Shown piece by piece: positions 1 through 36,480 of a DNA stretch of 36,480 nt (within the stretch, counting starts at the first letter, position 1; every line of letters starts with the position of its first letter). The notes under the pieces are model-generated. The model worked only from the letters and a program-made list of their open reading frames with translations. It was not told where the DNA came from and did not search any database. A program made the position numbers and the translations under genes. The stretch comes from Burkholderiales bacterium. GTDB taxonomy: Bacteria > Pseudomonadota > Gammaproteobacteria > Burkholderiales > SG8-41. The DNA lies in assembly GCA_044378065.1 (NCBI GenBank), contig JBILYA010000001.1, positions 1 to 36,480 of the forward strand. The letters run 5' to 3'.

Positions 1-1
1 C

Positions 2-550
2 GACGACGCGTTGATTGAACTGCATCTGCGCAACTACGGCGGTCCGTTCAGCAGGCATGTTTTCACGCAGATGAAAGAAAAAGACATCCTGCGTTTTGAA
101 GGACCGCTCGGCAGTTTTTATCTGCGCGAGGACAGCAGCAAACCCGTCGTGCTGCTTGCGGGCGGCACCGGCTTCGCGCCGATCAAGGCCATCATCGAAC
201 ATGCAATCCACAATCAGCTGAAGCGGCGCATCATTCTTTACCGCGGCGCTCGCCGGCCGGCCGATCTTTATCTCAATGAGCTTCCGGAAGGCTGGCAGCG
301 CGACCATGCTGTCGCTTACGTGCCGGTGTTGTCCGATGTTGCAGACGGCGATGTCTGGAACGGCCGCCGCGGCCTGGTGCATCAGGCGGCGATGGAAGAC
401 CTGCCCGATCTATCGGGCTACGAGGTTTACGCCTGCGGCGCACCCGCGATGGTTGAAGCGGCCCGCCGGGATTTCACCACGCGCTGCGGTCTGCCTGAAG
501 CCGCGTTTTATGCCGACGCATTCACGCCGGCAGTGCCCGCAACAAACTGA
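2..550 (+). CDS. FAD/NAD(P)-binding oxidoreductase of the ferredoxin-NADP reductase family (AscD / CDP-6-deoxy-glucoseen reductase-like), C-terminal part; 5' end lies outside the window
   Basis: The frame is open from the window edge. It has the NAD(P)-binding motif LLAGGTGFAPIKAII and the C-terminal YACGAPAMV...FYADAF pattern typical of FNR-type reductase modules. Stop TGA at 548-550. Confidence 0.7.
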   Translation, partial: DDALIELHLRNYGGPFSRHVFTQMKEKDILRFEGPLGSFYLREDSSKPVVLLAGGTGFAPIKAIIEHAIHNQLKRRIILYRGARRPADLYLNELPEGWQRDHAVAYVPVLSDVADGDVWNGRRGLVHQAAMEDLPDLSGYEVYACGAPAMVEAARRDFTTRCGLPEAAFYADAFTPAVPATN

Positions 551-553
551 TTT

Positions 554-1762
554 TCAGAGCAGTTGCCGGCGGCGTCCGCCGCTGGCGCGCTTGAGCTGGC
601 CGACCGCGAGCTCAAGGCTGGCGCGATAGTGTTTGCGCGCGTCATCGACGCGCTCCAGCCGGTCATGCAGCTGCGCGAGTTCCAGATGCGCCGAGTACGT
701 CGGCTCCACCGCAACACTCGCCTCGAAATAACTCTGCGCTTTGCCCCACAGCTGCTGCCGCGCACACAGACGCCCCAGCGTCAACAGCAGCGCACCGTCC
801 TTGCGGTGTTCGCGCAGCCAGCGCTCGGCGCGCTCGATCTGGCGCAAGGCATTGGCCGATCCGCACTCGCCGTACAATGTCACCAGTCCGCCGTCCCAAT
901 CGGCATCCAGGCTGCTTTCAATGATGGCGACGGCTTCGTCACCAAGCCCCAGGACGTTAAACGCCGCGGCTGCAGCGGCTGCAACCGATGTTTGGCGGCG
1001 ATAACGTTCCGGCAGGCGTTTCCACAGGTCCTTTAATCCGCCGGCATCACCGGAGCGCCGCTCCAGCAATTGCCGCCAGGCATGACGACGCTCCACATCC
1101 GCCTGATCGGCACTGAACACGCCGCGCTTTTCCAGCTGATCAATCAATGCCGGCGCCAGATCCCATTGCCCGATGCGCTGCCTCGCGCGCAATTCAAGAC
1201 GCAGCGCCGCCGTATGTTTGACGGGCAGCAGGGCCAGCGTCGCCAGCGCTTCTTCCGGCCGCCGGTCATCCAGCAGCATTTGCGCTTTGCTGACTACGGT
1301 CATCACATCGGGACGCCCTGCCTCGGCACTCAAGCGCTCCAGATAACCGTCGCGCCGGCCGTGGGCCCGCAATCCGTGTGCAGCCTGGGCGGCCACCACG
1401 ATTCCGATGTCGGCAGGAGCACCCTGCTCGACCGCACGTGCCGCGGTTTTTTCGGCACGCGCATATCGTCCGGAAAAAAACTCGCGAAGGGATTCAAGCA
1501 TCGTGCCGTAAGCCGCGTCGCGGCGACGTGTTTCCCGGAACCGCGCCACGCGCGACGGCAGCTCAACCGCGGTGATCAGCAGGCGCAGCAGCAGATAGCC
1601 GGCAACAAAACCGAGCACAATCAGCACGATGGCAAAATTCAGCGACAGCTCGACGCGCTGTCCGGGCAGCGCGATCAGCACATAACCGGGGTTGAGGTCG
1701 GCCAGCAGGGTCAAGCCTGTCGCCAGCCCGCACAGCCCGAGTATCCAGATCAGCCAGCGCAT
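554..1762 (-). CDS. hemY: HemY-like heme biosynthesis-associated membrane/TPR protein
   Basis: 402 aa. The N-terminus has two hydrophobic segments (MRWLIWILGLCGLATGLTLL, FAIVLIVLGFVAGYLLLRLL), followed by helical TPR-like repeats. It lies directly downstream of hemX-hemD-hemC, as in the conserved hemCDXY arrangement. Confidence 0.85.
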   Translation of the reverse strand: MRWLIWILGLCGLATGLTLLADLNPGYVLIALPGQRVELSLNFAIVLIVLGFVAGYLLLRLLITAVELPSRVARFRETRRRDAAYGTMLESLREFFSGRYARAEKTAARAVEQGAPADIGIVVAAQAAHGLRAHGRRDGYLERLSAEAGRPDVMTVVSKAQMLLDDRRPEEALATLALLPVKHTAALRLELRARQRIGQWDLAPALIDQLEKRGVFSADQADVERRHAWRQLLERRSGDAGGLKDLWKRLPERYRRQTSVAAAAAAAFNVLGLGDEAVAIIESSLDADWDGGLVTLYGECGSANALRQIERAERWLREHRKDGALLLTLGRLCARQQLWGKAQSYFEASVAVEPTYSAHLELAQLHDRLERVDDARKHYRASLELAVGQLKRASGGRRRQLL

Positions 1763-1772
1763 CGCCGTCGGC

Positions 1773-2849
1773 TCAGTTCGACGTCTTGGCGCGCGGCAGG
1801 CGCAGCTTGCGCAGCGCTTCCAGCGTTTCGGCGAGATCGGGAATGTCGACCTGCACCTGCGCCGCCTGGAGTTTGCGCAGCGTACCGGTCATCGCGGTCA
1901 CCGCCGGATCACCTTTTTCAAAATGCTTCTCCAGCAAACCCTGGGCGGCGCGCAGATCGACCTGATAACTCTTGGTATCGCGCGACAGCAGGGCGACGCG
2001 GGCGCCGACCAGACGCAGCTTGAGATTTTCACGAAGGAAAAAAGCCTGGTCCGGCGCCAGCAGAGCCGCGTCCTGCACGCCGGTGCGCTGGATGCGCACC
2101 AGTTGCCGCAATTCCCGCCACACTTCGCCGAGCACCCGCTCCCAGGCCGGCGCATCTGCAGCCGGCATCGCCGGGGCGGACTTCTCGGGTTTGGCATGGG
2201 CATCCATCGCCAGCGGCAATTTATCCACGGCGGCAATGACGTCATCAAGACGGGCGCTGGAGCCGTAGATGTCGACCAGCGGCAGGCCCTTGAGCTTTTC
2301 AATATCGCGGGCCAGTGCGCGGCGCAAAGCGGCATAGCGCGGCTGATCCATGCGCTGCAGACGCGCTTCCGCATTCTCCAGGCCGATCAGCGCCGCCCGC
2401 ACATTCGCGGCAATCTGCAGTTGCTGGCTGGCGAGCAACACCGATTGCTCGATATCGGCAAAAGCCCAGTCATCGCGATTGCGCGACAGCTCCTGATACA
2501 ACGTCTCCAGCGCGACCTGCTGGCTTTGTGACTCGGCCAGCTTCGCTTCGAGCACGCCCAGCTTGACCTCCGCCTCACGCAGCGCCGTCGCAGCCTGTGT
2601 GGCACGTGCACCGGCTTCCTTATTCTGGGTTTCCATTTCGGAGAGCCGGCGCGCAAGATCGCGGCGCAGCGTGTCTTCGGCGCCGCGGTTCTGATACCAC
2701 TGGTAGGCCGAAAAAAGGGCCACCAGTACGGCAAGCGCCAGGGCCAGTGTCGCCAGACTGCCGCCGCGACGCGGTTCCGCAGCGGGATTTGCAGTTCCGG
2801 CCGCGTCCTTTACCGCTGTTTCCACCGGAGGAATTTCACGCTCATTCAT
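1773..2849 (-). CDS. hemX: HemX-like membrane protein (often annotated uroporphyrinogen-III C-methyltransferase-like)
   Basis: 358 aa with a single TM segment (LATLALALAVLVALFSAYQWY) and then a long coiled-coil-like region rich in A/E/L/Q/R. It sits between hemD and hemY, with a 10-nt gap to hemY. Confidence 0.8.
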   Translation of the reverse strand: MNEREIPPVETAVKDAAGTANPAAEPRRGGSLATLALALAVLVALFSAYQWYQNRGAEDTLRRDLARRLSEMETQNKEAGARATQAATALREAEVKLGVLEAKLAESQSQQVALETLYQELSRNRDDWAFADIEQSVLLASQQLQIAANVRAALIGLENAEARLQRMDQPRYAALRRALARDIEKLKGLPLVDIYGSSARLDDVIAAVDKLPLAMDAHAKPEKSAPAMPAADAPAWERVLGEVWRELRQLVRIQRTGVQDAALLAPDQAFFLRENLKLRLVGARVALLSRDTKSYQVDLRAAQGLLEKHFEKGDPAVTAMTGTLRKLQAAQVQVDIPDLAETLEALRKLRLPRAKTSN

Positions 2850-2879
2850 GACGCGGAGGATAGCATGCGCATTGCGGTG

Positions 2880-3662
2880 CTAAGTGCGGCCAAAGTGGCG
2901 CAACAACGCATCCATCAAACCGTCATCGCCGGGCGCAGTCTCGATGACATGGCGGCAACCCAGTTCACGCGCCACAGCGGCAATCCGCGGATGCGGCGCA
3001 AAAAGCGGGGTCTGCTGCAACAGCGGCTGGCCGGACGGGCCGACCATCGCAAACAAATTGCGCATGCCTTCGCTGCTGGTGATGGTCACGGCATGCAAGG
3101 CATTGCCGGCCCAGGCCTGCAGCAGCGGGGCCGCAGCGGCATCGGGCCGGGCACGGCGATAACATTCGACATAGTCCACCTGAGCACCACGCGCGGTGAG
3201 AGTATCGCCTAGCAATTCGCGTCCACCGTCACCGCGGAAAATGACAACGCGCTGACCGGCCACTGCCTGCAGTTCAGGCAGTGCCAGCAGATGTTCACTG
3301 TCAAAATGGCGATCCGGCGCAAGAACGCCGGAAACGCCAAACCGTTCGAGTTCACGGACACTGCCCTTGCCGATGGCGGCGACGCGCATCGCTGCGGGCC
3401 ATTGGCGACGTGCGATGACCTGCTTCATCGCCCGCACCACCGCATTGGGACTGATGAACACGGCGAGCTGATAGTCATCAAGTCTGGCGATGACATCGAT
3501 CAGCGGCTGAAGATCCGGCGGGTCGATAATTTCCAGCACCGGAAACAGGATGGCCTGGCCTCCGGCCGTATGAATGCGCCCGGCCAGAGGACCGGACTGC
3601 TGCGCGGGACGGGTGACCAGGATGCCGCGGCCGGCCAGCGGAGCAGCAACGGCAGTCATCAC
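2880..3662 (-). CDS. hemD: uroporphyrinogen-III synthase
   Basis: 260 aa with a HEM4-like two-lobe pattern ([12 protein letters not shown] ... [14 protein letters not shown]). Its start overlaps the hemC stop (ATGA), indicating translational coupling. Confidence 0.85.
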
Positions 3663-4609
3663 GGATGCGCGAGCGCCGAAAGAATATCGGCAGCGCCGCG
3701 GTCTTTGAGTTCGGTGGCCAGCGCCAGACCGACGACCTCGGCGGTTTCGGGTGCGCCTGAGGCTTCGCCGCGGATGACCTGCGAACCGTCCGGCTCACCG
3801 ACCAGCCCGCGCAGGCGCAGCTCCCCGCCGGCGATTTCGGCAAAACCGGCGAGCGGCACATTGCAACTGCCGGCCAGCGCGCGGGAAAACGCGCGTTCCG
3901 CCAGCACACATTGCCGCGTCGGCGCATGCACCAGCGGCGCCAGCAGATCAAAGACGTCTTTGCGGTCTTCGCGACATTCAATGCCGAGCGCACCCTGGCC
4001 CACCGCCGGCAGGCTTTCTTCCGGCGTCAGCAATGCGGCGATGCGATCGGCCAGACCCAGTCGCTTTAATCCTGCGGCGGCGAGAATGATCGCGCCGTAC
4101 TGACCTTCATCGAGTTTGCGCAGGCGGGTCTGCACATTGCCGCGCAACGGCTCAATCTGCAGCTGCGGAAAATTCGCGCGCAGCTGGCATTCGCGGCGCA
4201 GGCTGGACGTGCCGACGCGACTCCCCGCGGGCAATTCGGCAAGACTGCGGTAATCGTTGGAAACAAAGGCATCGCGCGGATCAGCGCGTTCCAGCGTCGC
4301 TGCCAGCGCAAAGCCCGGCGGCAGATGCATCGGCACATCTTTCATCGAATGCACGGCGAGATCGGCGCGGCCGTCAGCCAGCGCATCTTCGAGTTCCTTG
4401 ACGAACAAGCCCTTGCCGCCGATCTTGGCCAGCGAAGTACCGAGATTGCGATCGCCTTCGGTGGTCATGCCGAGGATGGATACCGTGCGCTGCGGATATA
4501 ATCGTTGCAGTTCCGCCTGCACATGTCGGGCCTGCCATAACGCCAGTGCAGATTCCCGCGTGGCGATCACGATCGAACCGGCTTCACGCCGGGGATTACT
4601 CCGCATCAT
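3659..4609 (-). CDS. hemC: hydroxymethylbilane synthase (porphobilinogen deaminase)
   Basis: 316 aa. It has [18 protein letters not shown], the [11 protein letters not shown] motif and the cofactor-cysteine region [14 protein letters not shown], all characteristic of HemC. Confidence 0.95.
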
Positions 4610-4624
4610 ATTCTCTGTATCATA

Positions 4625-5110
4625 TTGATTATATTGAATATTTTAAGCCGCTTTTGTTTTCTGATTGTAACATGCGCACTGCTCGGCGCCGCACCGGCGA
4701 TGGGCCAGCTGCAGCAGGCCGATGACCTCGATCAGGTTGCGGCGGAGGCACGCGCCAAACGCATACCCGTACTGATTGCCTTCATGCAGCAGTCCTGTCC
4801 TTATTGCGCGATTGCGCGAAAGAATCATCTTCTGCCGATTCAGGCCGACCCGCAGTGGGGCAAGCGGGTGCTGATTCGTGAAGTGGATGTCGACCGCAAC
4901 ACGGCGCTGCGGGATTTTGCCGGTGCCCCCACCACACATCGCGCCTTCGCCCGAATTCATCAGGTGCAAAAAGTGCCGACGCTGATCGTCTTTGACGCCG
5001 ACGGCAAACCCGTGGGCTCTCCGCTGGTCGGATTGCTCACCGAAGATTTTTACCGGCTCTATATTGAACAGGCCATTGAGAACGGTCTGACCAAAATGCG
5101 CGGCCGCTGA
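4625..5110 (+). CDS. secreted thioredoxin-fold protein with CPYC motif
   Basis: 161 aa. The N-terminus resembles a signal peptide ([17 protein letters not shown]). A CPYC redox motif sits in a thioredoxin-like context ([15 protein letters not shown] ... KVPTLIVFD). The only early starts are TTG 4625 or TTG 4634, so the start is uncertain. Confidence 0.6.
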
Positions 5111-5116
5111 GCGCGC

Positions 5117-5875
5117 TCAGCGCGCCAGCTCTCGCACGATATGCTGCTGGCGGCGGCTCACCGGAATGCGTTCCTCGAGCCCGGCCAGGAGGACCTGCCA
5201 ACCGCCTTCACCGGCCTCCGCACCGATGCGTTCGAAACCGCGGATCGCCGCACGAGAAACCAGGCAGTTACGGTGCACGCGCACAAAACGCTCGGCAAAT
5301 TCCTGTTCCAGTCGCGTCAGCGACTCCTCAATCAGATGTTCACGTTCAGCCGTGCGTACCGTCACGTATTTCAGTTCGGCGCGCAGATACAGGATATCGC
5401 TGACAGGGATCAGATGAACCCTGCCACGTTCGGCGGCGCTGAGACAGGTTCGGGGCGCTTGCTGCAACTCGCGCAGTACCCCGGCCCGGGGCGTTAGCGT
5501 GCCCGCCGCCCGCGTCAACGCTTCCTGCAGCCGCGCCGCGCGGATCGGCTTCAGCAGGTAATCCACTGCGTGCAGTTCAAAGGCGCGGATCGCATACGCG
5601 TCGTACGCCGTCGTGAAAATGACCGCGGGCGGGCGCTCCAGCTGCTGCAGATGCTGCGCCACCTCGACGCCGTCCATGCCGGGCATGCGCACATCGAGCA
5701 ACACCACATCGATGCCGCCCGTCGCCGCAGCTTCCAGGGCCTCGCGACCGGTTGCGACTTCTGCCACCACCGCCACCGGCAGCGTATCGCCGATATCGGC
5801 CAGCAGATCGCGCATGCGGCTGCGCGCCGGCGCCTCATCATCGACGATCAGCACGCGCAGTGGGGCTGCGTTCAT
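5117..5875 (-). CDS. algR: LytTR-family response regulator, AlgR-like
   Basis: 252 aa. It has a CheY-type receiver (RVLIVDDE ... VLLDVRMPGMDG ... DYLLKP) and a C-terminal LytTR domain (ERFVRVHRNCLVS). It resembles P. aeruginosa AlgR from memory. ATGA overlap with the upstream kinase gene. Confidence 0.85.
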   Translation of the reverse strand: MNAAPLRVLIVDDEAPARSRMRDLLADIGDTLPVAVVAEVATGREALEAAATGGIDVVLLDVRMPGMDGVEVAQHLQQLERPPAVIFTTAYDAYAIRAFELHAVDYLLKPIRAARLQEALTRAAGTLTPRAGVLRELQQAPRTCLSAAERGRVHLIPVSDILYLRAELKYVTVRTAEREHLIEESLTRLEQEFAERFVRVHRNCLVSRAAIRGFERIGAEAGEGGWQVLLAGLEERIPVSRRQQHIVRELAR

Positions 5876-6918
5876 GTGTGCCCCGCTTTCACCGCTTTGC
5901 CTTCACGCTTTGCCTTCACATAAGGCATCGACATGCGCACCTCATACAGATTGTCGCCCACCCTTGTGGTCAATTCGGCGGCCACATCGAAATGCAGCTG
6001 CAGCCGTTCACGGATATTGCCCACCGCCATTTTGTTGCCGCCATGGTGTGCTCCGGTAACGCGGTAGGGATTCCGCAGCACCACATGCAGGCGGTCGCGT
6101 ACCGCATAGATATTGATGCTGACCACGCCGGGCGTCTCGCTCGGTTCGATACCGTGATACACGGCGTTTTCCAGCAACGGCTGTAATGCCAGCGGCGGCA
6201 CCAGCGCATCACCCGGCATCTTGTCGATGTGCCACTCGATCTGCAAACGGTCTCCGAGCCGCAGCTGTTCCAGATCCAGATACTGCCGGCACAGCTCGAT
6301 TTCATCGGACAGGGGCGCGAGCTCGCGGTTGTCTGCCATCAACGCGCGGAACAGCCCGGCCATGTCTTCCAGCGCGGCTTCCGCGCGGCGCGGCTGCTGA
6401 CGCACCAGTGACAGCACGGCATTGATGCTGTTGAACAAAAAATGCGGGCGGATGCGCGCCTGCAGTGCCTGTAACCGGGCTTCCGCCAGCGCCGGCGACA
6501 GGGCGCGTCCGCGCAGGTCGAAATACGCCAGCAGCATCACGGTCACCAGCAGTACCACCACCAGCCAGCGCGTCAGCGAAGCCGGATCGACCATCAGCAG
6601 CCAGTGGCTGGCGTAATGCAGCATTGCCGTCAGCCCCGCTTCAATGGCAAGAACGGCTGCAGCGCCGACCGCATATGGCAAGCGCTGCAGTGTGCGGCCA
6701 AGCGCTGCCAGCACCAGCAGACTGAGAATCAACAACGGCACCACCAGCGCCGCGTTACCGGTGATCTGACGCGGCCAGTCGCGCAGATACTGCACCTGCA
6801 GCAGGGCTGCAAGCAGAACTGCGCCATTGACGATCAGCAGGATGCGCAGCAGGATCCCGAGGTTGCGGAAGTCCGGAAGAGCACCGGTGTGGGCGTTATG
6901 ATTTATACTCAGCGCCAT
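5872..6918 (-). CDS. algZ: AlgZ/FimS-type (LytS-family) sensor histidine kinase
   Basis: 348 aa with a multi-pass hydrophobic N-terminal half. The His_kinase motif is RIRPHFLFNSINAVLSLV and the ATPase-like motif is LQPLLENAVYHGIEP. It is coupled to algR. Confidence 0.8.
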   Translation of the reverse strand: MALSINHNAHTGALPDFRNLGILLRILLIVNGAVLLAALLQVQYLRDWPRQITGNAALVVPLLILSLLVLAALGRTLQRLPYAVGAAAVLAIEAGLTAMLHYASHWLLMVDPASLTRWLVVVLLVTVMLLAYFDLRGRALSPALAEARLQALQARIRPHFLFNSINAVLSLVRQQPRRAEAALEDMAGLFRALMADNRELAPLSDEIELCRQYLDLEQLRLGDRLQIEWHIDKMPGDALVPPLALQPLLENAVYHGIEPSETPGVVSINIYAVRDRLHVVLRNPYRVTGAHHGGNKMAVGNIRERLQLHFDVAAELTTRVGDNLYEVRMSMPYVKAKREGKAVKAGHT

Positions 6919-6965
6919 AGCCGTTTCATTCTAGCAGGCCCCACGCACAGGCCGTTCGCAACACC

Positions 6966-8381
6966 ATGTCCGCAAAAGAAAAATCTCCCGCCAGCAGCAA
7001 ACCCAGCGCGACCAAACCCTGGTCCGGCCGTTTCAGCGAACCCGTTGACGATCTGGTCAAACGCTTCACCGCATCCGTCGGCTTCGACCAGCGCCTTGCC
7101 GAATTCGACATTCAAGGCTCGATCGCCCACGCACGCATGCTGCGTGCCGTCGGCATCCTGACTGCCGCCGATCTCGAAGCCATCGAAAAGGGCCTGGCGA
7201 GCATCGGCGCCGAAATCCGCAACGGCACCTTCCCGTGGTCGCTGGACCTTGAAGACGTTCATCTGAATATCGAGAAACGCTTGACCGACATGGTCGGCGA
7301 CGCCGGCAAGCGCCTGCATACCGGGCGCTCGCGCAATGATCAGGTCGCCACTGACGTACGGCTGTACCTGCGTGCCGGCATTGATCATGTGCAGACCCTG
7401 ATCAAGGGCCTGCAGCGCGCGCTGCTCGATCTCGCGGAAAAACATACCGAAACCGTGATGCCGGGTTTCACCCACCTGCAGGTCGCGCAGCCGGTTTCAT
7501 TCGCCCACCACCTGCTAGCCTATTACGAAATGCTGTCGCGCGATGCCCAGCGTTTTGCCGACTGCCGTAAACGCGTCAACCGCCTGCCGCTAGGTGCGGC
7601 GGCGCTCGCCGGCACCTCATTCCCGATCGACCGCCAGATGGTGGCCAAGGAACTCGGCTTCGACGGCGTCTGCGAAAACTCGCTCGACGCCGTGTCCGAC
7701 CGCGACTTCGCCATCGAATTCGTCGCCGCCGGCGCGCTGACCATGACCCACCTGTCGCGTTTCAGCGAAGAACTGATCCTGTGGATGAGCCCGCGCTTCG
7801 GCTTCATCGACATTGCCGACCGTTACTGCACCGGCTCGTCGATCATGCCGCAGAAAAAAAATCCCGATGTCGCTGAACTGGTGCGCGGAAAGACCGGTCG
7901 CGTCAACGGCCATCTGGTCGCATTGCTGACCCTGATGAAAGGCCAGCCGCTTGCGTATAACAAGGACAACCAGGAAGACAAGGAACCGCTGCTCGATACC
8001 ATGGACACGCTGCTGATGAGCCTGGCGGTATTTACCGGCATGGTTGGCGGCATCACGGTAAAACCCGACGCGATGCGCAAGGCGGCGCTGCAGGGTTATG
8101 CCACGGCAACCGATCTGGCCGACTACCTGGTCAAAAAGGGTCTGCCCTTCAGGGAAGCCCATGAAGCCGTTGCGCTCGCCGTGCGCCAGGCGGAAACGCG
8201 CGGCTGCGATCTCTCGGAAATGTCGCTGGATGACCTGCGGCAGTTCTCGCCGCTGGCCGGCCCCGATGTTTTTGAGGCACTGACGCTGGAAGGTTCGATG
8301 AAAAGCCGCAGCCATATCGGCGGCACCGCGCCGGCCCGGGTCAAGGCCGCCATCGCCAAGGCGCGAAAGGCCATCGCCTGA
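6966..8381 (+). CDS. argH: argininosuccinate lyase
   Basis: 471 aa with the fumarate-lyase superfamily signature [12 protein letters not shown]. The N-terminal WSGRFSEP...[17 protein letters not shown] pattern is typical of ArgH. Confidence 0.95.
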
Positions 8382-8385
8382 GCCC

Positions 8386-8407
8386 GCAGGGCATTTTCGT
8401 GCCCTGC
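8386..8407 (+). terminator. hairpin downstream of argH (possible intrinsic terminator)
   Basis: GCAGGGCA-ttttcg-TGCCCTGC forms an 8-bp stem, 5 nt after the argH stop. The T-run (GTGTTTT) starts only about 8 nt downstream, so it is not canonical. A second GC hairpin (CCCGCC-ctcc-GGCGGG) lies at 8431-8446. Confidence 0.3.
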
Positions 8408-8505
8408 AGACCCGTGTTTTCGCCACCTTTCCCGCCCTCCGGCGGGCCTTAATGTTGCCTTAATTCCCTGATCGCACACTGTCTCCGTCAATTGTTACGG
8501 AGCAG

Positions 8506-8934
8506 ATGATCATGGATAAGCGATTCTCTTTCGGCATTGCACTGTTTGCTGTCGCTTTTGCGTGCAGCAACGGCGCAGGCGCTGCAACACCGGCTGAAAT
8601 GCGGCAGGACTTTGCCGCTGCGGCCAAAGCCGCAACGCCGGGCTTCACCGGTCTGTCGGCCGCGCGCGGTGAGCAATTCTTCAAAACCACCCACGGCAAG
8701 GACTGGAGTTGCGCGACCTGCCATGGCGCGCGCCCGCTGAGCGACGGCAAACATGCCGTCACCGGGAAAGTGATTTCACCGCTGGCGCCGGTCGCCAATG
8801 CCAGCCGTTTCACCGATGCCGCCAAAACCGAAAAATGGTTCAAACGCAACTGCAACGACGTGCTCGGCCGCGAATGCACCGCTTCGGAAAAAGGCGATGT
8901 CCTCGAATACCTGCTGACCTTGAACAAAGGGTAA
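8506..8934 (+). CDS. monoheme c-type cytochrome, DUF1924 / SHP (sphaeroides heme protein)-like
   Basis: 142 aa with a signal peptide (FGIALFAVAFACSNGAGA), a single CXXCH motif (CATCH) and an extra Cys pair (NCNDVLGREC). The mature size is ~115 aa. It is the first gene of an SHP-DHC-cytochrome b type cluster. The second ATG at 8512 has better spacing to GGAG 8499-8502, so the start may be 8512. Confidence 0.7.
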   Translation: MIMDKRFSFGIALFAVAFACSNGAGAATPAEMRQDFAAAAKAATPGFTGLSAARGEQFFKTTHGKDWSCATCHGARPLSDGKHAVTGKVISPLAPVANASRFTDAAKTEKWFKRNCNDVLGRECTASEKGDVLEYLLTLNKG

Positions 8935-8938
8935 TGCC

Positions 8939-9403
8939 ATGAAAAACCGTCTTTCGTTCACACTCTTCTTCGTCTTCATCGGTCACCTGTCGATGACCGG
9001 CGCCGTACATGCCGATGACCTATTTGCCGGCAGCAATGCCAAATGGAAAGCTGAATGCGGCTCCTGCCATGTCGCCTATCCGGCGCAATTGCTGCCCGCG
9101 ACGGCCTGGCAGCGCCTGATGAAAGGCCTGGACAAACACTTCGGCACCGATGCTTCTGTTGATGCGGCAACCGCAGCGGAAATCGGCACCTTCCTGAATC
9201 AAAATGCCGGCAGCAAACGCGGCATTGCCGGGGAAACCACGCTGCGCGTCAGCGAAACCGCCTGGTTACGGGGCGAGCACCGCAAAGTCGATGCCGCGAC
9301 CTGGAAAAACCCCAAGATCAAAAGTGCGGCGAATTGTGCAGCCTGCCATACCGCCGCCGAGGCCGGCGATTACCGGGAACGCGGCATCCGCATTCCGCAA
9401 TAG
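8939..9403 (+). CDS. diheme cytochrome c (DHC family)
   Basis: 154 aa with a signal peptide (FTLFFVFIGHLSMTGAVHA) and two CXXCH motifs (CGSCH, CAACH). 4-nt gap to the preceding cytochrome gene. Confidence 0.75.
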   Translation: MKNRLSFTLFFVFIGHLSMTGAVHADDLFAGSNAKWKAECGSCHVAYPAQLLPATAWQRLMKGLDKHFGTDASVDAATAAEIGTFLNQNAGSKRGIAGETTLRVSETAWLRGEHRKVDAATWKNPKIKSAANCAACHTAAEAGDYRERGIRIPQ

Positions 9404-9414
9404 GAGATCAAGTC

Positions 9415-10101
9415 ATGGCCAAACAATCGATACTGGTCTGGGATCTGCCCGTGCGCATTTTTCACTGGCTTCTTGCAGCCTGCTTCGTCGGCGCTTTTGC
9501 GACAGGCGACTCCGAGCGCTGGCGCGACATCCACATCATGCTCGGCTACACGATGTTGATCCTGATCGCCTTCCGCGTCCTGTGGGGTTTCGTCGGCTCG
9601 CGTTATGCCCGTTTCGGCGCCTTTGCTTTCGGTCCGGGCCGCGTCGCTCAATATCTGCAATCATTACTCGGCACAAAACCGGAACACCATGTCGGCCACA
9701 ATCCCGCGGGCAGCTGGGCCATCTATCTGCTGCTGGGTCTGGCATTGACCGCGGGTGTTACCGGCTATGCGACGCTGAATGAACTCGGAGGGGAATGGCT
9801 GGAGGAATTGCATGAAGGCGCCGCCAACGCGATGCTCGCCGTGGTGCTGGTGCATATCGCAGGGGTCATCGCCAGCAGCCTGCGCCATCACGAAAATCTG
9901 GTCAGGGGCATGATCACCGGCCGAAAAATCGGTGCTGTTGCAGAAGGCATCCGCAAGCCGCATCGCATTGTTGCGGTACTGCTGCTGGCAGGCGTGATCG
10001 GATTCTGGGTGTTCGGCAAGCCTTACATCATGCCGACAGGCACCGAGGTCGCAGCCGCTTCAACTGATGCAGGTCATGAAAACGATCCCCAGAGACGCTA
10101 G
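9415..10101 (+). CDS. membrane b-type cytochrome (cytochrome b561 / Ni-Fe hydrogenase b-type cytochrome family)
   Basis: 228 aa counted from ATG 9415, which has the SD AGGAGA (9402-9407) 7 nt upstream. There are about four hydrophobic helices with conserved His residues (VRIFHWLLA, HIMLGY, LHEGAANAML, VLVHIAGV). The track ORF start at 9334 would overlap the DHC gene and has no SD. Confidence 0.8.
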   Translation: MAKQSILVWDLPVRIFHWLLAACFVGAFATGDSERWRDIHIMLGYTMLILIAFRVLWGFVGSRYARFGAFAFGPGRVAQYLQSLLGTKPEHHVGHNPAGSWAIYLLLGLALTAGVTGYATLNELGGEWLEELHEGAANAMLAVVLVHIAGVIASSLRHHENLVRGMITGRKIGAVAEGIRKPHRIVAVLLLAGVIGFWVFGKPYIMPTGTEVAAASTDAGHENDPQRR

Positions 10102-10110
10102 ACTGGTCAT

Positions 10111-10770
10111 ATGCGCATCCTGCTGGTCGAAGATGATGAACTGCTCGGTGACGGGGTTGAAGCCGGCCTGAAACAGGCCGGCTACGCCGTCGACTGGGTA
10201 CGTGACGGCGCAGCGGCAGAGCTGACGCTGCGCAACGGCGGTCACGATGCAGCCATTCTCGATCTCGGCCTGCCGCGCAAATCAGGCCTCGAAGTACTGG
10301 GACAGGCGCGCCGGGCCGGCAACCGCATTCCGGTACTGATCCTGACTGCACGTGATACCGTCGACGATCGCATCAAGGGTCTTGACGCCGGGGCCGACGA
10401 CTATCTGGTCAAACCCTTCGATCTGCACGAACTGACAGCCCGACTGCGTGCGCTGATCCGCCGCGCACATGATGCGCCGGCGCCGGTGCTGCAGATTGCC
10501 GGCGTCGAACTCGATCCGTCGGCGCGGACGGTGCACTACGAAGGCAAGCTGCTCGACCTGCCGGCACGCGAGTTCGGATTGCTCCATGCCATGCTGCTCA
10601 ACGCCGGACGCGTTTTGACTCGCGAGCAGCTGGGTGACGCACTTTACGGCTGGGGCGAGGAAATCGAAAGCAACGCCATCGACGTGCACATCCATCACCT
10701 GCGACGCAAGCTGGCGCCGGGCGTGATCCGCACCGTTCGCGGCGTCGGCTACATGATTGCCAAAGAATAA
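10111..10770 (+). CDS. OmpR/PhoB-family response regulator (QseB/BasR/TctD-like)
   Basis: 219 aa. The receiver is MRILLVEDDELL ... AILDLGLPRKSG ... DDYLVKPF. The winged-helix output domain is LTREQL...IDVHIHHLRRKL...IRTVRGVGYMI. Confidence 0.9.
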   Translation: MRILLVEDDELLGDGVEAGLKQAGYAVDWVRDGAAAELTLRNGGHDAAILDLGLPRKSGLEVLGQARRAGNRIPVLILTARDTVDDRIKGLDAGADDYLVKPFDLHELTARLRALIRRAHDAPAPVLQIAGVELDPSARTVHYEGKLLDLPAREFGLLHAMLLNAGRVLTREQLGDALYGWGEEIESNAIDVHIHHLRRKLAPGVIRTVRGVGYMIAKE

Positions 10771-10771
10771 A

Positions 10772-12121
10772 ATGCCGCAGACCGCCTATTCGCTGAAAAA
10801 GCGCCTGGTCATCGCACTGCTGACCCTGATCGGCGCGATCTGGTCGGGCATCGCGATTTACAGCTACCTCGACATCCGCCATGAAAGTGAGGAACTGCTC
10901 GACGCCCACCTGGCCCAGTCGGCCTCGCTGATCCTCGCCCAGGCCGAACATGCCATCGAGGAAATCGAGGTCGAACACGCACCGCAGTTCAAGGAGGGTC
11001 ATCGGGTCGCCTTCCAGCTCTGGGAACGCGGCAAAAAACTGCGGCTGCATTCAAAAAACGCACCGAATACGCTGCTTTCAGCCACCACCACCGGTTTCAG
11101 CGATACCGTCATCAAGGGACAGGAGTGGCGTGTATTCAGTGCATGGACCCGGGATCACGAATATCTGGTACAGGTCGCGGAACGCATGGACTCGCGGCAG
11201 GACATCACCCATGCCATGACCCTGAATCTGCTGCTGCCGCTGCTGATCGCGCTGCCGATGCTCGGCCTGCTGGTGTGGATCGCCGTCGCCCAGTCCCTCA
11301 GTCCGCTGACGCGACTGGGCCATGAAGTCGCCCGGCGCGACGCGGCCAACCTCGAGCCCCTGCAACCGCAGGGCGCCCCCGGGGAAATCATGCCGTTGAT
11401 CGACAACCTCAATACGCTGTTCGCACGCGTCGCGCGGCTGATCGAACACGAGCGTCGTTTCACGGCCGATGCCGCGCATGAACTGCGCACGCCGCTGGCC
11501 GCGCTGATGACACAGGCCCAGGTGGCCCGCGCCGCGACTGCAGACGCCGAACGCAATCGCGCGCTGGACAACGTCATCGCCGGCTGTGGCCGCGCCGCGC
11601 GCATCGTCGATCAGATGCTGACGCTGGCCCGGCTGGAGCCGGACACCGCATTGGGCACGCGCGACATGTTTGACCTGCATGCGCTGGCGCAGAGTGTGGT
11701 GGCCGATATCGCGCCGGCAGCGCTGCAACAGGGTGTGGAAATTGAACTTGGCGACTGCGCAGACGCTTCGATCTCGGGCAACCGCGACCTGATCCGCATC
11801 GCCTTGCGCAATCTCATCGACAATGCGGTTCGCTACAGCCCGAACAATACCCGGGTGGAGGTCATCATCAAAAAATCAGACGGCTTCGTATCCGCCAAGG
11901 TAATTGATCAGGGACCGGGCCTATCAACCGAGGACCGGCAGAAAGTCGGACAGCGGTTTTACCGGGTGCTTGGCAACAACGCAGCGGGCAGCGGCCTCGG
12001 GCTGTCGATTACCCGGCGTATCGCCGAGCTGCACGGCGGCAGCGTTGAACTGCAGGAAAACAAAACGGGCCCGGGTCTCACCGCCGAGTTGCGCCTGCCG
12101 CGGCAGGCGGCATCCGCCTAA
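10772..12121 (+). CDS. periplasmic-sensing histidine kinase (QseC-like)
   Basis: Two TM segments flank a ~130-aa periplasmic loop. It has the HisKA H-box FTADAAHELRTPLA and HATPase_c motifs (NLIDNAVRYSP, DQGPGL, GSGLGLSI). ATG 10772 follows the response-regulator stop by 1 nt. TTG 10757 is an alternative start. Confidence 0.85.
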   Translation: MPQTAYSLKKRLVIALLTLIGAIWSGIAIYSYLDIRHESEELLDAHLAQSASLILAQAEHAIEEIEVEHAPQFKEGHRVAFQLWERGKKLRLHSKNAPNTLLSATTTGFSDTVIKGQEWRVFSAWTRDHEYLVQVAERMDSRQDITHAMTLNLLLPLLIALPMLGLLVWIAVAQSLSPLTRLGHEVARRDAANLEPLQPQGAPGEIMPLIDNLNTLFARVARLIEHERRFTADAAHELRTPLAALMTQAQVARAATADAERNRALDNVIAGCGRAARIVDQMLTLARLEPDTALGTRDMFDLHALAQSVVADIAPAALQQGVEIELGDCADASISGNRDLIRIALRNLIDNAVRYSPNNTRVEVIIKKSDGFVSAKVIDQGPGLSTEDRQKVGQRFYRVLGNNAAGSGLGLSITRRIAELHGGSVELQENKTGPGLTAELRLPRQAASA

Positions 12122-13149
12122 CCGTTGGCTTTCGGCGCCGCAGCGCTGGCCCGGACAATCAATTCGGTCGGCAGTTTGTTGCGTAATTCGACAGACCGGT
12201 CATCCAGCCGCGCCAGCAGGTGGTTGGCTGCATAAACGCCCATTTCCGCGGTCGGGAAACGCACCGTAGTCAGCGCCGGACTGATCAATGAAGCCATTTC
12301 CATGTCGTCAAAGCCGGTAATCGACACATCACCGGGAACCTTGAGCCCCTGCGCATGGCATTCTGCAATGGCGCCGATCGCCAGCACATCGTTGCCGCAG
12401 ATCACCGCGGTCGGCCGTTCACCGCCATTCAGCATTTCGCGCAAACCTTCGCGGCCGCCGGTATGGGTGTACGGTTTTTCGATCACTGCGCCGGGGGACA
12501 GTACGATGCCACGCGCCGACAGCGCTTCACGCACACCGGCCAGCCGCTCCTGCGCGCGTTCGTTATGCGCGGTAATGCCCGAGACCATCGCAAAGCGGCG
12601 ATGACCGAGATCCAGCAGATGGTTGGCAATGCAAATCCCGGCAGCACGATTGTCGAAACCAACGCAGGGATGGTTGCCGCTTTCATCGAATGCCCAGGTC
12701 AGCACGTACGGCAGGTTGTGCGATTCGAGCATGCGATAGATGTCAGGGTGGTGTGTGGTGCCCAGCAGCACCAGACCGTCAACGCCGCGCTCGATCAGCG
12801 TGCGGGTTACGCGGGCCTCGATGCCGGCATCAAAATCGTGACTGGCGAGCAGCAGCACATAACCGGCAGCATCTAACGTGCGCTGCAGCGCCTGGATGGT
12901 ATTAGCGAAAATCGCGTTGTCGAGCGTCGGCACCACTGCGCCAATGGTGTGGGTGCGACGCGACGCCAGCGCACGTGCCGCGCCGTGCGCGACATACCCC
13001 AGCGTGCGCGCCGCCTGCTGCACGCGTTCCAGCGTACGCGCTTTGACCTTGTGCGGCAGGGTCAGCGCCCGCGATACCGTCGCCGTCGACACCTTGGCGA
13101 GTTTTGCAACATCCTCGAGACGGGCCGCCTTGCTGGATCGGGTCTTCAT
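12118..13149 (-). CDS. LacI/GalR-family transcriptional regulator
   Basis: 343 aa counted from ATG 13149. The N-terminal HTH is RLEDVAKLAKVSTATVSRAL, followed by a periplasmic-binding-protein-like effector domain. The longer track ORF (to 13269) would read through the xsc terminator hairpin and overlap xsc. Confidence 0.85.
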   Translation of the reverse strand: MKTRSSKAARLEDVAKLAKVSTATVSRALTLPHKVKARTLERVQQAARTLGYVAHGAARALASRRTHTIGAVVPTLDNAIFANTIQALQRTLDAAGYVLLLASHDFDAGIEARVTRTLIERGVDGLVLLGTTHHPDIYRMLESHNLPYVLTWAFDESGNHPCVGFDNRAAGICIANHLLDLGHRRFAMVSGITAHNERAQERLAGVREALSARGIVLSPGAVIEKPYTHTGGREGLREMLNGGERPTAVICGNDVLAIGAIAECHAQGLKVPGDVSITGFDDMEMASLISPALTTVRFPTAEMGVYAANHLLARLDDRSVELRNKLPTELIVRASAAAPKANG

Positions 13150-13154
13150 CGGAT

Positions 13155-13181
13155 AAAAAAGCCGGCGCAGGCCGGCTTTTT
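13155..13181 (-). terminator. intrinsic terminator downstream of xsc (symmetric, A-run/T-run on both sides)
   Basis: AAAAAA-GCCGGC-gcag-GCCGGC-TTTTT. On the minus strand the GC stem is followed by TTTTTT, 17 nt after the xsc stop. Confidence 0.6.
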
Positions 13182-13198
13182 CCTGAGTGGCACGGTGA

Positions 13199-14962
13199 TC
13201 AGCGGTACTGCTTGGCGCTGAACTTGCGGTACTTGGCCAGCAGACGCTGCGGCTGACGGAAGGCATCACGCCGGAACGGGTCGCCCAGTTCCTGCGTCAG
13301 CATCATGTTGATCACCGTTGGCTTGTTGGATCGCACTGCTGCGCGCAGCGCATCGCCCACTTCGTCGACATGCTCCACCGTCAGGCCCTGCGCGCCCATG
13401 GATTCCGCAACGTCCGCGAAATTCGGGTTCTGCAGATTGGTGCCGAGGAAACGGTTTTCGAAATAGTCGATCTGGTTTTTCTTTTCCGCGCCCCACTGGC
13501 CGTTGTTGAACACCACGGCGATCGCCGGGATTTTTTCTCGGACACAGGTCATGACTTCATTCAGGCTCATGCCCCAGGCGCCGTCGCCGACGTAAGCAAT
13601 CGCCGGACGGTCGGGACGGCCGACCTTGGCGCCCATGGCTGCCGGGAAGGCATAACCGCAGTTGCCGAAGCTCATCGCGGCGAGGAAAGAAGGCGCCTGC
13701 TCGAAATGCAGGTAGCTGTTCGACACCGAGCAAACGTTGCCGATGTCCGTGGAGACCATCGCGTTTTTCGGCATTGCGCGGGCCAGCGCGGCCAGCGCCT
13801 GGCGCGGTCCGATGCGCGTCTTGGTGTTCGGCGACGGCCATTTGTCGAGTTCTTCGGCCCAGGCTTTTTTCTCTTTCTGCACTTCGGCCAGCCGCGCCTT
13901 GTTCGGCGTCATCTTGGCGATCGCCTTGATGCGTTCGAGCAGCGCCACGGCCGCGTGTTTGGCGTCGCCGCAGATGCCGACCGTGGTTTTCTTGACCAGG
14001 CCGAGCATGCGCGAGTCAGCGTCGATCTGAATAATCTTGGCGTTTTTCGGCCAGTAATCGAGGCCGTGCTGCGGTAATGTGCCGAACGGTCCCAGTCGCG
14101 AACCCAGCGCGAGTACGACGTCAGCCTTCGAGATCAATTTCATTGCCGCCTTCGATCCCTGATAACCCAGCGGACCGCAGCACAGCGGATGGCTCGCCGG
14201 GAAGGAGTCGTTGTGCAGATAGGAGTTCACCACCGGCGCGGTCAGATATTCGGCCAATGCTGCGCATTCCTTGATACCGCCGGCCATGATCACGCCGCCG
14301 CCGGACAGAATCACCGGGAACTTGGCCTTGGCCAGCATGCGTGCCGCCGCATCCAGCGACTCAGGACCGCCGGCGCCGCGCTCCAGCTTGTGCGGCTGCG
14401 GAATCTCGTATTCGCCTTCGCCGTAGAAATAGTCACGCGGAATATTGACCTGCACCGGACCACGTTCAGCCATCGCGATGTCAAAGGCGCGACCGGTCAG
14501 CTCGGCAATACGCAGCGGCGAATTGACGTGCACCTGCCATTTGGTGATTTTCGAGAAAATCGGCATCTGCTCGGTTTCCTGGAAACCGCCCAGACCCATC
14601 GACAGGCTGCCTGATTCCGGCGTCACGCAGACCACGGGCGAATGCGCCCAGTAGGCGGCGGCAATACCGGTGACGAAGTTGGTGATGCCGGGGCCGTTTT
14701 GCGCGATGCAAACGCCGTGCTTGCCGGTCACACGCGAATAGCCGTCGGCCATGTGCGCAGCATTCTGTTCGTGTGCCACTGAAAGAAAACGGATCCCTGC
14801 CAGCGGAAACAGGTCATGGGCATCCATATAGGCCGAACCGACGATGCCGAAGGTGTCTTTGACGCCCTGCGCCACCAGCGTTTCGACAAACGCCTCGGAG
14901 GGGGTCATGCGGATCTTGCCGCCGGCCTTGGCGGTATTCTTGTTGTCTGACATCGAGCTCAT
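13199..14962 (-). CDS. xsc: sulfoacetaldehyde acetyltransferase-like thiamine-diphosphate enzyme (Xsc family)
   Basis: 587 aa counted from ATG 14962, with the SD GGAGGA 8 nt upstream. The N-terminus (MTPSEAFVETLVAQGV..FGIVGSAYMDA..AGIRF..HEQNAAHMADGYSRVTG) and the ThDP motif region (VGDGAWGMSLNEVM...VVFNNGQWGAEKKNQ) match what I recall of characterised Xsc proteins. It clearly belongs to the ThDP acetolactate-synthase-like superfamily. Confidence 0.75.
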   Translation of the reverse strand: MSSMSDNKNTAKAGGKIRMTPSEAFVETLVAQGVKDTFGIVGSAYMDAHDLFPLAGIRFLSVAHEQNAAHMADGYSRVTGKHGVCIAQNGPGITNFVTGIAAAYWAHSPVVCVTPESGSLSMGLGGFQETEQMPIFSKITKWQVHVNSPLRIAELTGRAFDIAMAERGPVQVNIPRDYFYGEGEYEIPQPHKLERGAGGPESLDAAARMLAKAKFPVILSGGGVIMAGGIKECAALAEYLTAPVVNSYLHNDSFPASHPLCCGPLGYQGSKAAMKLISKADVVLALGSRLGPFGTLPQHGLDYWPKNAKIIQIDADSRMLGLVKKTTVGICGDAKHAAVALLERIKAIAKMTPNKARLAEVQKEKKAWAEELDKWPSPNTKTRIGPRQALAALARAMPKNAMVSTDIGNVCSVSNSYLHFEQAPSFLAAMSFGNCGYAFPAAMGAKVGRPDRPAIAYVGDGAWGMSLNEVMTCVREKIPAIAVVFNNGQWGAEKKNQIDYFENRFLGTNLQNPNFADVAESMGAQGLTVEHVDEVGDALRAAVRSNKPTVINMMLTQELGDPFRRDAFRQPQRLLAKYRKFSAKQYR

Positions 14963-15093
14963 TGGGAATTTCCTCCGGATATAGAAGCGCGCCGTGCCCG
15001 TCTGCTTCGCGGACTGCGGCAACCTGAAAGACCTGCCTTCCCGGTCATGGGTCGCTCCGGGAGTCACGAATGATACGATGCCCCGCCATTGCG

Positions 15094-15128
15094 TGTAAAC
15101 GCTTGCATGAAGAATGGTAAACCGTTGT
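15094..15128. promoter_or_regulatory. two LacI/GalR-type operator-like sites in the xsc / dehydrogenase divergent region
   Basis: TGTAAACGCTTGCA (15094-15107) has 10 of 14 positions symmetric around a central CG, close to the family pattern TGnAAnCGnTTnCA. A degenerate second copy, TGGTAAACCGTTGT, lies at 15115-15128. Confidence 0.4.
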
Positions 15129-15316
15129 TTTTAAATGGGATTGTTGTCGGTGGCGGGAATTCGCCCCAAGTACCAAGCCCTTGTTTTGGCAGTGATTTCA
15201 TGACCTCCGGCGGCTCAAGTTACAATCACCGCGACGCCATGATATCCAGCGCCACCCCTGCCGTTTTCCCCGGAGCACCATTGAACGCCCCCGTTGAAGG
15301 TCATCGTCTGCCAGTC

Positions 15317-18223
15317 ATGGCCGACACAGAAGCACTCGCCCGACAGTTATCACAGCGCATTTCCGGAGAGGTCCGCTTCGACGCCGGCGCCCGCGCCGCC
15401 TACTCGGCAGACGCCTCCAACTACCGCCAGATTCCCATCGGCGTGGTGATCCCGCGCAGCATCGACGACATCGTCACCACGCTGGATATCTGCCGCGAGC
15501 ACGGCGTGCCGATCCTTCCGCGCGGCGGCGGCACCTCGCAGAACGGCCAGTGCGTCAACGTCGCCGTGGTCATCGACACCACCAAATATCTGAACCGCGT
15601 GCTGTCGGTTGATCCCGCAACGCGCACGGCGACCGTCCAGCCCGGTACCGTGTGCGACGCACTGCGCGACGCTGCGGAAGAACATGAACTGACCTTCGGC
15701 CCCGACCCGGCGACGCACAGCCGCTGCACGCTCGGCGGCATGATCGGCAACAACTCCTGCGGCGCGCATTCGGTGATGGCCGGCAAAACCGTCGACAACA
15801 TCGAGACGCTGGACATCATCACCTACGACGGCCTGCGCCTGACCGTCGGCCCCACCAGCGAAGATGAACTGGTGCGCATCATCCGTGCCGGCGGACGCCG
15901 CGGCGAAATTTACGCCCAGCTGCGCGACCTGCGCGACAAATACGCCGACCTGATCCGCAAGCGTTTTCCGAAAATCAAACGCCGCGTCTCCGGTTACAAC
16001 CTCGATCAGCTGCTGCCGGAGAACGGTTTCAACGTGGCACGTGCGCTGGTCGGCACCGAAGGCACCTGCGTATTCACGCTGGGTGCGAAGACGCGACTCG
16101 TTGACAGTCCGCAATCGCGGGTCATTCTGGTGCTGGGCTTCCCCGACATCTACCTCGCCGGCGACGCCGTACCGCAGATCCTGCCGTTCAAACCAATCGC
16201 CACTGAAGGCCTCGATGAACGCATCATCGGCGGCCTGCTGGAGCGTGGACTGCGCAAAGATGACATCAAGCTGCTGCCCGCTGGCAATGCCTGGATCATG
16301 ATCGAGTTCGGCGCTGACACCATAGACGGCGCCACCGCACAGGCTCAGGCACTGGTGGATCATTACGCCGGCATGACCGACGCCAAGGTCAAACCCTCCT
16401 CTTGGCTGATCACCGATCCGGCGATGTGCGAACGCGTGTGGACCATCCGCGAAACCGGCGCCTCGGCCACTGCGCTGACCATTCACCCCAATGAACCCGA
16501 TCCTGTTGTCGGCTGGGAAGATGCCGCGGTTGATCCGCTGCGCCTCGGCGATTACCTGCGGGAATTCCAGGCACTGGTCGACCGCCACGGTTACCAGACG
16601 TCGCTGTACGGTCATTTCGGCGATGGTTGTATTCATGCCCGCATAACCTTCAACACCCGCACCGCCGAAGGCATCAAGGTTTGGCGCAGCTTCCTGCGCG
16701 CAGCCGCCGAACTGGTTGTGAAATACGGCGGCTCGCTGTCCGGCGAACACGGCGACGGCCAGGCGAAGGCCGAGTTTCTGCCGATCATGTACGGCGAAGA
16801 ACTGATGCAGGCCTTCCGAGAATTCAAGGCAATCTGGGATCCGCTGAACCGGATGAATCCGGGCAAGGTCATTGACCCCTACCGCGCCGACGAGAACCTC
16901 AAATACGGACCGGACTACAAACCGGCACGCCCGGTCACGCAATTCGCCTACGCCAGCCTCGAAGGCAAAGGCTTCAACCGCGCGATCGAACGCTGTGTCG
17001 GCATGGGCAAATGCCGCGCCCATGAAGGCGGCGTAATGTGCCCGAGTTATCGCGCGACGCGGGAAGAGCGCTTCTCCACACGCGGTCGCGCCCGCCTGCT
17101 TGGCGAAATGCTGCGCGGCGAAATCATTCACGACGGCTGGCGCAATGAAGCCGTGCGCGAAGCCCTCGACCTCTGCCTCGCCTGCAAAGGCTGCAAGAAC
17201 GATTGCCCGACGCATACCGACATGGCCACCTACAAGGCCGAGTTCCTGCATCACCATTATCTCGGCAGGCTGCGCCCGGTGCAGGCTTACACCATGGGCT
17301 TCATCAACCGCTGGGCGAAGCTGGCCTCGGTCGCCCCGCGACTCGTCAATCTGCTCGCGGCGACACCGGGCCTGTCCGCGTTGATCAAAGCCGCCGGCGG
17401 CATGGCGCAGCAACGCCACATTCCCCGATTCGCCCGCCGTACTTTCCGCAAATGGTTTTCGCGCCGGCGCGCGCCGGAAACAACCGGTCAGCGCGGCCGA
17501 GTCATCTTGTGGGCCGACACCTTCAACAACCATTTCGAGCCCGGCTCCGCCGCCGCTGCGGTCGAAGTACTGGAAGCACTCGGTTACACGGTCAGCATCC
17601 CGCAACAGCAGCTCTGCTGCGGCCGTCCGCTGTACGATTTCGGCATGCTCGACACTGCGCGTGCCTACCTGCGAGAAGTCATGGATGCGCTCGCCAACGA
17701 TATCAGCGCCGGCGTGCCGGTGATCGGCCTCGAACCCGCCTGTCTGTCGGTATTCCGCGACGAACTCCCCAATCTGTTCCCGGACGATGCGCGGGCGGCA
17801 AAACTGGCGAAACAATGCCATCTCTTCAGCGACTTCCTGATGCGCATCAACGACTGGGACGCGCCGCAACTCGGCGGCGCCGCGCTGGTGCATGGCCACT
17901 GCCACCAGAAAGCGGTGTTCGGCATGACCTCGGAAATGGCGCTGCTCAAACGCCTGGGCATCCGTGCCACGGTGCCGGAATCCGGCTGCTGCGGCATGGC
18001 CGGCGCCTTCGGCTTTAACGCCAAACATTACGACGTCTCGAAGAAAATCGGCGAAAGCGCATTGCTTCCCGCTGTGCGCGCCGCCGATGAACACACCATG
18101 ATAATCGCCAGCGGCTACAGCTGCCGGGAACAGATTTCGCAGGGTTCGGAACGCCAGGCGCTGCATATCGCCGAAGTGGTCGCGCTGGCGCTCAACCGCG
18201 CACGTGACCACGCTGCGCACTGA
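15317..18223 (+). CDS. FAD-linked (PCMH/VAO-type) 2-hydroxyacid dehydrogenase fused to 4Fe-4S and CCG cysteine-rich domains (YdiJ / GlcD-GlcF fusion-like)
   Basis: About 968 aa. The FAD_binding_4 region is VVIPRSIDDIVTTLDICREHGVPILPRGGGTSQNGQ and the FAD-oxidase C region is SGEHGDGQAK. Two ferredoxin-like Cys clusters are present (CVGMGKCRAHEGGVMCP; CLACKGCKNDCP), as are two CCG motifs (QQLCCGRP, ESGCCGMAG). The start is uncertain. I prefer ATG 15317 because third-position GC rises there. ATG 15239 and earlier codons lie in low-GC3 sequence that holds the operator-like sites. Confidence 0.8.
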   Translation: MADTEALARQLSQRISGEVRFDAGARAAYSADASNYRQIPIGVVIPRSIDDIVTTLDICREHGVPILPRGGGTSQNGQCVNVAVVIDTTKYLNRVLSVDPATRTATVQPGTVCDALRDAAEEHELTFGPDPATHSRCTLGGMIGNNSCGAHSVMAGKTVDNIETLDIITYDGLRLTVGPTSEDELVRIIRAGGRRGEIYAQLRDLRDKYADLIRKRFPKIKRRVSGYNLDQLLPENGFNVARALVGTEGTCVFTLGAKTRLVDSPQSRVILVLGFPDIYLAGDAVPQILPFKPIATEGLDERIIGGLLERGLRKDDIKLLPAGNAWIMIEFGADTIDGATAQAQALVDHYAGMTDAKVKPSSWLITDPAMCERVWTIRETGASATALTIHPNEPDPVVGWEDAAVDPLRLGDYLREFQALVDRHGYQTSLYGHFGDGCIHARITFNTRTAEGIKVWRSFLRAAAELVVKYGGSLSGEHGDGQAKAEFLPIMYGEELMQAFREFKAIWDPLNRMNPGKVIDPYRADENLKYGPDYKPARPVTQFAYASLEGKGFNRAIERCVGMGKCRAHEGGVMCPSYRATREERFSTRGRARLLGEMLRGEIIHDGWRNEAVREALDLCLACKGCKNDCPTHTDMATYKAEFLHHHYLGRLRPVQAYTMGFINRWAKLASVAPRLVNLLAATPGLSALIKAAGGMAQQRHIPRFARRTFRKWFSRRRAPETTGQRGRVILWADTFNNHFEPGSAAAAVEVLEALGYTVSIPQQQLCCGRPLYDFGMLDTARAYLREVMDALANDISAGVPVIGLEPACLSVFRDELPNLFPDDARAAKLAKQCHLFSDFLMRINDWDAPQLGGAALVHGHCHQKAVFGMTSEMALLKRLGIRATVPESGCCGMAGAFGFNAKHYDVSKKIGESALLPAVRAADEHTMIIASGYSCREQISQGSERQALHIAEVVALALNRARDHAAH

Positions 18224-18226
18224 TCC

Positions 18227-19003
18227 GTGACCGGTCTCGAAACGCTGTCGCCGTGGGTGATCGTCTACGTTGCGATCGTCATTGCCGTCGCCGGCTGGAT
18301 CCAGGGTGCGCTCGGCCTGGGCTTCCCGATGATCGCCACGCCGCTGATCGCCGCGGCAACCAATATGCAGTTCGCGGTGGTCATGGTGGTAATTCCCTGC
18401 ATTGCCACGGTCATCGTCAGCATCCTGCGCAGTCCCGGATCCGCCGGCGTGGTGAAGCGATTCTGGTGGATATCCATCGTGGCACTGCTTGGCGCCGCCG
18501 TCGGCGCGCGGCTGTTCGTCATGTTTCCGGGATTCCCTTACGCGCTGCTGCTGGCCGGCGTGATCCTGTTCTATCTCAACCTCGACCGTCTCGGACTGTC
18601 AGAGTGGCCGATCATGAAGCGCAACGAAAAGAAATTCGGCCTGCTGTTCGGATTTCTCGGCGGGCTCAGTGAAACCACCGCCAATATCGCGGCGCCGCCG
18701 CTGATCATCTATTACCTCGGCATCGGCCTGCCGCCGCTGATGCTGGTACCGGCAATGAACATTTCCTTCTTTGTCGGAAAATCCACGCAGCTCGCAACGC
18801 TGATGGCCAGCGGCATCGCCACACCGATGCACTGGCTGGTCACGCTGCCGCTGGCGGTGATCGCCACCATCGCCAGCCTCTACGGCTCGCGCGTGCGCAG
18901 CCGCATCGACGGAGAAACTTACCGCGTCTGGATGAAGCGCCTGCTGCTGACCATGGCGATGATTCTTCTGGCGCAGGTCGCCTGGCGCCAGCTGCTGGCG
19001 TAA
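18227..19003 (+). CDS. TauE/SafE (DUF81) family anion/sulfite exporter-like membrane protein
   Basis: 258 aa with 7-8 hydrophobic helices and Gly-rich motifs (GWIQGALGLGFPMIATPL; FGFLGGLSETTANIAAPPLII). The GTG start is 3 nt after the dehydrogenase stop. Confidence 0.7.
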   Translation: MTGLETLSPWVIVYVAIVIAVAGWIQGALGLGFPMIATPLIAAATNMQFAVVMVVIPCIATVIVSILRSPGSAGVVKRFWWISIVALLGAAVGARLFVMFPGFPYALLLAGVILFYLNLDRLGLSEWPIMKRNEKKFGLLFGFLGGLSETTANIAAPPLIIYYLGIGLPPLMLVPAMNISFFVGKSTQLATLMASGIATPMHWLVTLPLAVIATIASLYGSRVRSRIDGETYRVWMKRLLLTMAMILLAQVAWRQLLA

Positions 19004-19029
19004 AAAAAGCCGGCGCAAGCCGGCTTTTT
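19002..19029. terminator. bidirectional intrinsic terminator between the tauE-like gene and grxD
   Basis: AAAAAAA-GCCGGC-gcaa-GCCGGC-TTTTT lies between convergent genes and overlaps the TAA stop of the tauE-like gene. Confidence 0.65.
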
Positions 19030-19045
19030 CATCAAGGCTGAAACA

Positions 19046-19354
19046 TCAGCCCTGCAGGATCTTCTTCAGTTCACCGCTCTGATACATCTCGGTCATGATG
19101 TCGGAACCCCCGACGAATTCGCCATTGATGTAGAGCTGGGGAATGGTCGGCCAGCTGGCGTATTCCTTGATGCCCTGGCGAATCTCCGGATTCTCGAGCA
19201 CGTTGACGGTAAACAGCTGGCTGACGCCGCATTCGCGCAGGATGTTCACTGCGTTCGCTGAAAAACCGCACTGCGGAAAATCAGGTGAACCCTTCATGTA
19301 GAGCACGACCTTGTTGCCGGTCACTTGTTTCTTGATTTCATCTAAAGCGGACAT
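19046..19354 (-). CDS. grxD: Grx4-family monothiol glutaredoxin
   Basis: 102 aa with the CGFS active site (PQCGFSANAV) and WPTIPQLYINGEFVGGSDI. Confidence 0.9.
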   Translation of the reverse strand: MSALDEIKKQVTGNKVVLYMKGSPDFPQCGFSANAVNILRECGVSQLFTVNVLENPEIRQGIKEYASWPTIPQLYINGEFVGGSDIMTEMYQSGELKKILQG

Positions 19355-19408
19355 GGATAACTCCGGAATTATGCTTAAGCTAATACCTGATTAAAACTAT
19401 CGGGTATA

Positions 19409-19437
19409 AGTTTACCGATGCCTGCTGAAACGGTCAA
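19409..19437 (-). promoter_or_regulatory. candidate sigma70 promoter for grxD
   Basis: On the minus strand: TTGACC (19437-19432), a 17-nt spacer, then TAAACT (19414-19409). It sits in an AT-rich 93-nt intergenic region upstream of grxD. Confidence 0.3.
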
Positions 19438-19447
19438 GCTGACCCAG

Positions 19448-20071
19448 TCAATCCTTCGTGTTCAACGCCGCCAGCAAGGCCTGCGGCATCAGACTCGCAC
19501 CGAACACTTCGAGCGCGGCGGACTCCATCAGTTCCGCCTCCCAGCTGAACCAGCGACCGACGCTGTCCGGCTGTTGATGCGTCGCGTCGCACAGCGCAGG
19601 ATCCGTCACCACGAGCAGCTTGCGACAGACATTGGGACGGAATTCATAAACCGTACACGCACCGTCTGCACCCAGAAACACGCAGGCCCTGTCGGCCTGC
19701 GGCTGCAGACGCCAGTTTTCTACAGTGCTGGCGCTTTGGCGCAGCAGCCGCTCACGATCCAGTTCACGTCCGGCTTTATGCATGGCGTCGATCAGCAGCG
19801 CAGCTTCCTGCGGCCAGATTTCGACCGGCTCATGGCAGCAATGGCTGCAGCCCTTGCCACAGCGAATGCCTTCACTGCCCGCATCTTTCGCCAGATCCCG
19901 GGTCAGCAGGGCATCCATCTCCGCATGCACTTCCTGCGCCTGCGCGGATGCGTCCTGTTGCCCGTTACTGCGGAAACGACCGGTATAACGGTCATAGATC
20001 GCGCGCAGGTATGCTTCTTTTTTCTGGTCACGCGCGCTGCGATTCGCAGCGTCCCGGCTCCCGTCGCTCAC
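19448..20071 (-). CDS. YkgJ-family (UPF0153, CxxCxxCC) zinc/iron-chelating cysteine-cluster protein
   Basis: It has the Cys cluster CGKGCSHCCH, a second motif ACVFLGADGACTVYEFRPNVCR, and a later conserved C. The track ORF (to 20275) overlaps prmC by about 190 nt. GTG 20071 lies 16 nt after the prmC stop, preceded by GGGG. The start is uncertain. Confidence 0.6.
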   Translation of the reverse strand: MSDGSRDAANRSARDQKKEAYLRAIYDRYTGRFRSNGQQDASAQAQEVHAEMDALLTRDLAKDAGSEGIRCGKGCSHCCHEPVEIWPQEAALLIDAMHKAGRELDRERLLRQSASTVENWRLQPQADRACVFLGADGACTVYEFRPNVCRKLLVVTDPALCDATHQQPDSVGRWFSWEAELMESAALEVFGASLMPQALLAALNTKD

Positions 20072-20087
20072 ACAGTCACCCCGGGCA

Positions 20088-20903
20088 TCACAGTAGCCTT
20101 CCGCCGCTGACCCGGTGGATGCCGGCCAGATCGCGTGCGGAAAACACGTCGCCAAAACCTGCCTCGCGCAGCAGTACGGTGCAGGCTTCTGACTGATCAT
20201 GGCCGTGTTCACACAACAGCCAGCCGCCCGCCAGCAGATGCGCCGGCGCTCCTGCGACGATGCGCCGGAGATCATTCAGTCCGTCATCACCCGAGGCCAG
20301 CGCGGAGCGGGGCTCGAAACGCAGATCGCCCTGCTGCAAATGCGCATCCGCGGAAGCGATGTACGGCGGATTTGAAACAATCAAATCATATTGTTTGTCA
20401 CCCACCGCGGCATACCAGTCGCTGCACAGCAAGGTGGTATTGGCTGCAGCATAGCGATGGGCATTTCCGCGGGCGACGTCGAGCGCTTCTGCCGAGGCAT
20501 CCACCAATGTCACCCGGCACCGCGGCCTTTCGGCAGCGATGGTCACGCCGATACAGCCGCTGCCGGCACCGAGATCCAGGACTTCGCCGCCATCCGCCGG
20601 CAGACGTTGAAGCGCCAGTTCGACCAGCAATTCCGTATCCGGCCGCGGAATCAGCACCGCGGGAGTCACCACAAACTCGCGGCCGTAAAACTCGCGATGT
20701 CCGGTCAGGTAAGCCACCGGCTCGCCGGCGGCACGACGCGCAATAAGTAGCCCGTAGTTCGCGGACTGAGCGACCGTCAGCTCGTCATCGCCATGCGCAA
20801 TCAGCCAGGCCTCGTCACACTGCAGCACATGACGCAGCAGTACGCGGGCCTCCAGCCGGCCGATGACCTGCTGCGCTTCCGCCAGTGCCGCTGCAATCGT
20901 CAC
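20088..20903 (-). CDS. prmC: peptide chain release factor N5-glutamine methyltransferase
   Basis: 271 aa with the SAM motif VLDLGAGSGCIG and the catalytic motif VSNPPYI. It lies immediately downstream of prfA. Confidence 0.9.
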   Translation of the reverse strand: MTIAAALAEAQQVIGRLEARVLLRHVLQCDEAWLIAHGDDELTVAQSANYGLLIARRAAGEPVAYLTGHREFYGREFVVTPAVLIPRPDTELLVELALQRLPADGGEVLDLGAGSGCIGVTIAAERPRCRVTLVDASAEALDVARGNAHRYAAANTTLLCSDWYAAVGDKQYDLIVSNPPYIASADAHLQQGDLRFEPRSALASGDDGLNDLRRIVAGAPAHLLAGGWLLCEHGHDQSEACTVLLREAGFGDVFSARDLAGIHRVSGGRLL

Positions 20904-20932
20904 GAAGCGCCCTTGTCCAAACCGTTAAAGAT

Positions 20933-22012
20933 TTAATCGACCGCGAGATCCGCCAGCAGCTCGGCCTGATGCTCGGCGGCGAGCGCGTCGACCAGATCAT
21001 CGATATCACCATCGACAATCTGCGCGATCTTGTACAGCGTCAGATTGATACGGTGATCCGTAACCCGGCCCTGCGGAAAGTTATAGGTGCGGATGCGTTC
21101 GGAACGGTCGCCGCTGCCGATCAGCGATTTGCGTGTCGCCGCCTCTTTCGATTGCTGCTCGCGCGTCTGCTTGTCTTTCAGCCGCGCGGCAAGAACGGCC
21201 AGCGCGCGCGCCTTGTTCTTGTGCTGCGAACGGTCGTCCTGACATTCAACGACCAGCCCGGTCGGCAGGTGCGTAATGCGAATTGCCGAGTCGGTCTTGT
21301 TGACGTGCTGTCCGCCGGCGCCGGATGCGCGGAAAGTGTCGATGCGCAGTTCGGCGGGATTAAGCACAATTTCACCGACCTCATCGGCTTCCGGCATCAC
21401 CGCCACCGTGCAAGCCGAGGTGTGCACACGGCCCTGGGTCTCGGTCACCGGCACGCGCTGCACGCGATGGCCGCCGGATTCAAATTTCAGTTTTGAATAG
21501 GCACCGTTGCCGATGATGCGCGCGATGATCTCGCGATAGCCGCCGAGATCGGATGCGCTCTCCGAGATGATCTCGACCTGCCAGCGCTTGCGTTCGGCGT
21601 AACGCGCGTACATGCGGAACAGTTCCGCCGCGAACAGCGCGGACTCGTCACCGCCGGTACCGGCACGCACCTCCAGAAAGATATTGCGTTCGTCGTTGGG
21701 GTCGCGCGGCAGCAGCAGTTTCTGCAGTTCCGCCTCAAGGCCCTCGATACGTGTTTTGGTTTCCGTAACTTCGGCTTCGGCAAACTCGCGCATCGCCGGG
21801 TCGGTAGCCATTTCCTGTGCCGTCTTCAGGTCGCCGAGGCTGCCCTGATACTGACGATACAGGTCCACCACCGGCTCCAGTTCACTGTGCTCACGGGTCA
21901 GCTTGCGGTAGTTGTCCATGTCCGCCGTGATGTTCTCGGTGGTCAGCAGGCGGCCAACCTCATCGAGGCGCATCGACAGCTGATCAAGTTTGGCGGCTAT
22001 GCTGGGTTTCAT
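20933..22012 (-). CDS. prfA: peptide chain release factor 1
   Basis: 359 aa with the GGQ motif ([16 protein letters not shown]) and an RF-1-type PxT region ([14 protein letters not shown]). Confidence 0.97.
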
Positions 22013-22071
22013 CGGGAATCATAAAAAGGAAAATGGGCCGTGCCCGCCGCAACGGCGGACGGCGGCGGCCG

Positions 22072-23325
22072 CTACTCGGGCCGCTGGATCTGGTACAGAC
22101 GCGAGATCAGCGCTGACAGTTCGTCGCGCTCGTCTTCCGCAGCATGGTTCAGCGCATGCGACGGCGGATGCATGAACTTGTTGGTCAGCGCCCGCGACAG
22201 TTCATCGATGACCTGCTGCGGATCAACACCCTTGGCCAGACTGCGCTGCGCCCGTTCGAGCTCATGGCGGCGTGCGCGTTCAGCGGTGTCACGCAGCGCG
22301 CGGATCGTCGGCACCAGTTCGCGGTTATCCAGCCAGTGCAGGAAATCCGAGACCTGGTTTTCGATGATCACTTCGGCCTGCGCCACCGCGTTCTGGCGCT
22401 GATCCATGCCTTCGCGGGCAATCTGTCCGAGATCATCGACGGTATAGAGGAAGGCATCATCCAGCGCAGCCACTTCGGTTTCGATGTCGCGCGGCACCGC
22501 CAGATCGAACATCAGCATCGGCCGGTGCTTGCGCACTTTCAGCGCGCTTTCCATCAGACCCTTGCCGATAATCGGCAGCGGACTCGCCGTGCAGCTGACA
22601 ACGATGTCATACAGCGGCAACTGCGCACCGATGTCGTTCAGCGGAATCACATGACCGAAAAAACGGTCGGCCAGATGCTGCGCGCGCGCCTGCGTGCGGT
22701 TGGCGAAGGTCATCTTGCGCGGATGGTGGGCGGCGAAATGCGTCGCCGACAGTTCAATCATCTCGCCGGCGCCGATGAACAGCATGCTCTGCTCGCCGAT
22801 ACTCGGGTAAATGCGTTCGGCCAGCCGCACGGCGGCAGCAGCCATCGACACCGTGCTTGCGCCGATATCGGTTTCACTGCGTACGGTTTTGGCGACCGAG
22901 AAGGTGCGCTGGAACAGCTTGTTGAGCATCCAGCCCAACGTGCCGGCCTCTTCGGCCGAGCGCACCGCGCCCTTGAACTGGCCGAGAATCTGCGGCTCGC
23001 CCAGCACCATCGAATCCAGACCGCTGGCCACGCGAAATGCATGTTTCACCGCACGCGCCTGCGGCAGTTCGTACAGATAAGGCTGGATCTGCGACGGCTT
23101 CATGCGGTGGTAATCCGCCATCCAGTCGATGGCCGTGCGCGGTTCCGCGGTGGTGCAGTAGACCTCGGTGCGGTTGCAGGTCGAGATGATCGCCGCTTCG
23201 CTGACCGGCCGGCGATCCACCAGGTCGCGCAGCGCCTGCGTTACCTGTTCGGCATGGAAAACCACCCGCTCACGCACATCAAGCGGCGCGGTCTGGTGGT
23301 TTAATCCGAAGGCGAATAGCGGCAT
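22072..23325 (-). CDS. hemA: glutamyl-tRNA reductase
   Basis: 417 aa with [19 protein letters not shown], the catalytic Cys motif STCNRTE and the NADPH site [11 protein letters not shown]. Confidence 0.95.
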
Positions 23326-23412
23326 GGGCGAAAGTCAAAAAAGGCCTTGTATTTTAACTGCTTACAAGCATTTTACGCCACCGGTGATACGTGTTCCGCC
23401 AGCCGCAAAAAA

Positions 23413-23583
23413 TCAGCCGGAAATCGCAATCATGTCGAAATCCGCCTTGGTCGCCCCGCAGTAGGGGCAGGTCCAGTCCGCCGGGACATCCTCCCAGCGC
23501 GTGCCGGGCGGGATGCCTTCGTCGGGCAGGCCCGCCGCCTCGTCATAAATGAAGTTGCACAGGATGCACTGCCACTTCTTCAT
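23413..23583 (-). CDS. rubredoxin (56 aa; below the ORF-track length cutoff)
   Basis: My manual minus-strand translation gives MKKWQCILCNFIYDEAAGLPDEGIPPGTRWEDVPADWTCPYCGATKADFDMIAISG. It has the two rubredoxin Cys pairs (CxxC ... CPxCG) and the conserved aromatic core (W, Y, W, F). ATG 23583 is 20 nt after the stop of the upstream dehydrogenase gene. Confidence 0.85.
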   Translation of the reverse strand: MKKWQCILCNFIYDEAAGLPDEGIPPGTRWEDVPADWTCPYCGATKADFDMIAISG

Positions 23584-23603
23584 GGTTGCTCAGCCCTGTT
23601 CAC

Positions 23604-24596
23604 TCAATTTTGTTCATTGTCCATGCGCTGGCCTGCCGCATAGAGCTTGATGTTTTCGGTGAAGATTTTTGCGGCGCGGATATCGTTGCCGGAGGACGCC
23701 GAGGCGTTGTGCGGCGAGACGATGACGTTGGGGATGTCCCACAGCGGCGAATCGGCCGGCAGCGGTTCTTTTTCGAACACATCGAGGTAAGCACCCGCGA
23801 TCTGTTTCGATTGCAACGCGGCAATCAGCGCTTTCTCGTCGGCACAGCCGCCGCGCGCCACGTTGACCAGATAGGAATGTTTCGGCATCAGTGCCAGGGT
23901 TTTGGCGTTGACCAGCTGATGCGTTTCCTTGGTGTACGGGCAGGCCAGTACCAGCCAGTCGCACTTCGGCAGCAGTTTCGGCAGTTTGTCGAGCGTGTGC
24001 ATTTCATCAACCGGATCACCCGCGCGCTTCGGGCTGCGGCGCAGACCAATGACTTTCATTTCCAGCGCCTGGCACATCTTGGCCACCGTCGCGCCGATGG
24101 TGCCGAGTCCGACAACAATTACCGTCTGGCCGCGCAAATCACGGGGCACGGCATCGCCGCGAGCGGGGTCCCATTTGCGTTCGCGCTGCGCGGCGATCCA
24201 GCGCGGAAAATTGCGCGCCAGCATCAGCAGGCCGCACACCGCCGTATGACCGACGGGTTCACCGTTGGAACCGGCGGAAGTCGTCAGCCGCACCTTGCGC
24301 TCATGCAGTGCCGGCAGGAAGGGGTGCTGGTCGATGCCGGTGCTGACGAAGTTCGCCCACTTCAGATTCGTCGCCGCCTTGACGGTATCGCCGTAACTTT
24401 CATACAGATTCGAAAACCGGATGTCGCGCGTCAGATACGCCACTTCGATTTTCGCGATCACGTCCGCGGACAGGCGCTGCGCGGGGTCATCGGGCAGGTG
24501 AATGATTTCCGGCGTCACACCGGCGGCCTTCACCGCCGCCTTCAGCTCGGCGCCGAACTGCGCCACAAACCCCTTGGATACCAGAATGCCCTTCAT
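23604..24596 (-). CDS. NAD(P)-dependent D-isomer-specific 2-hydroxyacid dehydrogenase family protein
   Basis: 330 aa with the Rossmann motif VIVVGLGTIGATVAKM and the catalytic pattern VNVARGG ... LDVFEKEP ... VIVSPHNA (Arg-Glu-His triad context). Confidence 0.85.
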   Translation of the reverse strand: MKGILVSKGFVAQFGAELKAAVKAAGVTPEIIHLPDDPAQRLSADVIAKIEVAYLTRDIRFSNLYESYGDTVKAATNLKWANFVSTGIDQHPFLPALHERKVRLTTSAGSNGEPVGHTAVCGLLMLARNFPRWIAAQRERKWDPARGDAVPRDLRGQTVIVVGLGTIGATVAKMCQALEMKVIGLRRSPKRAGDPVDEMHTLDKLPKLLPKCDWLVLACPYTKETHQLVNAKTLALMPKHSYLVNVARGGCADEKALIAALQSKQIAGAYLDVFEKEPLPADSPLWDIPNVIVSPHNASASSGNDIRAAKIFTENIKLYAAGQRMDNEQN

Positions 24597-24626
24597 TGCC
24601 CCGCCCTCCCCATTGCAGATGGTTGA

Positions 24627-25532
24627 TCAGCTCTTGTCGCGCTTGAACAGCGCGTCGAGCTTTTGTTCGTAATCGTGATAGTCGAGGTAGTCGTAAAGAT
24701 CATCACGCGACTGCATCAGGTCGACCACGTTTTTCTGGTGACCGTCCTTGCGGATGTGCTGGTAAACCTTCAGCGCTGCGGCATTGGCGGCGCGCCATGC
24801 TGACAGCGGATACAGCGCCAAGCCGACATTCGCGCTGGCCAGTTCCTCAATCGTGAACAGCGGCGTCTTGCCAAACTCGGTGATGTTGGCGAGGATCGGC
24901 ACCTTCACCGCATCGGCGAATTTTTTGTACATCGGCAGATCGGTGATCGCTTCCGGGAAAATCATGTCGGCGCCGGCTTCGACGCAGGCCACGGCGCGTT
25001 CAATCGCGGCGTCCAGCCCTTCGATCGCCAGCGAATCGGTGCGGGCGATGATGACAAAGTTGGAATCGGTCTTGGCATCGGCAGAAGCCTTGATGCGGTC
25101 AACCATCTCGTCCTTGCTGACGATTTCCTTGTTGGGACGGTGACCGCAGCGTTTCTGCATGACCTGGTCTTCGATGTGCATCGCCGCGGCGCCGAACTTG
25201 ATCAGCGATTTGACGGTGCGGGCGATATTGAAAGCGCCGCCGAAACCGGTGTCGACGTCGACCAGCAGCGGCAGATCGCAGACATCGGTAATGCGACGAA
25301 CGTCGGTCAGCACATCGTCCAGCGTGGAGATCGCCAGATCCGGCACGCCCAGCGAGCCCGCGGCGACACCGCCGCCGGACAGGTAGATGGCCTTGAAGCC
25401 GCTGCGCTTGGCAAGCCGCGCGTGATAGGCATTGATCGCACCGACGATCTGCAGCGGTTTTTCAGCGGCGAGGGCGGCACGGAAACGGGCGCCGGCCGAA
25501 TCGGGGACGCTGGTTTTGGAACGATCGGTCAT
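24627..25532 (-). CDS. prpB: 2-methylisocitrate lyase-like enzyme (isocitrate lyase / PEP mutase superfamily, PrpB-like)
   Basis: 301 aa counted from ATG 25532, with the SD AGGAG 8 nt upstream. Long stretches match my recollection of E. coli PrpB: [86 protein letters not shown]. Confidence 0.85.
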
Positions 25533-25718
25533 GAACAAAGCTCCTGTAGAAATAAAGATGGCAGCCTGCGCTGCCGGAATTGAATTTTGGGTTTGCGGTG
25601 AATCGGTAAAGTAAAAAGTAAGTGACGGTCAGACAGTCCGATCAAATTCCGGGATGGCGGCAGGGATTTTAGCGGCTTCTGCCCGGCCGGCCGGGCTAGG
25701 GGCGGGCCATCCGGCACC

Positions 25719-25735
25719 TGTCCGGTATCTGGACA
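25719..25735. promoter_or_regulatory. 17-bp imperfect palindrome in the prpB / iclR divergent intergenic region (candidate IclR-type operator)
   Basis: TGTCCGG-tat-CTGGACA has 6 of 7 arm positions complementary. It lies in a 320-bp relatively AT-rich intergenic region. A CATAAT -10-like hexamer is at 25813-25818. Confidence 0.25.
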
Positions 25736-25852
25736 AATTGATTTTAAAGGCCAAAAATATGCCCTAAAAAGATAGCATAAGACAGGCTATTCCGCTAGGG
25801 CAGACACGGTGGCATAATCCCCGCTCCCAAGTCTCACGATTCGGACTAAGTT

Positions 25853-26662
25853 ATGGCCATGGCAAATAATTCCGGCGACGATTCACAAGGTCGCCTCACC
25901 GGTACCCAAAGTATTGAGCGCGCGCTGCTGCTGCTCCGCGAGATCGCCGCGCATAATCGCGCGGGCTCCCGCCTGCTGGATCTGGCGACACGCACCAACC
26001 TGCAACGGCCGACCGTGCATCGCATGTTGAAGTGCCTGGCTCACGAAGGCATGGTGCAGCAGGATTCGGAAACCCACCGTTATTTCCTCGGCCCCATGGC
26101 TTTCGAGCTGGGTCTGACCGCGGCACCCCGCTTCAACCTGCGCGAAATCTGTCATCCGGCGATGACGCGCATCGCCGAAGCGACCGGTGACACGGTGTTC
26201 CTGACCCAGCGCAGCGGTCTCGATGCGGTATGCATCGACCGTCACGAAGGCACCTTCCCGATCAAAACCTTCACCCTGGAAGTCGGCATGCGCCGGCCGC
26301 TGGGCGTCGGCACCGGCAGCCTCGCCATTCTGGCCGCGCTTCCGGAAGATGAGTTCAAAGGCATCATCACCAGCAACGAACCGCGCCTGCAGGAGCACGG
26401 CCTCAACGGCCCGACGCTGATGTCGCAGGCGCGCAAGGCGCAAAAGCTGGGTTACGCCGTTCGTGAAACGCCGACGCTGGCAGGAGTACGTTCGATCGGT
26501 CAGGCGCTGCGCAACCAGAGCGGCGTGCCGTTCGCGTCGCTGTCGATTTCGGCAATTTCCAGCCGCATGGCCGACCGCCGCGTGCAGGAACTGGCAACCA
26601 TCCTGCGCAATGAAGCCCGCCTGATCGAGCGCCAGATCGCCAACGGCATGGAAATCCGCTGA
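25853..26662 (+). CDS. IclR-family transcriptional regulator
   Basis: 269 aa. The N-terminal winged HTH is SIERALLLLREIA...LLDLATRTNLQRPTVHRMLKCL and the C-terminal effector domain is GVGTGSLAILAALP ... GYAV ... ASLSISA. Confidence 0.85.
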   Translation: MAMANNSGDDSQGRLTGTQSIERALLLLREIAAHNRAGSRLLDLATRTNLQRPTVHRMLKCLAHEGMVQQDSETHRYFLGPMAFELGLTAAPRFNLREICHPAMTRIAEATGDTVFLTQRSGLDAVCIDRHEGTFPIKTFTLEVGMRRPLGVGTGSLAILAALPEDEFKGIITSNEPRLQEHGLNGPTLMSQARKAQKLGYAVRETPTLAGVRSIGQALRNQSGVPFASLSISAISSRMADRRVQELATILRNEARLIERQIANGMEIR

Positions 26663-26719
26663 CGCTGCAGTCGTCCGGGTCTCCGGCGTTGCGGCCATAA
26701 CAACAACGAGGAGAGATCA

Positions 26720-27685
26720 ATGAGAATACTGTCGCGCACACTCGTCGCACTGCTGCTCGCCGTCTGTGCGGGCGGTGTTTACGCGCAAGCCTGGCCGTCC
26801 AAACCGATCCGCTTTGTCGTTCCTTATCCGCCCGGCGGCAGCAATGATGTGCTGACACGCATCACCGCGCAGGCGATGGCCCCGGGCCTCGGTCAGCAGA
26901 TCGTCATCGACAATCGCGGCGGTGCCGGCGGCATGATCGGCGCCGATCACGTCGCGAAGTCGGCACCCGACGGCTACACCATCGTCAACGTGCAGGCGTC
27001 GTTCACCGCCAATGCCGCATTGCGCCAGAAAATGGCCTACGACCCGATGGCTGACTTCGCCTATATCGGCATGATGGCGCGCGGCCCCCTGCTTGCCGTG
27101 GTCCATCCCTCGCTGCCGGTGAAAAACATCCGCGAACTGATCGCGCTGGCCAAGGCCAAGCCCGGCCAGATCAACTACGGCTCGACCGGTACGGGCGGCC
27201 ACAATCACATGGCCACTGAACTGTTCAAGCGCATGGCCAATATCAATATCGTGCATGTGCCTTACAAAGGCGTTGCCCCTGCGTTGACCGATCTGATGGG
27301 CGGCCATACGCAAATGGTGATGACCAGTCTGCCCTCGGCGATGACATCGGTGCAGGCCGGACGCCTGAAAGCGCTCGCCGTCGGCAGTGAAACTCGTTCC
27401 GGATTCATGCCGGAACTGCCAACCATCGCCGAATCCGGCGTGCCCGGTTACATGGCTGAATTCTGGTGGGGCCTCGCCGCACCGGCAAAAACGCCGAATG
27501 ACATCATCAACCGCCTCGCCACCGAGCTGACCAGGGCCCTGCAGTCCCCGGACCTGAAACAGAAGTTCGCCGGCGAAGGCTCCGAACCCAGCGTAATGTC
27601 GCGCGAACAGTTCACCAAATTCGTCAATAACGAGATCGTGCGCTGGCGCAAAGTTGCGCAGGACTCCAATATCAAGCCGGAGTAA
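26720..27685 (+). CDS. Bug-family (TctC-like) tripartite tricarboxylate transporter substrate-binding protein, copy 1
   Basis: 321 aa with a signal peptide (LVALLLAVCAGGVYAQA) and Bug hallmarks: WPSKPIRFVVPYPPGGSNDV, DNRGGAGG, HVPYKG. The SD GAGGAGAG lies upstream. Confidence 0.9.
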   Translation: MRILSRTLVALLLAVCAGGVYAQAWPSKPIRFVVPYPPGGSNDVLTRITAQAMAPGLGQQIVIDNRGGAGGMIGADHVAKSAPDGYTIVNVQASFTANAALRQKMAYDPMADFAYIGMMARGPLLAVVHPSLPVKNIRELIALAKAKPGQINYGSTGTGGHNHMATELFKRMANINIVHVPYKGVAPALTDLMGGHTQMVMTSLPSAMTSVQAGRLKALAVGSETRSGFMPELPTIAESGVPGYMAEFWWGLAAPAKTPNDIINRLATELTRALQSPDLKQKFAGEGSEPSVMSREQFTKFVNNEIVRWRKVAQDSNIKPE

Positions 27686-27755
27686 TTGATGCTGGCCGGT
27701 CGCAGACCGGCCTCCGCAGCGTGCTTGCAGCAACCCTTTCCGCTCAGGAGAGCCC

Positions 27756-28742
27756 ATGATCCGCCGCCCCGTTTTGCCTGTCGCACTGTCCCTGCTGTCA
27801 GCCGCCGTACTGATCGCCTGCGCGATGCCCGCTTCAGCACAGCAAAGCTATCCTTCCAAAACCATCCGCTTCCTCGTCGGCGCGCCGCCCGGCGGCAGCA
27901 ATGATCTTTTTGCACGCGCCATCGGCCAGCAGATGCAGCCGGCGATCGGGCAGCAGGTCATCGTCGATAACCGCCCCGGCGCGAACCAGATGATCGCCGC
28001 CGAGATCATGGCCAAATCGCCGCCGGACGGACACACGATCTACATCACCTCGACCTCGTTCACTACCGGTGCGGCGCTGCAGCCCAAACTACCCTTTGAT
28101 CCGGTCGCCGACGTCGCCGGCGTGACCATGGTCGGCCAGGGCCCACTGGTGTATGTGATCCATCCCTCACTGCCGGCCAAAAACATGAAAGAGCTGATCA
28201 CCATCGCCCGCGCCAAACCGGGTCAGCTCAATTTCACCTCGTCGGGCATCGGCGGCATCAACCACCTCGGCACCGAGGTGCTGTTGTCGATGGCGAAAAT
28301 CAACATGGTCCATGTGCCGCACAAGGGCATGTCGCCGGCGCTGACCGACCTGATGAGCGGTCAGGTGCAGGTGCTGCTGGTCAGTCTGCCTTCAGTGACC
28401 GGCCAGATGAAATCGGGACGCCTGCGCGCACTCGCGGTCAGCACCGCGAAGCGCACCGCGTTCATGCCGGAACTGCCGACGGTCGCCGAATCGGGCATAC
28501 CGGGTTATGACGTGTCGCTGTGGTGGGGCGTATTTGCCCCGGCGAAAACGCCGAAGCCGGTGATGGACCGCCTCAACACTGAGATCCATAAAGCCATGTC
28601 CTCGGAGGTGATGAAGCGACATTTCGCCGAGTTCGGCGCCGAAGCCGCACCGATGACACCGGATGCGTTCAGCGCGAAAGTTAAAACCGAGATCGACAAC
28701 TGGCGCAAAGTAATCCAGGCCGCCAACATCAAGGCCGAGTGA
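27756..28742 (+). CDS. Bug-family (TctC-like) substrate-binding protein, copy 2
   Basis: 328 aa with a signal peptide and the motifs YPSKTIRFLVGAPPGGSNDL, DNRPGAN and HVPHKG. It is roughly half identical to copy 1 by eye. SD CAGGAGAG. Confidence 0.9.
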   Translation: MIRRPVLPVALSLLSAAVLIACAMPASAQQSYPSKTIRFLVGAPPGGSNDLFARAIGQQMQPAIGQQVIVDNRPGANQMIAAEIMAKSPPDGHTIYITSTSFTTGAALQPKLPFDPVADVAGVTMVGQGPLVYVIHPSLPAKNMKELITIARAKPGQLNFTSSGIGGINHLGTEVLLSMAKINMVHVPHKGMSPALTDLMSGQVQVLLVSLPSVTGQMKSGRLRALAVSTAKRTAFMPELPTVAESGIPGYDVSLWWGVFAPAKTPKPVMDRLNTEIHKAMSSEVMKRHFAEFGAEAAPMTPDAFSAKVKTEIDNWRKVIQAANIKAE

Positions 28743-29992
28743 TGGCGACGCTCCCTCGCAGAAATTACCAGCCCGGCGCGAAAGGCACGCTGAACAGTGT
28801 GCGCGTGCTCGATCTGTCCCGACTGGTCGCCGGCAACATGCTGACGCAGTTCCTCGCCGACTTCGGTGCAGAAGTGATCAAGGTTGAACCGCCCGCCGGC
28901 GACACGCTGCGCGCCTGGAAAACCAAAGACGTCCAGATCAACTGGAAAATCTACGCCCGCAGCAAAAAAAGTCTGGGACTGGAACTGCGCAAAACCGAAG
29001 CGCGCGAGCTGCTGAAAAAGCTGATTCCGTCGGCACAGATCTTCATCGAGAGTTTCCGCCCCGGCACACTGGAAAAAATGGGCCTCGGCCCGAAAGAACT
29101 GCTGAAGCTGAATCCGCAACTGGTGATCGTGCGCATCTCCGGCTGGGGCCAGGAAGGCCCTTACAGCAAACGCCCAGGTTTCGGCACCTTGGTCGAAGGC
29201 ATGTCGGGCTTCGCCTCATTCAACGGATTTGCCGACCGCGAACCGGTACTGCCGCCGATGTATCTCGCCGACACCGTGGCCGGGCTTTACGGTGCAGCGG
29301 CAGTGATGACGGCCTTGCGTGAAGTCGAAGTCAACAAGGGCAAAGGTCAGATCATCGACCTGCCGCTGCTCGATCCGATGTTTGCGGTGCTCGGACCGCA
29401 GGCGGCCAACTTCCGGCTCACCGGCAAGGTGAAGCCGCGCACCGGCAGCCGCTCGACCAATGCCGGACCGCGCAATGCATACAAATGCAAGGATGGCCTG
29501 TTTGTCTGCCTGTCGTCATCGACGCAGAAAATGGCCGAGCGGCTGTTCCGCTCGATCGGCCACCCCGAATTCATCACCGATCCGCGTTACGCCACCAATG
29601 CCGAACGCGTGAAACATGCCGAAGAGCTCGATGCGGTGATCGGCGCTTTCATCGCGCAGCGCACGCAGGCCGAGAACGTCACCTTTTTTGAACAAGCGGA
29701 AGTCACCATCGGTCCGATCTACGACATCCGGCAGATTTTTGAAGACCCGCATTTCCTCGCACGCGAACTGCTTGCCGATTACCCCGACAACGACATGGAC
29801 AGCTTCCCGATGCACCATGTCGTGCCGCGCCTGTCGGGCACGCCGGGATCGATCCGCACTCCGGCGCCGCAACTGGGCGAGCATAACCTCGACCTCTTGC
29901 GCGAAGCGGGTGTCGATGACGAGGCTTATGCCAAACTGCTGGCCGCAGGCATCGCCTGCGCCGGCGATGCCGCCAAACCGGAAGAAGAATAA
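28742..29992 (+). CDS. family III (CaiB/BaiF/Frc-type) acyl-CoA transferase, copy 1
   Basis: 416 aa with the N-terminal signature VRVLDLSRLVAGNMLTQFLADFGAEVIKVEPPAGD. ATG 28742 overlaps the Bug2 stop (TGATG). Confidence 0.9.
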   Translation: MATLPRRNYQPGAKGTLNSVRVLDLSRLVAGNMLTQFLADFGAEVIKVEPPAGDTLRAWKTKDVQINWKIYARSKKSLGLELRKTEARELLKKLIPSAQIFIESFRPGTLEKMGLGPKELLKLNPQLVIVRISGWGQEGPYSKRPGFGTLVEGMSGFASFNGFADREPVLPPMYLADTVAGLYGAAAVMTALREVEVNKGKGQIIDLPLLDPMFAVLGPQAANFRLTGKVKPRTGSRSTNAGPRNAYKCKDGLFVCLSSSTQKMAERLFRSIGHPEFITDPRYATNAERVKHAEELDAVIGAFIAQRTQAENVTFFEQAEVTIGPIYDIRQIFEDPHFLARELLADYPDNDMDSFPMHHVVPRLSGTPGSIRTPAPQLGEHNLDLLREAGVDDEAYAKLLAAGIACAGDAAKPEEE

Positions 29993-30001
29993 ACAAATAA
30001 T

Positions 30002-30028
30002 AAAAAAATGCAGCCCGGCTGCAGTTTT
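30002..30028 (+). terminator. weak intrinsic terminator after CoA-transferase 1
   Basis: AAAAAAA-TGCAGC-ccg-GCTGCA-GTTTT forms a 6-bp stem with a 3-nt loop. An AT-rich stretch follows up to 30093. Confidence 0.4.
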
Positions 30029-30093
30029 GCCGAACTTGAATTTTTTTGTCCTTACTACTTTTGTATTTTTTTGATCACTGCGAAGGATGCCCC

Positions 30094-31002
30094 ATGTATC
30101 GTGAACTCCCCGTCTGGCGCTCGTTGATGTACGTCCCGGTCAACGTTGAAAAATTCGTCGACAAGGCCCACACCCGCGGCGCCGACGTGATCCAGCTCGA
30201 CATCGAAGACAGTGTGCCGCCGGCGGAAAAAGCCAATGCGCGCAAGCTGGTCGAGAAAAATGCGGCGCGCGTCAAACGCGGTGGCGCCGACGTCGTGGTG
30301 CGCATCAATCAGCCGCTGTCGCTCGCGGTGCGCGACATCGAAGAATCGATCTGCCCTGACGTCAACGGCATTGCCATCACCAAGGTGTCCGGCGTATCGC
30401 ATGTGCAGCTGCTCGACGAGTTGGTCAGCGAACTCGAACAGAAACGCGGCATGACCGTCGGCCACACCAAATTCATCGGCATGATCGAAACCCCGGAAGC
30501 GTTTTTCAAGATCCGCGAAATCACCACGGCGAGCAGCCGCATGGTCGCCTGCAATATCGGCGGCGAAGACTTCGCGCTGAACTGCAATATGCAGCCCACC
30601 GGCGAAGCGCTGTTCTACCCCAAGCAGCACATGGTCATCGCCGCCAATGCTGCGGGCATGATGCCGCTGGGTTTCATCGACAGCGTCGCCACCTTCGGCG
30701 ACTGGGAAAACTTCCGCAAGATGGTGCGCCGTTCGCGCGATTTCGGTTTCATGGGCGCGGGCTGCATCCATCCCGGTCAGGTCACCATCGTCAACGAGGA
30801 ATACAAACCGAGCACTGCCGAAGTGGAATACGCGCGCAAGGTCATCGCGCTGGATAAGGAAGCAGCCGCTGCGGGCCGCGGTTCGTTCGCGCTCGACGGC
30901 AAGATGATCGACATTCCGATCATCGTCCGCGCTGAACGCCTGCTCAAACGCTTTGAAGCCATCACGGCGCGCGAAGCGCAGACACTTGCGGCGATGAAGT
31001 AA
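30094..31002 (+). CDS. HpcH/HpaI aldolase / citrate lyase beta (CitE)-like acyl-CoA lyase (citramalyl-/malyl-CoA lyase type)
   Basis: 302 aa counted from ATG 30094, with the SD GAAGGA 6 nt upstream. It has the family pattern RSLMYVPVNVEKFVDKAHTRGADVIQLDIEDSV and later EDF and DGKMID motifs. Confidence 0.85.
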   Translation: MYRELPVWRSLMYVPVNVEKFVDKAHTRGADVIQLDIEDSVPPAEKANARKLVEKNAARVKRGGADVVVRINQPLSLAVRDIEESICPDVNGIAITKVSGVSHVQLLDELVSELEQKRGMTVGHTKFIGMIETPEAFFKIREITTASSRMVACNIGGEDFALNCNMQPTGEALFYPKQHMVIAANAAGMMPLGFIDSVATFGDWENFRKMVRRSRDFGFMGAGCIHPGQVTIVNEEYKPSTAEVEYARKVIALDKEAAAAGRGSFALDGKMIDIPIIVRAERLLKRFEAITAREAQTLAAMK

Positions 31003-31015
31003 GACTTTGCGGCCA

Positions 31016-31040
31016 CCGTGCGGGGCTCAACCCCGCACGG
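31016..31040 (+). terminator. strong GC hairpin between the lyase gene and Bug3 (attenuator, terminator or RNA-stabilising element)
   Basis: CCGTGCGGGG-ctcaa-CCCCGCACGG forms a perfect 10-bp stem, 13 nt after the lyase stop. The downstream tract CGATTCTCTTTC is only partly U-rich. Confidence 0.35.
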
Positions 31041-31115
31041 CGATTCTCTTTCAGCAGCACCTCGGCTAGGATGTGGCGTCGCGATGGCAATCCGCCATAT
31101 GCACGTGGAGGGGTT

Positions 31116-32087
31116 ATGAAAAATATTATTAAAATCAATGGTTTATTGTTTTCTGCGCTGATGCTCACGGCGCTGCCGGTGTATGCACAAACCGTGGCGA
31201 AATTTCCGGTCAAGCCGGTACGCATCATCGTCGCTTTCCCGCCGGGCAGTTCGACCGACATCGTCGCCCGTGTTGTCGGCGAACGCCTGACCGAAATCTG
31301 GGGCCACAACGTCATTGTTGAAAACCGTCCCGGGGCTTCGGGCAACATCGGCACCCAGGTCGCATTGCGCGCCAACCCCGACGGCCACACGCTGCTGATG
31401 AACAGTTCGGCAATTGCGGTCAACGTCAGCCTGTATTCAAAACCCGGTTATGCAATGAAGGACCTTGCGCCCATCCTGCAGGGCCCGACGACGCCCAACC
31501 TGATCACCGTCCATCCGTCGGTGAAAGCGAAAACGCTGCAGGAACTGATCGCGCTGGCGAAGACGACGCCGTTGAGCTACGGCTCTTCGGGCACCGGCAC
31601 CACGCCGCACCTCGATATGGAACTGCTGTTCAAGTCGCTGGCGAAAGTCGATATCACCCACGTGCCGTACAACCCGGCAGCGGCTGCCACCGCTGTGGTC
31701 GCCAACCAGGTGCCGGTGGGCTCGACGTCGATGCCGCCGGCCGTGCCCCATGTCAAAAGCGGCCGCCTGCGCGCCATTGCAGTGACCTCGGCGAAACGTT
31801 CAGGCGTGCTGCCGGATGTGCCGACGGTGGCTGAATCGGGTTTTCCGGGCTTTGATGACGGCACCTGGTTCTCGGTATTCGCACCAGCCGGGATTTCTGC
31901 CGCCGTGGTCAATCAGGTCAATCGCGACTTCAGCACGGCACTGCAGTCACCGGCGGCGAAAGAACGCCTGGCCGCGCTGTCGCTGGAATTCACACCGAAC
32001 ACGGCCGCTGAATTTGCCGCCCGCCTGAAAACAGAAGTCGACAAATACGCGCAGATCGTCAAGCAGTCCGGCGCACGGGTGGATTGA
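31116..32087 (+). CDS. Bug-family (TctC-like) substrate-binding protein, copy 3
   Basis: 323 aa counted from ATG 31116, with the SD GGAGGGG upstream. It has a signal peptide (LLFSALMLTALPVYAQ) and the motifs FPVKPVRIIVAFPPGSSTDI, ENRPGASG and HVPYNP. Confidence 0.9.
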   Translation: MKNIIKINGLLFSALMLTALPVYAQTVAKFPVKPVRIIVAFPPGSSTDIVARVVGERLTEIWGHNVIVENRPGASGNIGTQVALRANPDGHTLLMNSSAIAVNVSLYSKPGYAMKDLAPILQGPTTPNLITVHPSVKAKTLQELIALAKTTPLSYGSSGTGTTPHLDMELLFKSLAKVDITHVPYNPAAAATAVVANQVPVGSTSMPPAVPHVKSGRLRAIAVTSAKRSGVLPDVPTVAESGFPGFDDGTWFSVFAPAGISAAVVNQVNRDFSTALQSPAAKERLAALSLEFTPNTAAEFAARLKTEVDKYAQIVKQSGARVD

Positions 32088-32094
32088 CCGGCTC

Positions 32095-32946
32095 ATGCGC
32101 AACGTCAGTGAATCCAGCATCACGCAGGCAGTCGTCGCTTCTTTCGATGGCGCCACGGATCCGCGCTTTCGCCGGATCATTGAAAGCCTGACGCGCCACC
32201 TGCACGCCTTCGCACGCGAGGTTGACCTGACGCCGGAAGAATGGAAGGCCGGTATTGATTTTCTCTACCGCGCCGGACAGATTTCGGATGAAAAGCGCAA
32301 CGAATTCATCCTGACATCCGACGTGCTCGGCCTGTCCTCGCTGGTCGACATGCTGCAGAGCGACGCCGGCGCCACCGAACGCAGTGCATTGGGGCCTTTT
32401 CATTCCGAGGGTTCTCCGGCGCTCGCGGTGGGCGGTGATCTCAAGCAGGACAACGATGGCGAACCGCTGCTGGTACACGGCCGCGTGCTGGATGAAGACG
32501 GCAAGCCGGTTGCCGGCGCACAGCTCGATTTCTGGCAGGCCGCTGTCAACGGCAAATACTGGCAACAGGACCCGGCACAGGATCCGCACAACCTGCGTTT
32601 CCGCATGACCACCGGCGACGATGGCGTGTATGCGTTCACCACCGTGCAGCCCGCCCCGTACAGCGTGCCCTATGACGGTCCGGTCGGCGATCTGCTTCGC
32701 GCCGGCGGCCGCCACGCCTGGCGCCCGGCGCATTTTCATTTCATTGTCGGCGCACCTGGTTTCCGCCCGCTGACCACCGAGGTGTTTTTCTCCGGCGATC
32801 CCTATCTCGACAGCGACGCCATCTTCGGCGTTCGCGAGTCGCTGGTGGTCACGGTCGCCCCCAATACGGATGCAGCACTGGCGAAACGCTACAACCTGGC
32901 GTCGCCTTTTCTCAACGTGGCCTTCGACTTCCGCCTGGGCCGCTGA
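32095..32946 (+). CDS. intradiol ring-cleavage dioxygenase (catechol / hydroxyquinol 1,2-dioxygenase family)
   Basis: 283 aa. The N-terminal helical dimerisation segment is DPRFRRIIESLTRHLHAFAREVDLTPEEWKAGIDFL. The core has GPFH, LLVHGRVLDEDGKPVAGAQLDFWQA, GVYAFTTVQPAPYSVP and the Fe-ligand motif GRHAWRPAHFHF. Confidence 0.85.
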   Translation: MRNVSESSITQAVVASFDGATDPRFRRIIESLTRHLHAFAREVDLTPEEWKAGIDFLYRAGQISDEKRNEFILTSDVLGLSSLVDMLQSDAGATERSALGPFHSEGSPALAVGGDLKQDNDGEPLLVHGRVLDEDGKPVAGAQLDFWQAAVNGKYWQQDPAQDPHNLRFRMTTGDDGVYAFTTVQPAPYSVPYDGPVGDLLRAGGRHAWRPAHFHFIVGAPGFRPLTTEVFFSGDPYLDSDAIFGVRESLVVTVAPNTDAALAKRYNLASPFLNVAFDFRLGR

Positions 32947-33013
32947 ATCCGCACCGCGGGCACGCGGTGCCGTAAAATTGCAAATTCTCCTGTAACAACG
33001 AGGTTAGTGACGC

Positions 33014-33865
33014 ATGTCTGCAGAACTGGAATCCCTGAAGGAATGGATCGGCCGCACCGAAACCGCGATTGATTATGTGACCGTCCCCGCCGTCAACCGT
33101 CTGTCAGCGACCCTTGATCGCGACGATGCCTTCCCGAAAATGGGCGATCCGCTGCCGGTCGGCTGGCATTCCACCCTGTTCCCGCGCGTGGTACGCCATT
33201 CGCAGATCGGTCCCGACGGGCATCCGGCTCGCGGCGACTTCCTGCCGCCGGTACCGCTGCCGCGGCGCATGTTCGCCGGCAAGCGCACGACCTTCATCGC
33301 GCCGCTGCATATCGGCGACGAAGTGCACCGCCTGTCGACCATCCAGAACGTCACCATCAAGGACGGACGCAGCGGGCGCATGGTCTTCGTCACCGTGAAG
33401 ACCGACATCAAAAACGCCAAGGGCGTGGCGATCAGCGAGGAGCAGGACATCGTCTACCGCGGCGAGCCTGACAAGAATGCACCGCCGCCCCCGCCACAGC
33501 CCGCGCCGGGCAAGGCGGTGTGGCAGCACCAGGTCACGCCCGATCCGGTAATGCTATTCCGTTATTCCGCACTGACCTTCAACGGCCACCGCATTCATTA
33601 CGACCATCCTTATGTCACCGGCGTCGAGGGATATCCCAACCTGGTGATGAACGGCGGACTGACCACACTGCTGGTGTACGAACTGGCGCGCACCCATGCA
33701 TCGACACCGATCAGGTTCATGTCCTCGCGCAATGTGCGCGCCCTGTTCGTTGGCCGCACCATCACGCTTTGCGGTGAACCGTCGGCAGACAACAAGACGG
33801 CGAAGCTGTGGGCGCAGGATGACACCGGCGCGCTGGCGCTGACTGCCGAAGCGGAGTTCATCTAA
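33014..33865 (+). CDS. double-hotdog MaoC-like / FAS1-like (R)-specific enoyl-CoA hydratase-dehydratase family protein
   Basis: 283 aa in two halves joined by a Pro-rich linker (NAPPPPPQPAPG). The C-terminal half has FRYSALTFNGHRIHYD and NLVMNGGL, typical of MaoC/HTD2-type hydratases. Its size and architecture resemble itaconyl-/mesaconyl-CoA hydratases. Confidence 0.7.
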   Translation: MSAELESLKEWIGRTETAIDYVTVPAVNRLSATLDRDDAFPKMGDPLPVGWHSTLFPRVVRHSQIGPDGHPARGDFLPPVPLPRRMFAGKRTTFIAPLHIGDEVHRLSTIQNVTIKDGRSGRMVFVTVKTDIKNAKGVAISEEQDIVYRGEPDKNAPPPPPQPAPGKAVWQHQVTPDPVMLFRYSALTFNGHRIHYDHPYVTGVEGYPNLVMNGGLTTLLVYELARTHASTPIRFMSSRNVRALFVGRTITLCGEPSADNKTAKLWAQDDTGALALTAEAEFI

Positions 33866-35079
33866 TGGCCGGCGGTCCTCTCGAGGGAGTACGTATTGTC
33901 GACCTGACATCAGTCGTGGTCGGTCCGCTCGCGACGCAGATCCTCGCCGACCACGGTGCGGAAGTGATCAAGGTCGAAACCAAAAGCGGCGACCTGATCC
34001 GCCACATGAACGGCAAGTCGGTAACGCCGGGCATGGGCGCGAAATTCCTGCACCTCAATCGCAACAAGCGCTCGCTGGTGCTCGATCTGAAAAATCCCGC
34101 CGGTCACGCCGCGCTGATGAAGCTGATCGAAAAAGCCGACGTGCTGGTGTGGAACGTGCGGCCACCGGCGATGGCGCGACTCAAGCTGTCGTATGAGGAT
34201 GTGCGCAAGGTCAATCCCGGCATCATTTACTGCGGCATGTTCGGCTTCGGCCAGGATGGCCGTTATCGCGAGAAACCCGCTTACGACACCATCATCCAGG
34301 GTTCCGGCGGCATGGCGGCGCTGCATCACCGTGCGATGGGTGAACCGCGCTTCGTACCGATGGTGGTCGCCGACAAGACGGTCGGTCTGATTGCGGTGCA
34401 GATGATTGCGATGGCGCTGTACCGCAAGGCCAAAACCGGCGAAGGCTGCTCGATCGAGATTCCGATGTTCGAGAATCTGGTCAAGTTCGTGCTCGAAGAA
34501 CATATGTACCTGAAAACCTTCGACCCGCCGCTCGGTGAAACCGGTGATCCGCGCCTGCTGGATCCGCTGGGTAAGCCGATTCCGACCAAGGACAGCTATA
34601 TCTGCATCTCCGCCAACACCAATGATCAGGCCTTCGGCTTTTTTGATGTCATCGGCCGGCCGGAATTAAAAACCGATCCGCGCTTCAGCAGCGTACAGGC
34701 GCGTTTCGCCAATGTTGCCGCCTATTTCGAAGTGCGCATGGCTGCGCTGAAAAGCAAAACCACTGCAGAGTGGCTGGAACTGTTTGATGCGGCAGACGTG
34801 CCGGCGATGCCCTATCACACGCTCGACAGCGTGCTCGAAGATCCGCATCTGAAGGAAATCGGATTCTTCGAGATGAAAGACCATCCGACCGAAGGCCGCA
34901 CACGCAATATGCGACTGCCGAACAAATGGTCCTGTGGCGTGCGCGAAGGCTGGAATCCGGCGCCGAAACTCGGTGAGCAGAGCGTCGAGATTCTGCGTGA
35001 AGCCGGATTGTCCGAAGCCGAAATCCAGGCACTGCTCGATACCGGTGCCACCACCGACGGACGCATTAAAAAGACCTAA
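33865..35079 (+). CDS. family III (CaiB/BaiF/Frc-type) acyl-CoA transferase, copy 2
   Basis: 404 aa with the signature VRIVDLTSVVVGPLATQILADHGAEVIKVETKSGD. ATG 33865 overlaps the hydratase stop (TAATG). Confidence 0.9.
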   Translation: MAGGPLEGVRIVDLTSVVVGPLATQILADHGAEVIKVETKSGDLIRHMNGKSVTPGMGAKFLHLNRNKRSLVLDLKNPAGHAALMKLIEKADVLVWNVRPPAMARLKLSYEDVRKVNPGIIYCGMFGFGQDGRYREKPAYDTIIQGSGGMAALHHRAMGEPRFVPMVVADKTVGLIAVQMIAMALYRKAKTGEGCSIEIPMFENLVKFVLEEHMYLKTFDPPLGETGDPRLLDPLGKPIPTKDSYICISANTNDQAFGFFDVIGRPELKTDPRFSSVQARFANVAAYFEVRMAALKSKTTAEWLELFDAADVPAMPYHTLDSVLEDPHLKEIGFFEMKDHPTEGRTRNMRLPNKWSCGVREGWNPAPKLGEQSVEILREAGLSEAEIQALLDTGATTDGRIKKT

Positions 35080-35106
35080 AAGCCCCGCGGGGCGAAGGAG
35101 AAATAA

Positions 35107-36087
35107 TTGAATAATATCAAGTATTTAGCTTCTATCGTCCTGCTGGGTGTTTTGACAGTCGGAACGGCCCTGGCGCAGACCGCGGCCAACTTTCCGAACA
35201 AGCCCGTGCGTTTCATCGCCCCCTTCCCGCCGGGCGGCAGCACCGACACGCTGGCGCGACTGGTCTCCTTGCGGCTTTCCGAGATGTGGGGTCAACAGGT
35301 CGCCGTTGAAAACCGCGGCGGCGCCGGCGGCACTATCGGTGTCGAACTGGCGGCGCGCGCAGCGCCCGACGGTTACACCATCGTCATGGGCCATGTCGGC
35401 ACCTTCGGTTTCAATCCGACGCTGTATCCCAAACTGCCATACGACGCGATCAAGGATTTCGCGCCGATCACCATCCTTGCGACAGTGCCCAACGGCATGG
35501 CGGTGCATCCGTCACTGCCGGTCAAAACCGCGCGCGACTTTGTCGCTCTTGCTAAGTCCAAACCGGGTGAGCTGCTGTATGCCTCAGGCGGCAGCGGCAG
35601 CGCCTCGCATCTGGCCGGCGAATATTTCCGCCTGCTCACCAAGATCAATATGGTGCACGTACCGTACAAAGGCACCGGGCCGGCAATGATCAGCATGATT
35701 TCCGGACAGACCACGATGACCATCACCGGCATGGTCGCCCTGATGCCGCACGTCAAATCGAATCGCCTCAAACTGCTCGGTGTAGCGACGATGAAACGTC
35801 TCGCGATCCTGCCGGACGTGCCCACCATCAACGAAAGCGGCGTTCCGGGTTATGACGCCAATCAATGGTACGGCGTGCTGACGCAGGCAGCCGTGCCCCG
35901 CGACATCGTCGCCAAGCTGCATGCGGATATCGTCAAGGTACTGGCGCGGCCGGACATCAGGGAACGCCTCGCCGCCGACGGCGCAGAACCCGTCGCCAAT
36001 ACGCCCGATCAGTTCGCCGCGCACATCAAATCGGAGATTGCGCGCTGGGCACCGGTAGTCAAAGCCTCGGGCGCCAAACCGGACTGA
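35107..36087 (+). CDS. Bug-family (TctC-like) substrate-binding protein, copy 4
   Basis: 326 aa with a TTG start at 35107 and the SD AAGGAG 6 nt upstream. There is no nearby in-frame ATG. It has a signal peptide (IVLLGVLTVGTALAQ) and the motifs FPNKPVRFIAPFPPGGSTDT, ENRGGAGG and HVPYKG. Confidence 0.9.
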   Translation: MNNIKYLASIVLLGVLTVGTALAQTAANFPNKPVRFIAPFPPGGSTDTLARLVSLRLSEMWGQQVAVENRGGAGGTIGVELAARAAPDGYTIVMGHVGTFGFNPTLYPKLPYDAIKDFAPITILATVPNGMAVHPSLPVKTARDFVALAKSKPGELLYASGGSGSASHLAGEYFRLLTKINMVHVPYKGTGPAMISMISGQTTMTITGMVALMPHVKSNRLKLLGVATMKRLAILPDVPTINESGVPGYDANQWYGVLTQAAVPRDIVAKLHADIVKVLARPDIRERLAADGAEPVANTPDQFAAHIKSEIARWAPVVKASGAKPD

Positions 36088-36162
36088 GCACTTCCGTTTT
36101 CACGTTTTCATTGTCATTTTCATTCGAACATCATCAAACGCAGCAAACCACTGGAGACCGTC

Positions 36163-36480
36163 ATGCCTTCGTTCGTTCGTCACTCGCTGTTGACTCTGTC
36201 ACTGACCGCCCTGCTGATTGCCCCGGCCCATGCGCAAAACACCGGCGCTGAATTCAAGCCGCAGGTCGGCCAGGCCGGCAAGGATGTGATCTGGGTACCG
36301 ACCCCGAAGAGCCTGGTCGAAAAAATGCTGAAAATGGCCGACGTCAAACCCACGGATGTCGTGTTCGATCTCGGTTCGGGTGACGGCATCACGGTGATTA
36401 CCGCTGCCAAGCAGTTCGGCGTGCGCGCCACCGGCATTGAATACAACCCGGACATGGTGGAGCTGTCGAAGCGCAACGCA
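36163..36480 (+). CDS. class I SAM-dependent methyltransferase with N-terminal signal-peptide-like segment; 3' end lies outside the window (not in the ORF track)
   Basis: My manual translation from ATG 36163 (SD GGAGA 5 nt upstream) gives MPSFVRHSLLTLSLTALLIAPAHAQNTGAEFKPQVGQAGKDVIWVPTPKSLVEKMLKMADVKPTDVVFDLGSGDGITVITAAKQFGVRATGIEYNPDMVELSKRNA. The SAM motif I is VFDLGSGDG and post-I is GIEYNP. The frame is open to the window end. Confidence 0.75.
   Translation, partial: MPSFVRHSLLTLSLTALLIAPAHAQNTGAEFKPQVGQAGKDVIWVPTPKSLVEKMLKMADVKPTDVVFDLGSGDGITVITAAKQFGVRATGIEYNPDMVELSKRNA

Follow-up and report, generated by a model that had tools for sequence, protein, structure and literature searches.

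A modular, uncharacterised CoA-linked catabolic operon with an optional receptor-dioxygenase cassette in uncultured freshwater Burkholderiales

Background

Which compound would be degraded by an operon that combines two CoA-transferases, a lyase, a hydratase and a ring-cleaving dioxygenase with four periplasmic receptors, and do all of its genes belong together? This question is raised by a DNA stretch of 36,480 nucleotides (the window) from an uncultured freshwater (lake) Burkholderiales bacterium. A first-pass annotation had described ten co-directional genes, and ten plus-strand ORFs are indeed found at 25853-36087. The family named for each of them is upheld by Pfam and NCBIfam, and both of the reported overlaps are seen in the sequence: the start of CoA-transferase 1 overlaps the Bug2 stop (TGATG, 28740-28744) and that of CoA-transferase 2 the hydratase stop (TAATG, 33863-33867). 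Taken as a whole, the earlier observations were confirmed, while the interpretation is only partly supported.

Results and discussion

Gene content of the operon

25853..26662, plus strand: IclR-family transcription regulator, operon gene 1 (PF09339, PF01614)
26720..27685, plus strand: Bug1, TctC-family periplasmic solute receptor (PF03401, 4e-76)
27756..28742, plus strand: Bug2, TctC-family receptor (PF03401, 2e-67)
28742..29992, plus strand: CoA-transferase 1, family III, 416 aa, core (PF02515, 5e-114)
30094..31002, plus strand: HpcH/CitE-type acyl-CoA C-C lyase, 302 aa, core (PF03328, 9e-27)
31116..32087, plus strand: Bug3, TctC-family receptor, cassette gene 1 (PF03401)
32095..32946, plus strand: hydroxyquinol-type intradiol (Fe3+) ring-cleaving dioxygenase, cassette gene 2 (PF04444, PF00775)
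33014..33865, plus strand: Ich-type double-hotdog (R)-hydratase, 283 aa, core (PF13452)
33865..35079, plus strand: CoA-transferase 2, family III, 404 aa, core (PF02515, 9e-101)
35107..36087, plus strand: Bug4, TctC-family receptor, last operon gene (PF03401, 9e-68)

For the lyase, the most likely start is ATG 30094, with GAAGGA just upstream, rather than the ORF start 30046, and Bug3 (323 aa) most likely begins at 31116, as called on metagenome contigs. Signal peptides are visible in all four Bug receptors, whose PF03401 E-values range from 1e-55 to 4e-76. The reported absence of TctA/TctB holds, since none of the window's ORFs resembles TctA in size or type and each ORF of at least 400 aa was placed in another family. 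These 'orphan' receptors must dock on a TctAB membrane unit that is encoded elsewhere.

A conserved core at a constant chromosomal site

About 30 species-level MAGs and many metagenome contigs share this gene order, which is more than chance. The comparison of about 165 related loci revealed, however, that the cluster is modular rather than a fixed ten-gene unit. Its stable part consists of IclR, CoA-transferase 1, the CitE-type lyase, the Ich-type hydratase and CoA-transferase 2, and the number of Bug receptors varies around this core. Bug4 is kept in most relatives and Bug1 in most but not all, and Bug2 (52% identical to Bug1) is frequently missing. A second transferase had been regarded as an extra to an enzyme triad, but CoA-transferase 1 is a member of the conserved core. 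In dozens of MAGs and contigs of uncultured freshwater Burkholderiales, the order IclR-(Bug)-CoA-transferase 1-lyase-hydratase-CoA-transferase 2 is found at one chromosomal site, beside hemA and prpB within an adjoining prfA-hemA-prpB group. The flanks and spacers contain the following features:

23604..24596, minus strand: D-2-hydroxyacid dehydrogenase (PF02826; under all NCBIfam cut-offs)
24627..25538, minus strand: PrpB 2-methylisocitrate lyase, divergent, conserved flank (NCBIfam equivalog, 539 bits against a cut-off of 353)
25719..25735, plus strand: palindrome TGTCCGGTATCTGGACA, conserved between prpB and iclR (alignment of 21 orthologous intergenic regions)
30009..30023, no strand assigned: lineage-specific hairpin in the AT-rich spacer 3' of CoA-transferase 1 (hairpin scan)
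36163..36480, plus strand: 5' part of a secreted SAM-methyltransferase-like gene, conserved right flank (MT-3HCDH-AsmA order)

PrpB (PDB 6t4v, 8.5e-144) lies constantly between hemA and the operon but is missing from the rearranged type II loci, and it is doubtful as a member of the pathway. The dehydrogenase gene is absent in several relatives and probably stands outside the pathway. To the right, the SAM-methyltransferase-like gene is followed, beyond the window, by a gene of the 3-hydroxyacyl-CoA dehydrogenase family, and the MT-3HCDH-AsmA order is kept in type I loci. IclR is 72-100% identical across all type I loci; its closest NCBIfam model is BhcR, with 117 bits far under the cut-off of 350. 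The palindrome TGTCCGGTATCTGGACA, also flagged by a promoter and hairpin scan, is a candidate IclR operator judged by its sequence, and downstream of it lie the conserved leader elements GGCATAAT (-10-like) and TCACGATTCGGAC.

All syntenic loci belong to MAGs or metagenome contigs, in agreement with the earlier statement that no described pathway fits the locus, and neither the related loci nor the literature yielded a characterised syntenic cluster or a paper on one. The locus is a modular catabolic operon that is itself uncharacterised.

Relation to itaconate degradation

The proposed logic of transferase, hydratase and lyase is borne out by the hydratase, an enzyme of the itaconyl/mesaconyl-C4-CoA type and a clear homologue of itaconyl-CoA hydratase from P. 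aeruginosa (PDB 8khg/8huc, 4e-57, full length) that is also 49% identical to the hydratase of an itaconate-type cluster in Variovorax paradoxus. The best solved relative of CoA-transferase 1 is the succinate-hydroxymethylglutarate CoA-transferase 9br6 (4e-57), and it reaches 252 bits on the succinate-glutarate CoA-transferase model (cut-off 750). CoA-transferase 2 matches the formyl-CoA-transferase-like 10uh (1e-48) and SUGCT (5e-48); it shares 30% identity with CoA-transferase 1 and 31% with V. paradoxus Ict. The lyase is matched by the malyl-CoA/beta-methylmalyl-CoA lyase 5ugr (1.5e-35) and by P. aeruginosa Ccl (8khl, 7.5e-23); its NCBIfam scores for citE (180 bits) and RipC_Ccl (121 bits against 375) are both under the cut-off.

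One could assume that this is an itaconate (or methylsuccinate) cluster orthologous to PA0878-PA0883 of P. aeruginosa and E6A55_22580-22600 of C. necator. The enzyme logic is identical, the hydratase shares 45-49% identity with characterised or cluster-embedded Ich proteins, and the C. necator itaconate cluster also has an adjoining TctC gene (PMC12290011). However, between genera the identity of true Ict orthologues is about 60% (PMC12290011), whereas both transferases share only 28-31% with Ict and the lyase 31% with Ccl. Orthology of the triad to Ict/Ich/Ccl is therefore not upheld: compared with the itaconate enzymes of P. aeruginosa and V. paradoxus, only the hydratase is near, and since both transferases and the lyase are only distant paralogues, the locus is not an itaconate cluster. 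Also, an acyl-CoA dehydrogenase is absent, the MmgE/PrpD-like gene of the relatives is only 26% identical to that of the V. paradoxus cluster, and C. necator itself possesses further paralogues of Ich and Ccl, which are attributed to other pathways (PMC12290011). We consider this explanation highly improbable.

The make-up of the core comes from comparative genomics, its mechanism from the chemistry of the enzyme families. An unsaturated di- or tricarboxylate would be captured in the periplasm and activated by CoA transfer, probably from succinyl-CoA. Hydration at C3 would lead to a 3-hydroxy-3-carboxyacyl-CoA, like citramalyl-, malyl- or citryl-CoA, which would be split into acetyl-CoA and a 2-oxo acid. 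The second transferase may move CoA between carboxyl groups or activate a second acid.

An optional cassette between lyase and hydratase

The genes of Bug3 and the dioxygenase make up this optional two-gene cassette, which has a hairpin at either junction:

31016..31040, plus strand: strong GC hairpin, left junction (promoter and hairpin scan)
32951..32970, plus strand: GC hairpin, right junction (read from the sequence; coordinates approximate)

The left hairpin, with nine G-C pairs in a ten-pair stem, is the best plus-strand terminator-like site and lies between lyase and Bug3. A terminator-like break had been placed in the AT-rich gap after CoA-transferase 1 (29993-30093). This gap does contain a hairpin (30009-30023), but a better site exists at 31016-31040 and the break is not conserved: it is limited to close kin of the window, and the spacer measures about 15-60 bp in most orthologous loci (about 15 bp in L026 and L029).

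Both lyase and hydratase are visible in 35 lyase-anchored loci, of which 13 carry the cassette and 22, near relatives included, do not; in 13 other loci of the 35 the lyase-to-hydratase gap is at most 151 bp. L102 and L106 lack the cassette despite a 91-92% identical lyase, their sibling L101 carries it, and most of the distant relatives have no dioxygenase. The ten genes are hence not the indivisible unit they had been taken for. Since the core clearly works without the dioxygenase, its native substrate is independent of ring cleavage.

The dioxygenase was correctly assigned to the intradiol family, which can be narrowed to the hydroxyquinol type, within a separate clade with its own genomic context. 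It is 55% identical to PnpC (3n9t, 2e-76), followed by hydroxyquinol 1,2-dioxygenase (1tmx, 2e-69) and catechol 1,2-dioxygenases (about 1e-42); its probable iron ligands Y155, Y189, H213 and H215 are all invariant. Hydroxyquinol is not a carboxylate, and its cleavage product is without the 3-carboxyl group on which enzymes of the Ich and CitE types normally depend.

In the neighbour-joining tree the CoA-linked dioxygenases form one clade, whose members were not seen apart from CoA genes where flanks are visible. This holds for three arrangements or more: type I loci, type I loci that include an MmgE/PrpD-like gene, and type II loci, which are rearranged and lie elsewhere on the chromosome. The dependence is one-way: this dioxygenase goes with the CoA genes, but the core does not depend on the dioxygenase. 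In a distant lineage (L075, L079, L083) the dioxygenase is accompanied by a different CoA-transferase and by a citryl-CoA-lyase-like gene of the citrate-synthase type.

The main alternative, though a rather unlikely one, is that the operon unites two functions that are unrelated to each other. The core would then activate, hydrate and cleave an aliphatic C4-C6 dicarboxylate (for instance mesaconate, citraconate, maleate or a glutarate/adipate-type acid), and the cassette would be a self-contained hot-spot insertion whose ring-cleavage product is processed by enzymes encoded elsewhere. The many loci without the cassette, close relatives among them, and its bounding hairpins are consistent with this. 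The same junction also hosts a CcdAB-like toxin-antitoxin pair (L012, L019), other Bug genes and MmgE/PrpD-like genes, as well as an insert of 6 kb that brings its own LysR regulator; because unrelated DNA lands there, co-location alone is weak evidence. Moreover, sister dioxygenase clades have non-CoA partners, namely a RutE-type reductase, a 3HCDH-family dehydrogenase, an HpcH aldolase and FAH-family enzymes. Nevertheless, the dioxygenase of this clade stays with CoA genes despite rearrangements and a second chromosomal locus, has no regulator of its own, and persists between lyase and hydratase in L018 and L020, where all Bug genes are lost and a bare IclR-CoA-transferase 1-lyase-dioxygenase-hydratase-CoA-transferase 2 operon is left. 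In L044 its translation is coupled to that of the following operon gene (MmgE/PrpD-like), with an overlap of 4 bp between the dioxygenase stop and the start of that gene, and no downstream ring-fission enzyme was found nearby.

A possible route from aromatic acids

The reading that we tentatively prefer is that an imported polyhydroxy-aromatic acid is ring-cleaved and that the resulting muconate-type acid undergoes activation, hydration and cleavage as a CoA ester. Bug3 would bring in the aromatic acid, with gallate, protocatechuate and 2,4,5- or 2,3,4-trihydroxybenzoate as candidates. The dioxygenase would open the ring to a (carboxy/hydroxy)muconate-type acid, and the CoA core would break down this product, replacing the usual route via maleylacetate reductase and 3-oxoadipate.

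An aromatic ligand of Bug3 is favoured by its nearest solved relatives, which include Bug27 (2qpq, 2e-60), a binder of nicotinate-type aromatic acids and the closest of them, and the terephthalate-binding protein (8hkb, 2e-53). A Bug3 homologue accompanies the dioxygenase in 54 of the 80 dioxygenase-anchored loci, even where the dioxygenase is only 49-56% identical, and 64 of these 80 contain a TTT or TRAP (carboxylate) uptake gene. Neither a maleylacetate reductase nor a PcaF-like thiolase was found in the window or in the approximately 165 loci. Outgroup dioxygenases (46-50% identity) do adjoin a maleylacetate reductase, in contrast to the clade of the window, which was never seen beside one in any fetched locus.

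Against this preferred reading, plain hydroxyquinol would be the simplest guess for the dioxygenase substrate, given the identity to PnpC. In that case the dioxygenase would form maleylacetate, CoA-transferase 1 (glutarate/adipate-type) a 3-oxoacyl-CoA, and a thiolase encoded elsewhere acetyl-CoA and maleyl-CoA; the hydratase would convert the latter to malyl-CoA and the lyase would release glyoxylate and acetyl-CoA. True hydroxyquinol dioxygenases are indeed most similar to the enzyme, the lyase is nearest to malyl-CoA lyases and CoA-transferase 1 to SUGCT and succinate-glutarate transferases. IclR is nearest to the glyoxylate-linked BhcR and the flanking dehydrogenase is glyoxylate-reductase-like, but these matches are all below cut-off. 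However, the required thiolase is absent from the window and all fetched loci, a hydroxyquinol-forming hydroxylase is not present, and carboxylate receptors accompany the clade although hydroxyquinol is no carboxylate. No Ich-type hydratase is known to act on anything but enoyl-CoA esters with a 3-carboxy branch, which also counts against this route. We therefore regard it as improbable.

The weakest step of the route from aromatic acids is the proposed link between cassette and core. It is further weakened by the junction hairpins and by the absence from the window of any hydroxylase or decarboxylase yielding a triol. Full-text literature searches for CoA esters of muconate-type acids gave nothing.

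Conclusions

The core operon should degrade an organic acid via CoA esters, much as itaconate is degraded. If the preferred reading is true, the cassette would be an optional insert that feeds aromatic acids into this CoA route, and this would be a new way to complete the degradation of aromatic rings.

Organization of the operon and its surroundings

The ten open reading frames at 25853-36087 are co-directional on the + strand (G+C content of the window about 61%), in the order iclR, bug1, bug2, family III CoA-transferase 1 (CoAT1), lyase, bug3, intradiol dioxygenase (DO), hydratase (Hyd), CoAT2 and bug4. The families which the first-pass annotation had named for all ten genes (IclR, four TctC/Bug receptors, two CoA-transferases, lyase, dioxygenase and hydratase) were confirmed by Pfam and NCBIfam, and the TGATG (28740-28744) and TAATG (33863-33867) overlaps are real. 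We revised the start of the lyase to the ATG at 30094 (302 aa) and that of Bug3 to 31116 (323 aa), which agrees with the gene calls on metagenome contigs bearing an identical hydratase. In the window, GC-rich hairpins at 31016-31040 and about 32951-32970 border the cassette formed by bug3 and DO. In the related loci L012 and L019, a CcdA/CcdB-like toxin-antitoxin pair, assigned from the translated sequence, lies between lyase and bug3 (about 700 bp), its insertion point coinciding with the left junction of the cassette.

A terminator-like break after CoAT1 had also been described. It is not a conserved feature, since the AT-rich spacer is limited to close kin of the window and measures only about 15 bp in the related loci L026 and L029. 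A conserved division into two operons at this gap is ruled out by these short spacers, and the ancestral state was probably a single operon across the CoAT1-lyase spacer.

The regulatory region upstream of iclR (25719-25852) is highly conserved and contains the following elements:

25719-25735, candidate regulatory palindrome TGTCCGGTATCTGGACA, upstream of iclR, conserved
within 25719-25852, elements AAAAGATA and TATTCCGC
upstream of iclR, -10-like GGCATAAT and conserved leader

The reverse complement of the leader TCACGATTCGGAC repeats the GTCCG half-site.

All four TctC-family receptors (PF03401, 1e-55 to 4e-76) possess a signal peptide, and the nearest solved relatives of Bug3 are Bug27 and the terephthalate-binding protein. 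The earlier statement that TctA and TctB are missing from the window holds, as no open reading frame is of TctA size and type and every one of at least 400 aa falls in other families. The membrane partner of the receptors is presumably a TctAB unit encoded elsewhere. With its TctC genes inside a catabolic operon without TctA/TctB, the window resembles the orphan TTT receptors (Comamonas TphC with TpiBA, Bordetella Bug27). However, it differs from them in having four paralogous receptors, and their identity to TphC/Bug27-type proteins is only moderate.

A lone prpB gene for 2-methylisocitrate lyase (24627-25538, - strand; equivalog, 539 bits vs a cut-off of 353) lies between hemA and the operon, an arrangement kept across the lineage; prpC, prpD and acnD were not found beside it. 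Downstream of bug4, a methyltransferase-like and a 3HCDH-family gene are both conserved. The former (36163-36480 in the window, 5476-7427 in the related locus L001) is DOT1/protein-lysine-methyltransferase-like with a signal-peptide-like N-terminus, and the 3HCDH-family dehydrogenase that follows is 47% identical to the gene directly adjoining DO in TRAP-type clusters. Since type I loci, i.e. those arranged like the window, all occupy one site (prfA-hemA-...-AsmA), the adjacency of the flanking genes reflects flank synteny. Type II loci, which lie at another site, are without prpB, the 2-hydroxyacid dehydrogenase gene and the downstream 3HCDH-family gene, and these three are thereby largely ruled out as members of the pathway.

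The remaining window contains housekeeping and unrelated genes (hemYXDC, argH, two two-component systems, an Xsc/TauE desulfonation group, prmC, prfA, hemA). The desulfonation group, probably for organosulfonates, spans 12118-19003, and the same neighbours recur in the relatives L092-L094:

12118-13269, - strand, LacI/GntR-type regulator
13199-15067, - strand, sulfoacetaldehyde acetyltransferase Xsc (equivalog, 891 bits vs a cut-off of 676)
15089-18223, + strand, fused FAD-oxidase/Fe-S/CCG enzyme, YdiJ-like
18227-19003, + strand, TauE sulfite exporter

In L092 (ENA contig_8042), hemA and CoAT1 seem fragmented, probably by an assembly frameshift rather than by pseudogenisation, and calls of gene loss from this contig demand caution.

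A stable core and an optional cassette

The lyase-anchored set of loci (lyase homologues at 83-84% identity plus a metagenome scan) does not bear out the idea of ten genes as one fixed cluster. Bug3 and DO are located between lyase and hydratase in 13 of the 35 loci showing both of the latter genes, which are then about 2.0 kb apart; Bug3 and DO are absent from the other 22, of which 13 have a gap of at most 151 bp (minimum 11 bp). The related loci L102 and L106, whose lyases are 91-92% identical, read IclR Bug1 CoAT1 Lyase Hyd CoAT2 Bug4 without the cassette, and their sibling L101 possesses Bug3 and DO. At the chromosomal site of the window, the relative L094 has prpB (- strand) followed by IclR Lyase Hyd CoAT2 and no DO. 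From such cassette-free loci at the same site it follows that IclR, CoAT1, lyase, hydratase and CoAT2 form the stable unit, here called the core, to which a variable number of Bug genes and the optional pair of Bug3 and DO are joined. Both transferases belong to this core, and the second one is not an addition to a triad, as had been supposed.

Elsewhere, the lyase-hydratase junction holds MmgE/PrpD-like genes, extra Bug genes or a 6-kb block that includes a LysR regulator of its own. The junction is thus a demonstrable insertion hot spot and the core must have a substrate that is independent of ring cleavage, both of which argue for the cassette being an insertion that is functionally unrelated to its neighbours. 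The dioxygenase itself offers evidence in the opposite direction, as discussed with its genomic context.

Enzymes of the core

The hydratase aligns end to end with the itaconyl-CoA hydratase of P. aeruginosa (PaIch 8khg/8huc, 4e-57) and is 49% identical to the copy in the complete itaconate/methylsuccinate-type cluster of Variovorax paradoxus, our reference for the itaconate comparison; no curated NCBIfam model matched it. For the characterised cluster type, true Ict orthologues are approximately 60% identical across genera, and Ich paralogues in C. necator belong to other pathways (PMC12290011).

The lyase is of the CitE type and covers PF03328 (HpcH/HpaI-CitE fold) in full length, from profile position 1 to 221 of 221. 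Its PDB matches are malyl-CoA lyases, CitE and CLYBL, and it is nearer to malyl-CoA/beta-methylmalyl-CoA lyases (5ugr, 1.5e-35) than to Ccl of P. aeruginosa (8khl, 7.5e-23). It scores below all curated NCBIfam cut-offs, with 121 bits against 375 for NF038242 RipC_Ccl.

The two transferases share only 30% identity with each other. Succinate-hydroxymethylglutarate/glutarate transferases are the nearest solved proteins for CoAT1 (9br6, 4e-57), a formyl-CoA-transferase-like protein and SUGCT those for CoAT2 (about 1e-48). Both remain far below the models for mesaconyl-CoA C1-C4 transferase (TIGR04253, 57-62 bits vs a cut-off of 725) and succinyl-CoA:mesaconate transferase (NF041294, 163-169 bits vs 700).

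Judging from the chemistry of these families, the core would import an unsaturated di- or tricarboxylate by means of the Bug receptors and the distant TctAB unit and form its CoA ester, with succinyl-CoA as the probable donor. Hydration would then yield a 3-hydroxy-3-carboxyacyl-CoA, to be cleaved into acetyl-CoA and a 2-oxo acid.

Comparison with itaconate and mesaconyl-CoA systems

The itaconate-like triad recognized in the first-pass annotation is correct in its enzyme logic, and the hydratase is a clear homologue. In contrast, the lyase shares only 31% identity with V. paradoxus Ccl and CoAT1 and CoAT2 only 28% and 31% with V. paradoxus Ict, so that the order of reactions is common to both systems while the lyase and transferase genes are not orthologous; together with the low RipC_Ccl score, these values make a canonical itaconate cluster very unlikely. 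Like the itaconate/methylsuccinate clusters (P. aeruginosa PA0878-PA0883, C. necator E6A55_22580-22600), the operon combines a transferase, a double-hotdog hydratase and a CitE-type lyase, and some relatives of the window also contain MmgE/PrpD-family genes. A TctC receptor lies near the itaconate cluster of C. necator as well (PMC12290011). The window differs in having two core transferases, an IclR regulator, up to four Bug receptors and an embedded intradiol dioxygenase, and in being without an acyl-CoA dehydrogenase. The itaconate/methylsuccinate cluster is the closest known system in logic; on sequence grounds, the lyase and the transferases would place the operon outside it.

The mesaconyl-CoA module (Mct, Meh/Mch, Mcl) of the 3-hydroxypropionate bi-cycle and the methylaspartate cycle likewise comprises a Meh/Ich-type hydratase and a malyl/citramalyl-CoA lyase, and malyl-CoA lyases are the closest solved proteins to the window lyase. 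A further parallel is that the module has two roles for family III CoA-transferases, one intermolecular and one intramolecular from C1 to C4. However, all the relevant equivalog models are far under their cut-offs, the context of the operon is catabolic and not assimilatory, and organism and regulation differ.

The view that the cluster maps to no described pathway was upheld: all syntenic clusters are from MAGs or metagenome contigs, and none with an assigned substrate was found. A full-text literature search gave nothing relevant on muconyl-, carboxymuconyl-, maleylacetyl- or oxalomesaconyl-CoA, nor anything that joins hydroxyquinol to CoA-transferase, MaoC or TTT.

The dioxygenase and its genomic context

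DO is a hydroxyquinol-type enzyme, with its best matches to PnpC (3n9t, 2e-76) and hydroxyquinol 1,2-dioxygenase (1tmx, 2e-69) and only about 1e-42 to catechol 1,2-dioxygenases. Its putative iron ligands, two tyrosines and two histidines (Y155, Y189, H213, H215), are invariant among the aligned relatives. A dioxygenase alignment was used to scan a single genome from each species and gave 80 loci, nearly all from MAGs of uncultured Burkholderiales/Betaproteobacteria, which were searched by tblastn with the window proteins; defined queries were used since GC3-based gene calling was unreliable at loci of about 70% G+C. Carboxylate-uptake genes are present near DO in 64 of the 80 loci and a Bug3 homologue in 54; lyase or hydratase is nearby in 46, and all five enzymes are in 30.

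Arrangements of the dioxygenase loci
Type I (window), left part: prfA, hemA, (2-hydroxyacid dehydrogenase) and prpB, all on the - strand, divergent from the operon
Type I, operon: IclR Bug1 (Bug2) CoAT1 Lyase Bug3 DO Hyd CoAT2 Bug4
Type I, right part: methyltransferase, 3HCDH-family gene, AsmA; one chromosomal site throughout
Type II: Bug CoAT1 Lyase RutE-like Bug3 DO; hydratase and CoAT2 a few kb off; other chromosomal site
Type III: DctMQP and GntR on the - strand, divergent from DO, RutE-like, at times HpaI-type aldolase, 3HCDH-family gene; without CoA genes
Type IV: different CoA-transferase and citrate-synthase-type (citryl-CoA-lyase-like) gene, divergent from DO; in Meiothermus, Rhodomicrobiaceae and the isolate Pararhodobacter marinus

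The CoA-linked dioxygenases group in a single clade of a neighbour-joining tree, to which the enzymes encoded beside a maleylacetate reductase (C. necator N-1 pBB2, B. multivorans) do not belong. L99, Y193, R202, A208 and E229 are common to the CoA-, TRAP- and citrate-synthase-linked enzymes compared, whereas the corresponding residues of the two reductase-linked enzymes compared are F/V, T, D/N, P and H; the one cycloisomerase-linked enzyme compared has Gln at position 229. The FAH-linked branch (loci L072, L082 and L076) keeps L99 and E229 but not Y193 and R202.

Fold, iron ligands and best matches thus place DO beside the enzymes of the canonical hydroxyquinol pathway (PnpC, TcpC/TcpD, C. 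necator N-1 pBB2, B. multivorans). In contrast to that pathway, neither a maleylacetate reductase nor a hydroxylase is located near DO in any of the 80 loci, the clade has residues of its own, and its partners are carboxylate receptors together with CoA, RutE/3HCDH-family or FAH-family enzymes. Maleylacetate reductase and PcaF-like thiolase were also absent from the window and about 165 fetched loci (tblastn, two maleylacetate reductases as queries), and no hydroxyquinol-forming hydroxylase or decarboxylase was detected among the window ORFs checked. The hydroxyquinol pathway is the closest known relative of DO, with the reductase and hydroxylase searches arguing against membership.

Several loci merit separate mention. 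In the type II loci L047, L038, L041 and L050, genes for a GGDEF diguanylate cyclase and for a methyl-accepting chemotaxis protein lie among the catabolic genes, a possible sign that the same substrates elicit chemotaxis or signalling. An HMG-CoA-lyase-like gene and a third CoA-transferase form a pair in these loci. On plasmid pBB2 of the cultured C. necator N-1 (L088/L091, 14836-23820), a CoA ligase, a citryl-CoA-lyase-like gene and two YciI genes share an operon with a hydroxyquinol-type dioxygenase, a maleylacetate reductase, an amidohydrolase and oxidoreductases, a further uncharacterised case in which CoA chemistry and the hydroxyquinol pathway are connected. Plasmid pDY25-C of the cultured Pacificitalea manganoxidans DY25 (L086, 39415-58269) combines DO with YciI, an FAH-family gene, a RutE-like reductase, a TRAP transporter and a divergent GntR regulator, and malonyl-CoA synthase and decarboxylase genes adjoin this group.

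Does the cassette feed the core?

Against the interpretation of the cassette as an unrelated hot-spot insertion stands a one-way dependence: the core is known without DO, yet a DO of the CoA-linked clade was not seen without CoA genes. Their association persists through several rearrangements and the transfer to a second locus; the loci L018 and L020 consist of a bare IclR-CoAT1-Lyase-DO-Hyd-CoAT2 operon, and in L044 the DO stop and the start of the following gene share 4 bp. The cassette does not include a regulator, and no other enzyme for the downstream step is encoded near DO. Independently, type IV pairs DO with a CoA-transferase and with a citryl-CoA-lyase-like enzyme that is non-homologous. 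This genomic association suggests that the cassette might supply the core with a substrate, a step for which the support is weaker than for the chemistry of the core.

It is possible, if rather doubtful at present, that the DO clade acts with the core of CoA-transferases, hydratase and lyase in a CoA-dependent lower pathway, not described before, for the products of intradiol ring fission. In this scheme, a polyhydroxybenzoate would be imported and opened to a carboxymuconate-type tricarboxylate, whose thioester would be converted into acetyl-CoA and a 2-oxo acid; maleylacetate reductase and the beta-ketoadipate route would both be bypassed. Ich- and CitE-type enzymes work on 3-carboxy-branched thioesters. 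Because of this preference, and because the receptors are of carboxylate-binding families, our preferred candidate for the substrate of DO is a di- or trihydroxybenzene that bears a carboxyl group (gallate, protocatechuate or a trihydroxybenzoate), with a carboxymuconate-type product. The sister clusters contain a RutE-type malonic semialdehyde reductase (equivalog, 260 bits vs a cut-off of 152), an HpaI-type aldolase and FAH-family enzymes, with malonyl-CoA synthase and decarboxylase by the Pacificitalea cluster. One might speculate that these partners point to a 2-hydroxymuconate-type product, i.e. to a pyrogallol- or gallate-type substrate.

Conclusions

The modular anatomy of the operon is new. 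Should cassette and core be unrelated, the locus still illustrates how a stable catabolic operon gathers optional cassettes at a single junction. The question of the substrate can be tested, since the cultured Pacificitalea manganoxidans DY25 and Pararhodobacter marinus CIC4N-9 hold related clusters with a DO of the same clade, and the former locus is a tractable system for this purpose. If DO feeds the core, this would be a new completion of aerobic aromatic ring degradation, in which the ring-fission acid is processed as a CoA ester and itaconate-like enzymes replace cycloisomerases or maleylacetate reductase. The hosts are abundant, uncultured lake bacteria that live on plant- and humic-derived acids. 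If the proposal is true, one of the many unexplained clusters of Bug receptors and family III CoA-transferases in Burkholderiales would gain a function.

Follow-up and report, generated by a model that had tools for sequence, protein, structure and literature searches.

A hydroxyquinol-type dioxygenase gene that lacks a maleylacetate reductase neighbor and is docked to genes of a putative CoA-dependent dicarboxylate pathway in a Burkholderiales bacterium

Results

The stretch of Burkholderiales DNA analyzed here (the window, 36,480 nucleotides) carries on its plus strand, at 32095..32946, a gene for a hydroxyquinol-type Fe(III) intradiol ring-cleavage dioxygenase of 283 residues (DO), assigned to this class by Pfam, alignments, and a tree. 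The best overall explanation of the locus, to which we give a probability of about 0.45, is that DO acts as a peripheral funnel onto an older CoA-dependent pathway that handles short dicarboxylates, rather than being the founding enzyme of that pathway. The dioxygenase is an ordinary member of its family, and the interest lies in its gene context, which may point to a so far undescribed route for the last steps of aromatic breakdown.

The dioxygenase and its active site

The earlier note had described the product of this open reading frame, which is free of internal stops, as an intradiol dioxygenase. This was borne out by its matches to Pfam Dioxygenase_C (PF00775, 161.4 bits for a cut-off of 27.3) and Dioxygenase_N (PF04444, 99.8 bits for a cut-off of 27). 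By alignment, the Fe(III) ligands are Y155, Y189, H213, and H215, with R210 as an additional active-site residue; GGRHAWRPAHFHF corresponds to residues 204-216. The four ligands were the most frequent residues at their positions (frequency 1.00) both in the enzymes linked to a maleylacetate reductase (MAR) and in those that are not, and R210 had a frequency of 0.99-1.00. Comparison with a solved hydroxyquinol dioxygenase gave E = 2e-76, a similarity that, judged from the alignment, is far above chance, with homologues numbering in the thousands.

The best match was PnpC (3n9t, 260 bits), followed by 1tmx (237 bits) and 8r2x (231 bits), as compared with at most 148 bits for catechol, 130 bits for chlorocatechol, and 61 bits for protocatechuate dioxygenases. 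DO also remained under every catechol and chlorocatechol equivalog cut-off of NCBIfam. Mapping by alignment the positions that line the substrate pocket of 1tmx indicated that L73, D76, L99, G100, P101, F102, P192, R210, and V246 are identical in the clade of the window's enzyme and in MAR-linked enzymes. Two further positions vary, 98 between A and V and 191 between V and I. The residues specific to the clade were S97, E229, and R247; the latter two, which are replaced by His and Lys, respectively, in MAR-linked enzymes, adjoin pocket positions. DO is thus very probably an intact intradiol dioxygenase with the sequence and pocket residues of the hydroxyquinol (benzene-1,2,4-triol) 1,2-dioxygenases.

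Organization of the window

The genes surrounding DO form three modules, all on the plus strand. Module A consists of a family III CoA-transferase (CoAT1, 28739..29992) and a CitE-like acyl-CoA lyase of the HpcH_HpaI fold (30046..31002); module B of a double-hotdog (R)-type enoyl-CoA hydratase (Hyd, 33014..33865) and a second family III CoA-transferase (CoAT2, 33865..35079); and module C of the TctC-family periplasmic receptor Bug3 (31071..32087) and DO. At the head of module A (feature block 25853..28742) are an IclR regulator (25853-26662) and two TctC-family receptors, Bug1 (26720-27685) and Bug2 (27756-28742), all on the plus strand; a PrpB-type methylisocitrate lyase (24627..25538, minus strand; 539 bits for a cut-off of 353) is divergent from IclR. 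Another TctC-family receptor, Bug4 (35107..36087, plus strand), follows module B. In agreement with the earlier description of DO as lying 7 nt after Bug3 and upstream of a hydratase/transferase pair, Bug3 ends at 32087 and the ATG of DO is at 32095, leaving a 7-nt gap; Hyd starts at 33014, 67 nt 3' of DO, and the start of CoAT2 overlaps the stop of Hyd by 1 nt. A GC-rich hairpin between CitE and Bug3 (31016..31040, plus strand; 10-bp stem, weak T tail, dG -25.1 kcal/mol, z -3.55) may serve as an attenuator or mark the border of a module. A second hairpin lies at 32951-32970. Because hairpins are thus present on both sides of Bug3-DO, these two genes may form a separate transcript.

Hyd matched the P. 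aeruginosa itaconyl-CoA hydratase 8khg over residues 9-281 (197 bits), which indicates homology only. The CitE-like lyase failed the RipC/Ccl equivalog NF038242 (121 bits for a cut-off of 375) and reached no other NCBIfam equivalog; its best solved matches were malyl-CoA and beta-methylmalyl-CoA lyases (110-126 bits), and PaCcl scored 84 bits. We tried to guess the ligand of Bug3 from solved TctC receptors. This failed, since Bug3, Bug1, and Bug4 all matched Bug27, the terephthalate-binding protein, and 2dvz, the scores of Bug3 being lower than those of the other two.

Comparison of the 31 open reading frames of the window with Pfam or NCBIfam disclosed no muconate cycloisomerase, muconolactone isomerase, enol-lactonase, Fe-ADH maleylacetate reductase, or aromatic hydroxylase, so that the classical partners are indeed missing from the window, as previously stated. 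For a triol-making hydroxylase, there was no candidate in the window, and the best match in the source MAG (70% complete) was only 27% to the FAD monooxygenase found next to the gene in relatives. The same MAG contained a PcaD-like match of 246 bits (cut-off 256), a PcaI/ScoA-family match above cut-off, and a PcaF-like thiolase (55%), and no muconolactone isomerase was found in it.

Absence of maleylacetate reductase

The earlier note had proposed a phylogenetic placement of the protein. DO is hydroxyquinol-type by bit score, and its position among its relatives was determined in a tree of 95 rows, from which the solved enzymes PnpC, 1tmx, and 8r2x were left out. All MAR-adjacent dioxygenases fell within one clade of 17 rows; the window's enzyme belonged to a separate clade of 71 rows (SH-aLRT 95), devoid of MAR neighbors (0 in 70 loci). 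As no maleylacetate reductase model of NCBIfam matched a MAR annotated by PGAP, we used the Variovorax MAR protein, which recovers true MARs at 52-68% identity, as the query instead. It retrieved no orthologue from any of the 14 genomes of the DO clade that were searched: 10 genomes, 4 of them from cultured isolates, yielded only Fe-ADHs with at most 35% identity, three 99%-complete genomes of the same genus yielded nothing, and one genome of the same family yielded only weak Fe-ADH matches (27-37%). The query had no match in the source MAG, which is incomplete (70%), and the Fe-ADH on one of its contigs (C30) was not MAR-like. The product of DO therefore probably has a MAR-independent fate.

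Linkage of the dioxygenase with the CoA modules

In the window's subclade, CoAT1, CitE, (a RutE-like reductase), Bug3, and DO form an orthologous block, with Hyd and CoAT2 within 10 kb. Such CoAT1-CitE-Bug3-DO blocks have been kept although the proteins have diverged by about 35% and rearrangements have occurred several times. When the window was compared with the 64-66% subclade, identities amounted to 62-64% for CoAT1, 74-75% for CitE, 56-58% for Bug3, 72-73% for Hyd, and 69-70% for CoAT2, to be compared with paralogue baselines of at most 37% for the transferases and 52% for the Bugs, CitE being single-copy. CoAT1 orthologues (58-76% identical) adjoin CitE both with and without DO. Bug3 orthologues, for which identities were 56-86%, as against at most 44% for paralogous Bugs encoded in the same genome, lie immediately 5' of DO throughout the subclade. 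Bug3 is thus a dedicated partner of DO, with which it forms a tight two-gene unit.

Among 301 genomes sampled across the order, a CitE orthologue was present in all 13 that encode a DO with at least 61% identity. It was located 1-2 kb from DO in 9 of them, and in a tenth the two were split only by an inserted defence island. In a sister genome (G116), a 13.7-kb defence island occupies the CitE/Bug3 spacer, and both sides are retained. The junctions vary by lineage (CitE-Bug3-DO, CitE-reductase-Bug3-DO, DO-Hyd, DO-Bug-PrpD-Bug-Hyd, and DO-GGDEF), which indicates that proximity has outlasted rearrangement; as CitE is single-copy, also in the source MAG, its adjacency to DO is no effect of paralogue density. 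In the 64-66% subclade the start of the RutE-like reductase is no more than 8 nt away from the CitE stop, in one co-directional string. In uncultured freshwater Burkholderiales, module C was always docked to module A, module B, or both.

Orthologous modules A and B were also found in at least seven related genomes without such a dioxygenase. They were therefore not built for the DO product and have a substrate of their own, so that Bug3-DO appears as an add-on docked to an older CoA pathway. An IclR orthologue heads CoAT1-CitE in a genome without DO as well (L102), and the PrpB-type lyase gene also adjoins CoAT1-CitE in such genomes. The earlier suggestion that the association of a dioxygenase with these CoA enzymes recurs was thus supported by the orthologous CoAT1-CitE-Bug3-DO blocks, with the restriction that the modules occur without DO, too. 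As weak additional evidence, contigs from RNA libraries spanned the CitE/Bug3, Bug3/DO, DO/Hyd, and Hyd/CoAT2 junctions, and one metatranscriptome contig spanned the Bug3/DO junction with 0 mismatches; being contigs, they indicate presence and gene junctions, and not strand, transcript ends, or transcription.

Neighbors in the wider dioxygenase clade

The carriers of the clade are aquatic Alpha- and Betaproteobacteria, both freshwater and marine. They include the cultured Limnohabitans radicicola JUR4, Sulfitobacter sp. AS92, Halocynthiibacter halioticoli Z654, and Pacificitalea manganoxidans DY25, which makes the lower pathway of this clade directly accessible to testing. The partners of DO in the wider clade are an FAH hydrolase, a RutE-like reductase (NF003768, 261-265 bits in relatives), a TRAP transporter, and malonyl-CoA enzymes; DO is also accompanied there by a flavoprotein of the nitroreductase family, a peroxiredoxin-like protein of the OsmC type, and a member of the YciI family. 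The RutE-like reductase was found neither in the window nor in the source MAG, and the matches in five genomes of the family, including four of the same genus, were under cut-off; no FAH-family hydrolase lies beside DO in the window.

Three options for C-C cleavage were met next to DO: an FAH-family hydrolase (26 loci), an IPMS-like enzyme (10 loci), and a CoA-transferase with a CitE-like lyase (12 loci). They were strictly exclusive, with 0 overlaps, as expected for alternative downstream solutions. A carboxylate-type receptor gene was directly 5' of DO in 43 of 70 loci (a Bug in 16, the last TRAP gene in 27), and most loci of the clade had no hydroxylase or decarboxylase nearby. An attempt to guess the ligand of the TRAP receptor of relatives from solved structures gave only weak matches (63 bits or less).

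A literature search found nothing relevant on hydroxyquinol dioxygenases with TRAP, nitroreductase, FAH, or malonyl-CoA enzymes, on a CoA-dependent or malonate-yielding hydroxyquinol route, or on IstO, which among solved proteins is nearest to the RutE-like reductase. TcpB, from the 2,4,6-trichlorophenol cluster, is termed merely 'similar to nitroreductases' (PMC3975901).

Discussion

According to the funnel reading, an acidic hydroxyquinol-type aromatic would be caught by Bug3 and then imported, and DO would open its ring to give a maleylacetate-type unsaturated dicarboxylate. This ring-fission product would not undergo reduction to 3-oxoadipate but would be converted to a CoA thioester via the neighboring dicarboxylate pathway, CoA transfer being followed by enoyl-CoA hydration and then by a retro-Claisen cleavage catalyzed by the CitE-like lyase, with acetyl-CoA and a C4 oxo compound as the products. 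That the CoA route passes through these particular neighbors is a tentative proposal, to which we would give somewhat less than even odds. One point against it is that Hyd, a family III transferase, and a CitE-like lyase make up a complete itaconate-type route, which needs no ring cleavage. Another is that known CitE-type lyases cleave 3-hydroxyacyl-CoAs with a carboxylate on C3 (malyl-, citramalyl-, and citryl-CoA), whereas hydrated maleylacetyl-CoA has a ketone at this position. Four candidate chemistries were weighed, namely the conversion of maleylacetate to glyoxylate and acetoacetate, of 2,4-dioxoadipate to malonate and pyruvate, of 4-hydroxy-2-oxoadipate to malonic semialdehyde and pyruvate, and of maleyl-CoA to malyl-CoA; the sequence favors none of them. 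The MAR-independent, CoA-linked fate put forward in the earlier note is upheld in part, through gene linkage only, and the wider clade has other partners.

The main competing explanation, which we regard as rather unlikely, is that Bug3-DO is a self-contained uptake and cleavage unit that came to lie beside an itaconate/C5-dicarboxylate CoA pathway and has stayed near it but does not feed it, its product going to unlinked enzymes, such as an unrecognized reductase and then the ScoA/PcaI-like transferase and the PcaF-like thiolase encoded elsewhere in the genome. The occurrence of modules A and B without DO would fit with this, as would the closeness of Hyd to itaconyl-CoA hydratase, the association of the IclR and PrpB orthologues with module A rather than with DO, the hairpins flanking Bug3-DO, the insertion of a mobile island into the CitE/Bug3 spacer of G116 with neither side being lost, and the presence in the source MAG of a pcaI/scoA-family match and a PcaF-like thiolase. 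Chance adjacency is also made likelier by the richness of this genome (2.5 Mb) in Bug and CoA-transferase genes (146 TctC and about 16 family III transferase genes). Paralogue density does not, however, account for the neighborhood of a single-copy CitE, whose orthologue was found in 13 of 13 DO genomes and beside DO in at least 10 of them despite the varied junctions. The lack of a MAR orthologue in 14 genomes and the tight spacing, in the 64-66% subclade, between CitE and the RutE-like reductase, a conserved partner of DO, also argue for a functional link.

Two other explanations concern the role of DO itself. With the linkage as proposed, the substrate might be a ring-carboxylated triol or catechol, cleaved to a 3-carboxy-muconate-type tricarboxylate, which in our view is improbable. 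The CoA ester of this product would be a direct analogue of mesaconyl-C4-CoA, so that Hyd and the CitE-like lyase, the closest relatives of which are itaconyl-CoA hydratase and the malyl/beta-methylmalyl-CoA lyases, would use their native chemistry and yield acetyl-CoA and a 2-oxo-diacid. The frequent carboxylate-type receptor gene 5' of DO, the scarcity of hydroxylase and decarboxylase genes, and the position of E229 and R247 beside the pocket are consistent with such a substrate. Yet at the pocket positions known from hydroxyquinol dioxygenases the clade does not differ from MAR-linked enzymes, protocatechuate dioxygenases are much more distant, and MAR-linked loci also contain Bug or ABC importers, together with a decarboxylating monooxygenase that leads to hydroxyquinol. 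Still less probable is a protective role, in which DO would clear auto-oxidizing triols or hydroxyquinones (e.g., photochemical products of surface waters) without supporting growth, its product being lost or metabolized unspecifically. The hosts are aquatic, and the nitroreductase-family, OsmC-type, and YciI-family proteins of the wider clade are typical companions of redox stress; the window's genus, however, is devoid of the reductase, OsmC, and YciI partners. Moreover, the presence in the operon of a high-affinity receptor or transporter of its own points to deliberate uptake, and malonyl-CoA synthase/decarboxylase, FAH, IPMS-like, and CitE neighbors point to the recovery of carbon.

A broader reading takes in the whole clade of hydroxyquinol-type dioxygenases from aquatic Alpha- and Betaproteobacteria, which would feed a lower pathway that uses neither MAR nor 3-oxoadipate and in which the product would be cut directly by one of three interchangeable devices: an FAH-type hydrolase with malonate and malonic-semialdehyde enzymes, an IPMS-like lyase/synthase, or, in the case of the window, CoA transfer and hydration followed by CitE-type cleavage. 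This generalization is doubtful; if true, aromatics of the benzenetriol type would have a lower pathway that is new. The degradation of resorcinol, nitrophenols, chlorophenols, and lignin-derived aromatics has hydroxyquinol as a central intermediate, and, to our knowledge and as far as we found in the literature, every characterized hydroxyquinol route proceeds via MAR and 3-oxoadipate. A clade that consistently lacks MAR and has alternative C-C-cleaving neighbors suggests a gap in the knowledge of these pathways, and current genome annotation would describe such organisms as having an 'incomplete pathway'.

Comparison with known systems

DO can be likened to the solved hydroxyquinol dioxygenases PnpC (Pseudomonas putida DLL-E4, 3n9t), 1tmx (Nocardioides simplex), and 8r2x, a 6-chlorohydroxyquinol 1,2-dioxygenase, with which it shares the two-domain architecture, the Fe(III) ligands, and the pocket positions over a nearly full-length alignment, although it is only about 50% identical to them. 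The canonical hydroxyquinol branch, annotated on plasmids of Variovorax, Rhizobium, Agrobacterium, Roseomonas, Paracoccus, and Sphingobium, comprises a hydroxylase, hydroxyquinol dioxygenase, an Fe-ADH MAR, and then PcaIJ/PcaF. The same ring-cleavage step is expected in the window, and importer genes, including Bug receptors, adjoin the dioxygenase in canonical loci as well; the window differs in having no MAR or hydroxylase and, instead, CoA-transferases, a CitE-like lyase, and a MaoC-type hydratase.

Dioxygenases of the same clade as DO (48-60% identity) are found, also without MAR, in alphaproteobacterial operons of the type present on Pacificitalea manganoxidans pDY25-C, which encodes an FAH-family hydrolase, a 'malonic semialdehyde reductase' (RutE-like), a TRAP system, and the dioxygenase, and further GntR, YciI, and malonyl-CoA synthase and decarboxylase; we found no characterization of this operon type in the literature. 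A carboxylate-type uptake system is directly 5' of the dioxygenase both there and in the window. The window is without the FAH, RutE-like reductase, OsmC, YciI, and TRAP proteins, and its CoAT1 and CitE occupy the place held elsewhere by the FAH or IPMS-like enzyme.

The window also shares the same enzyme families, in the same combination, with the malyl-, beta-methylmalyl-, and citramalyl-CoA lyase systems of the 3-hydroxypropionate bi-cycle and the ethylmalonyl-CoA pathway, which operate with mesaconyl-CoA hydratase and family III CoA-transferases. The substrates of these systems are C4/C5 acids, and we know of no link between them and ring cleavage.

Finally, the P. aeruginosa itaconate/methylsuccinate cluster PA0878-PA0883 (Ict, Ich, Ccl, a PrpD-like protein, an acyl-CoA dehydrogenase, and PA0880) has in common with the window a family III CoA-transferase, an Ich-like double-hotdog hydratase, and a CitE-like lyase, and PrpD-like genes are found nearby in the window's relatives, as in this cluster. 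It differs in that the lyase of the window falls short of the Ccl equivalog and is closer to malyl-CoA lyases and that the window has two transferases and four Bug receptors. The earlier note had drawn a parallel with a gene of this operon annotated as a ring-cleaving dioxygenase. This parallel does not hold: PA0880 is a 127-aa 2-hydroxyparaconate lactonase (PMC9875883), which makes the analogy a nominal one. PA0880 is a 'ring-cleaving dioxygenase' in name only, whereas the gene in the window encodes a true intradiol dioxygenase.

Results

No stop codon interrupts the ORF at 32095-32946 (+), whose 283-aa product carries the motif GGRHAWRPAHFHF; the Pfam catalytic intradiol domain (161 bits) and N-terminal helical domain (100 bits) are both present, as expected for the intradiol dioxygenase (DO) described in the earlier note. 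It lies in a co-directional string (+; Pfam/NCBIfam assignments) headed by IclR (25853-26662). This is followed by the TctC-family receptor genes Bug1 (26720-27685) and Bug2 (27756-28742), CoA-transferase 1 (family III; CoAT1, 28739-29992), a CitE-like lyase (CitE, 30046-31002), a third receptor gene, Bug3 (31071-32087), DO, a double-hotdog hydratase (33014-33865), CoA-transferase 2 (family III; CoAT2, 33865-35079) and Bug4 (35107-36087), which ends the string. The DO ATG was indeed found 7 nt after the end of Bug3, upstream of the hydratase/CoAT2 pair; 67 nt separate its stop codon from the hydratase start, and hydratase and CoAT2 overlap by 1 base. A PrpB-type methylisocitrate lyase (24627-25538, -) and a D-2-hydroxyacid dehydrogenase are on the side divergent from IclR. 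The absence of classical partners from the window was borne out, since none of the 31 ORFs scanned was a cat/pca enzyme, a maleylacetate reductase (MAR) or an aromatic hydroxylase. Judged from the nearest named relatives, the host is an uncultured freshwater betaproteobacterium (Burkholderiales). The window's own genome contains 146 TctC/Bug-family matches in 2.5 Mb (about 1 per 17 kb), an extreme expansion given its small size, and 18 family III CoA-transferase matches.

A strong hairpin follows CitE (31016-31040; -25 kcal/mol, z -3.6), and a weaker one, alone not significant (z -1.8), is found right after the DO stop codon (32951-32970; 8-bp GC, no T tail). Contigs from four freshwater/river RNA libraries bridge the CitE/Bug3, Bug3/DO (221 nt, no mismatch), DO/hydratase and hydratase/CoAT2 junctions, though DNA carry-over is possible and such contigs cannot prove a single transcript.

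The best solved-structure matches of DO were hydroxyquinol 1,2-dioxygenases (PnpC, 3n9t, 260 bits; 1tmx, 237 bits). The score was 231 bits with 6-chlorohydroxyquinol dioxygenase (8r2x), versus at most 148, 130 and 61 bits with catechol, chlorocatechol and protocatechuate enzymes, respectively, and DO fell twofold short of every catechol/chlorocatechol NCBIfam equivalog. Conserved residues include the iron ligands Y155, Y189, H213 and H215 as well as R210, and the positions that we take to line the pocket in 1tmx were identical in an alignment of DO with its MAR-linked relatives. These matches and conserved positions point to hydroxyquinol or a close analogue, possibly with an extra substituent, as the expected substrate. 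The clade of DO differs specifically at S97, E229 (where MAR-linked enzymes have His) and R247 (Lys in the latter). As a protein, DO adds a new member to an established family.

We fetched 80 named loci (48-98% identity to DO) plus metagenomic loci, clustered the neighbour ORFs by all-against-all BLAST, labelled recurrent clusters with Pfam and NCBIfam and tabulated gene orders, with seven annotated plasmid loci as controls. Six plasmid dioxygenases (42-49% identity), from Variovorax, Rhizobium, Agrobacterium, Roseomonas, Paracoccus and Sphingobium, have an annotated MAR adjoining or within a few kb. In a 95-row tree (IQ-TREE quick search, LG+G4, rooted on one catechol and one chlorocatechol dioxygenase), all MAR-linked enzymes fell in one 17-row clade. 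DO, whose phylogenetic position the earlier note had wished to see determined, belonged to a separate 71-row clade (SH-aLRT 95), in which a MAR protein query found no MAR neighbour.

We also searched whole genomes with a Variovorax MAR, which detects true MARs at 52-68% identity. Ten clade-carrying genomes, including four cultured isolates, gave only generic Fe-ADHs (at most 35% identity). The window's own genome (437 contigs, 70% complete; the window is contig C218), which has one intradiol dioxygenase, gave no match. Complete relatives were searched to offset the gaps: three of the same genus (G116, G162 and G205, each 99% complete) gave no match, and one of the same family (G065) only weak Fe-ADH matches (27-37%). 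A further genome of the genus has a MAR 68% identical to that of Variovorax (G288:C260:505-1557) and a second dioxygenase (54% identity; G288:C150:3658-4518), so that this genome combines the canonical type with the MAR-less one. The clade therefore functions in genomes that lack the enzyme expected next in the textbook pathway.

In the 15-row subclade of DO (64-98% identity; nearest relative locus, 98%, L013), the context always comprised Bug genes and CoA enzymes. Comparison of the window with the 64-66% loci (L011, L018-L021), with paralogues within the same genome as baseline, gave identities of 62-64% for CoAT1 (transferase paralogues at most 37%), 74-75% for CitE (single copy), 56-58% for Bug3 (Bug paralogues at most 52%), 72-73% for the hydratase (one paralogue, 44%) and 69-70% for CoAT2 (one paralogue at most 50%, others at most 37%). 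The neighbours are thus orthologous, beyond mere family membership. These loci share the co-directional order Bug, CoAT1, CitE, RutE-like reductase, Bug3, DO, with the reductase starting at most 8 nt from the CitE stop and the hydratase and CoAT2 within 10 kb. In the 65% subclade, the dioxygenase is followed downstream by a second string (L011:8329-10954), made up of genes for a family III CoA-transferase, an HMG-CoA-lyase-family protein (308 bits; cut-off 246) and a glyoxalase/VOC protein. A locus filed under an 'uncultured Streptomycetaceae' MAG (L016, CAZMBS010000184.1) carries a betaproteobacterial Bug-Bug-CoAT1-CitE-Bug3-dioxygenase string (66-84% identity to the window proteins), and its label is probably a binning error.

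Among 301 genomes sampled at order level, all 13 with DO (at least 61% identity) had a CitE orthologue, at 1-2 kb from DO in nine, on different small contigs in three and at 14.7 kb in G116. In the latter, a 13.7-kb island (L105:5205-18498) interrupts the CitE/Bug3 spacer, where the window has its strong hairpin, and carries genes for a type III restriction helicase subunit, a Schlafen/AlbA_2 protein, a DNA methylase, an OLD-family AAA/TOPRIM nuclease, a LexA-like S24 peptidase and a DUF5131 phage protein. The junctions flanking Bug3-DO vary between lineages, indicating that closeness was kept through rearrangement.

CitE orthologues (69-77% identity) were also found in at least seven genomes of this sample that lack such a dioxygenase. 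There, CoAT1 and CitE come after IclR or a PrpD-like gene, with PrpB on the divergent side; G077 also has the hydratase and CoAT2, 5 kb from CoAT1-CitE. Thus, the CoA enzymes form two modules, CoAT1-CitE (A) and hydratase-CoAT2 (B), that exist in their own right, and Bug3-DO, sometimes together with the reductase, docks to them as a facultative module (C). Because the divergent pairing of PrpB seen in the window and in L102-L104 and L108 is kept in genomes without DO, this lyase is part of the CoA module and not of an operon for the methylcitrate cycle.

In the wider clade, about 35 mostly alphaproteobacterial loci, roseobacters included, share a conserved, apparently uncharacterised operon: FAH-family hydrolase, nitroreductase-family protein, OsmC (not always present), the TRAP genes DctP, DctQ and DctM, and dioxygenase (L093:1058-10611, on Pacificitalea manganoxidans plasmid pDY25-C; also L031, L038 and L041). 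The nitroreductase-family protein passes the NCBIfam 'malonic semialdehyde reductase' model (RutE-like; 261-265 bits, cut-off 152). The operon also has genes for a GntR regulator and a YciI protein attached to it, and often includes a malonyl-CoA synthase (702 bits, cut-off 558) and a malonyl-CoA decarboxylase. Other loci have an IPMS/homocitrate-synthase-like protein in place of FAH, and a Limnohabitans locus reads Bug, FAH, dioxygenase, FAD monooxygenase. Within 5 kb of the dioxygenase, 26 of 70 clade loci had only FAH, 10 only the IPMS-like protein, 12 only CitE and 22 none of these candidate C-C-cleaving enzymes; no locus had two. Given the relatedness of the loci, this exclusivity is a pattern rather than a statistic, and is as expected of alternative downstream solutions. 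A carboxylate-type receptor/transporter gene is directly upstream of the dioxygenase in 43/70.

Discussion

The data establish the class of the enzyme, its clade without MAR, the tight unit of Bug3 and DO, and the conserved association of this unit with modules A and B, to which it is docked. We propose that Bug3 would deliver an acidic hydroxyquinol-type aromatic compound, which DO would open to a maleylacetate-type diacid. In the absence of a reductase, this diacid would enter the neighbouring pathway as a CoA ester, and transfer, hydration and CitE-type cleavage would yield acetyl-CoA and a C4 oxo compound. We hold this scheme as a whole tentatively, at a probability of about 0.45. Its weak point is chemical: the hydroxylated carbon must bear a carboxylate for known CitE-type lyases to act, and hydrated maleylacetyl-CoA has none there. 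A ring substrate that retains a carboxyl group would remove the difficulty, but we think such a variant unlikely; a purely protective role of DO seems less probable still.

A more serious alternative, though in our view doubtful, is that Bug3-DO does not feed modules A and B at all. Both modules occur without DO, and hairpins follow CitE and DO. Furthermore, the closest solved relative of the hydratase is the P. aeruginosa itaconyl-CoA hydratase (197 bits) and those of the lyase are malyl-CoA lyases, so that the two modules could jointly make up a full itaconate/malate-type route. Against mere neighbourhood stand the CitE orthologue in every DO genome and the proximity maintained despite rearrangement, and feeding of the CoA pathway by Bug3-DO remains our preferred reading.

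In its gene context, DO represents a new hydroxyquinol-pathway variant, marked by clade-wide absence of MAR and three mutually exclusive replacement neighbours; our literature searches found no description of a clade-wide MAR-less variant. What is missing from pathway knowledge here is a genuine gap and open to testing, as cultured carriers of the clade exist; the mechanism is a prediction.

The earlier note had seen a parallel in the itaconate operon of P. aeruginosa, which has a gene annotated as a ring-cleaving dioxygenase. Its product, PA0880, is a 127-aa 2-hydroxyparaconate lactonase (PMC9875883), and the shared name is a coincidence. The suggested recurrence of a dioxygenase with the CoA triad therefore fails for Pseudomonas, where only names agree, but stands in the window's own subclade, with its orthologous Bug and CoA neighbours. 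PA0880 is a dioxygenase by annotation only, whereas DO carries intradiol domains.
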